Source: Bacillota bacterium (GTDB taxonomy: Bacteria > Bacillota > DULZ01). Taken from it: DNA of 64,000 nucleotides. The stretch lies in the NCBI GenBank assembly GCA_050951405.1, contig JBMNIZ010000013.1:101697-165696 (forward strand). The letters are read 5' to 3'. The stretch's first letter is position 1, and each line of letters opens with the position of its first letter. Positions 1-64,000 of this stretch are shown here, piece by piece. The translations under genes were made by a program, and so were the position numbers. Under the pieces are notes generated by a model. The model was not told the origin of the DNA. It did no database searches and saw nothing but the letters and a program-made list of their open reading frames with translations.

Positions 1-320
1 ATTAATGAAGTGCTGCTTAAGCTTATCCCTGTAATGTTTTCTACCTAAACCATATTATTCCTCCATTTCCAGAGCTGATTCGACAGGATTCCGTCGGAAA
101 AAGAAAGGCTTCCTTCTCGGTAGCGGGATGCCGCCAACGCGGAGAATAAAAACACAACCCCGGAAAAGCTCTGAAAAACTCAAAGCCCCGGGGTCAAAGC
201 TTTTATTTAGGTAAAATTGGGAAAGCTCTCCTTGCAGAGAGCCTTGAAGCAGGTGATAACCACAGGATATCTTATATTTTTCAATAAACTTTCAATATAC
301 TGCTTTGCACCGAACTGTTG

Positions 321-866
321 TTAACTGGGCCATTCCGGCCTGATGGGAATTTGCTTGACGCGCACTACTTTCGCTACCACCCGCACTACCGTCTTCTCCA
401 ACAATACCCTAAAAGAGCCGTCCGGCTGCACTTGCAGTTGCTCTTCTTTCTCCCCTACTACTTCCGCCACTTCAATCAAACACTCATCTCCCGGCCGGGC
501 CCCGGGCACATCAATAAAAAGGGCAAATGGCAATTGGGCCAGGGTAGCTTTGCAGTCCCCGTGCGCAACCCGGTTCGTCATGTGCTGGTCCTGCTCGCCG
601 CCATGGGAGGGTTTCTTGGAAGAGATGGGAGAAAGAGCCCCCATATTCAGGAAGCAAATAATCTTCTCCAAAATGCCGTTGATAATCACCTTATTATTGA
701 TGACTTTGCATTGGGTGATCTCCACATTTTTAGTCACCTCGATAATCCGTCTGGCCGCAGGGCTGAGCGGTATCTCCGAGACGACCAGCACTTGGGATTC
801 ACCGATACCCACTTCCGTTGGGCTGACTATGGTTATCGGTTTATTGTGATGAGCAGTTTCCGTCAT
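321..866 (-). CDS. SPOCS/DUF3794-domain spore-coat-assembly-like protein
   Basis: Motifs KVIINGILEKIICF and LPFALFIDVPGARPGD resemble SPOCS domains; AGGAG RBS; sigK-like promoter upstream. Confidence 0.7.
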   Translation of the reverse strand: MTETAHHNKPITIVSPTEVGIGESQVLVVSEIPLSPAARRIIEVTKNVEITQCKVINNKVIINGILEKIICFLNMGALSPISSKKPSHGGEQDQHMTNRVAHGDCKATLAQLPFALFIDVPGARPGDECLIEVAEVVGEKEEQLQVQPDGSFRVLLEKTVVRVVAKVVRVKQIPIRPEWPS

Positions 867-940
867 GCATTTACACTCCTTTCCTTCTTGCCTTATGTTT
901 TTTGTGCCATTACCTTCCTGGCCTGGTACTTGTTACTAAT

Positions 941-970
941 GTATAGTATGTTTTATGGGCTGTTTTTGTC
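941..970 (-). promoter_or_regulatory. sigK-like sporulation promoter
   Basis: Minus strand GACA-N16-CATACTAT upstream of the DUF3794 gene. Confidence 0.45.
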
Positions 971-992
971 ATTGGAATCTAATGGTTTTGAC

Positions 993-1415
993 TTAGCTAT
1001 CTACCTTGTAAAAATTGCCATTCCAGTAATACCAGATGCCTGCATCCTCTTCCCTCTCCCAGGGAGAAATTTCCTGGGCGGTCTCACTGCTTTCTCCCCC
1101 CGCTTCCGCTGAGACCTGGTACTCTTTTTCGCCCACTGTCAAGTCATCAAGAAGCGTTTCCTCCGGCAATTCCCAGCCGGCACTGGCCAATCCGCTTTCC
1201 TCCTCTGTTTCCAGTTGATCAGAAAAAAGCAATTCATCTTCATCAGGGGTACTGGGGGTTTTCAATTCATCATCTAAAGTCATGACATCAGACTCCTTTA
1301 CTTTTTCATCATCCTCTACAGAAACATTAAGGACTTCCTGCAAGGCTGAGAAAGCATCTTTTTCCGCCAAATAACTCCGACCCTGAATTATCCGGCGTTG
1401 AAGAATCTTATGCAT
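993..1415 (-). CDS. Acidic hypothetical protein, probably sporulation related
   Basis: 140-aa E/D-rich ORF with GAGG RBS and a CATACAAT -10-like element upstream. Confidence 0.6.
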   Translation of the reverse strand: MHKILQRRIIQGRSYLAEKDAFSALQEVLNVSVEDDEKVKESDVMTLDDELKTPSTPDEDELLFSDQLETEEESGLASAGWELPEETLLDDLTVGEKEYQVSAEAGGESSETAQEISPWEREEDAGIWYYWNGNFYKVDS

Positions 1416-1565
1416 CGGCCTCTCACCCCAGCTTTTGCCAAAGTATCTGATGTATTGTATGATCCGGCAGGAGAAAAGGTACCTGGCCGGTGCTTTTTAG
1501 CCGGGGAAATAACGGTCCGATCAGCTAAGAAAACAAATCTATTTTTCGATTTTTCTAAAAGGCTG

Positions 1566-1595
1566 GCATATTTTGACGGGAAAGTTGACAGACTA
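1566..1595 (+). promoter_or_regulatory. sigG/sigF-like promoter
   Basis: GCATA-N18-CAGACTA upstream of the small ORF at 1629. Confidence 0.4.
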
Positions 1596-1628
1596 TAAAA
1601 AACAAAAAACAAACGAGGTGAAATTTTG

Positions 1629-1790
1629 ATGGAATGTAAAGTGTGCGGCGGGAATGTGGCCAAAGAAATCAGACCGTTCTGTCCGGAATGCAACGCCCAA
1701 ATAGCCCTGGTGGCGGAAAATATCTTGCGCAAAGCGACCCGTTCCCTCCATCGAACCCCTCTGGTTCTACCCTCGAAAGAAATTTCATAA
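1629..1790 (+). CDS. 53-aa CxxC-x11-CxxC zinc-ribbon protein (absent from ORF track)
   Basis: GAGGTG RBS; MECKVCGGNVAKEIRPFCPECNAQIALVAENILRKATRSLHRTPLVLPSKEIS*; terminator follows. Confidence 0.65.
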   Translation: MECKVCGGNVAKEIRPFCPECNAQIALVAENILRKATRSLHRTPLVLPSKEIS

Positions 1791-1830
1791 ACAATGGATG
1801 CCGATCGGGGCCGTGCCGGAGAACTAACAC

Positions 1831-1869
1831 AAAAAGGCTGCCTTTCTTTCTTTTGGGGCAGCCTTCTTT
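1831..1869. terminator. Bidirectional intrinsic terminator
   Basis: aaggctgcc...ggcagcctt hairpin with A/T tails between convergent genes. Confidence 0.65.
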
Positions 1870-1881
1870 GACAATGAGGAA

Positions 1882-2406
1882 TTATTCTCCTGACCGGCAA
1901 ACCAGCCCGATACATTTCCAGCTGACATAAAAAGCCTCGGCAAGGAGGAGGGCCACCAGCAGCAAAATACCCGGGCCTATATTTTCCCGGTAGCCGAGAG
2001 CTACCTGAACCTGACCGATGGAAACATTCATGATCAGCATAGAAACCAAAAGCATGATCAGTAGCATGTGGAAAACCGCTATCCGCCGGACCTCCTCCGC
2101 CCTTTCCCGGCTCATCTTTTTTATTTTTTCCTTCGGTCCGTTTATCACCCGCCGAGGGTCCTCTACCTTGAGCATCCACCAGACAACAAGCACCATCATC
2201 AGCCAGGTGACGTTGGTAATGAGGGGACCCAGCAGCAGTTGGCCAAGGCTTTTTTCGGACCAAGCATCCGGCTCTCCGGTTAGATCAAAATGGGTGGGAA
2301 TCCTCTCCGGCAGCCGGTCATAGTTCACCCAGGGGTAATAAAGGGAGAAGGCCATGAAAACCAGTGCCAAAATGATCATCAGCCAATGTTCCTGCCGAAA
2401 GCCCAT
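1882..2406 (-). CDS. DUF1648 (SdpI-like) membrane protein
   Basis: LPERIPTHFDLTGEPDAW motif and four hydrophobic segments. Confidence 0.8.
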   Translation of the reverse strand: MGFRQEHWLMIILALVFMAFSLYYPWVNYDRLPERIPTHFDLTGEPDAWSEKSLGQLLLGPLITNVTWLMMVLVVWWMLKVEDPRRVINGPKEKIKKMSRERAEEVRRIAVFHMLLIMLLVSMLIMNVSIGQVQVALGYRENIGPGILLLVALLLAEAFYVSWKCIGLVCRSGE

Positions 2407-2476
2407 ACAGATCCCTCCCGATGGTAAAAATCACACCTCTCCAACATCCGGCTCCAGGTTTAAGCTGAAACCCTCC

Positions 2477-3871
2477 CTACCGCTGGCAGCCGGCTGAAAG
2501 CTCAACGGCCCCTTCCATCTCCGGATCCGCCGGTTCCTTTTCCAATCCTCTCATTTCGAGATGAATCAAAGCGGCAGTGAGAAGAACTGAGATGGCATCT
2601 GCAATGGGAGCCGTTCTCCAAACCCCTTCAATGCCCCACCAACGTGGCAAGAGGAGCAGTAAGGGGATAAAAAGCAGCACCTGCCTGGACAAACCCAAAA
2701 TCGTAGACTGGAGCGCCTTGCCCACTGCCTGAAAATAACCGGAACAGATAATCTGAAAACCGATTACCGGCAGCAGGGCAAAGTAAATGCCCATGGCATG
2801 AGAGGTTAATGTTATCAGTTCCGTATCATTCCGGCTGAATAAGCCGATAATCTGCGTAGGCCAGAGCCTCAGGACCAGGTAACCTGCCAGGGCGATGCAG
2901 GTGGCGGCAATCACCGCTACTCTCAAGGTCCCCTTCACCCGGTCGTACTGCCTGGCTCCGTAATTATAGCCGATAATAGGCTGGGCTCCCTGGCCCAAGC
3001 CCAGGATGGGCATGAACAGCAAAGTGGCAATGCTCATCATGATCCCCACCGCTGATAGGGCCAGCTCTCCCCCATGCAGCATCAAGGTTTTGTTCAAGAT
3101 CAGCTGCTGGATACTGTTGGCAATATGCATGGCAAAAGGTGCAAAACCGATGGTCATGACCTTTAAGAGGGTGGAAAACTCCGGCACAAGATTTTTCAGT
3201 CTAATCTTGACCAAGCTCTGGCCTGTGAAAAAGTAACTGAGAACCCAGGCAGCAGAAACGAACTGGGCAATAACGGTGGCCAAGGCCGAGCTTCTTATCC
3301 CCCAACCTAATTTAAAGATAAAAACATAATTTAAAATAACATTGACCACCGCCCCCAAAATCTGGGTGGACATGGCCCTCTGGGGATTACCCTCCGCTCG
3401 AATGAAGTTATTCATCCCCATACTGATGGAACCAAAAACCGATCCCAGCATGATAATCTGCAAAAACTCTCTAGCATAAGGGAAAACGGTTCCGCTGGCG
3501 CCAAAAGCCGTCAGAATAGAATCCGTGAAGGCAAAAAAAATCAGTGTAAAAATCAGCGGCAGCAAGATGAGCATGGTCATCGCATTGCCCGCTATTTTCT
3601 CCGCTTCTTCTATTTTCCGCTCTCCCAAACGAATGGAAATAAGGGCGGTGGCTCCGATTCCGATAAGCACAGAAACGGCCATTAAAATGATCATCACCGG
3701 GAAAGCCACGGTGGTGGCAGCAATGGCAATGGACCCTACTCCCCGACCGAGAAAAATTCTGTCCACAATATTGTAAAGGGAATTGACCATCATTCCCGTG
3801 ATAGCCGGCAAAGAGAAACTCCAGAGCAAGCGTCCTATCTTTTGACTGCGCATTTGTTCAGAACGGTCCAA
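2477..3871 (-). CDS. MATE family efflux transporter (MepA-like)
   Basis: 464 aa, many TM helices, SLYNIVDRIF and QPIIGYNYGA motifs. Confidence 0.92.
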   Translation of the reverse strand: MDRSEQMRSQKIGRLLWSFSLPAITGMMVNSLYNIVDRIFLGRGVGSIAIAATTVAFPVMIILMAVSVLIGIGATALISIRLGERKIEEAEKIAGNAMTMLILLPLIFTLIFFAFTDSILTAFGASGTVFPYAREFLQIIMLGSVFGSISMGMNNFIRAEGNPQRAMSTQILGAVVNVILNYVFIFKLGWGIRSSALATVIAQFVSAAWVLSYFFTGQSLVKIRLKNLVPEFSTLLKVMTIGFAPFAMHIANSIQQLILNKTLMLHGGELALSAVGIMMSIATLLFMPILGLGQGAQPIIGYNYGARQYDRVKGTLRVAVIAATCIALAGYLVLRLWPTQIIGLFSRNDTELITLTSHAMGIYFALLPVIGFQIICSGYFQAVGKALQSTILGLSRQVLLFIPLLLLLPRWWGIEGVWRTAPIADAISVLLTAALIHLEMRGLEKEPADPEMEGAVELSAGCQR

Positions 3872-3884
3872 TCCAGATCTTCCT

Positions 3885-4334
3885 TTACAATTTTTTCATG
3901 AATTCTACTGTATTGCGCAAATTGGCAAAGAATCTTTCCATATCTTCTTGCTCCACATCCCGAAAAATATGCATTAGATGGTGCAGATGCTTTTGCATAA
4001 CCCTTTCCATCTTCTCCCGCCCGCGGGAACTAAGAGACAGGAGGACTCTCCTCCGGTCAGTGGGATCGCTGGAACGGGTCACCATTCCCATCTCCACCAG
4101 CCGGTTGACCACCGTGGTCAGGCTGCCTTTTTCAATATCCAGCATCTTGCTCAATTCCGTAGGGGTGAGTCTGTCAAACTGGTATAAAACATGGAGAACC
4201 TTACCCTGATTTTTCTTCAACGGGAGGCAATAATCATAGCGTCGGCGTAAGGGAAGCAAGAATTTCTTATGGAAGATGCCCAGAAAAGAAAACAATAATA
4301 AGTGCAGTTCCTTTGCTTCTGCCGGCTTCACCAT
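3885..4334 (-). CDS. MarR family regulator
   Basis: Winged HTH with DPTDRR motif, directly upstream of the MATE gene. Confidence 0.88.
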   Translation of the reverse strand: MVKPAEAKELHLLLFSFLGIFHKKFLLPLRRRYDYCLPLKKNQGKVLHVLYQFDRLTPTELSKMLDIEKGSLTTVVNRLVEMGMVTRSSDPTDRRRVLLSLSSRGREKMERVMQKHLHHLMHIFRDVEQEDMERFFANLRNTVEFMKKL

Positions 4335-4550
4335 CTATGCCCCCTTTTGTTAGAATTCTTACTTACTCAATAGCTCATTTTAGTATATTTTTGTCCCAAA
4401 AACAAGAAGCTGCCCCTGTTTGTTTGTGTCAAGTAAAAGTCGGCAATTATTATCTTTCTTGCAGTCATTTGATTTTTGGAAATGTTTAGGAAATTATCGT
4501 TTCCTCCTGAAACGCTCATTCTTGTTTAACTGGCCCCCAAAAGAAGAGTT

Positions 4551-4630
4551 AACGGCTTGCCTTCTCCACGCCAATACTGCCCGTAAGGCTAAAGTAGGGC
4601 TTGGCTTTGACGTGGAGAAGACAAGCCGTT
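4551..4630. repeat. 80-bp imperfect palindrome with 24-bp arms and AAC...GTT ends
   Basis: aacggcttgccttctccacgccaa versus ttgacgtggagaagacaagccgtt, 22/24 complementary. Confidence 0.8.
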
Positions 4631-4882
4631 TCATTAATTATTACAGGAATAGTCACTTACAGGCTTACCTCGTTTGCTAATTTCATTGATGGATGATTTA
4701 TGGTATTCTTGAGCAGCACTAGTTAGCCTACCTGTCTATAGTAGCTTTAACGGTGGGAAAGTTCAGTAAAATCCTGCATGTTAAATAGATTGCGAATAAC
4801 TCGCCTCCGTTCAGTCATCTTGCAATTGGTGAAAGAAATTTTTCCGCATGCCCCTATAGACCGTCGTCCAGCAGCCTGGATG

Positions 4883-4912
4883 GTTTCAATTCCCCATAGG
4901 TAGTCTACAAAC
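4883..4912 (-). CRISPR. Orphan degenerate (terminal) CRISPR repeat
   Basis: GTTTCAATTCCCCATAGGTAGTCTACAAAC, 27/30 identical to the array repeat, same orientation, leader-distal side. Confidence 0.9.
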
Positions 4913-5150
4913 TCTCGAATTGGTCTAATGGATAATCTATGCCCTTCAGCACAAATAACACTTTTTCAACTGTGGGAATTTCCGTTTCTAAGCCTTCTTC
5001 GGTCAAATAATTTGTCGTACCGTTATAAACGAATTTATACCCCTCACGAAAAGGCTTTACTTACCCTAAAACAACTTTCATCCCATTCCCCACCTTCTTG
5101 CATAAAATTCACAAAAAATGGTACCGTATATTCAGAAAGGAGGTTATACT

Positions 5151-5585
5151 ATTAGAAAATTCTCTACTGGACTTGTTGTCGGTTTAATAATAGGATTAAT
5201 GTTTTCTGCTGTTGCTGTGGCTTCGCCTGATATAAAGCTAATTATCAACGGCAAGGAAATTGAAACTGATGTCCCACCGCAGATGATCAACGGGAGAGTG
5301 ATGGTTCCGGCTAGGTTTGTTGCTGAACCTTTGGGAGCTACTGTGGAATGGAAAGATAATACGGTTATTATTACAAAGAAAACGTTAACAGAAAAACCTC
5401 AAAACGATTCCACAAACTGGGTTGCCTTGAGAGAGACAGCAAAAAAACAAGGCTGGACCGTTAATGGCGATGGTTTTGTCTATCAAAACGGGAATAAGCT
5501 GTTTGATTGGAAGGAAGTAGGACAAATCGTTGATGGTATAATTTACATTCCAGCAGATATTCTAAACCGGTTTGTGCTTCCTTAA
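5151..5585 (+). CDS. Secreted protein with copper-amine-oxidase N-terminal (stalk) domain; probable start is ATT at 5151
   Basis: Signal peptide then IKLIINGKEIETDVPPQMINGRVMVPARFVAEPLGATVEW; AGGAGG lies 7 nt before ATT (ORF track uses ATG 5118). Confidence 0.75.
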   Translation: MRKFSTGLVVGLIIGLMFSAVAVASPDIKLIINGKEIETDVPPQMINGRVMVPARFVAEPLGATVEWKDNTVIITKKTLTEKPQNDSTNWVALRETAKKQGWTVNGDGFVYQNGNKLFDWKEVGQIVDGIIYIPADILNRFVLP

Positions 5586-5781
5586 CTCATCGATAAATTT
5601 CATGATTTCGGCACGCTCATATTCTTATGTATGCTAACGTAAAAGTGATCCAAAAATCCACTCAATGATTACGAAAAAGTGATCCACCTGCCAAATCAAA
5701 ATCGCTGTCGTGATAACGAATATTTGATCCATCCCCTAATATTTCCTGTACAATCGGTGTAAGACATCGGTTGGCAGGAGG

Positions 5782-7256
5782 ATGAAAGGCGTGATCATTG
5801 ACGTGGATCTGTACGCTAAAATCAGGCATATGTATGTGCAACAAAAAATGTCTCAAAGAGCTATTGCTAAAGCCCTCGGCATTTCTCGCAACACGGTCAA
5901 AAAGTATTGCAAGGGTGAACATGTTCCTTGGGAAAGACAGCCCTATCATCGGAAATCACCGGTTGTTACAAAGGAAGCGCGTGACTTTATCCGCCAATGC
6001 TTGGACGAAGATGCGGCGGGAAATATCCCTAAACAATGTCATACGGCTAGACGGATTTACCAACGTTTAGTAAAGAAAAAAAACTTCACCGGGGCCGAGT
6101 CCACCATTAGACGGGTAGTCCGGGAAATGAAGCAGCCTATGAAAGAAGCCTTTATGCCCTTGGAATTTGACCCGGGCGAAGCAGCCCAAGTGGATTGGGG
6201 CGAGGCTACCATTTATCTCAAAGGCCAAAAAACAAAGGCCCAACTCTTCTGTTACCGGTTATGCTATAGCGCCGACATCTTCGTGAAAGCCTTCTTTCGC
6301 CAGAACCAGGAATCCTTTCTGGAAGGCCACGTAGCTGCTTTTACCCATGGCAACGGTGTCCCCAAGAAAATTATCTTTGATAATGCTCGCGTTGCCGTCA
6401 AAGAAGGCTTTGGCCTCTATGCCAAACCTCAGGATGCCTACCAGGCCTTAAGCGCCCATTATGCTTTTGAAATGCACTTTACCAACATGAATAGCGGCAA
6501 CGAAAAAGGCCTAGTGGAGAACCTGGTAGGCTGGGTTAGGCGCAATATCCTTGTACCGGTACCTAGAGTAGATAGTATCGAGGAACTGAATGAAACCCTT
6601 ATCTCCGCCTGCCTCCAATACCGGAACCATCAAATTCAAGGCCGTAACCAAACGGTGGGACAACAATTCGAAACAGAGAAACATAGTCTGACACCCCTGC
6701 CCAAATTTGTCTTTGATACCAGCAAGAGTACTACTGTACGGGTAAACGATAACAGCCTCATCCGTTTTGAAGGCAATCAATACTCTGTCCCTGTCCATTT
6801 AGTCGGCAAAACTGTTACCATCAAAGCTTACGGCAACCACCTGGTCTGTTACCATCAAGGAGAAATGGTAGCCACCCATCCACGCTTTTACAGCCGCGGC
6901 GAGACCATATTTGAATTGGCTCACTACCTGCCGCTTCTGGAACAAAAACCCCGCTCCGTTTTTCATGCCAAACCGGTTCGCCGCACCGCGGCCCATGAGC
7001 TTTTGGCTTGGGCCAATTATTTCCCGGCGGGGCCAAAGATACGGTTCAGTTACTAAAACTCAGTGTAGAATATGGCCTCGAACGAGTTCTTGCTGTTAAA
7101 GAGGCATTACCGGCCGGCATCACTCCCACTATTGACTTGGTGCGCCATGAATTAAAACCACATGTTCCGGTCGAATTGGACACCGCCAAAGACATCCTGG
7201 TCAGTACCATTGATTTAGCTGACTATGACCGCAAGTATCTGGCGGTGGCGCCATAA
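5782..7256 (+). pseudogene. istA: IstA transposase, frameshifted near 7015
   Basis: PGEAAQVDWG, IIFDNA, NEKGLVEN motifs; C-terminus continues in another frame (7008..7256). Confidence 0.85.
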
Positions 7257-7611
7257 ATCCCAAGCATGAACTAATTGCACTTTTGCCGCAACTTTAGCAA
7301 CCACCCTAGTGGAGGCAAAAGAAACAAGGGAACTCCTCAAACTGGAACGCCAGCTTCAGAAAGCAGATTTGCTGATTATTGATGAGTTATCATACCTGAG
7401 CTTTAACCGCCATCAGTCTGAGCTGCTCTTTAAAGTCATCTCTGACCGGGCGGAGAAAAGGAGTGTGATCATCAGTACTAACTTGGAATTCTTTCGCTGG
7501 ACGGAGCTATTTGAAAACCCGACCTTGGTTGCAGCATTAGTGGATCGCCTCACTTTTAGGTCCCATATCTTAAACATGAATAACCCGTCCTATCGGATGG
7601 AGCATGGCTAA
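7253..7611 (+). pseudogene. istB: IstB ATPase with internal deletion of about 370 bp
   Basis: LLIIDELSY Walker B present; the segment 38361-38727 of copy 2, including Walker A, is missing. Confidence 0.85.
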
Positions 7612-7763
7612 TTCATCCTAATCATTTCCAACTGGAAGCCCTGACTTAATTGATTAACCCGTTACCAAGTGGATCAATCTTTGGATATCACGGTGGATCA
7701 AAAATTCGTGGTCAGGTGGATCAAATATTCATTGACATTCGGACTTGACAATTCAACGATTCG

Positions 7764-8395
7764 GTTTCAATTCCTCATAGGTAGGCTAAAAACCCTCAAC
7801 GAGCATATGATATGACAGGTTCTGGAAAGTTTCAATTCCTCATAGGTAGGCTAAAAACGATGTCAATCTGCCCCACATCGATTTTATTCCATCCCAGTTT
7901 CAATTCCTCATAGGTAGGCTAAAAACGTTTGCATGATCTATAACCTCCTCAAATTCCGCCTCAGTTTCAATTCCTCATAGGTAGGCTAAAAACTCGACGG
8001 TTGCAGGGGGTTGTCCGTGGAATATGGTCAAGTTTCAATTCCTCATAGGTAGGCTAAAAACCATCTTGTTGCTGAGATTGCTGACGTACAGGAAGAAAGT
8101 TTCAATTCCTCATAGGTAGGCTAAAAACCATCTTGTTGCTGAGATTGCTGACGTACAGGAAGAAAGTTTCAATTCCTCATAGGTAGGCTAAAAACCATCT
8201 TGTTGCTGAGATTGCTGACGTACAGGAAGAAAGTTTCAATTCCTCATAGGTAGGCTAAAAACTGAAAGAATCAAGACAACAATTGCCCAGGTTCGGTGTT
8301 TCAATTCCTCATAGGTAGGCTAAAAACGTGACGCCCGATATGTGGGATATGATTGAGCGGGCGGTGTTTCAATTCCTCATAGGTAGGCTAAAAAC
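7764..8395 (-). CRISPR. CRISPR array segment 1 (10 repeats, leader-distal)
   Basis: Perfect 30-bp repeats with roughly 35-38 bp spacers; one spacer present three times in tandem. Confidence 0.98.
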
Positions 8396-8535
8396 GCATC
8401 TTTGTCCACACTACCCCATTCAACAGTACTTAAAGAATCACTTATTGTAAACTTCTGCATTTATTCACCTCCTTTCAAGGTGATAAAAAGGAGTATAAGA
8501 AAAAGAGCATAAGAAAAAGCGGAATAAATCCGCTT

Positions 8536-10235
8536 CAGACTGTAGACAAAAATGGCCTTTAGGAAGCAAAACCTAAAGGCCAAATTCTTTTTAAACATAA
8601 AATTGCTGAAATATTAGAGAGCACCTCCTGCAGCGGGGAGGTTGTGGGCGGTAATGTCCGTTGTTTCCGCTTCCACATGGCCAGCTTTTTCAGATTCATG
8701 CATGCAAAAAGAAGCGTGAGATAGTGCTGCACTTTTCTCAAGCCTCGAAGCTGCGTGTAGCGCATCCCATGTTTTTCTTTGGCATCGGCAAAAACACGCT
8801 CAATTGTCTCGCCGCGCTTACGATAAAGTTCTTTGCCTCGATCGGTGTACCTAAGATCTTCAGCTATTTCCACATAAGGCTCCCATAAATGACGGGTGAT
8901 AACCTTGGTAAAATTTTTGCTCTGTGTGCACTTCATTCTATGCTCACAGCCGATGCAAATTTTAGGATCACTCTTGTATTCACGGTAACCATCCCGGTTG
9001 GTGGTGGTGTACTTTAAAATCTGGTTATTGGGGCAAATGTAGCAATCGTAGTATTCATCATAAACATAATCACGTTTTCTGAAATAGCCCTTCTTTGTCA
9101 TAGGGCGCTTGTACGGCATGATAGGATCTTTGCCGGCTTCGACTATCTCCCGGCAGATGGCCGGGGTTTTGTATGCAGAATCTGTAACTACAGACTCGAC
9201 TTCGGGGTGCTGTTCAATGACTTGCTGGAAAACATCGGAGAAAACCTGGCTGTCGTGAACATTGCCGGGAGCTGCTTTTAATCCCAAGACAAAATTATTC
9301 ATATCACAGGCAACGGTTACAGTATAGGCAAAGCATTTCTCCTTTTCACTCTTGTAGAACATGCCGCTTTCCGGGTCTGTTGTACTTTCTATGATTTCTC
9401 GTTTTTTGCCGCCGTCAGCCGGGGTGCCTCCTTCATCTCCGGAATCATTGCCTTCGTCTTCATCATCAGCAAACGGTTCCTTGCCATGGGATTTCCTATC
9501 CTCGTTAATTTCATAAAGCAAATCACGTTTGTATTTATGTACACGATGCCTGACCATTTTTTTGATGTACTTCTTCTTATTGGCGCTGGCTTTGACATGA
9601 GTGGCATCAATGAAAATGGCGCTGGTGTTGAGAAACCCGCAGTTAATGGCTTCTTCGAGAACACGCGCAAAAATTTTTTCAAAAATGTCGCTTTCCTGAA
9701 ACCGTCTCACGTAATTCTTGCCAAAGGTAGAGAAGTGAGGGATCTGCTCCTGCAAGCCATATCCCAGAAACCAGCGGTAAGCGACGTTTACTTTTACCTC
9801 TTCTATGGTCTGCCGCATTGAACGGATGCCATAGAGTGCCTGCAGGATCAACAGCTTAATTAGAACAACCGGATCTACACTGGGACGGCCATGGTTTTCT
9901 GAATACAGGTCTTTTACTTCATCATAGATGAAGCTAAAGTCAATACTCTCCTGGACGGCTCTAAGCAGATGGTTTTCCGGAACCAGGCTGTCTATGCAAA
10001 CAATTTCCATTTGGTTAACAGCTTCACGGTCTTTTTTCGCAAGCATTTTATCACCCCGGCTATTGGTTTTTCCCATAATATAATTTCGTTAAAAGGGCTG
10101 AAAATGCCTGCAATTACTGGCTTTTTTACACTTTTGCCAAAGATTTTTTGCGCACGGCAATTATGAATTATAAATGAAAATGCAAACCAAGGATCGGCCA
10201 AGGTTTGCATTTCATAAGACTTTGTCTACAGTCTG
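8536..10235 (-). mobile_element. IS1182-family element, 1700 bp, 19-bp target duplication
   Basis: Terminal IR CAGACTGTAGACAAA / TTTGTCTACAGTCTG; AAGCGGAATAAATCCGCTT duplicated at 8517..8535 and 10236..10254. Confidence 0.92.
8559..10046 (-). CDS. IS1182-family DDE transposase
   Basis: GRPSVDP, IDATHVKA, STTDPES, YRKRGETIERVFADAKEKHG motifs; probable start ATG 10046 (track: 10076). Confidence 0.9.
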   Translation of the reverse strand: MLAKKDREAVNQMEIVCIDSLVPENHLLRAVQESIDFSFIYDEVKDLYSENHGRPSVDPVVLIKLLILQALYGIRSMRQTIEEVKVNVAYRWFLGYGLQEQIPHFSTFGKNYVRRFQESDIFEKIFARVLEEAINCGFLNTSAIFIDATHVKASANKKKYIKKMVRHRVHKYKRDLLYEINEDRKSHGKEPFADDEDEGNDSGDEGGTPADGGKKREIIESTTDPESGMFYKSEKEKCFAYTVTVACDMNNFVLGLKAAPGNVHDSQVFSDVFQQVIEQHPEVESVVTDSAYKTPAICREIVEAGKDPIMPYKRPMTKKGYFRKRDYVYDEYYDCYICPNNQILKYTTTNRDGYREYKSDPKICIGCEHRMKCTQSKNFTKVITRHLWEPYVEIAEDLRYTDRGKELYRKRGETIERVFADAKEKHGMRYTQLRGLRKVQHYLTLLFACMNLKKLAMWKRKQRTLPPTTSPLQEVLSNISAILCLKRIWPLGFAS

Positions 10236-10293
10236 AAGCGGAATAAATCCGCTTTTCTTTTTCTTCATATTTTCCCGGCCATTTGCCTTTTCA

Positions 10294-10470
10294 TTAAACA
10301 GAACGTTTGGGGCATTTCTGGTCATTCATTATGTATTTTAAAGGCTTGCCCCCATATTCAGTACAAGTTATATAATCAATGGCATTCTTACAGTAAGCAC
10401 ACTGGGAAAATTCCATTCTCAAATCTCCTTTTTCCCATCTCCATTTATCTTTCTGTTTAGGTTTTACCAT
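10294..10470 (-). CDS. 58-aa Cys-rich phage-like protein inside the oversized spacer
   Basis: GGAGGGG RBS; MVKPKQKDKWRWEKGDLRMEFSQCAYCKNAIDYITCTEYGGKPLKYIMNDQKCPKRSV*; terminator follows. Confidence 0.65.
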   Translation of the reverse strand: MVKPKQKDKWRWEKGDLRMEFSQCAYCKNAIDYITCTEYGGKPLKYIMNDQKCPKRSV

Positions 10471-10544
10471 CGCAACCCCTCCTTTTTTTACTCCTTTCCT
10501 TTTTTCCATTTATTACTACTACTTACTATATATATTATACTATA

Positions 10545-13500
10545 GTTTCAATTCCTCATAGGTAGGCTAAAAACGTACTCAAAAGAAAAAACGAATTCTA
10601 TGAATCGGTAGTTTCAATTCCTCATAGGTAGGCTAAAAACGTCAAATGCCCGCTGGAGATTATTACTGAAGCAATAGTTTCAATTCCTCATAGGTAGGCT
10701 AAAAACGTCACAACGGCTGGCGACAATATGAATTCTTTTTGCTAGTTTCAATTCCTCATAGGTAGGCTAAAAACAATATTCCCCAAATATCAACTTAGGG
10801 AATGGCTCAAGTTTCAATTCCTCATAGGTAGGCTAAAAACGAGCAGCAACTAATGGTGTTTTTACTGTGAAATACAGTTTCAATTCCTCATAGGTAGGCT
10901 AAAAACCGAATAGACGTGGGTATCGTCCAGGGCAAGGCAACGTAGTTTCAATTCCTCATAGGTAGGCTAAAAACTGACGAATCGCATTTTTAAGGAGAAA
11001 TCCCATGATAGTTTCAATTCCTCATAGGTAGGCTAAAAACTAAATTCTTCTAATTCAACTCCCTTCCTGGTTATTGCAGTTTCAATTCCTCATAGGTAGG
11101 CTAAAAACATCAAACCATTGGAACATTCCGAAATCAGGCACAAGAGTTTCAATTCCTCATAGGTAGGCTAAAAACTTACCAATGGAATACTTGCCATTCA
11201 AGAAATACAGGCGTTTCAATTCCTCATAGGTAGGCTAAAAACAAAAAGCAGATGGTACAAGTTCCGATATTACAAGCGGGTTTCAATTCCTCATAGGTAG
11301 GCTAAAAACATTTCAGTATCATCGCTGTAAAATCCACACTCGATAGTTTCAATTCCTCATAGGTAGGCTAAAAACCTTTTACCTGTTGGTCCAGCGCCAG
11401 CCACTGCTCTCCAAGTTTCAATTCCTCATAGGTAGGCTAAAAACTGAATTGACCGGCTTTGATATGGACGAGATAGAGGACTGTGTTTCAATTCCTCATA
11501 GGTAGGCTAAAAACAAGACTGGACATAGAACACAGCGGTGAAATCAGCATGTGTTTCAATTCCTCATAGGTAGGCTAAAAACTATAATAAATGGCATAGT
11601 AGAAGCCATACCCAAAAGTTTCAATTCCTCATAGGTAGGCTAAAAACTAACCAAAGCGGCTATATTTTGGCAAAGGTATGCAAGTTTCAATTCCTCATAG
11701 GTAGGCTAAAAACGGAAACGTCAACAATGCAATAAAAGAGAAGCTTCAGGTTTCAATTCCTCATAGGTAGGCTAAAAACCTACGAGAGCCGAAACGATTG
11801 CAACAATGACACATAGTTTCAATTCCTCATAGGTAGGCTAAAAACCCAGGTCTCTTAACACTCCTAGAATTATTTCAATACTAAGTTTCAATTCCTCATA
11901 GGTAGGCTAAAAACCGTACCCCATCCATTTGCTTATGGTTGGTTTCACTAGTTTCAATTCCTCATAGGTAGGCTAAAAACTCGGGGATAGGGTTGTTGTC
12001 CTCATCCACGTTAGAGTTTCAATTCCTCATAGGTAGGCTAAAAACAGAAGTCTTGGGCCACATCCACTGTCGGCAATATAAAGTTTCAATTCCTCATAGG
12101 TAGGCTAAAAACGTTATCGCATCCCTCGTCAGAAGTTCCGAGTATGGCCAGTTTCAATTCCTCATAGGTAGGCTAAAAACGTTAACCGGCCGACTTACTG
12201 CCCCGAATGTATTAAGTTTCAATTCCTCATAGGTAGGCTAAAAACACTCGTCAACGATTTCTCCGCACTCCGGACAACGTGGTTTCAATTCCTCATAGGT
12301 AGGCTAAAAACTGTAGGAATTTTGTGCAGTGGGGAAAAAGGACCATAGTTTCAATTCCTCATAGGTAGGCTAAAAACACTTACGAAAGCCGGATTGCTCA
12401 TTCCGATTTTAAGGGGTTTCAATTCCTCATAGGTAGGCTAAAAACTATCCCGAATCCCTTGTTGTATTTCCAGGAGGGTTGTTTCAATTCCTCATAGGTA
12501 GGCTAAAAACTCGGGGATAGGGTTGTTGTCCTCATCCACGTTAGAGTTTCAATTCCTCATAGGTAGGCTAAAAACACCTCGTCTGAAGTGTATGGGAAAG
12601 CTGGGAAAATCGTGTTTCAATTCCTCATAGGTAGGCTAAAAACTCTAACTGCATAAAAGTGCTCGATAAATCAATCCAATGTTTCAATTCCTCATAGGTA
12701 GGCTAAAAACTGTCACCGATGACCTCGCAATATCCCGGCAAACTGTGTTTCAATTCCTCATAGGTAGGCTAAAAACCAATTCACTTCGGCGGAGACCGCC
12801 CAAGATAGCCGTGTTTCAATTCCTCATAGGTAGGCTAAAAACTGGGAAAGCGAGGGTGAGGAAGGATGACACTACAGGAAAGTTTCAATTCCTCATAGGT
12901 AGGCTAAAAACCCTTCTCCTTCTCCTTCACCTTCACCTTCTATGAATGGTTTCAATTCCTCATAGGTAGGCTAAAAACAAGAACCGCTCTTCCGCTTCCT
13001 CACCGCATATGTCAGTTTCAATTCCTCATAGGTAGGCTAAAAACGCATTTTGGAACAAGGAGAAAAGTGATGTATTTTTGCGTTGTTTCAATTCCTCATA
13101 GGTAGGCTAAAAACGGCCACCTTGAGCTTCGGATATTTGGAAAGCGAAAACGAGTTTCAATTCCTCATAGGTAGGCTAAAAACGAGTGGCAAAGGTTAGA
13201 TGTGATCGTAACCCATAAAAGTTTCAATTCCTCATAGGTAGGCTAAAAACTTGGATTGGTGGGAGAAAGAAGCCGGTATTACACCGTTTCAATTCCTCAT
13301 AGGTAGGCTAAAAACGCTGTCTACATTGAAGCCAAGACCTTCGCTCAAAATAAGTTTCAATTCCTCATAGGTAGGCTAAAAACCATTTATTTCGGCTTTG
13401 ATGTCGTCAGCCCGGGCTTGTTTCAATTCCTCATAGGTAGGCTAAAAACGAGACAACCTGAAAAAATACCGAAAAGAAAAGGACTGTTTCAATTCCTCAT

Positions 13501-16500
13501 AGGTAGGCTAAAAACTACGTTCACCCTATACTGCTTTGCGTCTCTAGCCAGTTTCAATTCCTCATAGGTAGGCTAAAAACTCCTTCAAAACGCCCTGATA
13601 TTTAAGAATACCCCTGTTTCAATTCCTCATAGGTAGGCTAAAAACATCGGTTATCCCAGCAACAGCCATTACTTCTTCGGCGTTTCAATTCCTCATAGGT
13701 AGGCTAAAAACGGGAAGATGAAAGGCACGTTATCATAGCTAACAGGGAGTTTCAATTCCTCATAGGTAGGCTAAAAACGAAGGAAGCGGAGGGAAGTTCC
13801 TAGCGGCGTTTCCTCCAGTTTCAATTCCTCATAGGTAGGCTAAAAACGAGCAAATTGCATACATGGAGTTATTGGCGCGACGCAGTTTCAATTCCTCATA
13901 GGTAGGCTAAAAACAAAACCGTTTGCGACATATACAATGGACGGGTCATGTTTCAATTCCTCATAGGTAGGCTAAAAACCCAGAAGAGCCGGGTATGCTC
14001 TTTGCCAAGTCTGATGTTTCAATTCCTCATAGGTAGGCTAAAAACAAAATTTAGTCATTCAAAAATTGGGCCAATTGTGGATGTTTCAATTCCTCATAGG
14101 TAGGCTAAAAACGCTTCACTGCGTTCAGGGTACTGAGCACGGCATAACAGTTTCAATTCCTCATAGGTAGGCTAAAAACAGAAATCTAAATCCTGGTTGT
14201 AACGCACCCTGGCAAGTTTCAATTCCTCATAGGTAGGCTAAAAACATATACTAAAAAATCCCGCATCTGCAAACAAAGACAGATGTTTCAATTCCTCATA
14301 GGTAGGCTAAAAACCATATGGGAGCAATCCTCAATGGTACAAAGAGGGGGAGTTTCAATTCCTCATAGGTAGGCTAAAAACGCTGTAATAGAATATTCAC
14401 ATTTGTCAATTGTATCGTGTTTCAATTCCTCATAGGTAGGCTAAAAACCGGGAGCAGTTGCCGCCACATCTGGCAGGCCGCAGGTTTCAATTCCTCATAG
14501 GTAGGCTAAAAACGCCAGATCAGGTGCCAGAAGCGAAGTCTCTGCCGGAAAGTTTCAATTCCTCATAGGTAGGCTAAAAACGGGATGTGGAATTTCAAAA
14601 TTCTTTGTTCCACTTACAGGTTTCAATTCCTCATAGGTAGGCTAAAAACAAACAAAAGAGATTGTGAGAATATGGAGATTGGAGGAAGTTTCAATTCCTC
14701 ATAGGTAGGCTAAAAACACATGAGCGATAGTGAAGACACGCTCCGGCGCAGAAAGTTTCAATTCCTCATAGGTAGGCTAAAAACGGCAAGTGAATTGTAT
14801 CCGTATACCGAAGAAGACCTGTGTTTCAATTCCTCATAGGTAGGCTAAAAACTTGAAACGCACCATCCTTTTCTGATTTCTCAGTCCGGGTTTCAATTCC
14901 TCATAGGTAGGCTAAAAACCACATTTCATGCAAATACCCCCGTCGCGCTCGTAAAGTTTCAATTCCTCATAGGTAGGCTAAAAACCCCGCTTAACCTGGG
15001 CGAGGGCTGTAACGGAAGGAAGTTTCAATTCCTCATAGGTAGGCTAAAAACAGGAGCAGCAATGGAAAAAGCAAGTCCAAGCTGCCATGTTTCAATTCCT
15101 CATAGGTAGGCTAAAAACACTGTAACCTGCACACCTTCCGAGGTCTCTTTTGCCGGTTTCAATTCCTCATAGGTAGGCTAAAAACTTGAGATGGAGGAAA
15201 CAAAGTCGCAGGAGTACTTTTAGTTTCAATTCCTCATAGGTAGGCTAAAAACAAATGGAACAACGCATATCTGATTTGGAAATGGCTAGTTTCAATTCCT
15301 CATAGGTAGGCTAAAAACAGTGTCAGTGGGCAAAGTGGCGGGATCGGCTAGCTTGGGTTTCAATTCCTCATAGGTAGGCTAAAAACTAGTAGCCTCTGTG
15401 GTCGTTATAACAGGGTCGGGCAAAGGTTTCAATTCCTCATAGGTAGGCTAAAAACTATGTTTTTGATCGTGAATTGAACTTTCTAGGCATCGTTTCAATT
15501 CCTCATAGGTAGGCTAAAAACCCAACACTTCAAGGCCTTTTTGTTCTAGCATAGGTAAGGTTTCAATTCCTCATAGGTAGGCTAAAAACCTTACCATTCA
15601 CACTATCTACATTCCCACCCTTAGCGTGTTTCAATTCCTCATAGGTAGGCTAAAAACACAAGAGACCGGTGCTGCAGACATGTACGAGGGATAGCAGTTT
15701 CAATTCCTCATAGGTAGGCTAAAAACCCCGGCAACTCCATATAAAACTTAATTACGTTTGCAAGTTTCAATTCCTCATAGGTAGGCTAAAAACCGGCGGA
15801 GGCTGAGGAGGAGTTCAAAATGAGAAAGGTGTTTCAATTCCTCATAGGTAGGCTAAAAACTTGGGAAATGAAGGCGGTTACCGTCTGGGGCCGTTAGAGT
15901 TTCAATTCCTCATAGGTAGGCTAAAAACGCTCCATATCCCGCAATGCATTACCGCCCAATGCAAGTTTCAATTCCTCATAGGTAGGCTAAAAACCACCAG
16001 CAAGCCCAGGAACGGGTACATTGACCCAGCTGAGTTTCAATTCCTCATAGGTAGGCTAAAAACAGAAGCCTGGCTACTGCCGATGGTTGCTGCGAATACG
16101 TGTTTCAATTCCTCATAGGTAGGCTAAAAACAGAAAACCACTTGACTTTTTACTGATGGGGATATATAAGTTTCAATTCCTCATAGGTAGGCTAAAAACC
16201 AGAAACAGTGTTGAGACTTGGTTCCGTTTTAAAGGTTACGTTTCAATTCCTCATAGGTAGGCTAAAAACCCCCGGCAATCTCCCCTTTTTCGATAATCCA
16301 TTCTAGTTTCAATTCCTCATAGGTAGGCTAAAAACATTGATAGCGGAACTGGAGCGGCGCGGATATAAGTAGTTTCAATTCCTCATAGGTAGGCTAAAAA
16401 CTGAAGACGCTAGACACTTTGTAAAAACATTATTAAAGATGTTTCAATTCCTCATAGGTAGGCTAAAAACGACTACTGAGAGTAGAGTAATCAATGAACA

Positions 16501-19500
16501 AGGCGAAGGTTTCAATTCCTCATAGGTAGGCTAAAAACGCGACACAGAGGAAAATTCCAATCCTTCCGAAAGCCAGTTTCAATTCCTCATAGGTAGGCTA
16601 AAAACTGACTTTTCCACCCATCTCGGTTGGACAATCCGATGAAGTTTCAATTCCTCATAGGTAGGCTAAAAACCTTATAGAAGAAGGTTTGCTCTCAGAC
16701 TTCGTATTATGTTTCAATTCCTCATAGGTAGGCTAAAAACTGCCAGGAGGCGGTCCTTGTGTTGCTGGGATTGGTGTTTCAATTCCTCATAGGTAGGCTA
16801 AAAACATCTGCTGCGACACGCTGCGCAGCTCTTTTACTTTTGCGTTTCAATTCCTCATAGGTAGGCTAAAAACATTTACTTGAGAGGCTTTTTCCTCATA
16901 GCTTAATGTGGTTTCAATTCCTCATAGGTAGGCTAAAAACTCCGGCACAGCCAAGAAGTGGCTGAAAGGTGGTGAAGTTTCAATTCCTCATAGGTAGGCT
17001 AAAAACAGGCAACGAAGTGAGAGACGTTCTTGGCATGAGCCCGTGTTTCAATTCCTCATAGGTAGGCTAAAAACTTTTAAACCTTTTAGCGCTTCATTTA
17101 GCAAATCCTGTTTCAATTCCTCATAGGTAGGCTAAAAACCCGTAACCTGCACACCTTCCGAGGTCTCTTTTGCGGGTTTCAATTCCTCATAGGTAGGCTA
17201 AAAACGTCATGGTGTCAAGGGTTTTTTTTATTTCAATTTTGTGTTTCAATTCCTCATAGGTAGGCTAAAAACATCTGCAAACAAAGACAGACTCAAAGCG
17301 GCGGAAAGTTTCAATTCCTCATAGGTAGGCTAAAAACGGCGATGGTAGCCGATGGCATGAGATATATAACAAGTTTCAATTCCTCATAGGTAGGCTAAAA
17401 ACTGGGAAAGCGAGGGTGAGGAAGGATGACACTACAGGAAAGTTTCAATTCCTCATAGGTAGGCTAAAAACTCCAGTTATAGCGTCGGTCGCTTGCCCTG
17501 AATTCGTGTTTCAATTCCTCATAGGTAGGCTAAAAACTTTGTGCATGTAAATCATTCAATAATTGTTCTACGGGTTTCAATTCCTCATAGGTAGGCTAAA
17601 AACAAGGAAAATATACTCATGCGCCTTTGTGCATCTATCTTGTTTCAATTCCTCATAGGTAGGCTAAAAACTTAAGCCGTACAAAGCGGGCTACCTTGTT
17701 TGTGCAAGTTTCAATTCCTCATAGGTAGGCTAAAAACTTCATCTGAAGTGTATGGGAAAGCTGGGAAAATCGTGTTTCAATTCCTCATAGGTAGGCTAAA
17801 AACCGTTAATCCCGGCAAAAACTAATTAAAAGGAGGAATAGTTTCAATTCCTCATAGGTAGGCTAAAAACGGCCAAGTTCGCCTGAATATCATCATATGC
17901 CTGGCAGAGTTTCAATTCCTCATAGGTAGGCTAAAAACACACAAACCACATTAAAGGAGGTTATATAAATGAAGTTTCAATTCCTCATAGGTAGGCTAAA
18001 AACGTGGTGCAAAACCGAAATGCTCTGCAAGGGTGTTGAGTTTCAATTCCTCATAGGTAGGCTAAAAACACTATGCGAAAAAATGGCGTACCGCTGATGA
18101 AAGCGAAGTTTCAATTCCTCATAGGTAGGCTAAAAACAAGAAAAAGCTTTGGGGCTGAAATCTCGACTAAAAAGTTTCAATTCCTCATAGGTAGGCTAAA
18201 AACGGGAATTAACAGACATTCTTTGCGATGGCCGGGTGTGTTTCAATTCCTCATAGGTAGGCTAAAAACACGAAATTGTTGATGGAGAAATCAAGATATT
18301 GAGCCATGTTTCAATTCCTCATAGGTAGGCTAAAAACGGATATCTGCTTACTAAAGATTATGCCTTGAAATGTGAGTTTCAATTCCTCATAGGTAGGCTA
18401 AAAACAGTGGACGCTATGACGCAGGCACTAATGAGATTGAAGTTTCAATTCCTCATAGGTAGGCTAAAAACGTTCTACCGTAAAGCACCGGACAAATTCG
18501 ATGAGAGTTTCAATTCCTCATAGGTAGGCTAAAAACCCTTCGCACTTTCAACGGTTTATGTAATTAAGATTGTTTCAATTCCTCATAGGTAGGCTAAAAA
18601 CCCATGATCATCGGCCCGGGGCCAATGGGTTCTGTGCGCGTTTCAATTCCTCATAGGTAGGCTAAAAACTTAGGTGGTGTTTATTATGACTGTAGGTGAA
18701 TTAAGTTTCAATTCCTCATAGGTAGGCTAAAAACATTTGTACCTCCGACCACTTGAATATCAATACTCCGGTTTCAATTCCTCATAGGTAGGCTAAAAAC
18801 CAACAAGGTTATCCACGGCGCCCTGGAACAGGCAAGTTTCAATTCCTCATAGGTAGGCTAAAAACGATTTATGTCGACTTCTATTTCTGAAAAATTATGG
18901 TCTGTTTCAATTCCTCATAGGTAGGCTAAAAACGTGGACCTGGAAGAAGGCGTTATCTACATTCGCAAGTTTCAATTCCTCATAGGTAGGCTAAAAACCT
19001 GTTTTAAAAATCACATATATTCTCATCATCTATACAGTTTCAATTCCTCATAGGTAGGCTAAAAACACAGCTTGAATAGTGGCCGGGAAATCCATTCTAT
19101 CTCGTTTCAATTCCTCATAGGTAGGCTAAAAACGCTGAAACTACTCAAAAATCCAAGCTGGCGCAGGTGTGTTTTCAATTCCTCATAGGTAGGCTAAAAA
19201 CATCGCGAGGCAGGGGCGGGGCCTGGTGTGAAATTGGAGTTTCAATTCCTCATAGGTAGGCTAAAAACCTGCAGTATTTCTTCCCGCTGCAAGTCATTCT
19301 CCAGTTTCAATTCCTCATAGGTAGGCTAAAAACGATTCATGCTAAGTTGTTTTAATTTTTCACCGCAATTGTTTCAATTCCTCATAGGTAGGCTAAAAAC
19401 CAGCCGGCCGGCCAGGTCATCCTCATGCCAACGGGTCAGTTTCAATTCCTCATAGGTAGGCTAAAAACCGGAGCGCCGAGCTCGGGCAGCCCTGACATGG

Positions 19501-22500
19501 GCAAGTTTCAATTCCTCATAGGTAGGCTAAAAACGGTAGACACAGGGGAGGATGGAGTGCCTACACTGAGTTTCAATTCCTCATAGGTAGGCTAAAAACG
19601 GCCAATGGGTTCAAATGCCTGTCCCTCTCATGCAATAGTTTCAATTCCTCATAGGTAGGCTAAAAACTCTGCCGTATGCATCCCCATGGCCAGCTCCGGC
19701 GCAGTTTCAATTCCTCATAGGTAGGCTAAAAACGGTGGTGCAAAACCGAAATGCTCTGCAAGGGTGTTGAGTTTCAATTCCTCATAGGTAGGCTAAAAAC
19801 GCTTTCCTCTTCCAAACATGCCGCCAAAAGTAGCAAAGTTTCAATTCCTCATAGGTAGGCTAAAAACACGGCGTTCGATGCTGGGCATTGTGGGCCTCCT
19901 TTCTGTTTCAATTCCTCATAGGTAGGCTAAAAACGATTCCTGAGCCAAAGAACGCTCCTTGGGTAGCTAAAAAGTTTCAATTCCTCATAGGTAGGCTAAA
20001 AACGCTGGGAGGATGCGAAGCCGCTTGAACCGATGCCAATGTTTCAATTCCTCATAGGTAGGCTAAAAACGAGGAAATATTTTTAGGAGGAGTTGAAAGC
20101 AGGTGAAGTTTCAATTCCTCATAGGTAGGCTAAAAACGTAGCTGAAAGGTTGGGGTGGTATTGATAAAGTATAGCAGTTTCAATTCCTCATAGGTAGGCT
20201 AAAAACTGACAGTGCTCACGAAATGATCGCCGCAATAGAATTGTGTTTCAATTCCTCATAGGTAGGCTAAAAACAGGGGTATGCGCAATACGTTCAAGTA
20301 ATAGAAACCGCGTTTCAATTCCTCATAGGTAGGCTAAAAACCCAACAGGACAGAGAGCAGTACAGGCAATATAACCAGTTTCAATTCCTCATAGGTAGGC
20401 TAAAAACATTACGAGCATCCATACCCTGCCTACCGATGACGACGGTTTCAATTCCTCATAGGTAGGCTAAAAACTGTATGGCGTTACCGCTAAAAGAATA
20501 TTTGCAGTTAAAAGTTTCAATTCCTCATAGGTAGGCTAAAAACTGCCGTCCATCATTTCATATAAAACTTCTTCGCCTAGTTTCAATTCCTCATAGGTAG
20601 GCTAAAAACAAGCATCCGGGGATTATAACAACACAAGGCCGTCAGGTTTCAATTCCTCATAGGTAGGCTAAAAACGATAAATGTCAAATTTCTTGACTAT
20701 TATTGATGTCAAGTTTCAATTCCTCATAGGTAGGCTAAAAACGTTTCAATGGCACAATTATGGCACAGCAGAAACCAGTTTCAATTCCTCATAGGTAGGC
20801 TAAAAACCCCTGATTACTGTCTCAGTGAAAGTCAACGTCACTGTAGTTTCAATTCCTCATAGGTAGGCTAAAAACTTGGAAAGATTGGCTTCCTTCTATT
20901 GCGATTTGCCGTGTTTCAATTCCTCATAGGTAGGCTAGAAACCACAAGCGGAGCTATTCATGAAGAGTTACAATGCTCGTTTCAATTCCTCATAGGTAGG
21001 CTAAAAACCGTAGAATTGAAAACCATATCGGAAATACTGGGGCAGTTTCAATTCCTCATAGGTAGGCTAAAAACGCAAATCATCCAAGTATTACTACGAC
21101 GCCGAGGCTATGTTTCAATTCCTCATAGGTAGGCTAAAAACGTGAGCAGGGTTATTCTATTGTTTGGATTGAACTGAGTTTCAATTCCTCATAGGTAGGC
21201 TAAAAACGAAATCTAAATCCTGGTTGTAGCGCACCCTGGCGAGTTTCAATTCCTCATAGGTAGGCTAAAAACCGAGGAAATCATGCCGGGAAGGGAGGTT
21301 GCCTGATGAAGTTTCAATTCCTCATAGGTAGGCTAAAAACCAGTCTTCAGGCCGGTTAGGCTTAAAAGGCTGGCAGGGTTTCAATTCCTCATAGGTAGGC
21401 TAAAAACGCAGCCAAGAGAGGGGAATATATTTTACCTAGCTGAGTTTCAATTCCTCATAGGTAGGCTAAAAACACGATAGCCGGGGCAGCTCCAAATGTA
21501 ACTTTGAATTTGTTTCAATTCCTCATAGGTAGGCTAAAAACACCCTGGCCGACGCCTTTATGTGGCTGCTATTTGAGTTTCAATTCCTCATAGGTAGGCT
21601 AAAAACACGCGCAGGGTTGTGGTTTCTTTGTTACCGCCGTCACCGATGTTTCAATTCCTCATAGGTAGGCTAAAAACGAACAGCACCGACAAAGGCTTCT
21701 TGAAGCCAAGAAAAAGTTTCAATTCCTCATAGGTAGGCTAAAAACCTAAACTGGTGTTGCCCGCTGTCGGCTGGTTCGAGGAGTTTCAATTCCTCATAGG
21801 TAGGCTAAAAACCGCCCAAAGCCAAGCCTATCAAGCAGACACTTTCCGGTTTCAATTCCTCATAGGTAGGCTAAAAACTAAAAGACCCATTCGGCATCGC
21901 CACAGGCTTTGGACGGTTTCAATTCCTCATAGGTAGGCTAAAAACCGTGACCTGATTCAGGTACTTTGATTGCGCCGGATTCGAGTTTCAATTCCTCATA
22001 GGTAGGCTAAAAACATATTCACTATTTGTGGCATAGAAACACTATCCTCGTTTCAATTCCTCATAGGTAGGCTAAAAACGTACGTTGTTACTTACAACAA
22101 TGAGCACTTAGATGAGTTTCAATTCCTCATAGGTAGGCTAAAAACTATAAATCAGAAGGTTTCCGGCATATTGAAAAGAAAGGTTTCAATTCCTCATAGG
22201 TAGGCTAAAAACCAGGAGCAGGTCAACGAACAGTTCCGCAAAGGCGAAAGTTTCAATTCCTCATAGGTAGGCTAAAAACGTTAGGCAGGAGAAAATCATA
22301 TCAACTATTTCCGGGAGTTTCAATTCCTCATAGGTAGGCTAAAAACATAGAGAAGTCCAGTCTCCGCTAGTCCCGGCACGAGTTTCAATTCCTCATAGGT
22401 AGGCTAAAAACGACTGGTATCGCCAGGTGGCATAGTCAACTACAAACAGTTTCAATTCCTCATAGGTAGGCTAAAAACTTTGCGCTGCTCAATTTTTTTG

Positions 22501-25500
22501 GAAATCATCAGTTGTGTTTCAATTCCTCATAGGTAGGCTAAAAACCAGGAGCAGGTCAACGAACAGTTCCGCAAAGGCGAAAGTTTCAATTCCTCATAGG
22601 TAGGCTAAAAACGCTGTGGCGCATAACTCCAGTCCTTACATCACAATCTAGTTTCAATTCCTCATAGGTAGGCTAAAAACCCTAGCGCCTCCTTGATCCT
22701 GTTGAGAGTGAATCAATGTTTCAATTCCTCATAGGTAGGCTAAAAACCGGGGGTGCCTGCTGCTCCAAATATGAAAGTGAGGGTTTCAATTCCTCATAGG
22801 TAGGCTAAAAACGCAAAAGATATTGAGGAAGCTATCAATTTATATGAGTTTCAATTCCTCATAGGTAGGCTAAAAACCTATAGCATCATCTATTGCATCA
22901 TTTGCATCAATGTTTCAATTCCTCATAGGTAGGCTAAAAACTTAGCCCTGGTTTCAGGAGGCAATGAAGCAAGCAGGTTTCAATTCCTCATAGGTAGGCT
23001 AAAAACAGGCAGGTGCCTGTCGGCTCGTCGTCAACTACAAAGTTTCAATTCCTCATAGGTAGGCTAAAAACCGCCGTGGTAATCCCTAATCGGGCTTTTA
23101 CTAACTCGTTTTCAATTCCTCATAGGTAGGCTAAAAAACAGGGCGTGGGGGATATCAAAGGCTGGTTCCACTGGAGTTTCAATTCCTCATAGGTAGGCTA
23201 AAAACCTGTAGCCTTTTAAGCCGCCTAGTTCCAGGAGCGGGAGTTTCAATTCCTCATAGGTAGGCTAAAAACCTCGTGGGTTTGGCGCATTATCGGCCAA
23301 ATGTAAATGTTTCAATTCCTCATAGGTAGGCTAAAAACAGGCAGGTGCCTGTCGGCTCGTCGTCAACTACAAAGTTTCAATTCCTCATAGGTAGGCTAAA
23401 AACACCTTTCACCCTGGTCATGGACAAATGTCTTTTCAAGTTTCAATTCCTCATAGGTAGGCTAAAAACGTCAATTTCAGAATTTCTATGTTGTGTTCTA
23501 CATCAAGTTTCAATTCCTCATAGGTAGGCTAAAAACCTGCCAACGCTTCCGGTCAGAGCAAAGCCTTTGTTAAGTTTCAATTCCTCATAGGTAGGCTAAA
23601 AACGTCGATGAACCATTTGACAACCGTTTGATGGTCTGGTTTCAATTCCTCATAGGTAGGCTAAAAACTGGCTAGCTTTGTAAATGTATCACCACTCCGC
23701 TTAGTTTCAATTCCTCATAGGTAGGCTAAAAACGCTAAAGTAGCCCACCATCAATCAGCAAAACCTCCGGTTTCAATTCCTCATAGGTAGGCTAAAAACG
23801 GCTACCAGTTTCCAATACAAGTCCTGGTCAACATGTTTCAATTCCTCATAGGTAGGCTAAAAACGATGGTAATAAGTGGAATGAGCTGACTGTCAAGGGC
23901 GAGTTTCAATTCCTCATAGGTAGGCTAAAAACTACAAAGGGCTTGTAAACCCATTTAAGCCTAATTCAAGTTTCAATTCCTCATAGGTAGGCTAAAAACG
24001 CGGGCCATTTTCCCTCCTTTTTCTTTTGTCTGTCTCGTTTCAATTCCTCATAGGTAGGCTAAAAACAGGGGGAGGGATTGACAAGGGAACTGGTGGGAGC
24101 TAGTTTCAATTCCTCATAGGTAGGCTAAAAACTGCAGTTTGCAATTAAAATAAAATTTTAGGAGGTAGTTTCAATTCCTCATAGGTAGGCTAAAAACGCA
24201 GAATTGCATACAGAATGAAAAAGGAATGCCGCGTTTCAATTCCTCATAGGTAGGCTAAAAACCCGGATGTTTCTTTTTAGCTCGGGAACTGTCGGGAGTT
24301 TCAATTCCTCATAGGTAGGCTAAAAACCATATCGTTTCTCCAGGTTCACATTCATAATCGTGGTTTCAATTCCTCATAGGTAGGCTAAAAACCTAACCGG
24401 CCTTTGGGCAAGTAAAGAGCCTCTATTGGGGTTTCAATTCCTCATAGGTAGGCTAAAAACATCCGGCGGCCAAGGTATCCGGTTAAAAAGCTCCCTTGTT
24501 TCAATTCCTCATAGGTAGGCTAAAAACAGCCGCCGCCAGGTCTAATAGCCCTGGAAGTGAATCCAGTTTCAATTCCTCATAGGTAGGCTAAAAACTTGGT
24601 ATTCTGCCGGTGTTGGGAGCGGCATTAACGTTTCAATTCCTCATAGGTAGGCTAAAAACGTATGACACAGCAGACAGGGAGATCCGGCTTGAGGTGTTTC
24701 AATTCCTCATAGGTAGGCTAAAAACGAAATCGCTGCCGTCATTATCGATGATGAGGTAACTTGTTTCAATTCCTCATAGGTAGGCTAAAAACTTAATGGG
24801 GTGGGAAAATATCCTCACCTATAAAAGTTTCAATTCCTCATAGGTAGGCTAAAAACTAACGTGCAACATCAAAGAGGAGGTGAAGCATATGGGTTTCAAT
24901 TCCTCATAGGTAGGCTAAAAACGTCGTGCCGGACTACTCCCTTGGTCGACACAGAGGGCGTTTCAATTCCTCATAGGTAGGCTAAAAACGAATTTATGAG
25001 TGTGGAAGAAGCCTTGGGGGTGGAGGTTTCAATTCCTCATAGGTAGGCTAAAAACGAAGTTTCGCTAGAAACAGGGAGACTTTTATTAGCGTTTCAATTC
25101 CTCATAGGTAGGCTAAAAACGTTTGTTCGCTATGTTCGATTTGTCCATGGTATTATGAGTTTCAATTCCTCATAGGTAGGCTAAAAACATTACGGCGGCG
25201 GGGCCTTGACCCCTGAGACATTTAAGTTTCAATTCCTCATAGGTAGGCTAAAAACGCGGGCCATTTTCCCTCCTTTTTCTTTTGTCTGTCTCGTTTCAAT
25301 TCCTCATAGGTAGGCTAAAAACGTGTCGTGCTGGGCTGGCTGGGCCATGCACGGACCGTGTTTCAATTCCTCATAGGTAGGCTAAAAACCTGGTATCGCC
25401 AGGTAGCAAAATCCACTACGAACAGTTTCAATTCCTCATAGGTAGGCTAAAAACGAAATAAAGGAGGTAAGTGCATAATGAATATATTCAGTTTCAATTC

Positions 25501-26321
25501 CTCATAGGTAGGCTAAAAACGCGGTACTCCTTACCGACGCGGTGCCGGTGGAAGCCGTGTTTCAATTCCTCATAGGTAGGCTAAAAACAAAAATGAAGTT
25601 CTCTAAAGCTATTGTAGCGCTGGGTTTCAATTCCTCATAGGTAGGCTAAAAACACGTATCTTGCTGTGGCGGGTGGCATTCCCATGTTCTAGTTTCAATT
25701 CCTCATAGGTAGGCTAAAAACGTGTCGTGCTGGGCTGGCTGGGCCATGCACGGACCGTGTTTCAATTCCTCATAGGTAGGCTAAAAACCTGAGCTATGAG
25801 GATGTCTACGGTCAGTCCCAAACGTTTCAATTCCTCATAGGTAGGCTAAAAACCCGTTGGATGAGGTGGCCTACCATGCCGGGAACAAAGTTTCAATTCC
25901 TCATAGGTAGGCTAAAAACCAAACAGATGGAAGAACTTGTCGGACATACAGTCTTGTTTCAATTCCTCATAGGTAGGCTAAAAACGCTTACTGGGAGAAA
26001 TACGACCAGGAGCAAGAGCGGAGTTTCAATTCCTCATAGGTAGGCTAAAAACCAAAAGAGATTGTGAGAATATGGAGATTGGAGGGAGTTTCAATTCCTC
26101 ATAGGTAGGCTAAAAACGACATAGCTTGTTGGTATATGCCTTGCCGGACTCTTGTTTCAATTCCTCATAGGTAGGCTAAAAACACCCTAACGACACCGAT
26201 GCAGTAAACCTTTATGAGCGAGGTTTCAATTCCTCATAGGTAGGCTAAAAACGGTTGATGAGGAGCTTCAAATTGACTTTTGTCTCAAGGTGTTTCAATT
26301 CCTCATAGGTAGGCTAAAAAC
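10545..26321 (-). CRISPR. CRISPR array segment 2 (about 238 repeats, estimated)
   Basis: Continuous units of about 66 bp; crRNA-sense repeat GTTTTTAGCCTACCTATGAGGAATTGAAAC ends in the ATTGAAAC handle typical of I-B. Confidence 0.99.
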
Positions 26322-26466
26322 TGACTTCTACTGTTAATGGCCATGATAAAATCGACATAAATGGTCACGAAAAACCCGCAAAACCGGTCATTTAGAAAAG
26401 GAAAAAAGCTCGTTCCCTACAACATTTTCATTGGAACCAAAACATTAAAGAAGGGAACGAGCAAAA

Positions 26467-27948
26467 ATGACAGGAGTGTGGGAAATCGTGAACATTCAAG
26501 AATGTCGGAAAGCCGGCCTAAGTAAGACCGCCACAGCACAGCGTTTAAACCTGGACCGTGGCACCGTAGCAAAATATTGGGATGTTGAAGAGCCTTTGAA
26601 AGCACCACCGGTCTACCAGCGAAGTTCCAAAATCGATCTTTACAAAGAGTATATTACAAATCGACTGGAAAAATGGCCTGAACTGTTTGCAGAAACAATT
26701 TATGAAGAAATTAAAAAAATGGGATATAAAGGCTCCGCAAGAACCGTCCGGCGCTACGTCTCTAAGGTACGACCAAAACTTTCCCGGGAATACAAACCCT
26801 ATGAAACCCTGCCAGGTGAACAAGCCCAGGTTGACTGGGGCCACTTAGGCACCATTGTCGAAAACGGCCGGCGGGTTAAGCTTTATGTCTTTGTTTTCTG
26901 CCTAAGTTGGTCAAGAGAAAGATATGCGGAGTTCATCACTTCCCTCAATATGGCCGTCTTTAACGCCTGCCTACATCGAGCTTTCGAGTATGTGGGAGGG
27001 ATTCCCGAAACAATCCTCTTTGACAACGCCAAAACTGTGGTAGCGGAACGAGTAGGTACGATAGTGAGGTTTAATTCTACCCTTCTGGAACTGGCTTTAA
27101 GATATGGCTTCACACCCAAAGCATGTTGGATCAATGATCCGGAAAGCAAGGGCAAAGTAGAATCCAATGTCAAGTACTTGAAAAAGAGCTTCTACTACGG
27201 GCGGGAATTTAAGAACTTGGAAGACCTAAACCAGCAGTTGCAGGTGTGGCTTAAGGAAGTGGCCAATGCTAAAGTCCATGGCACCACCGGTAAAATACCT
27301 CAAGAACGCCTAATAGAAGAACGAAACTATCTAAAACCGTTGCCGGCAATCGAAGCACCCTTACCCGTCTATGAAACCCGGAAAGCCAGCAAAACAGCCC
27401 TTATCTCCGTAGACAACAACAAATATTCAGTCCCCGCTAAACTGGCCCGTAAAACAGTACATTTCAGGCGATACGAGGACAGGATTGAAATTCTAGATGA
27501 TGAGCACGTAGTAGCTGTACATACCTTGGTAAAAGGTAAAAACCAAGTAATCATTAACGATGACCACTACCCTGAGCATCAAAAAATGAAACAAAGGCCT
27601 AAACATCCACTGCAAGCTGAGTTTGAAGCCTTGGCCCCGGTGGCCGAAGAATACCTGCAGCACCTTAGCCAACGCCGGGAAGGGCACCTTAGAGAACAGA
27701 TGCAGAAGATCATCTCCCTAAAAGAAGATTACAGTGCTTCTGAAATCAATGCAGCCATGGAACGAGCTCTTAAGTTTGGAGCTATTGGTTACGCAAAGTT
27801 AAAATCAATACTGCAAAAACAATCCCAGAACCCCAATATTCTGCCTACAGTAGGTTCCAACAGAGCCAATTACAAGCTGGATAACCTTCCTTACCAAGTA
27901 GAAGTAGAACGCCGGGATACCAGCTATTACGAGGAGGTTATCCAGTGA
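26467..27948 (+). CDS. istA: IstA transposase
   Basis: PGEQAQVDWG, LFDNAKT, KGKVES motifs; 493 aa. Confidence 0.93.
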   Translation: MTGVWEIVNIQECRKAGLSKTATAQRLNLDRGTVAKYWDVEEPLKAPPVYQRSSKIDLYKEYITNRLEKWPELFAETIYEEIKKMGYKGSARTVRRYVSKVRPKLSREYKPYETLPGEQAQVDWGHLGTIVENGRRVKLYVFVFCLSWSRERYAEFITSLNMAVFNACLHRAFEYVGGIPETILFDNAKTVVAERVGTIVRFNSTLLELALRYGFTPKACWINDPESKGKVESNVKYLKKSFYYGREFKNLEDLNQQLQVWLKEVANAKVHGTTGKIPQERLIEERNYLKPLPAIEAPLPVYETRKASKTALISVDNNKYSVPAKLARKTVHFRRYEDRIEILDDEHVVAVHTLVKGKNQVIINDDHYPEHQKMKQRPKHPLQAEFEALAPVAEEYLQHLSQRREGHLREQMQKIISLKEDYSASEINAAMERALKFGAIGYAKLKSILQKQSQNPNILPTVGSNRANYKLDNLPYQVEVERRDTSYYEEVIQ

Positions 27949-28733
27949 TTAGACAAATACCAACCGCCGATCGGAAAACCCTGGAACAGAATTTAAAAAG
28001 GTTAAGACTTCCCCATATTAGAAACATCCTTGACGATGTTAATGAATTGGCGCTGGAAGAAGAACCATCCTACCTGGATTTCTTAGCCTATGTTATTAAC
28101 AAGGAGGTGGAACATAGAGACAAGACCCAACAAGAAAAAAGAATGAAAAGAGCCTGCTTTCCCCAGATAAAGACTTTGGAAGAATTTGATTTTAGTTTCC
28201 AAAACAGCATCACCCAACAAAGCATCTATGATCTGGCAACCCTTCAATTTATCGAAGCCAAGGAGAACATCATCTTTCTGGGTCCACCGGGAGTAGGCAA
28301 GAGCCACCTGGCCATTGCCCTGGGAGTTAAGGCAGTGCTAAAAGGTTACCAAGTCCGTTTTTACACACTCACGGACCTCATTGCCGAGCTTTATGCAGCT
28401 TTAGCCGATAACAGCCTGAACAGAAAGATTAACAATATCTTAAAAAATGACCTTATCATTCTGGACGAACTGGGCTATGTGTCCATGGATGAAACCGCAT
28501 CAGACCATATTTTCCAGCTGGTCACCAAAGCTTACGAAAACCGTTCTTTGATCATTACCAGCAACCTGGATTTTGGAGAATGGGGCACTCTTTTTGTGAA
28601 CATGAGTACTGCTGCAGCTATCTTAGATCGCTTACTACACCATGCCCATGTGTTTAACCTTAGGGGGAACAGTTATCGGGTAAGAAACCGATTAATACAA
28701 CCAACAAATAAGATAGCGGCAACTACAGGCTAA
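27945..28733 (+). CDS. istB: IstB AAA+ ATPase
   Basis: GPPGVGKS Walker A, LIILDELGY Walker B, DRLLHH. Confidence 0.95.
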   Translation: MIRQIPTADRKTLEQNLKRLRLPHIRNILDDVNELALEEEPSYLDFLAYVINKEVEHRDKTQQEKRMKRACFPQIKTLEEFDFSFQNSITQQSIYDLATLQFIEAKENIIFLGPPGVGKSHLAIALGVKAVLKGYQVRFYTLTDLIAELYAALADNSLNRKINNILKNDLIILDELGYVSMDETASDHIFQLVTKAYENRSLIITSNLDFGEWGTLFVNMSTAAAILDRLLHHAHVFNLRGNSYRVRNRLIQPTNKIAATTG

Positions 28734-28755
28734 ATAAACCGGATTAAGCGAGTGC

Positions 28756-28805
28756 GAATTGCCTAGGAGGCGTTCCGCTACGCTCCACTGCCTCCTAGGC
28801 AATTC
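28756..28805. terminator. Strong hairpin after istB
   Basis: gaattgcctaggaggc...gcctcctaggcaattc, 16-bp perfect stem. Confidence 0.6.
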
Positions 28806-28948
28806 CTCTACCGTTATCGCAAGGATTAAATTCTGTATGACTGCTGGTTTTTCATGGCCAAAATTGCTGGTTTTTTAGTGACCAAAAATGCGGTTTTTCA
28901 AATGGCCATTGACATCTACCGGCTCTATAATGAATTGCGGGAGAAATA

Positions 28949-31900
28949 GTTTCAATTCCTCATAGGTAGGCTAAAAACGCCAGGGTTGGCTTTGAACAAG
29001 AAATCGTTGAGAAAGGTTTCAATTCCTCATAGGTAGGCTAAAAACGCAAATGGGATACAGCGTGATTATCAATGATGGCCGGGGTTTCAATTCCTCATAG
29101 GTAGGCTAAAAACAACAGTATGGCTAGAGCCGGACCGGTGCCAATGTGAGTTTCAATTCCTCATAGGTAGGCTAAAAACAGGAAGCTAGCATCCAAAAGG
29201 AGGTGAATACAGCGGTTTCAATTCCTCATAGGTAGGCTAAAAACAAAATCCAACTGCGGCTTTGATGTGGCCTTGGTTTAGTTTCAATTCCTCATAGGTA
29301 GGCTAAAAACGTTAGTGGGCATAAAGAGCTCACTTATATCTTTTCTGTTTCAATTCCTCATAGGTAGGCTAAAAACGCAAACTACCTTAAACCTGCTCAA
29401 ACCGTAAGGGTATTGTTTCAATTCCTCATAGGTAGGCTAAAAACAAGGAATGGGCAAGGCAAAGACTTTTGGTTGGTGAGTTTCAATTCCTCATAGGTAG
29501 GCTAAAAACTACCATGACGCTATAGTCATGTCAACACTTTTTAAGTTTCAATTCCTCATAGGTAGGCTAAAAACCTTTTCCAAGTGTGCCCTTTTGGCAG
29601 TTGAACTTGACGGGTTTCAATTCCTCATAGGTAGGCTAAAAACGCTGTCCTCCAAAAACAAGGAGGTAAACAAAATGGCGTTTCAATTCCTCATAGGTAG
29701 GCTAAAAACGCTGTTTGCAGGCTGTGGAAATACCCCGTTTCCTAGTTTCAATTCCTCATAGGTAGGCTAAAAACCCCAATTAGCCTTACAACTTGCACAT
29801 TGTTCCTTGTTTCAATTCCTCATAGGTAGGCTAAAAACCAAGAGTTAAAGAATTAACTCAGGAAAGAGATGCAAGTTTCAATTCCTCATAGGTAGGCTAA
29901 AAACCAATACTACGAAACAGAAGAAGTGGAATACATCATGTTTCAATTCCTCATAGGTAGGCTAAAAACTCTGCCTCTTCAAACCTTTTTCCCCCAGATT
30001 TTGAGGTTTCAATTCCTCATAGGTAGGCTAAAAACAAAGGCTACATCCAGCTGTGCATGAGGACTGGGGCCTAGTTTCAATTCCTCATAGGTAGGCTAAA
30101 AACTTTTCTTTTAGCTTGTATGCAATAAATTTAGCGGCGTTTCAATTCCTCATAGGTAGGCTAAAAACCTGCGGAATGGGGGCACCATCATCTGTCTCAT
30201 TAGAGTTTCAATTCCTCATAGGTAGGCTAAAAACATTCATCCAGCTGAAAAGCATCCGGAGTGGCGGCTAGGTTTCAATTCCTCATAGGTAGGCTAAAAA
30301 CGGCATCTTCTAAGGCTTGTACTCTTCCGCCAGAAAGTTTCAATTCCTCATAGGTAGGCTAAAAACTAAAAAATTCAAGACAAACTTGCCACTCCTGTGG
30401 AGGTTTCAATTCCTCATAGGTAGGCTAAAAACACAATTATCGCAGAAAGGTATGGCATGGTTGATACGTTTCAATTCCTCATAGGTAGGCTAAAAACAGC
30501 TCCGGTTACTGCCATGTAGTGCATGCATTGAACAGTTTCAATTCCTCATAGGTAGGCTAAAAACGAGATTTAACGTGGGAAGAATTCATTAGATGGTATG
30601 TGTTTCAATTCCTCATAGGTAGGCTAAAAACCCCAGTGATAGATTGATTACATCGACATCCTTCTGGAGTTTCAATTCCTCATAGGTAGGCTAAAAACGG
30701 AGCTTGCCAATCTGTCCAGTTCAGGGTTCCTGGCTAGTTTCAATTCCTCATAGGTAGGCTAAAAACATGCAAAGTCAATCTTACAATGCTGATACCGAAC
30801 GTAGTTTCAATTCCTCATAGGTAGGCTAAAAACACAGCAGGACATTTTGATTTTCGCAAAACAGCGAAGGTTTCAATTCCTCATAGGTAGGCTAAAAACT
30901 ATGGCGTTGCCACTAAAAGAATATTTGCAATTAAAAGTTTCAATTCCTCATAGGTAGGCTAAAAACAAAAAAAGGCACCCACCTGCCCAAAAATGCCAAA
31001 AAAAGTTTCAATTCCTCATAGGTAGGCTAAAAACTGCTTGATTCGGACGATCTAAACAGTTGGAAGGCGTGTTTCAATTCCTCATAGGTAGGCTAAAAAC
31101 CTATGAAGAAGACCGCTCATATGCTATACCTTTCCCGAGTTTCAATTCCTCATAGGTAGGCTAAAAACGCCAGGCCGACAACTACCAGGTGGAACTCTAT
31201 ACGACAAGTTTCAATTCCTCATAGGTAGGCTAAAAACCGCCGTTGGTGTTTGAAACGCATATTCGCCATCAAGTTTCAATTCCTCATAGGTAGGCTAAAA
31301 ACGGGCAGGGCCTCAGGCGTTGTTGAATTGATCAAGCTTTAGTTTCAATTCCTCATAGGTAGGCTAAAAACTAGTTGATTTCTTTACGAAGACTATCCCG
31401 GAAGCGAGTTTCAATTCCTCATAGGTAGGCTAAAAACTTCAAGGCGTTCTCCGACTTTGACACGATATCCGCTGAGTTTCAATTCCTCATAGGTAGGCTA
31501 AAAACGGATATACCATTGCGCATATAGGTCTGCTTCATTTCTGCGTTTCAATTCCTCATAGGTAGGCTAAAAACGAACATCACCGGCGATTAGAGAATCA
31601 ACTCTGCCGCAGTTTCAATTCCTCATAGGTAGGCTAAAAACAGTTTCTAGTCCCTTTTCCTGCTCTTCCAGTTCTGCGTTTCAATTCCTCATAGGTAGGC
31701 TAAAAACAAAATATAGCGGCCCGATTACGTCTCCGGGTATCACAGTTTCAATTCCTCATAGGTAGGCTAAAAACAGTTTCTGGCCGCACGTGGGGCAGGT
31801 GTCGCTTTGTTGTTTCAATTCCTCATAGGTAGGCTAAAAACCAGTCATCACGAATTGCTCGTTTAACTTCTTTTTCGTGTTTCAATTCCTCATAGGTAGG

Positions 31901-32577
31901 CTAAAAACCCATGAATCAACACATTCGCTGCATCTACCAAGGACGCGTTTCAATTCCTCATAGGTAGGCTAAAAACTGGCAGCCCGTGGGAGAGAGTAGT
32001 GGCAAAAACAGACAAGTTTCAATTCCTCATAGGTAGGCTAAAAACCATAATATCCGTTATATCCATTCTCCAATGTTTCAAGTTTCAATTCCTCATAGGT
32101 AGGCTAAAAACTCGGCGAAGAGGTTTTGTTTGAAATGATGGACGGCAGTTTCAATTCCTCATAGGTAGGCTAAAAACTTATATTCAGCGATGGCATGAAA
32201 GAGTAGGCAGCGAGTTTCAATTCCTCATAGGTAGGCTAAAAACTATGTGTTTGGCACTCTTTGTTTGTGGCTCTTCCGAAGTTTCAATTCCTCATAGGTA
32301 GGCTAAAAACCTTTATTGCTTTTTCAATTACACATTTTAATTCTTTGTTTCAATTCCTCATAGGTAGGCTAAAAACGAAGGGGTTGACAAGGGGACCGGT
32401 GGGAGATATAATCGTTTCAATTCCTCATAGGTAGGCTAAAAACCCGTGAGCAAGTCGCAGAGTTCATTGGCCTCCCGAGTTTCAATTCCTCATAGGTAGG
32501 CTAAAAACAAATAAAATGATTAAATGGGATGAATTACACTCAGATAGGTTTCAATTCCTCATAGGTAGGCTAAAAAC
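28949..32577 (-). CRISPR. CRISPR array segment 3 (about 55 repeats, leader-proximal)
   Basis: Same perfect repeat; ends at 32577 next to the leader. Confidence 0.99.
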
Positions 32578-32767
32578 CCGTTGCGATGCTCTAAAAATTA
32601 GGCATAGCCCGGGTTTGGGCAATACCCTGTATTTCTTAACAAGTCATTTCCTTAGCAGTTCAAAAGCCCACCTTTTCCGGTAAAAACTTTATGGAGCAAT
32701 ATTTTTTTACCTTATTGTTCTGTCGTCAATGTCCCTGTTTTTTTGCACTATTAGGTATAGACGACAC
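32578..32767 (-). promoter_or_regulatory. CRISPR leader
   Basis: Non-coding stretch between cas2 and the first repeat, with a TGTCGTC...GACGACA inverted motif of the kind seen in clostridial I-B leaders. Confidence 0.8.
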
Positions 32768-33031
32768 TTAGATGATAATATCTTCTCCTCCTTTTTTCAC
32801 ACCAATAAGTTCCCGCTTAGAATATCTAGTTGTGCGAAGCTGATAAATAATAACCGAATCTTCCTCAACATTCATTGTCTGGATAAGTTCAGTTTTTAAT
32901 TTTTTCAAATTTGCTTCGCTGATCTCTCCCTCCAGTACAGAATTTTGCACCCAATTGAGATATTTTCTGGCTATTTTCAGGATCTTACCAACTCTTTTCT
33001 GATTTACATCGTACACTAAAATCACAAACAC
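32768..33031 (-). CDS. cas2: Cas2
   Basis: VILVYDV and WVQNSVLEG motifs, 87 aa. Confidence 0.97.
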   Translation of the reverse strand: MFVILVYDVNQKRVGKILKIARKYLNWVQNSVLEGEISEANLKKLKTELIQTMNVEEDSVIIYQLRTTRYSKRELIGVKKGGEDIII

Positions 33032-33046
33032 CGCAAATCCCTCTTG

Positions 33047-34048
33047 TTACCATTTGGCTATAAATGGTTCATAGAGTTCTTCTCCCATTAAATGCTTTTG
33101 AAGTTTATAGAGCTCAAGGCGAATTAAACGACGATATGATACTTCTCTGCCGATGTTCCGATGCTTGATTGTTGTCTTCAGACGCTTGTCTAATTCATCA
33201 ACAAATTTTTTTTTGCCACTTTCTTTCAAGAGAATACCTTCTGTATGTCTTTCAAATTCGGATTTGGTGATCATTTTTTTCCCGATTAAAGTAAAAATTA
33301 GCCTATCGACTAAAATAGGTTTAAAAACCTCTGCCACGTCCAGGTTTAAAGAAAACCGGCGAAAATTTGTGGCATGCAAGAAACCGATCCTGGGATCCAA
33401 GTGAGTTCTATAAATCTCGCTTAAAATAATTGTATAAATAATGCTGTTGCCAAAACTGATTAGACAATTTAGATAATTCTGCGGAGGCCTGCGAGTGCGC
33501 TGCTCAAATACAAAGTCTTCATTTTCAAGGATGTTGTCAAAAGCATTATAATAATAATTGCGAATATTTCCTTCGATAGCCATCAATTCATCGATTGCTT
33601 TACACTCAGGTAGTCCTTGCTCTAAATCCTCGATATTCTGCAGGGCGGCCCCGACATTCTTCCCTCTACTGTAGTAATAACGCAATACCCTTTTAATATT
33701 AGCCACTGCACCTTCAACAAATGCTTTTGCAATTTTAAATCTTTTTGTGTTGTCTAGATAGTGCTCAGCTTGACGTAAAATCATGTAACCAGAATTCAAA
33801 TGCTCCCGGGGATAGAAGGTGCCCATATAATAGCCGTAATAGTTAAAGTAATGTATCAATATTTCTTTCTGGGAAACAAATTCCAAAAGACTTTTATTAA
33901 TACTTACTTCCCCAAAAATGAATAAATCAGAAATATCCTCTACTGGCAGATATTTATTACCCTCTTTCATCTTAAAACGAAGAGTATTATCCTTTCTCTG
34001 CAAGTCGCCTTCAGAAAAGATATAAACTGCTTTTTTCATAATTGTCAA
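33047..34048 (-). CDS. cas1: Cas1 (type I-B)
   Basis: RKDNTL, IEGNIR, RRPPQN, NCLISFGNS, SLNLDVAEVFKP motifs. Confidence 0.97.
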   Translation of the reverse strand: MTIMKKAVYIFSEGDLQRKDNTLRFKMKEGNKYLPVEDISDLFIFGEVSINKSLLEFVSQKEILIHYFNYYGYYMGTFYPREHLNSGYMILRQAEHYLDNTKRFKIAKAFVEGAVANIKRVLRYYYSRGKNVGAALQNIEDLEQGLPECKAIDELMAIEGNIRNYYYNAFDNILENEDFVFEQRTRRPPQNYLNCLISFGNSIIYTIILSEIYRTHLDPRIGFLHATNFRRFSLNLDVAEVFKPILVDRLIFTLIGKKMITKSEFERHTEGILLKESGKKKFVDELDKRLKTTIKHRNIGREVSYRRLIRLELYKLQKHLMGEELYEPFIAKW

Positions 34049-34057
34049 CCTTCTTTC

Positions 34058-34564
34058 TTATGCCCAGCAAAATTCTCCGTAGGCGCAATTGCGACAATAC
34101 CTCCCTTTAACTGGAGGAGGTGGCAAATCAAGATATGCAATCCTCAGAATATCTTTCTTAGCCCTTTCAACTTCTTCGATCAGTTGCTGCGTCAAATGGA
34201 CTGGCACTCTTTTTTTTTCTTTGGGAAACAACAACTCCCCTGAAACCTCAACTCCCATACCGGCCAATTCGGTCAGATATAACGCCAACTGCATTTTCGC
34301 ACTGTGTTCAGCTTTAGATGACTTTTTCACCTCTCCCACCACCAGCTGACCATCTTGTTTTTTTATAAGATCAAATTTTAAGTGACCAATTGTCACTTCC
34401 TTTTTCTCGCGGGCATAAGCCCTTTCATGTAAAAAACGTCCTATATCTATATCTGGGTTTCCCTGATCGGCATCTATTCGCCGGGCCATTAACCAAACCT
34501 GTCGGTGGCAAATGTAGTAATACCACATAAGAGTACCGGTAACTCTGATTTCACTAGTTTCCAC
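34058..34564 (-). CDS. cas4: Cas4
   Basis: YYICHRQVWL, EVKKS, C-terminal CRNCAYGEFC Fe-S cysteines. Confidence 0.96.
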   Translation of the reverse strand: METSEIRVTGTLMWYYYICHRQVWLMARRIDADQGNPDIDIGRFLHERAYAREKKEVTIGHLKFDLIKKQDGQLVVGEVKKSSKAEHSAKMQLALYLTELAGMGVEVSGELLFPKEKKRVPVHLTQQLIEEVERAKKDILRIAYLDLPPPPVKGRYCRNCAYGEFCWA

Positions 34565-34710
34565 AATTATCCCCCATTATTAAACATACTGTAACTTGAT
34601 AAGCCTGCTTATTCTGGTCAATTGACCGGCGTTCCTGCAGCATCCGGCCACCATTATCGTCTGATCCGGCCAATGACCGGCACCTTCTGTCTGAAGTTTA
34701 ACATAGATAA

Positions 34711-35465
34711 TTAAGCTGTGGTACCACCCCCTCCATTTTTGTGAGCAGTCGCCCTTAAACTTGGCCCTTTAAGCTCAATCCGGTAGGCATTGTTGATTAA
34801 TCTGTCCAGTACAGCATCCGCAATAGTGGCATCTTCAAACTGGGCATGCCATTTTGCCACCGGCAGTTGGGCGGAGATGGCGATGGATTTCTTGTCATGG
34901 CGGCCATCGATGACCTCCAGGAAATCCCGGCAGGCACTGGGGGAAAGCGAGGCCATGCCGAAATCATCCAAGATTAACAAATCAGGTTTCTTTAGATCAT
35001 TGAGTAAGCGGTTGTAAGAACCGTCTCCCCGGCTGATAGCCAAATCGGTTAACAGCCTGTTTACTTTGTAGGAGCGAACCTTTAAACCTTTCCTACAAGC
35101 AGCATGGCCGAAAGCACTGATCAAGTAAGTTTTTCCGGTGCCGGTGGCCCCCGTGATAATGAGGTTTTTGCCTTCTCTAACCCAAGTACAATCGGCTAAA
35201 CGGGCTATGGTGGCTTTGTCCAAATTCCTCCTGGGATCGTAATTGATATCTTCCAGACTGGCGATGGGTCCCTTAAATTCGCTTCTCTTAGTAACCTTTT
35301 CAGGCGGCTGTTGGCTTTGGCCAACCACTGGGCATCCACCATCATCGCCAGGCGTTCATCAAAGGACAGGGAGTTGTTGATGCTAAGCTCAAGCTGGCGG
35401 CGGTACTCTTCCTCCATGGCCTTTAGGTTCATGCTGTGAAGCTTGTTCAGTGTTTGGTTAATCAT
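34711..35465 (-). pseudogene. istB: IstB, frameshifted near 35290
   Basis: N-terminus in 35205..35465; GATGTGKT and LLILDDFG in 34711..35328. Confidence 0.85.
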
Positions 35466-35485
35466 TATCCATCCACCCCCTAAAC

Positions 35486-36924
35486 CTAGGCCGCAGAGCC
35501 GCGCAAGTTTTCATGCAGGGGAGCGGGTAATTCTTTTTGGGCAAGGGATACTTTGTCCTGACCGTTTTTCAAGATGGCAGTTATCGTTGAGTAAGTACAG
35601 GAATTCATGGCAATTGTTTTGGCACAGGCTGCGTTAAGCCGCCCATGACCATATTTTTCGGCACACCGCAAGATCCCCAGGCAAGCTCGAAAAGCCTGCT
35701 CTTCAATTACTTGGGAGGTGAGAAGATAGTCAATAGCAGCATAAGTCTGTTCCCCGATACTTTTGGCCCATTCCCGGTAGCCGGTGCCATCCAGGCAGTT
35801 TACCTGGTGCTGGTGACGGTGGTGAGGCGGCATATGGTTGATGTTGGTAACATACCGGGGTCCTGTGTAACGCCTTTGATGCAGTGCTACCCGCTCCCTG
35901 TTCTCATTCAGGATTTCGACGGTCCTGGCTGTGGCTCTGATTGTAACTAATTGCTTGTATAGCTCATGGGGTACCGAATAGTGGTAGTCATCATATTCCA
36001 CATGGTAATTGGCGGGAACCCTGCGCGTTACGTAGTCGGCATACTCATATTGGGTGTACGGTAACGGCCTTAGAGCCGGTTTATCTACCGCTTCAAAAAC
36101 ACTTTGCCTGCTGCCCTTGCGCTTTTGAAAGGGCCTTTGCGCCAACTCTTTGATCCGTTCTCGTATCTCTGCGTTTAAGGCGGTGAAACTGAAGAACTGT
36201 TTCCCACGCAGCCATCCTAAAAGCCAGGTTTCCAGCCAGCCAATGCTGTTTTCTACCGGTGCCTTATCCTTGGGTTCGCGAATCCTGGCCGGTAAGACAG
36301 CTACTTCATAGTGCTTGGCCAAGTCCCAGTAAGCCCGGTTGATGGCCGGATCATAGTAGCTGGGCCTTGTGATTGCGGTTTTGCAGTTGTCCGGCACAAT
36401 TACCTTGGGTACACCGCCAAGGTAGTTTAGACAGTTGACATGGGCTAATAGCCACTTATCCAGCTTTTGATCGGGAAATGCTTCCACATAGGGGTAAGAA
36501 CTGTCCCCCAGGGTGGCTACGAAAAAGTATGCTTTCTTCAGTTCCCCGGTAACACTGTCGATGACACAATCAAGAGTATCACCCATCCAGTCCACAAACA
36601 GTTCTTTTCCCGGTTCCCGGTTTTGAGCCATGATAACGCTTTTGCCGGTTTCATTCTTCCAGTCGGCGTAGCGCCGGCAAAAACGGCTCTAGCTTAGACC
36701 TTTTTGGGCTGGCCAAAACTATTGGGGTAAAGCAACTTTTTGATTTCTTCGTCAGTCATTTGGGCTGCTTTATGGTATTGAAGATTACATTCTCGGCAAC
36801 GTTTTTGGACATCGCCTACGGTTGATTTACCGCACTTGACACTGCGGGCGGTTTCTCTTTGGGAGTATCCCTGTTCCGTCAGCCTCAGTATCTCGAGGAT
36901 TTTCACGGGTTCTACGCACCTCAT
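35486..36924 (-). pseudogene. istA: IstA, split
   Basis: HTH fragment 36694..36924 plus DDE part 35486..36631 (FVDWMGD, IVPDNCK, DKAPVE). Confidence 0.85.
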
Positions 36925-37103
36925 CTTTCTTCCCCCTGTACACGTAGTTACCTACATTGTACAGGAATGATTTTGGAGGTGCCGGTTTATTGGCCGGATA
37001 AGGCAGGAACAGTGGCCGAATGTCGCAGGAATCGCGGCCGGATGTGACAGGAATCCTGCCCGGATACGGCGAGAGGGCTGGCCGGATGGCGCAGGAATAC
37101 TCA

Positions 37104-39162
37104 TCATACGGCTAGACGGATTTACCAACGTTTAGTAAAGGGAAAAAACTTCACCGGGGCCGAGTCCACGGCCGAGTCCACCATTAGACGGATAGTCCGG
37201 GAAATGAAGCAGCCTATGAAAGAAGCCTTTATGCCCTTGGAATTTGACCCGGGCGAAGCAGCCCAAGTGGATTGGGGCGAGGCTACCATTTATCTCAAAG
37301 GCCAAAAAACAAAGGTCCAACTCTTCTGTTACCGGTTATGCTATAGCGCCGACATCTTCGTGAAAGCCTTCTTTCGCCAGAACCAGGAATCCTTTCTGGA
37401 AGGCCACGTAGCTGCTTTTACCCATGGCAACGGTGTCCCCAAGAAAATTATCTTTGATAATGCTCGCGTTGCCGTCAAAGAAGGCTTTGGCCTCTATGCC
37501 AAACCTCAGGATGCCTACCAGGCCTTAAGCGCCCATTATGCTTTTGAAATGCATTTTACCAACATGAATAGCGGCAACGAAAAAGGCCTAGTGGAGAACC
37601 TGGTAGGCTGGGTTAGGCGCAATATCCTTGTACCGGTACCTAGGGTAGATAGTATCGAGGAACTGAATGAAACCCTTATCTCCGCCTGCCTCCAATACCG
37701 GAACCATCAAATTCAAGGCCGTAACCAAACGGTGGAACAACAATTCGAAACAGAGAAACATAGTCTGACACCCCTGCCCAAATTTGTCTTTGATACCAGC
37801 AAGAGTACTACTGTACGGGTAAACGATAACAGCCTCATCCGTTTTGAAGGCAATCAATACTCTGTCCCTGTCCATTTAGTCGGCAAAACTGTTAGCATCA
37901 AAGCTTACGGCAACCACCTGGTCTGTTACCATCAAGGAGAAATGGTAGCCACCCATCCACGCTTTTACAGCCGCGGCGAGACCATATTTGAATTGGCTCA
38001 CTACCTGCCGCTTCTGGAACAAAAACCCCGCTCCGTTTTTCATGCCAAACCGGTTCGCCGCACCGCGGCCCATGAGCTTTTGGCTTGGGCCAATTATTTC
38101 CCGGCGGGGCCAAAGATACGGTTCAGTTACTAAAACTCAGTGTAGAATATGGCCTCGAACGAGTTCTTGCTGTTAAAGAGGCATTACCGGCCGGCATCAC
38201 TCCCACTATTGACTTGGTGCGCCATGAATTAAAACCACATGTTCCGGTCGAATTGGACACCGCCAAAGACATCCCGGTCAGTACCATTGATTTAGCTGAC
38301 TATGACCGCAAGTATCTGGCGGTGGCGCCATAAATCCCAAGCATGAACTAATTGCACTTTATGCCAAGCAACTCAGACTCCCTACTTTTACAAGGTATCA
38401 AGAAATATTACGCCAACAGGAACAACTAAGCTATGAGGATTTCCTCCTTGCCATCATGAAACAGGAGTTGGATGCCAGAAGCCTAAATCAACAAAAACGG
38501 CGTATCAAGCAGGCGGGATTTCCCCATGAAAAAACCTTAGAGGAATTCGACTTCAAAAGGCTACGGCATGTGGAAGCAGCCTACGTGCATCAATTCGCCA
38601 GCTGTGACTTTATCCGTAACCGGCAGAATGTCTTAATGATTGGGAATCCGGGCAGTGGCAAGACCCATTTGGGCATTGCTTTAGGACTACGTGCCTGCCA
38701 GGCAGGATTCAGGGTTAAGTTTACCACTGCCGCAACTTTAGCAACCACCCTAGTGGAGGCAAAAGAAACAAGGGAACTCCTCAAACTGGAACGCCAGCTT
38801 CAGAAAGCAGATTTGCTGATTATTGATGAGTTATCATACCTGAGCTTTAACCGCCATCAGTCTGAGCTGCTCTTTAAAGTCATCTCTGACCGGGCGGAGA
38901 AAAGGAGTGTGATCATCAGTACTAACTTGGAATTCTCTCGCTGGACGGAGCTATTTGAAAACCCGACCTTGGTTGCAGCATTAGTGGATCGCCTCACTTT
39001 TAGGTCCCATATCTTAAACATGAATAACCCGTCCTATCGGATGGAGCATGGCTAATTCATCCTAATCATTTCCAACTGGAAGCCCTGACTTAATTGATTA
39101 ACCCGTTACCAAGTGGATCAATCTTTGGATATCACGGTGGATCAAATATTCATTGACATTCG
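37104..39162 (+). mobile_element. IS21-family element A, copy 2 (5'-truncated)
   Basis: Near-identical to about 6039..7741; starts abruptly at the end of element C; istA 37204..38333 has the same frameshift. Confidence 0.9.
38456..39055 (+). CDS. istB: IstB ATPase (open frame extends upstream to about 38330 without a canonical start)
   Basis: GNPGSGKT Walker A, LLIIDELSY Walker B. Confidence 0.75.
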   Translation: MKQELDARSLNQQKRRIKQAGFPHEKTLEEFDFKRLRHVEAAYVHQFASCDFIRNRQNVLMIGNPGSGKTHLGIALGLRACQAGFRVKFTTAATLATTLVEAKETRELLKLERQLQKADLLIIDELSYLSFNRHQSELLFKVISDRAEKRSVIISTNLEFSRWTELFENPTLVAALVDRLTFRSHILNMNNPSYRMEHG

Positions 39163-40958
39163 GAAATCGCAGCAAGTATTCCTGATGCGTGTTCGCTCCA
39201 AGCTGTATGGCATTCTCCGCCAGGTTCCGGCTTAGCCGTAGTTTTTTGCACAAGGCGGCTACCTCAGACGCTAACATGAAGCTTCACCGCCTCTCTTGGC
39301 AAGGCATACATCGTAGGCGGAAAGGTCCGGTTTCACGGGTTGTAACCGGGGTGCTTGCGGGCCAAGGGTAATAGGGGGTAGCTCTGGTACCTGGCCGTGT
39401 AAACAGCCGTACAAATTGACCAGGCTATCCACATCGTAGACCTGGTACAACAAAGCGGTTTCCACAGTTTTGACGGCATGTTCGAAGTTGCTTTTTTCCG
39501 TCAGTTCAGCAATGACACGAAGAATTTTACCTGTATCTTTCTTATCACATCCTTCCAAGTATTGCCGCAGGCTTTCCGGTAACATGCGATAAATGCCCCT
39601 GTATTTTAGCGCCCCGGCCTTTTGGACAGCTGGGTGAGATAAGGCAGCCACTGCATGCTTTGTTGTTTAAAATCACCGTACAGCCGTTCATGGCGCACAA
39701 TTTCCCGATGGCTGTCATCCAACACTACTACTTCATGAGCAGTGAGGCGTACCAAAACACGACTGTTGGCGTACTTGGGGCTGACCGAGTATTCATGAAG
39801 ACCGTTGTTGAGATAGAATTTGCCGTAACCATTGGTTTTGACGGTTAGATACTTTGCTACATCTAAAGGTATGGCCGGTAAAGGGCGCAATGCTTTCCTG
39901 TCCTCTAAAAACAGCTCTTGAATACTGGCGTTTTTCCGGTAGTGTTCCCGTTGCCCGTCCAGTTCACATTTGAATAACAGTTCCCGGTTAAAGGCAGCCA
40001 GGTCACTGATTTGCGGCCGTGGCACCAGTAGATTGTGCCGGTGATAACCGACTTTACGCTCCACGTTGCCTTTTTCATGTCCAGCATCGGGGTTGCAAAA
40101 AGCGGCCTCGAATTGATAGTGCTCCATGAATATAAGGAAATCATCAGTAAGGTTTCTCCCGCCCCCCTTGACCACTTTGGCGACAATGGTACTAGCATTA
40201 TCAAACCAGATTCGGGTAGGCACTCCACCAATATACTCAAAAATGGCGATTAAACCTTCAAAGAAGCATTGTTGATTTTCGCCTTTTAAAAGCTGGGTAA
40301 ACCCTTGGTTGCTGTGAGGAAAAGATAAATTTAAATGATGCCCCATGAAGAGCTTGCCATTTAAGAAAAAATCGCTGTCTCCAAAATCAACCTGGGCTTC
40401 TCCGGGAATATGCTCCAAAGGGAGGTATCCGTCTCTATCTTGGCCAAAAATCTCTTTTTTCTTCATGGCTACATAGCCGGCCACAGTCCGGTAGGAGCAG
40501 CTGAATTTATCTTTGAACTCTTCTCTTAATCTGTCATAGACTCTCTTGGCGGTATGGCGCTGTTTACGCCGGGCTTTTTTGTCTTCCTCTAACCACTCAT
40601 CAATGGTTGCTTTAAATGGTTCAAGTTTAGGAAAGTTGTTTTCTTTCTTTGGGCTGAGGATTTCTTGATTCCAGTCATCTTTTTGGATGTAGGCTCTGAT
40701 GGTCTTACGGTCATAGCCAAGTCCCCGAGCAATTTGGGAAATGCTTTTCCCTTTCTCAAAGTACTCCTTTCTGATATCATGGACTTGGGTCATTGTGAGC
40801 AACCTCCATTCCTCCCTTGTAACTGAATTTGGTCATCAATTACAGGGTAATTTAGGGCTGTATGTTGCGCAATGACCCTTTGCAATTCTGGGGAATTCTA
40901 TTTGCAAAAATGGGGAATTCTTGTTGCAACTCTGTCCATTTTCAGTTTACAACAAACA
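39163..40958 (-). mobile_element. IS21-family element D, truncated
   Basis: IRL TGTTTGTTGTAAACTGAAAATG; istA frameshifted (39606..40802 plus 39271..39651); istB start 39277 (MLASEVAALCKKLRL) cut by element A copy 2. Confidence 0.85.
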
Positions 40959-41071
40959 ATAAGCCTTCTCTCCAAATGTATTTACAAATTCATCAGTCTG
41001 CGCGAACAGAAACGAAAACTTGTTTCGGATTAAAACCATCTTATAGTTATGAGAATGAGAATCTTCTTCTT

Positions 41072-43651
41072 TTATGAATCAAAAAACAAACTTCCACTCT
41101 CATCTATAAACCCCGTTTCTTCATCATAATATTGAGCTAATTGTTCTGGAGGTACCCAAAGCAAATTAGAATTTGCTCCGCCTCTTATACTAAAATCTAT
41201 AGGAAAATTCTTTTTTAACTTGTTCCATCTAATCTGAACTATATAATCGTTCATTTTAGCAGCAATCAAATTAAGGATCATTTTCCTCTGGTATATGCTA
41301 AGCCTCTTTCCAAAGTGTCTTGCTATATTAGGGCCTATAATTCCTATTAATTCGGAATTGAAATCATTTGTGTAATTTATTAGCCCTTGGTAGACATCCG
41401 CTAATTTAGTAGCGAAGGAATCTTTCTCTACATAAACATCGCCAATCTCTGAGTTCTTTATCAGTTTAAATGTCTGCAAGGCTTCAAAATCAAGTTTTAT
41501 AATACCTTGCTCCCAAATTTTACGGGATTCGTCCGATATATCCCTACCAAAGGCCAAATTGTAGTATTTATCCGCTAGCTCACCATATTCTTGTTCCAAA
41601 ATTTCTCTTTTTTTCATTAACAGCTTCATAGTAGATTGTCTATGCATTAGATTATAGACATAGTGGTTATCATCTTCTAAACGAATAATATAAATTGGTA
41701 GATATTCACCTTTTTTACCTTCGCGGTTTACTCTTCCAGCAGTCTGAATAAGCGAATCTAATGGTGCAAAATCCCTAAAAGCCATATCAAAGTCCAGATC
41801 TACTCCCGCTTCTATAGTCTGAGTAGACACCAATATTACTTGCTTATTGTTTTTTAGCAGCCTGTCCACTTGCTCTATAACTTTCATCCTATCAATAGGT
41901 ATAATATTCGTTGAAAGATACTTTACTGGGATATTATATCGTCTATTTTTAATCTCTTTGCATATTCTTTTATAAATATCAATACTGCGCTTGATTGTAT
42001 TAACTACTATTAAAGCCGATTTCTTTTTATTCCACTTATCAAAAAATAAATCTATAAATTGATCCACATCCAATTTATTATCCAGTAGGGGAATAAACTT
42101 GGTTCTTTTTAATCGTTTAAAATATTTAGGATAATCCGGTAATAAGGGCCTTACGTTGCATTTTTCTTTTTTTACCTGTGCCCACAATAAGAGCTTATCT
42201 CCAAACTCTAATAGCCTAGGTTGGGTGGCAGTCATCAGAATAATTCTTGTTCCATAGTATTGGCTAATCATCTGCAACACAGCACCTATTAAAGGCATAT
42301 AATCCTCCGGTATGGCCTGGGCCTCATCCAAAATGACAATGCTGCCCGCAAGTTTATTTATCTTTTTCAATAATCGGTTTTGACCTGTAAATATTGACTG
42401 AAATAATTGCACAAAAGTGGTCAGGATTACATCTCCTTCCCAAGATTCGATTTCCATATAAATTTTGTCTACCGGAGTTATATCATTATTTTTCTCTTGT
42501 TGTACAACCCCAAATTCACCGTGCGCAGTTAAAAAATCAGATAGCCGATGATGAACTATCATCTTCGCCTTTTTGCCAAAAACATTTTCATATTCTTTTT
42601 TATTTTGTTCGATTATATTTATAAAAGGAATTGCCGTAATAATTCTTGGGACATATTTCTCAACTTGGAATATTCTTTCTTGAAGTCGTAGGGCACATTG
42701 TAATGATGACAAAGTTTTTCCTATTCCAGTAGGTGCTGTAAGGGTAAAAAGTCTAGTGGATTTTATCTCATCATCACTCAAGCTTTCAATAACACTTAAC
42801 ATGGTATTTCTGGCTTGTTCTCTTTGGTCGTCCAATTCGTTGTTTTTTGAGACATCATAATTACCTTTCTTCTGGGCTAGGTATTTTGTAACATTATCCG
42901 GAGAAACAGCAAATACTTCTCTTGGGGCAATATATGATGAATCGAGCTTGTCATTATCTATTAATACGGAGAATAAATACAAAAGGATAAAAAACCATTT
43001 AGGGTGGTTAATTCTGCCATTCTCAAAGCGAGTTGGGATGTATTGAAAATCCTTATTCTTTTTCAAGCAGTCTATGCACAAATATTGCTTAAATTCTTCT
43101 AAGGTTAACTTGTCTCTAAAATCTAGATCTTCCAAAATTTCATTTGCCTTAGCGTTTAAATGTATCTCAAGTGCTTCTAATTTGTTCCAAATATCATATC
43201 TAAAGGAAAATAGATCTTTAAGATTTAATGAAGTATGATGCTGACGGACACAAAGATAGGCCAGAAAAGACAAGATATCTTTTTTCTCCTTATCAAGTGT
43301 CAATTTAGCAGATAGAATTAAAAATACAAAACAAGCAGATATATGAGCATGATTTTTTAATGGGCTATCTTTGTTCTCTTTTAAATATTTTTGAAAGTAG
43401 TCACTATACTTACCTAAATCATGGAAATGACCCAACAAGTAGCTGATCTTTTTGATAGTGGAGTCGCTTATCTCATCAAATTCTACTACTGGAGGCATGT
43501 TTTTTGTACTGAGCAGCGCAACTGATTTCAGGTGCTCATTTAATAATTGACTCTCGCCCTTTTCTTTATCGTAATGAGCAAGGTATTGCAAGATTACATT
43601 ACCCCTTTTTAAAGGCATTGGAGCCATGCTTATGCAAAACTCCAATGCCAT
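41072..43651 (-). CDS. cas3: Cas3 HD nuclease/helicase (true start may be TTG 43591)
   Basis: HDLGK, APTGIGKT, DEAQ, TAT, QTIEAGVD, QTAGRVNR motifs. Confidence 0.97.
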   Translation of the reverse strand: MALEFCISMAPMPLKRGNVILQYLAHYDKEKGESQLLNEHLKSVALLSTKNMPPVVEFDEISDSTIKKISYLLGHFHDLGKYSDYFQKYLKENKDSPLKNHAHISACFVFLILSAKLTLDKEKKDILSFLAYLCVRQHHTSLNLKDLFSFRYDIWNKLEALEIHLNAKANEILEDLDFRDKLTLEEFKQYLCIDCLKKNKDFQYIPTRFENGRINHPKWFFILLYLFSVLIDNDKLDSSYIAPREVFAVSPDNVTKYLAQKKGNYDVSKNNELDDQREQARNTMLSVIESLSDDEIKSTRLFTLTAPTGIGKTLSSLQCALRLQERIFQVEKYVPRIITAIPFINIIEQNKKEYENVFGKKAKMIVHHRLSDFLTAHGEFGVVQQEKNNDITPVDKIYMEIESWEGDVILTTFVQLFQSIFTGQNRLLKKINKLAGSIVILDEAQAIPEDYMPLIGAVLQMISQYYGTRIILMTATQPRLLEFGDKLLLWAQVKKEKCNVRPLLPDYPKYFKRLKRTKFIPLLDNKLDVDQFIDLFFDKWNKKKSALIVVNTIKRSIDIYKRICKEIKNRRYNIPVKYLSTNIIPIDRMKVIEQVDRLLKNNKQVILVSTQTIEAGVDLDFDMAFRDFAPLDSLIQTAGRVNREGKKGEYLPIYIIRLEDDNHYVYNLMHRQSTMKLLMKKREILEQEYGELADKYYNLAFGRDISDESRKIWEQGIIKLDFEALQTFKLIKNSEIGDVYVEKDSFATKLADVYQGLINYTNDFNSELIGIIGPNIARHFGKRLSIYQRKMILNLIAAKMNDYIVQIRWNKLKKNFPIDFSIRGGANSNLLWVPPEQLAQYYDEETGFIDESGSLFFDS

Positions 43652-43654
43652 ATT

Positions 43655-44419
43655 TTACTCCATCCATACAATGTTTTCCTTGTTATCTAACTTGGTAAAA
43701 GTATTTACCACTGCTGGGATAGAGTTCCCCTCAATGTTTGCGATTACTTCTTTTAAACCCCTACTGGTAATACATCTATTTGCATCAAACTCTAAAGGCA
43801 GCTCTTCTTTAATAATCTTATAGCCACTATTAGTATTAATTTTGATTATTTTTAGTTCTTTTATATTATCTACAGGAATTACCGAGGAAATCATTTGTTC
43901 AGAATCATTGCATATTTCTTGGACTTCTGAGATTCCATCATATTGAATCCATCCGAGATTAAATGCACTACCTAGGGATATACAAGCACCTAAACTTGTA
44001 TAGAGTGCACTGTTATAATTAAGAAGCCCTCCAAGGGCATCCATAATTTTTTCGTCCCTATGATGCATCCAAATCTTATAATCCACATAACCTGTTCTTA
44101 TATCTTGAGGAATAACTAACTCTATTGGAGTTTGACTGTGATATTCTTGGGAGCCATTTAGATCATTAAGTGTTTTTATCATCAAATAATTCATCTTCTG
44201 CATGTTCTTTTTGATAGGTTTACACGATGCTATGGCTATTTTACATTTATCTAAAGAAAAATCTTCATAATAAGTGTCTCTTTTATAGCCTAAAAGACCC
44301 GCTACGATCCCTACTATTGTAGTTCTGGGAGGGATAAAATAAGATAGTGCCGAAGAATTGGAGTAAAATTTCCTAAAATGCGCCATCTTGCCTCTTAAAT
44401 AAAACGAAAGCACTTTCAT
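43655..44419 (-). CDS. cas5: Cas5 (I-B)
   Basis: GKMAHFRK and PPRTTIVGIVAGLLG RAMP N-terminus; Gly loop LGSAFNLG. Confidence 0.93.
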   Translation of the reverse strand: MKVLSFYLRGKMAHFRKFYSNSSALSYFIPPRTTIVGIVAGLLGYKRDTYYEDFSLDKCKIAIASCKPIKKNMQKMNYLMIKTLNDLNGSQEYHSQTPIELVIPQDIRTGYVDYKIWMHHRDEKIMDALGGLLNYNSALYTSLGACISLGSAFNLGWIQYDGISEVQEICNDSEQMISSVIPVDNIKELKIIKINTNSGYKIIKEELPLEFDANRCITSRGLKEVIANIEGNSIPAVVNTFTKLDNKENIVWME

Positions 44420-44431
44420 ACACGATGCCTC

Positions 44432-45487
44432 CTATTTTATCGGAGTCCACAAATCCACCTCTTGGAATTCGGGAAAGTTAATCAGGTTATCTAACTTGGT
44501 AAAAGGATGTATCCAGCCTACGACTTTTTCTATATAACCTTTTTTCCCTATATCATCTATAGCTCGTTTTAATCGGGAAAAATCAATCACTATATCACTA
44601 ATCGACCTTATTATTTCATTATATTTAACATCAAGAAATCTCCTCAAATCTCCTAAATATCCGTCAAAATCAGGCTTGTATATAATTTCAATATAAAAAA
44701 GCGGTTCCTGCCCTTGTTTGCTGTCAGTTTTATTCGACATTAACCCCTGAACCAAAGACTTCCGCAATAATTCTCTATCCATTTCAGTCATGCCAGTCAG
44801 TTTTGCGCTGTTTTTATTAATAGTCCCATAGTGAGCTATCAAAGCATAATACAATTTATACTTTTTCCCGAAAGTTGAGCTATCATCACTCATGATCGAT
44901 GTAATGGTACTGGATTTTACCATCCCCACAGGATGAAGAGAATAGCCCCAACTAATTTGGACAGGACCAGTATATGTCCTACTAACGCCCTCAACGGCCA
45001 TAGCACTGCCAAAAAGCCTGATATCAATTAAAGACCTTTTGATTATTTCGGTAAGAAACGTATTATTGAACTTTATAAAATCTTTATTTTTTTTCATCGT
45101 AGGGATAGAGCTTTTTTCGTTATAAATCTTTTTATAATCCTTGGCATCGCCAAACAAGTTGTACCATTGTTCCTTTAAATCCGGATTATCTGTAAAAATT
45201 TCATCTATTTTTTCCTGGTTCTCTAGTTGTTCATTTACAATATGCTCAAACATCTTATTCATAGGAATTTTCTGGTCAGCTAATGTGTCGACAAATATAG
45301 GAAAACCTTTCCTCTTTAAAAAATCCCTCACATCTCTTTTTCTACGGGCGTCACTTACCAGCACAGTTGAGGTTTCATAATCCATTCTCGGCTTATTTTC
45401 CTGATCCGGATCGCCATTTGGGTTTGATAAAGTAGCCTCAAATGCAAACAAAAAATCACTATTTTGATTGATAATCATATTTTTCAT
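44432..45487 (-). CDS. cas7: Cas7 (Csh2-type)
   Basis: NPNGDPDQENKPR, DIRLFG, TGPVQ motifs. Confidence 0.94.
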   Translation of the reverse strand: MKNMIINQNSDFLFAFEATLSNPNGDPDQENKPRMDYETSTVLVSDARRKRDVRDFLKRKGFPIFVDTLADQKIPMNKMFEHIVNEQLENQEKIDEIFTDNPDLKEQWYNLFGDAKDYKKIYNEKSSIPTMKKNKDFIKFNNTFLTEIIKRSLIDIRLFGSAMAVEGVSRTYTGPVQISWGYSLHPVGMVKSSTITSIMSDDSSTFGKKYKLYYALIAHYGTINKNSAKLTGMTEMDRELLRKSLVQGLMSNKTDSKQGQEPLFYIEIIYKPDFDGYLGDLRRFLDVKYNEIIRSISDIVIDFSRLKRAIDDIGKKGYIEKVVGWIHPFTKLDNLINFPEFQEVDLWTPIK

Positions 45488-45912
45488 CCTTTCTATCCTT
45501 TCTTATTTTTGACCTTTTTTGAAATAGGCATATTCTGAGATATATTGCCATTCTACTGTAAAACTCGATTTTACTATTAAAATATATTAACGAGCAGCAG
45601 TATCATCAATATTAATCGGTTCCAACCTAAAAACATTCCCCATAATTTTTCATAAGCTTTTGTGATTATAGAGAAGAATATCACTCTTTAGCACAAAGAG
45701 CTAAACCTAAGTCATAAAAAGATATAGATAAACAAATTTTAATTCATTTTCTTATAGCTAAAATAAAGGGTTCTTAAAGAATAAATAACTTTAATATTTG
45801 GTTTTCTTTGGTGTAGTTACCTGAAAGATTGTCAATTTGGCATAGAAACTTTTTCTCTGTACTACATTACCTTAATTTAGCATAGCTTCGTTTATGCAAA
45901 AGACCTTTTGTT

Positions 45913-46383
45913 TTATTCATTATTTTTTTCTTCCTTGGTTTCACCAATAAGGTTTGGATCAGCTCCTTTCACATTATAGGAATACCCAGCCATAATCATA
46001 AAAACATTAGCTTGCTCGGTTAAGACCCAATTAGATTTAGATAATCCATAATACTGATGAAATTTTTTCATGATATATTCGCTATACGTAAATATCTGTT
46101 CTTTATCATTCCCTTCAAGCAAACCGTATTGTATTAATTTTTCTTGAACATCATTATAAAGGCTTTCAATTTCTTTTTTGCTCATGCCTTGAAATTGAAT
46201 CTTTTTTAAAATTGGCTTTGTGGCATGCCCTTTCTTTACTTGGGCCACTGCCACCAGATTAATCAGAATCCCAAGATAAAACAGCATTCTTGATACATCA
46301 TCAAAACCGAGTTTTTCCAAATAAGCCTCAATTCCATTAACGCGGGAAATCACACCCTTTTGTTGTTTCTCAGACAAACCCAT
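45913..46383 (-). CDS. cas11: Probable internally translated Cas11 small subunit, 156 aa
   Basis: In-frame ATG 46383 preceded by AAGGTGG; C-terminal helical domain with FYLGILI...Q motif. Confidence 0.55.
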   Translation of the reverse strand: MGLSEKQQKGVISRVNGIEAYLEKLGFDDVSRMLFYLGILINLVAVAQVKKGHATKPILKKIQFQGMSKKEIESLYNDVQEKLIQYGLLEGNDKEQIFTYSEYIMKKFHQYYGLSKSNWVLTEQANVFMIMAGYSYNVKGADPNLIGETKEEKNNE

Positions 46384-47967
46384 TAATTCATCCACCTTTC
46401 CATTGGATTTAAAAACCTCCTTATCTAAAACTCCCAAATCCTGACATGCTTTAAATAGTACTAAATACCCAAATATTAAGCGCTTAATAAAAAAGTCTTC
46501 GTTTCCATTAATAAAACGGGTTAGTCCTAGGTTAAAATAGTTATCTATTTCATTTTTGCCTAACTGTTTTAAGCCTTTCTCAAGGCCATCTGCAGCATAA
46601 TCAAACAACACCTTATGACTTATTTTCTCGCCCAACATTATAGCTTTGTAAAAAGATAACACCCGTCCTATGTCAAGTTGCACATTATTTTTATTGGTTT
46701 TTACTGGAATGAGGCGGTAAATGGTGCCAATATTAATATTGTTAATGTGAGGTTTTAAAGCTCTTGAATAATTGGATAATAATCTCATGATTTTTTCAAA
46801 CCTTAAAACAGGAACATCTTCTATCGTTTCCAATATTGTCATTGAAGTACCATCTGTTCTATAAAAAAGGAAATTAACAGCATATTCATCAATATTACTC
46901 TCCAACTTTTCACTCTCAATAGTGCGGATCCAGTTTTCAGCATCACTTTCTGAAAAAGCTAAATCTATATTAGTTTTTAATGTATTAAAGTATTTGTAGT
47001 CAAAATCCCTAAGGACTCCTTCAGGTAATAAAAATACATCTTCCCCAGCAATTTTAGATCTGAACTGTTTTGTTATGTGCTTTTCTCCTAACCGCAAATT
47101 TTTATAGCACTCATTACAAATCGAATACACATTGTCGTAGGCTTTTTTAACAAAATAAGGAGCCGAATTCACTGTGGTAATGGCAAAGATTTTATTAATT
47201 CCCGATCTATCAAATTTTGTAGAATACTCGCTTGAAACATCAGCCCTGATTTCTTTGCATATATGGCAAACCCTTGCATCGCCCCCAGTGCTCTCGCTTT
47301 TCCCTAAGTTATTTTCCCGCTTTACAAGCTCTAAATAATCTGGATGAATTGAAAGAATTATTTTTCTCCCATCTTTAAGCACTACTTTCGGCACTACAAG
47401 AACAAATCTGTTTTTTCTATTCGTGTCTCCAATAAAAAGCCTGATAAAATCCTCAGGATTACACTTTTTCTCACCTACATGGATATTGCCCTTTTCATCT
47501 ACAAATATCCTATCTGTCACATCTTTTATTTTCGAAAGCCTACTAAGTTCTAATTGCCCTAATCCTTTTTTACCAGCTAGTTTAATGTAGCCTTTATCTG
47601 CAAGGTGCTTGAGCAATGTCCCTAATTCCCCATTAGCCATATCATTTTTATCCAATAACATGTGCAAATCACTAAGAGTACTTCTTAGCAAATATTTAAG
47701 TGAAGCTGTATCTCGGGACAGATAATACTGGGTTCCAGCACTGGCGTTGTTACCGAAATAATTGTAAGTATAAACAGAATCCTCAGTCAACTTATCTCCT
47801 AACTCAAAGTAAATACTATCTTCTTGCAAGTCCAATACCAAAAAAACTATAAAAGCCTCTTCGCCCTCTTTAACTTTTTTTAAACCTTTTACCAAAGAAG
47901 CGAATTCATCATCATTTTTGAAAGGAACAGTCCTGCCAATGAAAGCAGTCAACTTAGGTAAGCTCAT
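45913..47967 (-). CDS. cas8b: Cas8b (Csh1-type) large subunit
   Basis: 684 aa, CHIC...CNEC zinc cysteines, position between cas6 and cas7. Confidence 0.88.
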   Translation of the reverse strand: MSLPKLTAFIGRTVPFKNDDEFASLVKGLKKVKEGEEAFIVFLVLDLQEDSIYFELGDKLTEDSVYTYNYFGNNASAGTQYYLSRDTASLKYLLRSTLSDLHMLLDKNDMANGELGTLLKHLADKGYIKLAGKKGLGQLELSRLSKIKDVTDRIFVDEKGNIHVGEKKCNPEDFIRLFIGDTNRKNRFVLVVPKVVLKDGRKIILSIHPDYLELVKRENNLGKSESTGGDARVCHICKEIRADVSSEYSTKFDRSGINKIFAITTVNSAPYFVKKAYDNVYSICNECYKNLRLGEKHITKQFRSKIAGEDVFLLPEGVLRDFDYKYFNTLKTNIDLAFSESDAENWIRTIESEKLESNIDEYAVNFLFYRTDGTSMTILETIEDVPVLRFEKIMRLLSNYSRALKPHINNINIGTIYRLIPVKTNKNNVQLDIGRVLSFYKAIMLGEKISHKVLFDYAADGLEKGLKQLGKNEIDNYFNLGLTRFINGNEDFFIKRLIFGYLVLFKACQDLGVLDKEVFKSNGKVDELMGLSEKQQKGVISRVNGIEAYLEKLGFDDVSRMLFYLGILINLVAVAQVKKGHATKPILKKIQFQGMSKKEIESLYNDVQEKLIQYGLLEGNDKEQIFTYSEYIMKKFHQYYGLSKSNWVLTEQANVFMIMAGYSYNVKGADPNLIGETKEEKNNE

Positions 47968-47984
47968 TTGGAAACACCCCCTTC

Positions 47985-48004
47985 TTAATGTGATTTTAAT
48001 ATGT
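47985..48004 (+). promoter_or_regulatory. PAM (TTA) plus target site of the mini-array guide in the cas8b 5' region
   Basis: TTA-ATGTGATTTTAATATGT matches guide positions 1-5, 7-11, 13-15 and 17. Confidence 0.75.
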
Positions 48005-48018
48005 ACACCCTCACCTAA

Positions 48019-48047
48019 AATATAACAAATACAAACCTTTTTGTCAA
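48019..48047 (-). promoter_or_regulatory. sigA promoter of the cas8b operon
   Basis: TTGACA-N17-TATATT with extended TGn. Confidence 0.8.
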
Positions 48048-48091
48048 TACTTTTATTCTGTATTATTATTGCGTATAATAAGAACGACCCC

Positions 48092-48175
48092 GATTATTCG
48101 ATACCTATTAGGATTTGAAATATGTGTTTTTATTATATCGGGGTCCATTATAGATTACCTACAAGGGTTACTAAT
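48092..48175 (+). ncRNA. crRNA-like regulatory RNA (CreR/CreA-type mini-array)
   Basis: Pseudo-repeat 48092..48121 (21/30 to repeat), 24-nt guide 48122..48145, pseudo-repeat 48146..48175 (17/30); candidate promoter TTGTCA-N17-TATTAT at 48041..48069. Confidence 0.75.
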
Positions 48176-48231
48176 TAAAGATAGCCTTAGAGCAGTTTAT
48201 TCTTGCTATCTACAATATACTGAACGTACCA

Positions 48232-49020
48232 TCAAACTCGGCCTACACATTTTATTATTTGGTTTTCGTCACTATCACTTGCTTTTTCCTTTATTATCTC
48301 TACACATCCAAATCCTTGGGAATTCTTAGAGCCAATTCCTGCATCCACAGCCATTTGCAAAAGCTCTCGTGGACCTTTTAATGCCAACTTTCCGCTATAG
48401 CCTTTGATCACTGTATCTTTATACTTAACCAAACGCATTTGGCCTCTGCCAATTTTTCTTACTGTTAGTCTCCCAGAAGGCGCTTCCGTTCTGTGAAACG
48501 CTCGGTACTTTTTACGCAGATTCTTTTCTAAGAGTAGCTCATGGTCAGTCTCACCGGGTTGAAAGTAGCAGGTATACTTCCTGCCATCCGGTCGGAAAAA
48601 GGTACTGTAAACTACAACCGGTGATAGACACTTGAGCACAACTTGTTCTTTCTGAATGATATACTGTTGTACTGCCATTTTTTCAACTTTGACTTCTTGT
48701 TTGCCTAGCCGCAATTTGCTTTTAATTAAAATCCCGTTGGCTATAGACTGGCAAAACTCATCGAACGGTGAGGAAATAACCAAAGTAATCTTATCTTTAA
48801 ATCTGATCAGGCCATTACTCCTATCGATTTGAAAAGGACCTAAAAGTCGAGAAAAAGTAAAAAGCTTAAAAACTCGACTGCCAGTCTGGTACCCCTTTTC
48901 ATGCAAGAAAGTAGCCAAATCGGGGTCTATAGAATCATAGATCATGGCTTGTACAATATGATTGTACTGTAATGGTACTTCCATACTGCCATCGGTACTT
49001 AGCGTTAAGTAAATATGCAT
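48232..49020 (-). CDS. cas6: Cas6
   Basis: FKLFTFSRL, LSPVVVYST, C-terminal GIGSKNSQGFG loop. Confidence 0.96.
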   Translation of the reverse strand: MHIYLTLSTDGSMEVPLQYNHIVQAMIYDSIDPDLATFLHEKGYQTGSRVFKLFTFSRLLGPFQIDRSNGLIRFKDKITLVISSPFDEFCQSIANGILIKSKLRLGKQEVKVEKMAVQQYIIQKEQVVLKCLSPVVVYSTFFRPDGRKYTCYFQPGETDHELLLEKNLRKKYRAFHRTEAPSGRLTVRKIGRGQMRLVKYKDTVIKGYSGKLALKGPRELLQMAVDAGIGSKNSQGFGCVEIIKEKASDSDENQIIKCVGRV

Positions 49021-49742
49021 AGATTAAACACCTCAGCCACCATATTCCTATTAGATTCGGTATCTTAAAAAATAACTTGGCTAAACTAGCTTCACCTTCA
49101 TATGTCAATATTATAATATTATACGGATGCTTCAGGCGCTTTAGATTAACTTCAATACAATACCAGCTATAAAATTCCTAGCGGGCTACCGCTAAATTGA
49201 TTAGGGTTTTTCATGTCAGATTATTGAGCATATTCCTTTGTGAATTTTCTTTTTTCGGAGGAAATTGAAACCATTTATGTATATTTCAATCATAATCCAA
49301 CCATCTCAGAAAATCGGTCGAGGAATATGTTTTTTATTGCGGGAAATATTGCAGGTTTTGGACAACCAGTTGCAGCTTCTGGTCAACTTCTGTTGAGAAA
49401 TGCTCATTTCCTCGCAAGGGTTGTATGTTTAAGGAAACAAGCTTTTTCAAGAGAGGAATAATACGAGGAAAAGCTCTTGGATAGGGGAAAAATGGATTTT
49501 TCAAAAGCATTCCGCAAAGCTTCCTATAAGGGAGTAATATCTCTTTCTAGAGTGCTGATATGCACACCTCCTTAGACGCAGTTTCCTACTATTCAAAAGA
49601 TCGCCTAGCCATACAGATAATTCCATTATGGTATATTTATACGACCTTTTTAGACAAAATCCTTTTTTTATACGAATTGCCTCATTCTCAATTAACACGA
49701 TCATGCGCCTAACAAAGAAAACCAAAGAAAGATAATAAAAAA

Positions 49743-49770
49743 AACGACAGGGATTAAAACCCTTGTCGTT
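49743..49770 (-). terminator. Terminator after tRNA-Gly
   Basis: aacgacaggg...ccttgtcgtt hairpin with U-tract on the minus strand. Confidence 0.7.
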
Positions 49771-49780
49771 GTTGTCTTTT

Positions 49781-49855
49781 TGGAGCGGAAAACGGGATTC
49801 GAACCCGCGGCCCTCGGCTTGGGAAGCCGATGCTCTACCACTGAGCTACTTCCGC
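49781..49855 (-). tRNA. tRNA-Gly(CCC)
   Basis: GCGGAAGTAGCTCAGTGGTAGAGC...CTTCCCAAG...GGTTCGAATCCC...CCA; TTGACA-N17-TATAAT promoter at 49870..49898. Confidence 0.96.
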
Positions 49856-49900
49856 TCTTCGTAAAATACATTATATTGCTTTTCCGGCCACCTGTCAATG

Positions 49901-51834
49901 CTAAGCGTTTTGCAATGATTTGCCCTCTCCGTAACGTAAAAGCCGCATGGCATTGAAAATAACTATGAGAACACTGGCTTCGTGTACCAGCATACCGGAA
50001 GACAGCACCACCACATGGCCCAACACTCCGGCCAAAAGCACCAGGACCACCGCCACGGCAAAAACCACATTTTGTTTAATATTGCCCAAAGTGGCCCGGC
50101 TAAGACCGATCGCATAAGGCAATTTGTCCAGCCTGTCTGCCATCAGGACCAAGTCTGCCGTTTCCATGGCCACATCGGTTCCGGCGGCACCCATGGCGAT
50201 ACCCACATCGGCAGTGGCCATAGCCGGTGCATCATTGATCCCATCCCCTACCATGGCTACCCGGTGCCCGGCTCTCTGCAGTTCTTTAATGGCTTCCACT
50301 TTGCCCTGGGGCAGCATTTCCGCCCGGAAGTCGTCAAGGCCCAGGCGACGGGCCACCGCCTCCGCAGTGCGTCTGTTATCGCCGGTGAGCATGATGACCT
50401 GCTTGATCCCGATAGATTTAAGACCGGCAACCAGGTGAAACGCTTCCTCCCGGGGAACATCGGCCAGGAAAATGGTACCCAAAATCTCCTGATTTTCTGC
50501 CACCAGCACCGCCGTTTTCCCATCCCTTTCCTCGGCGACCATTGCCTCTTCCACTTGGTCGGTTACCTGAAGCCCGTGCTGGCGGCAAAGTTCCCGGTTG
50601 CCTACCAGAATCTGTTTCCCGGCAATCTCTCCTAAAACTCCCTTACCGGGGATGACTTGGAAATTTTTAACTTCAGGCAATTCTCCCAGATCCGCTGCTT
50701 TTTCCAAAATGGCTTTGGATAGAGGGTGTTCAGAAAGTTTTTCTAAGACGGCTGCTTTCAAAAGCATTTCCTCTTCTGTACCCTGATGGAGCCATACTCC
50801 AGTTACCCGCGGCTCCCCCAAAGTGAGAGTACCGGTTTTATCCATGACGATGGTATCTACTCTTCCGATCTTTTCCAGATGCTCTCCCCCTTTGATCAAA
50901 ACCCCATGTTTCGCCGCATTACCTATCCCGCCACAATAGAGACGGGAGTGGCGATGACCAAGGCTCCCGGGCAGGCAATCACCAGCAAAGTGAGAGCCAT
51001 GATGGCATCCGAAGTGATCAGATAGGTCAAGAGGGAGATCAGGATAATGCCGGGGGTATAGTAACGGGCAAAGTTCTCCAAGATCTGTTGGCTCTTTGCT
51101 TTCTCTTCCTGAGCTTCTTCCACCAGGGCCAGAATGCGGGCAAAGGTAGTATCAGAACCGGTTTTTTCTGTTTTGACCTCAAGGTAGCCTGCTTCCAGGA
51201 TGGTGCTGCTGAAAACACCATCTCCGGGGCTCTTTTCCACCGGCAGGGACTCGCCGGTAATGGAAGACTGGTTGACAAAGGCTTGGCCTCTGACCACCAC
51301 TCCGTCTACGGGAATTTTTTCCCCGGAGCGAATAATGACCATCTGCCCCTTTTCTACTTCATCCGCCGGTATTTCCCGCTCCTCACCATCGATGATTACT
51401 CTGGCTGTCCGAGGAGCCAGTTCCATTAATTTATGTAATGCCTCCCTGGTTTTGTCCAGAGTCCGAGCTTCCAGGTAGCTGCCAAAGGCAAAAAGGAAAG
51501 TTACTACCGCCGCTTCCCAGTATTCGCCGATAATAGTCGCTCCCACTGCAGCCAAGGTTACCAGGGCATTGATGCCTACCACCCGAAAACGAAGAGCCTG
51601 CCAAGCACTGAGAGCAATTTTGTAACCGGCGACTAAAGTGGCGGCGATCATGAAGAAATCCGCCAGAAAGCCGGGGCGGAATTTGCCCAGGAGCCAACCC
51701 AAAACGATGAAAGTGCCTGATACGACAATAATGATGAGTTTTTCCCAGGCCCGCCAAAGATCCCGAATGGCGTCCAGTTGGTTGCAGCCGCCGGCAGCCC
51801 CATAATCACATTGACAATCTATATTCGAATTCAT
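49901..51834 (-). pseudogene. Heavy-metal P1B-type ATPase split by a 1-nt frameshift near 50927
   Basis: TGES and CPGAL in 50923..51834; DKTGTLT, SEHPL, GDGIND in 49901..50899; adding one G restores AGIGNAAKHGVLIKGG. Confidence 0.88.
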
Positions 51835-51875
51835 TTTCTTCCTCCTGCAAACCCGCCAAAAACAAATTCCTTTAC

Positions 51876-52082
51876 TTAAAGGACTTGATAACCTGTTTTG
51901 GCAATGATCTGTTCCAGATCTTCCCTGCTTACCAGGGCAGGATCATAAGTGATTTTGACTTTACCGGTAGTAAAAAAAACCGTAGCCTTCTTCACGCCTT
52001 TTTGCCTTTCCAAAATCTGTCCCAGCTTTTGAGCACAATCGGGGCAAGCCAGTCCTCCCAAACGCAAGCTGATTTCCTCCAT
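51876..52082 (-). CDS. HMA-domain metallochaperone
   Basis: GLACPDC motif, 68 aa. Confidence 0.88.
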   Translation of the reverse strand: MEEISLRLGGLACPDCAQKLGQILERQKGVKKATVFFTTGKVKITYDPALVSREDLEQIIAKTGYQVL

Positions 52083-52121
52083 CCATTGACACCTCCAATC
52101 AAAAGAATTTTTCCAAAACCG

Positions 52122-52382
52122 TCAGTTTTCTTTTGCCGCCATAATCCAGTCCCTCAATTCCTGTCCGGAAGGGACACGTCCTTTGGCTTTCACTTCTCCG
52201 TTGATGGCTACTGCCGGTAGAGCATAAACCTCATAGCGGGACATTTCCTCCACATCATCCACCTTGATCACCTGAGCAGCCACGCCCAAATCCGCCAGCA
52301 CGTTAAAAATATCCCTTTCCAAGCCCTGGCAAACCGGGCAGCTATTAGATCCAAAGAGCCTAATTTCCATGGTTTTCACCAC
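52122..52382 (-). CDS. Small thioredoxin-like redox-active disulfide protein
   Basis: GSNSCPVC and PAVAINGEVKAKGRVP motifs. Confidence 0.85.
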   Translation of the reverse strand: MVKTMEIRLFGSNSCPVCQGLERDIFNVLADLGVAAQVIKVDDVEEMSRYEVYALPAVAINGEVKAKGRVPSGQELRDWIMAAKEN

Positions 52383-52566
52383 CTTCTTTGTTTACTATTG
52401 CTTAGCATGAGTCAGAAATCCGGAAGTAATTCCCGTCGGATAATGGAAGACAAAAAAGTCCAACATCGCCCGGCAGGAAATCATACGCCCGAAAAACCTT
52501 TTCTTTTTGTTGGCTTCAGTATAAGAAAAAAAGAACAATATTACCGTGACTTAAGGAGCTTTTTAG

Positions 52567-52582
52567 TGTGATCTCAATCACA
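52567..52582. promoter_or_regulatory. Crp/Fnr-family operator
   Basis: Perfect TGTGA-N6-TCACA upstream of the thioredoxin-HMA-ATPase operon. Confidence 0.55.
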
Positions 52583-52828
52583 TTTATTGTCTTCTCTTCC
52601 CTATTGAACAATCCTTACAATCAATTCCCCTTTCCTGCAGCAAGGGAAGTTCCTACTGCCGGGCAGATGGCAGGTGGAAAAGTAAAGACTCAATTTGCCG
52701 GAAAAGACTAGAAACTGATGTTCATTTTCCGCAATAAAGAAAAGGCGCTTTTTACAGTCCCATTCAAAAACTGCAAAAAGCGCTTTCCTTTATTATCAAA
52801 CACCCAAGAAAGCAGCTAATAAACCAGA

Positions 52829-52904
<76 letters not shown>

Positions 52905-52913
52905 CTTTAAAAA

Positions 52914-52990
52914 TGGCGGAGCTGACGGGAGTCGAACCCGCGATCTCCGGCGTGACAGGCCGGCATGTTAGACCACTACACTACAGCTCC
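52914..52990 (-). tRNA. tRNA-Asp(GTC)
   Basis: Cloverleaf, anticodon loop CTGTCAC, encoded CCA. Confidence 0.96.
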
Positions 52991-53032
52991 GCATGTTCAG
53001 AGGGCCGGTCCTATAACCGGCCCTAAATAAAA

Positions 53033-53108
53033 TGGTGACCCGTAGGGGAGTCGAACCCCTGTTACCAGCGTGAAAGGCTGGTGTCTTAGACCACTTGACC
53101 AACGGGCC
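53033..53108 (-). tRNA. tRNA-Glu(TTC)
   Basis: Cloverleaf, anticodon loop CTTTCAC, encoded CCA. Confidence 0.96.
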
Positions 53109-53143
53109 TCGTTTAGGTCGGTATGCTCCGACCGAAATTCACC

Positions 53144-53219
53144 TGGTGAGCCATGAAGGACTCGAACCTTCGACACCCTGATTAAAAGTCAGGTGCTCTA
53201 CCACCTGAGCTAATGGCTC
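53144..53219 (-). tRNA. tRNA-Lys(TTT)
   Basis: Cloverleaf, anticodon loop CTTTTAA, encoded CCA; promoter TTGACA-N17-TAAAAT at 53237..53265. Confidence 0.96.
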
Positions 53220-53290
53220 CCGCCCCACAAGTATGTATTTTACACGAAAAACAGTTCACTGTCAATTGTTTTTTTCGGCACATTTTTGCG

Positions 53291-54508
53291 GGGGAATTGC
53301 AAGTTTAATTGCCACCCATATTTTGGCATCCTCTGATTGATTATACTGCCATCTTTGCCATCTCATTGGCAGATTTATATCCATGAATTTTTCTTGGGTA
53401 ATTATTCATCCAGTTCTCAATTCGCCTAATATCTTTCTGTTTAAGCTTGCTGATATCTGTGCCCTTTGGAATAAACCGACGTATTAGCTTATTAGCATTT
53501 TCATTGGACCCACGTTCCCATGCGCTGAATGGGTGAGCATAATAGATTTTAGTCCGATGAGTGCCCGGCTTTCTGATTGAACTCTCTAATTATACACTAT
53601 TAAGAAACTCGCTTCCGTTATCTACCGTAATGGTTTTGAACACTTCTGAAAAGCGTGCTCCGTACTCTCTTTCAAGCCTATCCAGCGTTTTCTTCACTGA
53701 TTTCTGTGTCTTTTCCGGCATCTTTCGGATAATCTCTTTTCTAAACTTGCGTTCTGTTAGAACTAAGAGTGCGGCTTTGCCTTTCCCTTTGCCGCTTACA
53801 ACACAATCCATCTCCCAATGGCCGGCTTCTTCACGAGTATTAGCTGCCGCAGGTCTTTCTTCAATGCTTCTACCTTTTAGATTGTTGTGGGCAACTCGTA
53901 CCCTCTTATGGCGATTTTTTTTAGGTACTCGTTTTACTGGAAGGTTTTTATTTGTTATATTTGCAAATACTTCTTTGTCGATATAGTTATAGAGCGTTTT
54001 TGTGCATATACTAGTCTTAAATTTTAAGCCTTTTGCCCGGATTTCGCCAATGACTGCGTCAGGGGTATATCCCTCTTTGATAATCTTTTTTTCAATGTAA
54101 TCGGCTAGTCCATGGTCATGACCGATCTTTAAGCATGCTCCCTTATTAGCAGCTCTCTCCCGGTATATTCGCTCTGCTGTATCTGCACAGTATCTATCAA
54201 CATAAACCAGGTCGCTTCTCAGCATCCTGACAGTTCCACGGGCAATCTCACGTTCGATGGTTCGCTTATGCTTGCCTAACAGCTTTGCTATCTCGCTGGG
54301 TGACTTCTTCTCCTTTAGAAGAATTTCAATCTGATAGCGTTCTTTTACAGTGATGTGTTTAAAGCGGCGGGAAGTCGTGGTACAATTGAGTTGACTCATG
54401 TGCTTTGCCTCCTTTATGTTTTTAAGCGTAGTTACCTTAAACATATCAGAGGTTTAGCCTTGAGTCTCTATTTTTTATTAAATGCGGCAATTAATTTTAC
54501 AACTTACC
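53291..54508 (-). mobile_element. IS30-family element, copy 1 (transposase has a nonsense codon)
   Basis: IRs GGGGAATTGCAAGTTTAATTGCC / GGCAATTAATTTTACAACTTACC; 14-bp duplication GGCACATTTTTGCG; GAA to TAA at 53590..53592 relative to copy 2. Confidence 0.92.
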
Positions 54509-54562
54509 GGCACATTTTTGCGGGGGTTAATTGCCAGTTTAATAGCCAACCAACAAAAGCCG

Positions 54563-55261
54563 CTAACCGGTAAGCCCTTTCTCTACAAAAACCAAATGCT
54601 GATACATCTCTTTTTTCGCCCGGTCAGGGCTTTTGGCCCGTATGGCCAAATAAATCTCCCGGTGCTGCTGATAGAGAATTTCGCTGTTGCCGGGAGTGCG
54701 AAAAAGCTTTTCCCGGCTGGTGCGCAGGGTTTGACGCATCGTATCCGCAATAGTATTCATCAACCGCATCAATAAAGAATTATGAGCCGCCTCCGCTATG
54801 GCAAAATGAAACTCAAAATCCGCTTCTTCCCCTAAAAGACCCATGGCCAGATCCTCTTCCATTTTTTTGATCACTTCAAACATGCGCTCCACATCTTCCT
54901 CAGTGGCCCGCAAGGCTGCTAAACCGGCAGCTTCCACTTCCAATATTTTTCTTAATTCTAATAATTCAAAAACCTGATCCTTTTCCATGAGCAGGAGCAG
55001 GGCCAGAGGCTCGATGATACTGCTTACTCCTTTCTGCCTGATGAAAGTACCTTCACCGGGTTTGATTTCAATCAAACCCATGGCTTCCAAGGCACTCAGA
55101 GCTTCCCGCACTGAGGCCCTGCTCACCTGTAAACGCTCGGCGAATTCCCTTTCCGAAAGTAATTTATCCCCGGGCTTTAAATCCCCCTGGGCAAAAAGTT
55201 CTTTGATTTGCTCGACGATTTCTTCATAAATCTTCTTCGTCTTGATCGGCTTAATGTCCAT
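54563..55261 (-). CDS. FadR/GntR family regulator (LutR/PdhR-like)
   Basis: LKPGDKLLSERE...VSRASVREAL HTH plus FCD domain; probable start ATG 55261 (track: 55300). Confidence 0.92.
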   Translation of the reverse strand: MDIKPIKTKKIYEEIVEQIKELFAQGDLKPGDKLLSEREFAERLQVSRASVREALSALEAMGLIEIKPGEGTFIRQKGVSSIIEPLALLLLMEKDQVFELLELRKILEVEAAGLAALRATEEDVERMFEVIKKMEEDLAMGLLGEEADFEFHFAIAEAAHNSLLMRLMNTIADTMRQTLRTSREKLFRTPGNSEILYQQHREIYLAIRAKSPDRAKKEMYQHLVFVEKGLTG

Positions 55262-55432
55262 ACATCCCACCCTTTTATTGTTATCCCCATCTCCTGCCAA
55301 ATTTGATTCCGGCCAGGCCTAATCCCTGGCAACTGCCGGCGTCGGGTTGAAAGGCCATATTTTTTCGGCATCCCTATCCTTCTCTCCTGCCAAAATGGAT
55401 TTGAATTGAAGGCCCACCGGGAGACGCCCGGA

Positions 55433-56848
55433 TTAATTCTTTTCCGCAATATCCCTGGCCACCACCACTCCGGTGACGGAAGCCTGCATCAGACCCCGAG
55501 TGATCCCGGCGCCATCGCCAATAGTATATAAGTTTTCTATATGGGTTTCAAAACTCTTATCTTTCACCTTTACTTTACAGGAGTAGAATTTCACCTCAAC
55601 CCCATAGAGCAGGGTATTTCTAGCATACATCCCCGGAGCGATCTTATCAAGAGCTCTGAGGGTTTCCACAATGGAAGTCAAGTAGCGCTGGGGCAAAACA
55701 TAGCTTAAGTCTCCAGGAACGGCACTTTTCAAGGTGGGAATGGTAGTAGACTTTTTCAAACGGTCCACATCGGTCCGGCGACCCTTCAAAACATCCCCCA
55801 GGCGCTGAACCATGACCCCTCCCCCGGTAAGCATATTGGCCAGCCGGGCGATATAACGTCCATATTCAATGGGCTGGTTGAAAGGCTCTGTAAAACGGGT
55901 GGAAACCAGCAGAGCGAAGTTGGTGTTGGGGGTTTTTAAAGCAGGATCGGCGTAGCTGTGCCCGTTCACCACAGCAATTCCCCCGTCATAATGCTCTTCG
56001 GAAACAACGCCTCCGGGATTCATGCAAAAAGACCTGACCCGGTTATCAAAAGTGTCGGAATAATAAACCAACTTGGCTTCATAGAGATCTGCCGTCAGGT
56101 GATCCATAATGGAATTGGGCACCTCAACCCGCACGCCGATATCCACTTCATTATTTTCCGTCTTGATCCCCAACTTTTGCGCCTGCCTGGCCAGCCAGTC
56201 GGCACCGCCTCGGCCAGGGGCGGCAACCACATACCTGCTGTGGATCTCCCGAGGTTCCCGGCCCTTCTGCCGGACCAACACTCCCCGGGCCTTGCCGTTC
56301 TCCACCAGGATATCCTGCACTGTAGTCAATTCCCAAAACTCGGTATTGGTTTCATTCATCAAATGGACATACATGGCCTTCAAAACATCGAAAGCCAGCT
56401 CCGTGCCCAAATGCCTGACCGGGCAAGGTATTAGCTGAATACTGTGCTTGGAAGCTTCGTACATGATGTCTTCCACTTTTTTCGTATTCAAACCGTAGAC
56501 TACCGGGCTGGCTCCAAACTGCAAGTAAATACCATCGGCATAATCCACCAGCCGCTGGGCCTCTTCCCGACTGTAGTAGTCGGTAATCCGTCCCCCTACT
56601 TCCGGGGACTTGCTCAGTTTCCCGTCACTGAAAGCACCCGCTCCCGACCAGCCGCTGGTTATACTGCAAGGATCGCATTCCCGGCAGGAACCGGTCTTCC
56701 TGGCCGGACAGGCTCTCTGATCAATGCTTGGCCCCTTATCCAGGATGAGGATGCTCAAATCCTCGCATAGCTTGCTCAATTCCAAAGCGGTGAAAATACC
56801 CGCCGGCCCGGCGCCGATAATAATCACATCATAATAAGAACTTCCCAC
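55433..56848 (-). CDS. NAD(P)/FAD-dependent oxidoreductase
   Basis: IIGAGPAG Rossmann motif, GAGAFSDGK, GDGAGITRGL; probable GTG start 56848 (track: 56905). Confidence 0.88.
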   Translation of the reverse strand: MGSSYYDVIIIGAGPAGIFTALELSKLCEDLSILILDKGPSIDQRACPARKTGSCRECDPCSITSGWSGAGAFSDGKLSKSPEVGGRITDYYSREEAQRLVDYADGIYLQFGASPVVYGLNTKKVEDIMYEASKHSIQLIPCPVRHLGTELAFDVLKAMYVHLMNETNTEFWELTTVQDILVENGKARGVLVRQKGREPREIHSRYVVAAPGRGGADWLARQAQKLGIKTENNEVDIGVRVEVPNSIMDHLTADLYEAKLVYYSDTFDNRVRSFCMNPGGVVSEEHYDGGIAVVNGHSYADPALKTPNTNFALLVSTRFTEPFNQPIEYGRYIARLANMLTGGGVMVQRLGDVLKGRRTDVDRLKKSTTIPTLKSAVPGDLSYVLPQRYLTSIVETLRALDKIAPGMYARNTLLYGVEVKFYSCKVKVKDKSFETHIENLYTIGDGAGITRGLMQASVTGVVVARDIAEKN

Positions 56849-57029
56849 CCGAAAATACCGCCTTTCTTCTGGGCATAAAAATAACTCAAACAGAAGGCAA
56901 ACCACTGTCCATTTGAGCTATCATCAGACCGTCCCCCGGATTAACAATTTTGATCCAAGGCTAGTATAGCAACAAAGCCGGAGGAGGTCAAGAAAAGGCG
57001 AATATTTTCCCCGCCGCTGCAAACATTAT

Positions 57030-57533
57030 TCAGCTTTTTTCCGGCGCTGCCCAAAAGCTGATCCGCTTCAAACCCAAGGCGCGAACCAGGACAACACTGA
57101 TCGCCGCATCGGCCGCATGATGGAGGGCCGTGCCTAAACCAACTACCACTCCCCAGGTATAAACATCGAATCCAAAAGGAATGACTATGAGAGCCTCCAA
57201 GCCGGCGTGAACCGGCAGGGCCGCTCCCAGAGCCACATAATAGGGTTTCCCTTTTTGCACCAAGAAAGCTGCTGTTAAACCCACAAAAAGATGGGTAAAA
57301 GCCCGGGCTGCTACCACCGGATCTGCCACCAGCAAAAAGCCAAATGCAGACGCCAAGCCTACCATGCCGGCTACCAGGGGACTGACCAAGGCAGCCAGGA
57401 ATAAAGGCACATGGGAAGCAAGAGTAGCAGTAAAAGGACCGATGATAATGCGGAGGTAAGGACCAAATACCAGAGGAATCAAAAGAGATAAAGCAGTCAG
57501 CAATCCTCCTAAAGCAAGCTGTCGAGTTTTCAC
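57030..57533 (-). CDS. ECF transporter S component, NiaX-like (niacin)
   Basis: FTATLASHVPLF, PVVAARAFTH, VGLGTALHH motifs; next to NiaR-like gene. Confidence 0.75.
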   Translation of the reverse strand: MKTRQLALGGLLTALSLLIPLVFGPYLRIIIGPFTATLASHVPLFLAALVSPLVAGMVGLASAFGFLLVADPVVAARAFTHLFVGLTAAFLVQKGKPYYVALGAALPVHAGLEALIVIPFGFDVYTWGVVVGLGTALHHAADAAISVVLVRALGLKRISFWAAPEKS

Positions 57534-57551
57534 CCAAAATCCCTCCCGACT

Positions 57552-57575
57552 AGTCAGCTGTCTTTACAGCTGACT
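57552..57575. promoter_or_regulatory. Palindromic operator (NiaR-like) downstream of TTGACA-N17-TAGGAT promoter (57595..57623)
   Basis: AGTCAGCTGTCTTTACAGCTGACT between promoter and RBS. Confidence 0.6.
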
Positions 57576-57649
57576 GTAAAGCTGTCTTTTCCTTATCCTA
57601 CTTCCCCCCGGCTCTTCTGTCAATCCCTTATTGCAGGCAATTATTCATT

Positions 57650-58863
57650 GGGGAATTGCAAGTTTAATTGCCACCCATATTTTGGCATCCTCTGATTATA
57701 CTGCCATCTTTGCCATCTCATTGGCAGATTTATATCCATGAATTTTTCTTGGGTAATTATTCATCCAGTTCTCAATTCGCCTAATATCTTTCTGTTTAAG
57801 CTTGCTGATATCTGTGCCCTTTGGAATAAACCGACGTATTAGCTTATTAGCATTTTCATTGGACCCACGTTCCCATGCGCTGAATGGGTGAGCATAATAG
57901 ATTTTAGTCCGATGAGTGCCCGGCTTTCTGATTGAACTCTCTAATTCTACACTGTTAAGAAACTCGCTTCCGTTATCTACCGTAATGGTTTTGAACACTT
58001 CTGAAAAGCGTGCTCCGTACTCTCTTTCAAGCCTATCCAGCGTTTTCTTCACTGATTTCTGTGTCTTTTCCGGCATCTTTCGGATAATCTCTTTTCTAAA
58101 CTTGCGTTCTGTTAGAACTAAGAGTGCGGCTTTGCCTTTCCCTTTGCCGCTTACAACACAATCCATCTCCCAATGGCCGGCTTCTTCACGAGTATTAGCT
58201 GCCGCAGGTCTTTCTTCAATGCTTCTGCCTTTTAGATTGTTGTGGGCAACTCGTACCCTCTTATGGCGATTTTTTTTAGGTACTCGTTTTACTGGAAGGT
58301 TTTTATTTGTTATATTTGCAAATACTTCTTTGTCGATATAGTTATAGAGCGTTTTTGTGCATATACTAGTCTTAAATTTTAAGCCTTTTGCCCGGATTTC
58401 GCCAATGACTGCGTCAGGGGTATATCCCTCTTTGATAATCTTTTTTTCAATGTAATCGGCTAGTCCATGGTCATGACCGATCTTTAAGCATGCTCCCTTA
58501 TTAGCAGCTCTCTCCCGGTATATTCGCTCTGCTGTATCTGCACAGTATCTATCAACATAAACCAGGTCGCTTCTCAGCATCCTGACAGTTCCACGGGCAA
58601 TCTCACGTTCGATGGTTCGCTTATGCTTGCCTAACAGCTTTGCTATCTCGCTGGGTGACTTCTTCTCCTTTAGAAGAATTTCAATCTGATAGCGTTCTTT
58701 TACAGTGATGTGTTTAAAGCGGCGGGAAGTCGTGGTACAATTGAGTTGACTCATGTGCTTTGCCTCCTTTATGTTTTTAAGCGTAGTTACCTTAAACATA
58801 TCAGAGGTTTAGCCTTGAGTCTCTATTTTTTATTAAATGCGGCAATTAATTTTACAACTTACC
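57650..58863 (-). mobile_element. IS30-family element, copy 2
   Basis: Same IRs as copy 1; 15-bp duplication AGGCAATTATTCATT at 57635..57649 and 58864..58878. Confidence 0.93.
57696..58799 (-). CDS. IS30-family transposase (intact; start probably ATG 58754)
   Basis: GHWEMD, TVDNGSEF, WERGSNENANKLIRRFIPKG motifs. Confidence 0.93.
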   Translation of the reverse strand: MFKVTTLKNIKEAKHMSQLNCTTTSRRFKHITVKERYQIEILLKEKKSPSEIAKLLGKHKRTIEREIARGTVRMLRSDLVYVDRYCADTAERIYRERAANKGACLKIGHDHGLADYIEKKIIKEGYTPDAVIGEIRAKGLKFKTSICTKTLYNYIDKEVFANITNKNLPVKRVPKKNRHKRVRVAHNNLKGRSIEERPAAANTREEAGHWEMDCVVSGKGKGKAALLVLTERKFRKEIIRKMPEKTQKSVKKTLDRLEREYGARFSEVFKTITVDNGSEFLNSVELESSIRKPGTHRTKIYYAHPFSAWERGSNENANKLIRRFIPKGTDISKLKQKDIRRIENWMNNYPRKIHGYKSANEMAKMAV

Positions 58864-58869
58864 AGGCAA

Positions 58870-59397
58870 TTATTCATTTTCTTCGATTAAAACTCCGATC
58901 TCTTTCAGTCTTTCCTCCACCCGGTTCAAGACTTCCTGGCTAAGAGCTTCCACGGTATGCAGATGGACCCCTCCCGTCAAAGCCGCCAGCGGCTGGGCCC
59001 GGGATTCCTTCAATTTTTTCACAAACTCAGCCACCTCCCGGCGGGAACTGAGCATTAATAAACCGGTAATCTCACCATAAATAGGATGTTCCACGATCAC
59101 ATCCACTACCCGGCCGCCGCAGTCCACAATCTGGTAGAGTTCCTTTTCCAAGCCGGCCAAGTCGTGATGGACCACTGCAAATGTGCGCCGGTAGAGGGGC
59201 AGGGAAACAGCTTGAGCAAGCAAGTAACCCTGGGGAGTGGCCAGGATATCCAGGCCGCCGGCCCGCAAAAGGGCGATATCCTGCACAATGACCTGCCGGC
59301 TCACTCCCAGGGAATTGGCCAGCTCTCCCCCGGTAACCGGAGAATCGGCCTCCTGCAAAATTTTCACGATTTCTTCTCTCCGTGCCTGGGGTGTCAT
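58870..59397 (-). CDS. niaR: NiaR/YrxA-type repressor (HTH plus 3H domain)
   Basis: VSRQVIVQDIALLR, VEHPIYG, LTGGVHLH motifs. Confidence 0.88.
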   Translation of the reverse strand: MTPQARREEIVKILQEADSPVTGGELANSLGVSRQVIVQDIALLRAGGLDILATPQGYLLAQAVSLPLYRRTFAVVHHDLAGLEKELYQIVDCGGRVVDVIVEHPIYGEITGLLMLSSRREVAEFVKKLKESRAQPLAALTGGVHLHTVEALSQEVLNRVEERLKEIGVLIEENE

Positions 59398-59419
59398 GAT
59401 GTCATCCTTTCTATTTACA

Positions 59420-59878
59420 TCAGGGCTCTATTTTGGCCCCATAACGTTTCAAAACGGTAACAATCCCATGTCCTAAAGTAAAAACCACCAATCCTTCGCT
59501 CAAGCCGATACTGAAGACAGTCAGCCAATAGGGCCACCGAAAAAGCAAATGCAAGTAAGCGCTGACTAAAAATGCATTAAATACCACCGGAGACAAATAA
59601 GCCAGGATAGACCCCCGAAAATAATAAGTGACGGCCGCCGCCAACAAAGTGGTCAGACTGCCTCCCAGCACATCAACCAGACCCAGGCCTCCGTACATAT
59701 TGGCCACCAGGGCTCCCACGAAAAGACCCGGCACTGCTTCCAAGTAGAACATGGGCAATAAAGTGAGCCCTTCCGCCAGCCGCAATTGCACCACCCCATA
59801 GGAAATGGGCTGGAACACGATACAGAGAACCACATAGAGAGCAGCGATAAGAGCCGCCCTGATCAATTTATAAGCCAT
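59420..59878 (-). CDS. queT: QueT family ECF S component
   Basis: AALIAALYVVL, ISYGVVQLRLAEGLTLLP motifs. Confidence 0.82.
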   Translation of the reverse strand: MAYKLIRAALIAALYVVLCIVFQPISYGVVQLRLAEGLTLLPMFYLEAVPGLFVGALVANMYGGLGLVDVLGGSLTTLLAAAVTYYFRGSILAYLSPVVFNAFLVSAYLHLLFRWPYWLTVFSIGLSEGLVVFTLGHGIVTVLKRYGAKIEP

Positions 59879-59900
59879 CCTTCCGCCTCCCTGCCAGCGC

Positions 59901-60218
59901 CTATGATCTGATCACCACCGCCGTGCCGGAAGCTGTTACCATTAACATCCCATCCCGAACCACTTCATAATCCACATCCACCCCTACCACCGCATTGGCT
60001 CCCAAGCGCCTGGCCTCCTCCGTCATTTCCGCCAAAGCCACCCGGCGGGCCTCATTGAGCTTTGCTTCATAAGCTCCCGAGCGCCCTCCCACTACATCCG
60101 TGATGCTGGCAAAAATATCCCTGATCACATTGGCGCCCATGATGGCTTCGCCGGAAACAATGCCCAGGTAAGCGGTAATAGTCCGCCCTTCCACATTCGG
60201 GGTAGTAGTAACGATCAT
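59901..60218 (-). CDS. YbjQ/UPF0145 family protein
   Basis: [29 protein letters not shown] motifs. Confidence 0.9.
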
Positions 60219-60245
60219 TTTTCCTGCCTCCTTTTTTCCTCTCCC

Positions 60246-60710
60246 TCAAGGGAAAACAGAGCTTTTTTCCCAGCTCTTCTCATTATAGATCCGGATACCT
60301 TTTTGCCGCAGCAGAGCCGCTGTCACTCCTTCTCCCTTTATCCGGCGTCCTTGAAAAGAACCGTCATATATAAAGGAAACGCCGCAAGAAGGGCTGTTTT
60401 CTTTCAGAATAGCCCAAGAAACGCCGGCTATTTCACAAAGACGGACCACTTCCTGAGCACCCCGGATGAATTCCCGGGTAACATCCCTTCCTGCTCGGGT
60501 CAAAACCCGCGCCTGTCCCAGAAGAACATCCCCTCCTGAACCGCCGCAGATTTCGGCCGCATCCCGGGGCGTGGTCAGGCCTCCCAGCTGTTCCGGACAC
60601 ACAGGCAGGGCTTTCCCCTGGGCCAGCAGTTCTTTTAACTGGGGCAGCTCATTATCTCCTCCGTCATACTTGCATTTCACTCCCAGCAGGCAGGCACTGA
60701 CGCAATACAT
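60246..60710 (-). CDS. DUF523 (2-thiouracil desulfurase-like) protein
   Basis: VSACLLG, VCPEQLGGL, SPSCG motifs. Confidence 0.88.
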   Translation of the reverse strand: MYCVSACLLGVKCKYDGGDNELPQLKELLAQGKALPVCPEQLGGLTTPRDAAEICGGSGGDVLLGQARVLTRAGRDVTREFIRGAQEVVRLCEIAGVSWAILKENSPSCGVSFIYDGSFQGRRIKGEGVTAALLRQKGIRIYNEKSWEKSSVFP

Positions 60711-60987
60711 GGACTACCCTCCTGTCTCACTTCTCTTCCTCCGGGCTGTCCGGTTCACCGGCCCGGGGACTTCTGATCCAAGCCCATCTGATAATTTCTG
60801 CTTCCGCTATCTTTTCCCTTCCGCTAGCTTCGCCCAAATGGGATTTTGTCTCGATTTCAATAAAACTAGTTCCCCACTGTTTTGCCCGGCCGGATTCTTC
60901 CTCTGGGCAAGCGCTTATTTTAGCAAATAGTTTTTCCCAGAGTTAGAATTATATTTCTTTTTCGGGAAAGTTGGGACTGGCCGTCTC

Positions 60988-61029
60988 TTGACACTCTATT
61001 GGCCGCTGATTATACTTAACATATGTTAA
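60988..61029 (+). promoter_or_regulatory. sigA promoter with overlapping palindromic operator
   Basis: TTGACA-N17-TATACT followed by TTAACATATGTTAA. Confidence 0.65.
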
Positions 61030-61099
61030 AGGATTTCCAGACTAGAAGGATGAAAGCGGGAGCTCCCCATCATACCCGGGGAGAAAACTGAGAAAGGAT

Positions 61100-61543
61100 A
61101 TGGGGATTATGGAAGAAATAACCAACAAGCTGACCCAGGACCTGGATGTCTGTACCTCAGAGTTGGTCCACCGGCTCCGATTTCTCACCGCCCAGGAAGA
61201 CAAACTGACCGGCATCCAGTTTTTTGCCCTTCGCCTATTGGCCAAAGAAGGCCGGATGAAGGTCACAGAAATTGCCTCTTATCTGGGAGTAACCCTGAGC
61301 GCTGTTACGGGCCTGGTCAACCGCCTGTATAAAATGGAGCTGGTCTACCGGGACCAGGATGAAGGGGACCGGCGGGTGGTCTGGATCCGCCCCTCGGAAA
61401 AAGGCTTTTCTCTTTTAGCCCGGGCCAATGAAAGACGTGCCCGCAAACTGAAAAGCTATCTGGGGGAACTGTCTCTGGAGGATCTGGAAAAGTTCCACCA
61501 GATTATCCAACAGCTACTACTTCAAATGGAAAGGGATCGGTAA
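61100..61543 (+). CDS. MarR family regulator
   Basis: wHTH, DEGDRRVVW. Confidence 0.88.
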   Translation: MGIMEEITNKLTQDLDVCTSELVHRLRFLTAQEDKLTGIQFFALRLLAKEGRMKVTEIASYLGVTLSAVTGLVNRLYKMELVYRDQDEGDRRVVWIRPSEKGFSLLARANERRARKLKSYLGELSLEDLEKFHQIIQQLLLQMERDR

Positions 61544-61544
61544 G

Positions 61545-61808
61545 ATGATCAACAAGTACGTCACCACCATGGCAGTGACCCGTTTCCTTTTCGGCTTGAT
61601 CAATTTTATCGGGGTGTTCTTCATGCTCCGTTACAACACCCCGGAACAGGCCCTCAGGGTTAACGGGATTATCGGTTCCATTGGACCTTTTGTTTTCCTT
61701 TTTGTCAGCATGGTCGGATTGGCAGGCATGGCCGGCAAAATCTCCACGCAAAAAATGATTCTCCTCATCGCCGGCATTATTCTCATCTGGCTGGGGACAA
61801 AAAATTAG
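61545..61808 (+). CDS. YqhV/DUF2619-like small membrane protein
   Basis: ALRVNGIIGSIGP...GLAGMAGKIS pattern, three TM segments. Confidence 0.7.
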   Translation: MINKYVTTMAVTRFLFGLINFIGVFFMLRYNTPEQALRVNGIIGSIGPFVFLFVSMVGLAGMAGKISTQKMILLIAGIILIWLGTKN

Positions 61809-61814
61809 GGGTGA

Positions 61815-62978
61815 ATGACCATTTACCGCAATTTTATTTGCGCTCTGACGGCGACCCTTTTTTTTACCAGCACCTATTATTTACTGCTCCCAGCCCTGCC
61901 CCTTTATTTGACCGAGCAGGGCCTGGACAATTTCAGCATTGGTCTCATCATGGGCATCTTTTCCGTCACTTCTCTCTTGCTCCGACCCGTCAGCGGGCGC
62001 CTGATCGACTTAAAAGGGCGAAAGGGCATTATGTTCATTGCCATCGGCAGCTACCTGCTCAGCCCTCTTTTTTTCCGGCTGGGGACCGGCAGCCTGGTGA
62101 TGGGGCTGGTGCAGATTCTTTTTGGTTTCGCCATCGGCAGTTTTACCACCGCTATCACCACTTATGTCGCGGATATTGCCCCCCGGCATTTGATGGCCCG
62201 TTTTATCGGCTGGCACAGCATTGCCATCATCATCGCCAAGGGGATGGCCCCCGCTTTGGGACTGGCGCTGGCGGTCCGGTATGGCTTCCCTTTAGCCCTG
62301 GGTCTTTCCATCTGCATCGCTCTGCTTTCGGTTCTTTTTGTCCATCGCCTGGAAGAACCGCCTCTTTCAACATCATCAAACAGTGTCTCCACCAGCTTCC
62401 GGGAAATAATCACCACGAAGATGATTCTCCTGCCCACCATCACCCTCTTTGCCGGCCTGATCACTTTTGGCGCCATCAACGTAATGCTCTCCCTTTTTGC
62501 TGCCGCCAGGGAGATCCCTAATCCGGAGCTGTTCTTCGTCATCCATACTCTAACCGTCATCGCCACCCGCCTCATCACAGGGAAACTGCCCGGATCATCC
62601 CTTTCCGCTCAGGTTATTTTTTCCATGCTGGTTTTATTTTTGTCTCTGGTTTTGATGAGTCAAGTCCAGCAATTCTGGCAGCTGATGGCCGTGGCCGTCA
62701 TTTATGGTATTGGTTACGGGGCCATCTACCCGGCTCTCAGTTCCCTTTTGATCCTCTCCACTCCCGACCATTTAAGGGGAACAGCTCTGGGCATTTACAC
62801 GGCAGGCTTTGATCTGGGAGTGGCGACGGGAGCCGTCTTGGCCGGTCTCTCGGAATTTATCGGATTTTCCATGGCCTACCTGGTAACCGCCCTCATCCCT
62901 CTCTTGGGACTGTTGCTCTTTGTCGCCCTTTACCTGCCGGCAGTGAAAAAAACTGCCGGGACGGATCTCTCCGAATAA
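61815..62978 (+). CDS. MFS transporter
   Basis: GRLIDLKGRK motif A, about 12 TM segments. Confidence 0.9.
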   Translation: MTIYRNFICALTATLFFTSTYYLLLPALPLYLTEQGLDNFSIGLIMGIFSVTSLLLRPVSGRLIDLKGRKGIMFIAIGSYLLSPLFFRLGTGSLVMGLVQILFGFAIGSFTTAITTYVADIAPRHLMARFIGWHSIAIIIAKGMAPALGLALAVRYGFPLALGLSICIALLSVLFVHRLEEPPLSTSSNSVSTSFREIITTKMILLPTITLFAGLITFGAINVMLSLFAAAREIPNPELFFVIHTLTVIATRLITGKLPGSSLSAQVIFSMLVLFLSLVLMSQVQQFWQLMAVAVIYGIGYGAIYPALSSLLILSTPDHLRGTALGIYTAGFDLGVATGAVLAGLSEFIGFSMAYLVTALIPLLGLLLFVALYLPAVKKTAGTDLSE

Positions 62979-62984
62979 ACCCTC

Positions 62985-63506
62985 TTAGCGGTCAAAGTAA
63001 ATGTTCTTTCCAGTGGCGGAAAGAGGAATGCCTACGATTATCTCTCCCTCCATCAAGCCCATTTCCCTGACCACCACCCCGATTCGGTACATGATCCGGT
63101 TGTCGGCATTAAGGATACTAGCCGTCTTGGCCGCCGAACCCAGGGCGATACCCAAGTCGATCAGTCTCCAAGCGCAAATAGGCCCATGAAATTCCTTGCC
63201 CGCCCGGAGAGGGGGCAGTTCCTTACAGGAGGGATAGCCGCAAGCACCGCAGTCCAAGCCTGACTCCTTGGCTCCTTTCAAGCCGATTAAAAGCACCGCG
63301 CTGGAACGGCGCACATTATCCCCGTCTCGATCAAAGTTTTTCCTGCCGCTTTTTTGCCCGTAATCCACCATGGCCCGGGCCAGTTCCTCCAGCTGGGAAC
63401 CCTTTAGGATCTTGATCTCCAAGAAATCCTTACCTCCCGCTTTAGGGGCTGTTCGGGCCGCTACGGCCATCAATTCGGCCACCAATTCCATTCCTTTTCC
63501 TTCCAT
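62985..63506 (-). CDS. DUF2148 ferredoxin-domain protein
   Basis: AARTAPKAGG, CGACGYPSC, DLGIALGSA, GKNIYFDR motifs. Confidence 0.8.
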   Translation of the reverse strand: MEGKGMELVAELMAVAARTAPKAGGKDFLEIKILKGSQLEELARAMVDYGQKSGRKNFDRDGDNVRRSSAVLLIGLKGAKESGLDCGACGYPSCKELPPLRAGKEFHGPICAWRLIDLGIALGSAAKTASILNADNRIMYRIGVVVREMGLMEGEIIVGIPLSATGKNIYFDR

Positions 63507-63525
63507 CTCTGCAAATCATCCTCCT

Positions 63526-64000
63526 TTAGTTTGTTTCCAATCTTGGTTCCACCAACTCCCACACTTCCGGCGGGATCAGTCCCAATCGCCAAAAAGCGAT
63601 ACCTCCCAGCCCGTATTTTCGGGCCAGTTCTAATTTGCCCCGGACGCTCATTTGATTTTCATACCAGACCTGATGTTCCACCCCTGCCTCATCCCGGTAG
63701 CGATAGAACGGAACATAGGCCTCCTGATGAAAATAGTCTTCCCCGGCTGAATTTTGGCGTAGCTTACTCACCTGATCCAAATCCACTACCCGGCCTCTGC
63801 CTCCGGCGGGCCAATCATAACCGTACAGGCCGATGCCCAAATAAATTTTCTCCGGCGGCATAATTCCGGCTGCGTATTGAATCACTTTTTCCACCCAATC
63901 CAGACCGGCCACCGGCCCCGGGGCGCTGCCCGCATAATGTTGGTCATAGGCCATTAAAACCATCCGGTGGGCAATGGCGCCCAAAGACTCATAATCATAG
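63526..64000 (-). CDS. Glycoside hydrolase family 18 (YaaH/SleL-like), C-terminal part; continues beyond the window
   Basis: LMAYDQH, LGIGLYGYDW, GIAFWRLG motifs; frame open to the window edge. Confidence 0.85.
   Translation of the reverse strand, partial: YDYESLGAIAHRMVLMAYDQHYAGSAPGPVAGLDWVEKVIQYAAGIMPPEKIYLGIGLYGYDWPAGGRGRVVDLDQVSKLRQNSAGEDYFHQEAYVPFYRYRDEAGVEHQVWYENQMSVRGKLELARKYGLGGIAFWRLGLIPPEVWELVEPRLETN

What the first reader, a model, noticed from the sequence alone, without database searches (positions are those of the whole stretch)
8396..10544. 430-bp giant spacer carrying a whole gene inside the CRISPR array
Seen: removing IS1182 and one target copy leaves 140+290 = 430 bp between two perfect repeats, about 12 times the normal spacer length, with no inverted ends of its own that I could see. 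In crRNA sense it reads TATAAT, GGAGGGG RBS, a complete 58-aa Cys-rich ORF, an intrinsic terminator, a GGAGGTG RBS and a second gene (MQKFTISDSLSTVEWGSVDKD) cut off by the repeat. Inference: a contiguous piece of a mobile element, possibly a phage head module, was integrated like a spacer. Cas6 processing would release it as a translatable mRNA, so the array may capture and express genes such as a toxin-immunity or exclusion factor.
Basis: partly seen in the sequence, partly recalled or inferred. Interest (0 to 1): 0.85.

Follow-up and report, generated by a model that had tools for sequence, protein, structure and literature searches.

The report
Phage gene fragment in CRISPR spacer slot
A 430-base piece of a phage head-gene region, twelve times normal spacer length, sits exactly where one spacer should be in a very long CRISPR array and was later split by a jumping gene, showing that arrays can take up gene-sized viral DNA with spacer-precise borders.

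Summary
A type I-B array of 303 repeats (4883-32577, crRNA sense = minus strand) has a 2149-bp gap at 8396-10544. An IS1182-family element (8536-10235) with a 19-bp target duplication fills most of it. Removing these leaves 430 bp between two perfect repeats.

The 430 bp are unique in the genome. They have no terminal inverted repeats. They run collinear with the head module of a phage family found in digester viromes. From nt 1 they carry the -10 box of a conserved phage promoter (the -35 is cut off), an intact 58-aa four-Cys gene, a terminator, and the first 21 codons of a phrog_3219 gene.

Three normal spacers of the same array hit this phage family on the same strand, with PAM TTA. A TTA lies exactly 35 nt from the fragment's 3' end, so that end looks like a normal spacer boundary.

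Best reading (about 0.45): two neighbouring spacers recombined with phage DNA, which replaced the repeat between them. Main rival (about 0.3): Cas1-Cas2-Cas4 integrated an oversized prespacer.

Contigs from independent metagenomes support the junctions.

The parts
4883..32577 (-). Type I-B CRISPR array, 303 repeats. crRNA sense is the minus strand, the leader is at 32578-32767, and the degenerate last repeat is at 4883.
   Evidence: cas operon orientation
10545..10574 (-). Perfect repeat on the leader side (5' in crRNA sense) of the giant spacer
10255..10544 (-). Giant spacer nt 1-290: phage -10 box, RBS, 58-aa gene and the upstream half of the terminator region
10534..10539 (-). TATAAT, the -10 box of a promoter conserved in the related phages (TTGATA-17-TATAAT there). 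The -35 is absent here and a CRISPR repeat takes its place.
   Evidence: no full promoter found
10509..10544 (-). Candidate former spacer S1 (first ~36 nt of the fragment). This is an inference, not shown.
   Evidence: inference from the model; phage collinearity from nt 1
10294..10470 (-). Intact 58-aa gene with four invariant Cys (C24, C27, C36, C53), a small phage protein of unknown function
10236..10254 (.). Target-site duplication copy (terminator hairpin), right of the IS
8536..10235 (-). IS1182-family insertion sequence (transposase 10076..8559), a later insertion into the terminator hairpin of the fragment
8517..8535 (.). Target-site duplication copy (terminator hairpin followed by a T-tract in crRNA sense), left of the IS
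8396..8535 (-). Giant spacer nt 291-430: terminator, RBS and the first 21 codons of a phrog_3219-type head-module gene (ATG at 8460), cut by the repeat
8431..8433 (-). TTA (crRNA sense), the PAM of this system, lying exactly 35 nt from the 3' end of the fragment
8396..8430 (-). Candidate former spacer or adaptation footprint S2 (last 35 nt)
   Evidence: inference
8366..8395 (-). Perfect repeat on the trailer side of the giant spacer
11714..11749 (-). Normal spacer matching the same phage family (100% to L022; PAM TTA)
11846..11884 (-). Normal spacer matching the same phage family (about 90-92% identity; PAM TTA)
21607..21647 (-). Normal spacer matching the same phage family (100% to L049; TTA with a 1-nt slip)
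32768..49020 (-). Type I-B cas operon: cas6, cas8b, cas7, cas5, cas3, then IS21-type insertions, then cas4, cas1b, cas2

Best explanation
What it is (shown): a 430-bp collinear fragment of a tailed-phage head module occupies exactly one spacer slot of a type I-B CRISPR array. It lies ten repeats from the last perfect repeat (7764) at the trailer end. An IS1182-family element later inserted into the phage terminator hairpin inside it.

How it got there (inferred): the array once held two neighbouring normal spacers, S1 and S2, taken from the same strand of this phage about 360 bp apart. Primed adaptation tends to produce such pairs. During a later infection, phage DNA recombined with the array through the ~35-nt S1 and S2 homologies, by double crossover or gene conversion, possibly helped by a phage single-strand annealing recombinase. 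The repeat(s) between S1 and S2 were replaced by the intervening phage sequence. This leaves both junctions exactly at repeat borders and leaves the PAM of S2 inside the fragment, 35 nt from its 3' end.

Consequences (inferred): the long transcript unit may still give an S1-type guide next to the 5' handle. S2 is lost as a guide. The internal terminator would be polar on the ten distal repeats. The captured 58-aa gene is a passenger, not a recruited function.
For: - Both junctions coincide with the borders of two 0-mismatch repeats. For a random insertion into a ~67-bp unit this is of the order of 1 in several thousand (inference).
- Phage collinearity runs from nt 1 to about nt 425 of 430. 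The first 14 nt are identical to L052, L014 and L031. Two coding blocks are 69-75% identical to many loci in the same order.
- The system's PAM is TTA 5' of the protospacer in crRNA sense, seen in 2 of 3 matched spacers directly and in the third with a 1-nt slip.
- A TTA lies exactly 35 nt from the fragment's 3' end. 35 nt is a common spacer length here (56 of 299 gaps). The chance expectation is about 0.10 for offsets 35-38 and 0.17-0.20 for offsets 34-41.
- The lineage repeatedly acquired spacers from this phage family. 3 of 299 spacers hit the loci above the best shuffled control. All three are on the same strand as the fragment. Two of them lie two units apart in the array and hit one contig 2.1 kb apart.
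- Recombination between spacers and their phage targets is documented (Varble et al. 2019). I saw this only as cited in passages of PMC8616872 and PMC10608574.
- The array shows other recombination footprints, such as a spacer in three tandem copies two units away and six other duplicated spacers.
Against: - No ancestral array with S1-repeat-S2 was seen.
- The 5' PAM could not be tested, and the three relatives sharing the first 14 nt have CCA, not TTA, upstream.
- The in-register TTA has a 10-20% chance expectation and is equally predicted by a two-footprint integrase model.
- Homology arms of ~35 nt are short for RecA-type recombination (recalled knowledge).
- No other spacer of the array matches the fragment itself (best is 15 nt).
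- This is a single case.
Confidence: 0.45

Rival explanations
1. Oversized prespacer integrated by the adaptation machinery. Cas1-Cas2(-Cas4) inserted the 430-bp fragment at the then leader-proximal repeat in one full-site reaction and duplicated the repeat. In a specific variant, two integrase complexes sat on two PAM-registered footprints of one phage DNA fragment. Exonucleases trimmed only the outer flanks, and the two outer 3' ends attacked the two repeat borders.
For: - Junctions are exact at both repeat borders, which is the hallmark of integrase chemistry.
- The locus has intact-looking cas4, cas1b and cas2 next to the leader.
- The two-footprint variant also predicts the TTA 35 nt from the 3' end.
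- It needs no pre-existing pair of spacers.
Against: - All 299 other spacers are 34-41 nt, so the ruler is otherwise strict.
- As far as I recall, no integration of hundreds of bp by a CRISPR Cas1-Cas2 has been described. Full-text searches for 'giant spacer', 'oversized spacer' and 'unusually long spacer' with CRISPR gave nothing relevant.
- The 5' PAM is unverified.
Confidence: 0.3
2. Other recombination route. Either repeat-mediated exchange with a phage- or plasmid-borne mini-array or solitary repeat unit that already flanked this phage segment, or an illegitimate insertion into or replacement of a spacer.
For: - Virus-borne mini-arrays exist (PMC7099407, title and abstract seen in the listing).
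- The array is recombination-prone, with duplicated spacers and three IS-type interruptions.
Against: - No repeat-like sequence (up to 6 mismatches) in any of the 56 fetched loci.
- None (up to 3 mismatches) in 4 of 4 searched viral records, which are only 54-60% complete. A fifth record, L013, was not held.
- A repeat inside the phage would have to cut a head gene at codon 21 and a promoter between -35 and -10.
- Illegitimate insertion does not explain two exact borders.
- No leftover of an old spacer is visible, because phage homology reaches nt 1 and about nt 425.
Confidence: 0.1
3. Assembly artefact: a chimeric join of phage reads into the array of a metagenome-assembled genome.
For: - The genome looks like a MAG: 16 contigs, 91% complete, 2.8% contamination.
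- One contig of run X4 matches only 10210-10483 and then runs on unlike the window for 173 nt.
Against: - Contigs with 0 differences from runs of different studies cover 10210-10568 (X1, 360 nt) and 10250-10570 (X2, 321 nt).
- These link the IS end, the duplication, the right half of the fragment and 24-26 nt of the repeat. That is less than the 31 nt the tool asks for a formal bridge.
- X3 covers 10250-10424, and X4 has depth over the left half.
- One of these runs may be the source sample.
- An IS with a proper 19-nt duplication inside the fragment is hard to get from a chimera.
Confidence: 0.04
4. One reading: the array captured the gene for use. Cas6 cuts the pre-crRNA at the flanking repeats and releases a translatable mRNA for the 58-aa protein, for example an exclusion or immunity factor.
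For: - The 58-aa ORF is intact with a GGAGG-type RBS and four invariant Cys shared with 52 other family members.
- cas6 is present.
- The ORF runs in crRNA sense.
Against: - The phage promoter lost its -35, and no complete promoter is found.
- The site is about 22 kb and about 330 repeats from the leader.
- An IS21 in opposite orientation lies in between.
- The neighbouring gene is truncated, and an IS landed in the fragment.
- In phages the gene sits in the head module, and there is no hint of a toxin, immunity or exclusion role.
- No family or fold match.
- Intactness needs no selection if the event is recent.
Confidence: 0.05

Closest known systems
Canonical type I-B spacer acquisition (Cas1b-Cas2-Cas4, 5' PAM)
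   Same: - Foreign (phage) DNA sits between two intact repeats with exact borders.
- It has the same strand and the same phage family as normal spacers.
- The last 35 nt are in register with a TTA PAM.
   Different: - Its length is 430 nt against 34-41 nt for the 299 other spacers.
- It carries a whole gene, a terminator and half a promoter.
- The PAM at its 5' end is unverified.
Spacer-protospacer homologous recombination between phages and CRISPR loci (Varble et al. 2019, Nat Microbiol). Seen only through citing passages in PMC8616872 and PMC10608574. The paper itself is not held.
   Same: Short spacer homology is used as a crossover site between phage DNA and the array.
   Different: As cited, that work describes crossovers that create phage-CRISPR hybrids and transduction of CRISPR loci. 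Here two crossovers would leave a phage segment fixed inside the host array. This outcome was not found in my literature searches.
Insertion sequences or MITEs interrupting CRISPR arrays
   Same: The array is interrupted by non-spacer DNA. This same array has an IS21 at 26322-28948 and the IS1182 inside the fragment.
   Different: - The 430 bp have no terminal inverted repeats, no target duplication of their own and no other copy in the genome.
- They are phage head-module DNA.
Virus-borne mini-CRISPR arrays and solitary repeat units
   Same: Viral DNA directly abuts a host-type CRISPR repeat.
   Different: - No repeat was found in the related phage sequences that were sampled.
- Here the context is a 303-repeat host array next to cas genes.
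Casposons (Cas1-family casposase inserting kb-sized DNA with target duplication). Recalled knowledge.
   Same: If the integrase rival is right, a Cas1-family enzyme inserted gene-sized DNA and duplicated its target, the repeat.
   Different: - Casposons have terminal inverted repeats and carry their own casposase. Neither is present here.
- The Cas1 here is a standard Cas1b.
CreTA-type modules, small genes embedded between repeat-like sequences in type I-B loci. Recalled knowledge.
   Same: A non-guide genetic element is flanked by CRISPR repeats in a type I-B locus.
   Different: CreT and CreA are small RNAs with degenerate repeats that guard cas genes. Here the content is a protein-coding phage fragment between perfect repeats deep in the array, with no evidence of function.

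Membership tests
CRISPR spacer of this type I-B array | Flanked on both sides by intact repeats of the array | tested here: met
   Repeats 8366-8395 and 10545-10574 have 0 mismatches.
CRISPR spacer of this type I-B array | Length within the system's ruler (34-41 nt here) | tested here: not met
   430 nt after removing the IS and one duplication copy. The 299 other gaps are 34-41 nt.
CRISPR spacer of this type I-B array | Protospacer preceded by the PAM (TTA) in the source element | tested here: inconclusive
   The source phage is absent from all collections (best 65% aa identity). Relatives that share nt 1-14 have CCA upstream. An internal TTA lies 35 nt from the 3' end.
CRISPR spacer of this type I-B array | Derived from a mobile element that the array also targets | tested here: met
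   Collinear with phage head modules. 3 of 299 normal spacers hit the same loci.
Insertion sequence or MITE (for the 430 bp themselves) | Terminal inverted repeats, own target duplication, several copies | tested here: not met
   2 of 15 terminal nt are complementary and there are no end direct repeats. The flanks are unique in the genome.
IS1182 family (the 1700-bp insert) | IS1182-type DDE transposase, terminal inverted repeats, target duplication | tested here: met
   NF033551 scores 447.8 bits against a cut-off of 270. There are 15-nt perfect inverted ends and a 19-nt duplication. 8 of 8 full copies lie in duplicated hairpins.
Tailed-phage head module | Gene order terminase, portal, head morphogenesis, (small gene), (phrog_3219), decoration, capsid in relatives | tested here: met
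   PHROG and Pfam hits on L052 and L038 neighbours. 21 loci come from IMG/VR.
Rho-independent terminator (inside the fragment) | G+C-rich hairpin followed by a T-tract | tested here: met
   8-pair stem, 5-nt loop and T-tract on both strands. Energy is -11.3 kcal/mol, z = -4.2.
Complete sigma-70 promoter at the 5' end of the fragment | -35 and -10 hexamers 16-18 nt apart | tested here: not met
   Only the -10 is retained. The phage -35 (TTGATA) lies outside the fragment. The scan lists no site there.
Type I-B CRISPR-Cas | cas8b, cas7, cas5, cas3, cas6 and cas4-cas1b-cas2 next to the array | tested here: met
   Cas1b TIGR03641 scores 475.5 bits against a cut-off of 304. Pfam Cas_TM1802 on the cas8b candidate is above its gathering score, at 192.5 against 25.1. 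The NCBIfam I-B models for Cas8b, Cas7 and Cas5b are the best hits but fall below their curated cut-offs. Cas6, Cas4 and Cas2 are also found.

The most novel reading that the evidence does not exclude
The CRISPR adaptation integrase itself (Cas1b-Cas2 with Cas4) inserted a 430-bp, gene-carrying phage fragment whose two ends were set by two separate PAM-registered footprints. If so, natural CRISPR integrases can occasionally write gene-sized DNA into arrays with spacer-exact junctions, in a casposon-like manner. The captured phage gene could then be carried on the pre-crRNA.
Probability: 0.25. Interest if true: 0.8.

Novelty: new variant of a known kind. Interest (0 to 1): 0.55.

Why it matters
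- Spacer length is treated as a hard property of each CRISPR system. A 12-fold oversized, gene-bearing spacer with exact junctions and an in-register internal PAM shows a second way for phage DNA to enter an array.
- If it arose by recombination at two spacers, arrays are landing pads for phage-to-host gene flow. They would also be liable to lose guides and gain terminators through their own immune memory.
- If it arose by integration, the Cas1-Cas2 ruler can fail in a structured way. That would bear on the casposon-to-CRISPR origin story and on using integrases as DNA writers.
- On the practical side, array finders would split this locus into two arrays and miss the event. Spacer-based host-virus linking gains a 430-bp link to an uncultured digester phage family.

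Tried and rejected
- Source phage. No DNA match in the phage collection for the right half of the fragment or for 22 kb of the array. The exact 58-aa protein occurs only on this contig in the large protein collection. The best relatives are 65% identical in protein and about 70% in DNA. The only genome-contig hit is weak, 35% over 34 residues.
- Relatives. In 40 related genomes, 10 have a match. All listed matches outside G000 fall in the repeat-spacer part of the query (289-530), none in the fragment. 61 matches were not listed.
- Other arrays in the genome with oversized spacers. There are none, and only this one array exists.
- Function of the 58-aa protein. No Pfam or PHROG family for it or for 53 family members. 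The first AlphaFold model was useless (pLDDT 48). A second model from a deeper alignment was confident (pLDDT 87). It had no match in the PDB by Foldseek (best E = 8.9) or by VIA-align against 48,161 chains (none at Z >= 2).
- Expression. RNA runs X15-X20 hold 0.19-0.31 of the sampled words of a query that is two-thirds IS.
- Parts of the stretch without contig cover in X1-X3 (8401-8484) prove nothing. Repeat-to-repeat 'joints' are uninformative because all repeats are identical.
- Second giant spacer. I considered whether the 2851-nt gap at 4913-7763 is one. It is about 715 bp of unique DNA with a Cu_amine_oxidN1-domain gene, plus a deleted IS21 copy and 17 bp. It lies between a degenerate repeat and the last perfect repeat. 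No TTA lies in register at its 3' end by my reading. I left it as ordinary trailer flank with a relic repeat.
- Literature. Searches found no description of gene-sized spacers. 'Giant spacer' and 'oversized spacer' had 0 occurrences among the listed papers, and 'unusually long spacer' gave only irrelevant papers. Supplementary files were not consulted.
Full report
**The locus**

The window holds one very long CRISPR array. The 30-nt repeat occurs 303 times on the + strand from 4883 to 32577. 298 copies are perfect, four carry 1-2 mismatches, and the last copy at 4883 carries 3.

It is the only array in the 2.38-Mb, 16-contig genome. That genome is 91% complete with 2.8% contamination, so it is probably a MAG.

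Directly beyond 32577, on the minus strand, lie cas2, cas1b, cas4, IS21-type insertions, then cas3, cas5, cas7, cas8b and cas6. Cas1b scores above NCBIfam's type I-B cut-off. So the system is type I-B, the leader is at 32578-32767, and crRNA sense is the minus strand.

299 gaps between repeats are 34-41 nt. Three are large:
- 2851 nt at 4913-7763;
- 2149 nt at 8396-10544, which is the finding;
- 2627 nt at 26322-28948, an IS21 with istA and istB on the + strand.

**Check of the observation**

Both repeats flanking 8396-10544 are perfect. The gap holds a 1700-bp element at 8536-10235. It has 15-nt perfect inverted ends and an IS1182-family transposase (Pfam DUF772 plus DDE_Tnp_1_6; NF033551 at 447.8 bits against a cut-off of 270).

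About ten copies or fragments of this element occur in the genome at 88-100% identity. In 8 of 8 full-length copies examined, the element sits in a hairpin terminator whose whole stem-loop is duplicated on both sides. Here the duplication is 19 nt, at 8517-8535 and 10236-10254.

Its features are:
- It is unique in the genome.
- It is 34% G+C against 44% for the window.
- It has no terminal inverted or direct repeats.

In crRNA sense it reads TATAAT at nt 6-11, a GGAGG-type RBS, and a 58-aa ORF at window 10470..10294. Then come a hairpin with a T-tract, a second RBS, and an ORF start cut by the repeat after 21 codons.

**What the 430 bp are**

The 58-aa protein matches no Pfam or PHROG family. 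In the 5.8-billion-cluster protein collection it has only itself and two relatives at 65% identity.

Pattern scans found relatives in 34 metagenome loci and 21 IMG/VR viral loci, and only one weak hit among species-representative genomes.

In 30 of 55 loci, a gene whose N-terminus matches the truncated second ORF follows within 1.5 kb on the same strand. Of the other 25, about ten end too soon to tell (under about 900 nt of DNA left downstream). The rest have room but a different downstream start.

That downstream gene (448-513 aa) is phrog_3219, of unknown function. The neighbourhood is terminase, portal, head morphogenesis, then the small gene, phrog_3219, head decoration and capsid.

At DNA level the fragment aligns in two blocks, nt 96-213 and 337-425, at 69-75% identity and in the same order.

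An alignment of the upstream regions shows a conserved sigma-70 promoter in the phages (TTGATA, 17 nt, TATAAT). The fragment starts 5 nt before the -10 box. Its first 14 nt are identical to three loci. So the piece is phage DNA from its first nucleotide to within about 5 nt of its last. It cuts a promoter between -35 and -10 at one end and a head gene at codon 21 at the other. No old spacer halves are left at its ends.

A profile search of 1.84 billion representatives shows that the small protein belongs to a family of 66 clusters of 50-80-aa proteins. Four Cys are invariant in all 53 aligned members. A confident model (pLDDT 87) has no PDB match.

**Link to the array's normal immunity**

Of 299 normal spacers, 3 match the fetched phage loci above the best shuffled control. 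They are the spacers at 11714-11749 (100% identity), 11846-11884 (about 90%) and 21607-21647 (100%).

All three match the same strand as the fragment. The first two lie two units apart in the array and hit the same contigs 2.1 kb apart. The protospacers are preceded by TTA, the third with a 1-nt slip.

So this lineage met this phage family repeatedly, and the fragment is oriented like its normal spacers.

**The clue at the 3' end**

Inside the fragment, a TTA lies at nt 393-395 (window 8433-8431). That is exactly 35 nt from the 3' junction, and 35 nt is a common spacer length here (56 of 299).

Sliding the end point along the fragment gives an in-register TTA in about 10% of positions for lengths 35-38 and about 20% for lengths 34-41. 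This is suggestive, not proof. It says the 3' end may be a normal adaptation boundary measured from an internal PAM.

The 5' PAM cannot be tested because the source phage is not in any collection. The three relatives sharing the first 14 nt have CCA there.

**Mechanism**

Exact junctions at both repeat borders exclude a random insertion for practical purposes (inference). Two models fit.

- *Model A.* Two neighbouring same-strand spacers, S1 and S2, recombined with phage DNA. The phage sequence between the protospacers replaced the repeat(s) between the spacers. Spacer-target recombination is documented (Varble et al. 2019), but I saw it only through citing passages because the paper is not held. 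Recombination on ~35-nt arms is what phage annealing recombinases do well (recalled knowledge). The array shows clustering of same-phage, same-strand spacers.
- *Model B.* The integrase inserted an oversized prespacer, possibly one held by two complexes on two PAM-registered footprints. This also predicts the internal TTA.

I put A at about 0.45 and B at about 0.30.

A route through a phage-borne repeat is disfavoured. No repeat-like sequence occurs in the 56 loci or in 4 of 4 searched viral records, which are 54-60% complete. A fifth record was not held.

**Is it real?**

Contigs of four bioreactor metagenome runs from four studies were laid on 8233-10744.
- X1 has a 360-nt contig covering 10210-10568 with no difference.
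- X2 has a 321-nt contig covering 10250-10570 with no difference.
- X3 covers 10250-10424.
- X4 has depth over the left half.

These contigs join the IS end, the duplication, the right half of the fragment and 24-26 nt of the repeat. That is short of the 31 nt the tool asks for a formal bridge. One run may also be the source sample.

One X4 contig follows the window only to 10483 and then differs for 173 nt. I could not resolve this.

The IS with a proper duplication inside the fragment also argues against a chimera. I rate an artefact at about 0.04.

**Function**

Nothing supports expression or use of the captured gene.
- The promoter is halved, and the scan finds no site there.
- The fragment lies about 22 kb from the leader, behind an oppositely oriented IS21.
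- It carries its own terminator and now an IS.
- No RNA data were laid on it.

The likely consequences are inferences only. It may give a possible S1-type guide from the first ~36 nt. It loses S2 as a guide. It is polar on the ten distal repeats.

**Comparison and novelty**

The fragment behaves like a spacer in position, orientation and origin but fails the length criterion. It is not an IS or a MITE.

I found no description of gene-sized spacers in five full-text searches. Supplements were not seen.

I file it as a new variant of a known kind: an array-phage recombination or adaptation product. It is a single natural case with a testable mechanistic clue.

Noticed in passing
window 8536-10235 and genome copies (C12, C14, C15, C8, C4, C16, C5): The IS1182-family element inserts into rho-independent terminator hairpins. 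It duplicates the whole stem-loop (roughly 17-21 nt) in 8 of 8 full copies examined. This is a strikingly specific target choice.
   Followed up: partly
window 8062-8232: One 37-nt spacer is present in three tandem copies, two units from the giant spacer. Six other spacers occur twice at distant places in the array, for example 11981/12511, 12843/17403 and 24000/25256.
   Followed up: no
window 4883-7793: A degenerate repeat (3 mismatches) at 4883 is separated from the last perfect repeat (7764) by 2851 nt. That span is about 715 bp of unique DNA with a 155-aa Cu_amine_oxidN1-domain gene (5118-5585, + strand), an IS21 copy with an internal istB deletion (about 5628-7746), and 17 bp. It could be trailer flank with a relic repeat or a second oversized insert.
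   Followed up: partly
window 26322-28948 and 34711-40802: An intact-looking IS21 (istA 493 aa, istB 262 aa, + strand) sits inside the array. Further IS21-type genes separate cas3 from cas4-cas1-cas2. The adaptation and interference modules are thus split.
   Followed up: no
L004:1326-2093 and L005 (metagenome loci): Some phage relatives carry three tandem, diverged copies of the small four-Cys gene.
   Followed up: no
L052:3897-5678: The phage head-morphogenesis protein upstream of the small gene has a C-terminal ADP-ribosyltransferase exoenzyme domain (PF03496, E = 2.6e-20).
   Followed up: no
window 10210-10483 in run X4: A 447-nt metagenome contig matches the window only over 10210-10483. 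Its remaining 173 nt do not lie on the stretch. This may be a strain variant of the fragment's 5' end or a graph artefact in a T-rich stretch.
   Followed up: no
L001-L052, about 60-100 nt upstream of the small gene: A conserved sigma-70-type promoter (TTGATA, 17 nt, TATAAT) lies inside the phage head module, directly upstream of the small four-Cys gene.
   Followed up: partly

What the first reader, a model, noticed from the sequence alone, without database searches (positions are those of the whole stretch)
47985..48175. Hidden crRNA-like mini-array that aims Cascade at its own promoter region (CreR/CreA-type autorepression)
Seen: the plus strand between cas6 and cas8b reads GATTATTCGATACCTATTAGGATTTGAAAT (21/30 to the repeat), ATGTGTTTTTATTATATCGGGGTC (24 nt), CATTATAGATTACCTACAAGGGTTACTAAT (17/30). 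The guide matches 47988..48004 at positions 1-5, 7-11, 13-15 and 17. The target follows TTA and lies between the cas8b promoter (48019..48047) and its RBS. A divergent promoter for the RNA overlaps the cas8b -35. Established: Cascade leaves every sixth guide base unpaired, partial duplexes allow binding without Cas3 cleavage, and creTA/CreR loci lie between cas6 and cas8 in I-B systems. Inference: this is an unannotated RNA-guided feedback loop on the effector operon. The class is known; this instance is probably not.
Basis: partly seen in the sequence, partly recalled or inferred. Interest (0 to 1): 0.9.

Follow-up and report, generated by a model that had tools for sequence, protein, structure and literature searches.

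The report
Self-repressing guide RNA in CRISPR locus
A degenerate two-repeat mini-CRISPR beside the cas8b gene of a type I-B system encodes a short guide that matches the cas8b promoter region, so the CRISPR complex most likely switches off its own production; this kind of circuit is already known, and this is a new, well-supported example.

Summary
On the + strand between cas6 (48232-49020, -) and cas8b (45913-47967, -) lie psiR1 (48092-48121, 21/30 to the repeat), a 24-nt guide (48122-48145) and psiR2 (48146-48175, 17/30). The guide matches 47988-48004 at positions 1-5, 7-11, 13-15 and 17. That site follows TTA and sits between a TTGACA-17-TATATT promoter and the cas8b ribosome-binding site.

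It is not chance. The site is the best match to the guide in the 2.38-Mb genome, and 0 of 20,000 shuffles equal it. Four related cas8b loci carry a homologous mini-array. Guide and target changed together at positions 1, 3, 5 and 14, while positions 6, 12 and 18 drift. All five targets, the window's included, follow TTA. One real spacer of this array has a 39/39 protospacer flanked by TTA.

Published work on related I-B systems shows TTA as the best PAM and repression without cleavage below 26 nt of complementarity. My verdict is a CreR-type Cascade autorepressor: a new member of a known kind. No RNA data could be obtained. A 9-bp stem pairing the leader with guide positions 16-24 remains unexplained.

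The parts
48232..49020 (-). cas6 (262 aa)
   Evidence: TIGR01877 cas_cas6, E 5.1e-35, above cutoff
48179..48211 (.). Hairpin between psiR2 and the cas6 stop codon. It could end the CreR transcript, the cas6 transcript, or both
   Evidence: MFE structure; inverted repeat I3. It did not pass the terminator scan (0 found). L004, L005 and L044 have a stronger hairpin followed by a T-rich tail at the same place
48146..48175 (+). psiR2, the degenerate distal repeat. It keeps the 3'-handle part (14 of the first 22 positions) and has lost the 5'-handle part (3 of the last 8)
   Evidence: 17/30 to the repeat; core TACCTA..AGG.TT is invariant in 5 homologs
48122..48145 (+). psiS, the 24-nt guide. Positions 1-15 carry the match to the target; positions 16-24 form the 3' arm of the stem
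48092..48121 (+). psiR1, the proximal repeat-like sequence. Its last 8 nt, TTTGAAAT, match 6 of 8 of the canonical handle ATTGAAAC. The expected mature 5' end is at 48114
   Evidence: 21/30, unique in the window; core invariant in homologs. The cleavage position is inferred from recalled knowledge of I-B Cas6 processing
48086..48094 (+). 5' arm (GACCCCGAT) of a 9-bp perfect stem. Its partner ATCGGGGTC is at 48137-48145, which is guide positions 16-24
   Evidence: Inverted repeat I6. Folds: z -2.5 on the + strand and -3.5 on the - strand. About 3 of 5000 shuffles give a stem as long
48074..48079 (+). TATAAT, the likely -10 box of the CreR promoter, 6 nt upstream of the 5' stem arm
   Evidence: Invariant TATAATA in all 5 homologous mini-arrays. 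The scan tool instead calls TTGTCA-17-TATTAT at 48041-48069. The true start site is unknown
48019..48047 (-). cas8b promoter, TTGACA-17-TATATT, with TG before the -10
   Evidence: 11 of 12 consensus matches
47988..48004 (+). Protospacer-like target in the first ~25 nt of the predicted cas8b transcript. The + strand is identical to the guide, so the guide would pair with the - (coding) strand
47985..47987 (+). TTA, in the PAM position (5' of the protospacer)
   Evidence: TTA flanks the targets in 7 of 9 related loci with a guide-target match. It also flanks a 39/39 protospacer of a real spacer of this array. TTA is the best PAM of a related I-B system (PMC10551041)
47975..47981 (-). cas8b ribosome-binding site, GGGGGTG
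   Evidence: read; lies 7 nt upstream of the ATG at 47967
41072..47967 (-). Regulated operon: cas8b (45913-47967), cas7 (44432-45487), cas5 (43655-44419), cas3 (41072-43651)
   Evidence: NCBIfam hits. That they form a single operon is inferred from the short gaps between them
4883..32577 (-). CRISPR array whose crRNAs would compete with CreR: 303 repeats, 299 spacers of 34-41 nt, and three insertions of 2.1-2.9 kb
32768..34564 (-). Adaptation genes: cas2 (32768-33031), cas1 (33047-34048), cas4 (34058-34564)
   Evidence: Pfam hits

Best explanation
This is a CreR-type (Cas-regulating RNA) gene: a degenerate mini-CRISPR that makes the type I-B Cascade repress its own operon.

Proposed steps:
1. 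A promoter with the conserved -10 TATAAT (48074-48079) transcribes the + strand through psiR1, guide and psiR2. This is inferred.
2. Cas6 cuts psiR1 8 nt before its end, near 48114. That leaves the handle UUUGAAAU followed by the 24-nt guide. This is inferred.
3. Cas8b, Cas7 and Cas5 assemble on this RNA. This is inferred.
4. The complex recognises TTA at 47985-47987. It pairs guide positions 1-15 with the - strand at 47988-48002. The mismatches at positions 6 and 12 fall on bases that Cascade does not pair. The match and the PAM are shown; binding is inferred.
5. Complementarity stops after about 15-17 nt, well below the ~26 nt needed for Cas3 cleavage in a related I-B system. The complex therefore stays as a roadblock over +1 to about +25 of the cas8b transcript, between the promoter and the ribosome-binding site. 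This lowers transcription of cas8b-cas7-cas5-cas3. This is inferred from published experiments on related systems.

The result is negative feedback. When free Cascade is scarce, because it is titrated by the ~300 crRNAs of the array or inactivated by an anti-CRISPR, repression would relax and more Cas protein would be made.
For: Anatomy and statistics:
- psiR1 is the only 21/30 repeat match in the window outside the array and one of 2 at 21/30 or more in the genome.
- The promoter site is the best non-self guide match among 405 seed sites in the genome.
- 0 of 20,000 shuffles reach it.
- The target lies between an 11/12 consensus promoter and the ribosome-binding site.

Comparative evidence:
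- 53 distinct cas8b upstream regions were scanned (59 with duplicates). They contain 16 repeat-like positions.
- 9 of the 16 are followed by a guide with 9 or more Cascade-style matches nearby, and 8 of the 16 reach 13 or more.
- The background is 838 of 44,878 other positions at 9 or more, and 35 of 44,878 at 13 or more.
- The 9 flanks are TTA (7), TTG (1) and TCA (1).

Five homologous mini-arrays (window, L002, L044, L004, L005):
- They share an invariant TATAAT, the psiR1 core, the guide seed and the psiR2 core.
- Guide and target both changed, and still match in 5 of 5, at positions 1, 3, 5 and 14.
- Positions 6, 12 and 18 match in only 2, 1 and 0 of 5.
- L004 mismatches exactly at 6, 12 and 18.

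PAM:
- The spacer at window 19935-19973 has a 39/39 protospacer with a 5' TTA in a related genome.

Literature:
- In Parageobacillus thermoglucosidasius I-B, TTA is the best PAM, and crRNAs with under 26 nt of complementarity repress without cleaving (PMC10551041, passages).
- The Clostridium thermocellum I-B PAM is TTN/TNA (PMC6926293, passages).
- CreA/CreR autorepression of Pcas8 is shown experimentally in Haloarcula hispanica I-B and other subtypes (10.1101/2023.03.10.532045, section 8 and passages).

Locus state:
- The effector genes are full length with the expected domains.
Against:
- psiR2 alone is at chance level: 17/30, with 33 such positions in the window.
- The contiguous match is only 13 paired positions plus one.
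- Only 9 of 53 related upstream regions scored, so the element is sporadic in this Cas8b clade.
- No Cas8b homolog was found in the 5 other genomes of the same family, so there is no close-relative check.
- The co-varying loci are few and partly related: L004 and L005 share most of their guide. The number of independent compensatory events is about four.
- The locus shows wear. There are IS21-type genes between cas3 and cas4 and three insertions in the array. A perfect self-targeting spacer also exists. The system may therefore be weakened or inactive.
- The promoter of the RNA is ambiguous: the tool-called TATTAT versus the conserved TATAAT.
Confidence: 0.8

Rival explanations
1. It is a decaying, non-functional remnant of a CRISPR repeat-spacer-repeat unit left between cas6 and cas8b, and the match to the promoter region is incidental.
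For: Both repeats are degenerate (21/30 and 17/30). An nhmmer profile of the mini-arrays also hits ordinary repeat-spacer-repeat units of the array, which shows common descent. The locus carries several IS insertions. Shmakov et al. judge mini-arrays near type III loci to be degraded repeats (PMC10120712, section 22).
Against: The guide's best genome-wide match lies 134 nt away with a TTA flank, and 0 of 20,000 shuffles equal it. The element is conserved, with compensatory guide-target changes and an invariant -10 box, in loci whose Cas8b is only 48-64% identical. A remnant would not keep the 5'-handle part in psiR1 and the 3'-handle part in psiR2.
Confidence: 0.06
2. It is the antitoxin half (CreA) of a CreTA addiction module. 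Cascade plus this RNA would repress a small toxin gene, so that loss of Cascade kills or arrests the cell.
For: CreTA modules sit between cas6 and cas8 in haloarchaeal I-B loci, and CreA has the same psiR1-psiS-psiR2 build (10.1101/2023.03.10.532045; PMC10120712 introduction passage).
Against: The repressed promoter runs straight into the cas8b ribosome-binding site and ATG. Only 20 nt separate the target start from the ATG, leaving no room for a toxin transcript. The intergenic ORFs of 20 aa or more that do not run into the flanking genes are 25 aa (48041-48118, +) and 31 aa (48053-48148, -). From my reading of the L002 sequence, the 31-aa ORF has no ATG at the equivalent place there.
Confidence: 0.04
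3. The RNA acts without Cascade, as an ordinary antisense small RNA. The guide is complementary to the cas8b 5' UTR next to the ribosome-binding site and would block translation or trigger decay.
For: The guide has the + strand sequence and the cas8b mRNA the - strand sequence, so 14 of the first 17 guide bases could pair with the mRNA leader.
Against: An RNA-RNA duplex gives no reason for mismatches to fall at positions 6, 12 and 18, or for a conserved TTA/TTG/TCA flank. In L010 the mini-array is on the cas8b strand and the matched site is on that same strand. That guide therefore has the sense of the mRNA and cannot pair with it, yet the guide-target-PAM pattern is the same. The repeat-like flanks would also have no role.
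Confidence: 0.04
4. The main functional element is the 9-bp GC-rich inverted repeat (48086-48094 / 48137-48145). It would act on the - strand as an RNA hairpin that terminates or processes cas6-to-cas8b read-through, or as a protein operator. On this reading the repeat likeness is secondary.
For: The stem is perfect and rare by chance: about 3 of 5000 shuffles. It folds at least as well on the - strand (z -3.5, 0 of 200 shuffles) as on the + strand (z -2.5).
Against: A 42-nt loop with no T-run is not a terminator (0 found). The stem is not reliably conserved: 6 bp in L002 (p 0.06), 7 bp in L004 (p 0.04), and not significant in L005, L044 and L019. The guide-target-PAM pattern, by contrast, is conserved. 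This reading is compatible with the CreR reading rather than a replacement for it.
Confidence: 0.05

Closest known systems
CreA/CreR of Haloarcula hispanica type I-B and other subtypes (Liu et al., bioRxiv 10.1101/2023.03.10.532045; section 8 and passages read)
   Same: A degenerate mini-CRISPR (psiR1-psiS-psiR2) in a cas intergenic region. psiR1 keeps the 5'-handle nucleotides and psiR2 the 3'-handle part. The guide is partially complementary to a PAM-flanked site at or next to the promoter of the effector genes. The position between cas6 and cas8 and the target Pcas8 are as in H. hispanica. No toxin partner is present, which is what defines CreR as opposed to CreA.
   Different: The host is bacterial (its Cas8b relatives are from Bacillota), not haloarchaeal. 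The PAM is TTA. The promoter type is sigma-70. The target lies just downstream of the -10 box, over the transcript start. A 9-bp stem pairs the leader with guide positions 16-24; my term search for 'stem' and 'hairpin' in that paper found no such feature described. Nothing has been tested experimentally here.
Regulatory mini-arrays of Shmakov et al. (PMC10120712; section 22 and passages read)
   Same: A two-repeat mini-array with the better repeat next to the seed. The spacer is 20-60 bp with a partial match of 10 bp or more. The target has a canonical PAM. Mismatches at positions 6 and 12 are tolerated. That paper reports mini-arrays in about 19% of bacterial I-B loci.
   Different: The I-B cases described in the text lie upstream of cas6 and target the cas6 promoter (for example Clostridium perfringens). 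Here the array lies downstream of cas6 and targets the cas8b promoter.
Truncated-crRNA repression by the Parageobacillus thermoglucosidasius type I-B system (PMC10551041; passages read)
   Same: It is a bacterial type I-B system. Geobacillus loci L014, L016 and L017, whose Cas8b is 41% identical to the window's, came up; whether the P. thermoglucosidasius system itself belongs to this Cas8b family was not tested here. TTA is the best PAM, with TCA, TTG, CTA and TTT weaker. Guides of 11-25 nt repress transcription with Cas3 present.
   Different: Those guides were engineered and aimed at reporter or metabolic genes. Here a natural guide with about 15 nt of complementarity is aimed at the system's own promoter.
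Other self-regulating CRISPR RNAs: long-form tracrRNA (tracr-L) of type II-A and scaRNA of Francisella (both mentioned in PMC10120712)
   Same: A CRISPR-derived RNA with partial complementarity turns the effector into a transcriptional repressor rather than a nuclease.
   Different: Those are class 2, single-protein effectors with a different RNA architecture.

Membership tests
CreR (Cas-regulating RNA, degenerate mini-CRISPR) | Two repeat-like sequences flanking a short spacer-like sequence, inside a cas locus and outside the CRISPR array | tested here: met
   psiR1 21/30, psiR2 17/30, 24-nt psiS, in the cas6-cas8b intergenic region
CreR (Cas-regulating RNA, degenerate mini-CRISPR) | psiR1 conserves the 8 nt that become the 5' handle; psiR2 conserves the 3'-handle part instead | tested here: met
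   Last 8 nt: psiR1 6/8, psiR2 3/8. First 22 nt: psiR1 15/22, psiR2 14/22 (counted from the alignment printed). The rule is as stated in 10.1101/2023.03.10.532045, section 8
CreR (Cas-regulating RNA, degenerate mini-CRISPR) | The seed-proximal part of psiS is partially complementary to a site in or next to the promoter of the effector cas genes | tested here: met
   Positions 1-5, 7-11, 13-15 and 17 match 47988-48004, downstream of the -10 box of Pcas8b; 0 of 20,000 shuffles
CreR (Cas-regulating RNA, degenerate mini-CRISPR) | The target is flanked by the PAM of the cognate system | tested here: met
   TTA at 47985-47987. A real spacer of this array has a 39/39 protospacer with a 5' TTA. This rests on one clean protospacer only; a second spacer matches the same contig imperfectly in a low-complexity stretch
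CreR (Cas-regulating RNA, degenerate mini-CRISPR) | No coupled toxin gene (this separates CreR from CreA/CreTA) | tested here: met
   20 nt between the target and the cas8b ATG. The small intergenic ORFs are 25 and 31 aa; by my reading the 31-aa ORF is not conserved in L002
CreR (Cas-regulating RNA, degenerate mini-CRISPR) | The RNA is expressed, Cas6-processed and loaded into Cascade, and it represses the cas promoter in a guide-dependent way | not testable with these tools
CreTA toxin-antitoxin module | A toxin gene (creT) whose promoter is the target of the CreA guide | tested here: not met
   The targeted promoter drives cas8b itself
Canonical CRISPR array | Near-identical repeats, spacers of the array's usual length, and a leader that allows acquisition | tested here: not met
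   Repeats are 21/30 and 17/30, against 299 of 303 perfect repeats in the array. The spacer is 24 nt against 34-41 nt. Orientation is opposite to the array

The most novel reading that the evidence does not exclude
The 9-bp GC-rich stem that pairs the first bases of the primary transcript (48086-48094) with guide positions 16-24 (48137-48145) is a built-in safety device, not an accident. By holding the 3' half of the guide in a duplex, it would limit Cas7 loading or R-loop extension to the first ~15 nt. That would make a short Cascade able to bind the promoter but never able to license Cas3. Alternatively it would gate Cas6 processing or pre-CreR stability. Such a structural way of enforcing 'bind but do not cut' is not among the CreR/CreA features I saw in the passages I read.
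Probability: 0.12. Interest if true: 0.6.

Novelty: new member of a known kind. Interest (0 to 1): 0.38.

Why it matters
This is a clean bacterial type I-B example of RNA-guided Cas autorepression, with comparative support: the guide and its promoter target have co-evolved while every sixth base drifts. That pattern is an evolutionary footprint of Cascade's pairing geometry.

The host carries an unusually large array of about 300 spacers. It is therefore a natural case for the published idea that CreR circuits sense crRNA load.

In practice, the element should be annotated in such loci. Its TTA PAM and ~15-nt guide also give a ready design rule for CRISPR interference with this Cas8b clade.

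It does not open a new category. The mechanism, its prevalence in I-B loci and the repress-versus-cut length rule are all in print.

Tried and rejected
Orthologs by DNA. A search of the intergenic region in 60 related genomes found only the window itself. A single-protein Cas8b scan of genome contigs also found nothing. It worked only after I built a 41-sequence alignment.

Close relatives. No Cas8b was found in the 5 other genomes of the family.

Phage or plasmid copies of the mini-array. The only phage hit was an AT-rich match at E 0.02, and there was no plasmid hit. A scan of viral contigs with a handle-plus-seed pattern gave 104 matches. None has a repeat-like sequence upstream: the best is 16/30, of which 7 positions are imposed by the pattern.

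PAM from spacers. The array gave no match against the phage collection. Against its own genome it gave one perfect self-target with an AAT flank. Searching the order (6 genomes) gave one clean protospacer with TTA. The second half of the array gave only IS matches.

Rfam. Nothing near a gathering score.

Conservation of the leader/guide stem. It is significant only in the window (p about 0.0006), marginal in L002 (0.06) and L004 (0.04), and not significant in L005, L044 and L019. I therefore do not claim it is conserved.

nhmmer with the 5-sequence profile found no further full-length homologs among 221 stored loci and the genome. It hit only repeat-spacer-repeat units of arrays.

In print. 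A full-text search for the 24-nt guide found 0 papers. They may list related loci.

Full report
- cas6 is at 48232-49020, cas8b at 45913-47967, cas7 at 44432-45487, cas5 at 43655-44419 and cas3 at 41072-43651.
- IS21-type genes follow between 34711 and 40802.
- cas4, cas1 and cas2 lie at 32768-34564.
- The array has 303 repeats, from 32577 down to 4883. It has 299 spacers of 34-41 nt and three insertions of 2.1-2.9 kb.
- The functional repeat strand is the - strand, GTTTTTAGCCTACCTATGAGGAATTGAAAC. A spacer-protospacer match with a 5' PAM later confirmed this orientation.

**Observation.**
- On the + strand: psiR1 at 48092-48121 (21/30), a 24-nt guide at 48122-48145, and psiR2 at 48146-48175 (17/30).
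- psiR1 keeps 6 of the 8 handle nucleotides. psiR2 keeps 3 of 8 there, but 14 of the first 22.
- The guide equals the + strand at 47988-48004 at positions 1-5, 7-11, 13-15 and 17.
- TTA precedes the site.
- The - strand promoter TTGACA-17-TATATT (48047..48019; 11 of 12, with TG) lies just upstream of the site in the cas8b direction.
- The ribosome-binding site GGGGGTG (47981..47975) and the ATG (47967) lie just downstream.

**Is it chance?** No.
- In the window, psiR1 is the only 21/30 match, and nothing else falls between 20 and 26.
- In the 2.38-Mb genome there are two non-array matches of 21/30 or more.
- Among 405 genome sites with the guide's seed, the promoter site is the best non-self match. 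It has 13 paired non-sixth positions; the next three have 11 and lack T-rich flanks.
- Of 480 pseudo-guides cut from the real intergenic region, only the guide and its reciprocal reach 13.
- 0 of 20,000 dinucleotide shuffles of 47968-48091 reach 13, with or without a PAM filter.

**Relatives.**
- DNA searches found nothing, and a single-protein scan found nothing.
- Cas8b has many homologs at 36-64% identity.
- An alignment of 41 of them retrieved 38 genome loci and 55 metagenome loci.
- I took the 58 loci whose match starts at residue 1, plus the window. That gives 59 upstream regions, 53 of them distinct.
- I asked whether a repeat-like 30-mer (17/30 or more, with 6/8 or more in the handle) is followed by a guide that finds a Cascade-style match nearby.
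- There are 16 such positions. Nine have a match of 9 or more, and eight of 13 or more.
- The background is 838 and 35 of 44,878 other positions.
- The nine flanks are TTA (7), TTG (1) and TCA (1).

**The window's own sub-family.** L002, L044, L004 and L005 are homologous to the window's element along its length.
- They share an invariant TATAATA box, the psiR1 core, the seed ATGTG.TTTT and the psiR2 core.
- In these five, guide and target both vary yet stay matched in 5 of 5 at positions 1, 3, 5 and 14.
- Positions 6, 12 and 18 match in 2, 1 and 0 of 5.
- L004 mismatches exactly at 6, 12 and 18.
- L004 and L005 are close to each other, so I count about four independent compensatory events.

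**Other arrangements.** L019 and L051 carry a second type, with the target 116-133 nt from the ATG. L010 (Clostridium luticellarii) and L054-56 carry mini-arrays on the cas8b strand.

**cas6 context.** By tblastn, cas6 lies upstream in 7 of the 10 loci examined. It was not found in the upstream DNA held for L002 (840 nt), L005 (2264 nt) or L010 (200 nt). The element therefore travels with the cas8b promoter rather than with cas6.

**PAM.**
- The array gave no hit in the phage collection.
- A search of the six genomes of the order found that the spacer at 19935-19973 has a 39/39 protospacer on a 1.6-kb contig of a related genome, preceded by TTA.
- A second spacer hits the same contig imperfectly, in a low-complexity stretch.
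- Published experiments agree. TTA is the best PAM of the Parageobacillus thermoglucosidasius I-B system, with TCA, TTG, CTA and TTT weaker (PMC10551041, passages).
- TTN/TNA serve in Clostridium thermocellum (PMC6926293, passages).

**Mechanism.**
- The same Parageobacillus paper shows that guides with fewer than 26 nt of complementarity repress transcription without cleavage while Cas3 is present.
- The CreR preprint shows CreA/CreR-guided repression of Pcas8 or PcasA. It also shows relief by competing crRNAs and by anti-CRISPRs (abstract, section 8 and passages).
- Here the pairing ends after about 15-17 nt and covers roughly +1 to +25 of the cas8b transcript.
- The best reading is therefore a Cascade roadblock and negative feedback on cas8b-cas7-cas5-cas3.
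- That Cascade leaves every sixth base unpaired is recalled knowledge. It is also stated for I-F1 in PMC10120712, section 22.
- The 8-nt handle left by Cas6 in I-B systems is recalled.

**Rivals.**
- *Dead remnant.* This does not explain the conservation, the covariation or the PAM.
- *CreTA module.* This fails because the repressed promoter feeds cas8b directly and there is no room for a toxin.
- *Cascade-free antisense RNA.* This would not put its mismatches at multiples of six or keep a PAM. It also cannot work in L010, where the guide has the sense of the mRNA.

**The unexplained part.**
- A perfect 9-bp GC-rich inverted repeat, GACCCCGAT (48086-48094) and ATCGGGGTC (48137-48145), encloses psiR1 and guide positions 1-15.
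- Its 5' arm begins 6 nt after the conserved TATAAT, so probably at the transcript start.
- Its 3' arm is exactly the part of the guide that does not match the target.
- About 3 of 5000 shuffles give so long a stem.
- Similar but different stems occur in L002 (6 bp, p 0.06) and L004 (7 bp, p 0.04). L005, L044 and L019 are not significant.
- The stem folds equally well on the - strand.
- I report it as unexplained, not as a conserved feature.

**Limits.**
- Supplementary files were not read.
- The guide is absent from the searchable full texts, but related loci may be listed in supplements.

**Verdict.** The kind is already known and reported as common in I-B loci: about 19% of bacterial I-B loci carry mini-arrays (PMC10120712). 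I rate it a new member of a known kind, of moderate interest.

Noticed in passing
window 4883-32577 (- strand): A very large CRISPR array: 303 repeats (299 of them perfect) and 299 spacers of 34-41 nt. It is interrupted three times, by gaps of 2851, 2149 and 2627 nt after the repeats starting at 4883, 8366 and 26292.
   Followed up: partly
window ~26322-28948; also G000 contigs C1, C2, C4, C6, C10, C12, C14, C16: The ~2.6-kb insertion in the array is a repeated element with 13 further near-full-length copies (97-100% identical) elsewhere in the genome. The ~1.7-kb core of another array insertion is also multi-copy. The genome looks IS-rich.
   Followed up: partly
window spacer starting 25789; G000:C9:49363-49397 (L095 5364-5398): A self-targeting spacer with a 35/35 match inside a 1148-aa chromosomal gene carrying VWA, SpaA and tip-pilin-like domains. 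Its 5' flank is AAT, not TTA, which may explain why it is tolerated.
   Followed up: partly
window 19935-19973; L203 (G002:C243) 85-123: A spacer with a perfect 39/39 protospacer and a 5' TTA on a 1.6-kb contig of a genome of the same family. A second spacer (start 12912) hits the same contig imperfectly. The contig is probably a fragment of a mobile element that infects this family.
   Followed up: partly
window 34711-40802: IS21-family transposase and IstB helper genes, some of them partial and on both strands, sit between cas3 and cas4. They separate the interference genes from the adaptation genes.
   Followed up: no
window 49901-51834 (- strand): A heavy-metal P-type ATPase is split into two adjacent ORFs, of 303 aa (N-terminal part) and 332 aa (C-terminal part). 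It is probably a frameshifted or interrupted gene.
   Followed up: no
L010 1-200 (Clostridium luticellarii); L054-L056: Mini-arrays on the same strand as cas8b. L010 has repeats of 24/30 and 23/30 and a guide matching a TTA-flanked site next to the cas8b ribosome-binding site (11 contiguous positions plus 13-16, mismatch at 12). In L054-56 the flank is TCA. This is a second architecture of the same circuit.
   Followed up: partly
window 48086-48094 and 48137-48145: A perfect 9-bp GC-rich inverted repeat pairs the presumed 5' end of the CreR transcript with guide positions 16-24. Its role is unknown and its conservation elsewhere is only marginal.
   Followed up: partly
G000:C1:14707-14736 (+): The only other non-array site in the genome with 21/30 or more identity to the repeat (22/30). 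It may be chance or another orphan repeat.
   Followed up: no
window 48126-48132 (guide positions 5-11): Guide positions 5-11 (GTTTTTA) equal the first 7 nt of the CRISPR repeat. Guides of the second type (L019, L051) also contain TGTTTTTA. This could be coincidence or a trace of how these guides arose.
   Followed up: no
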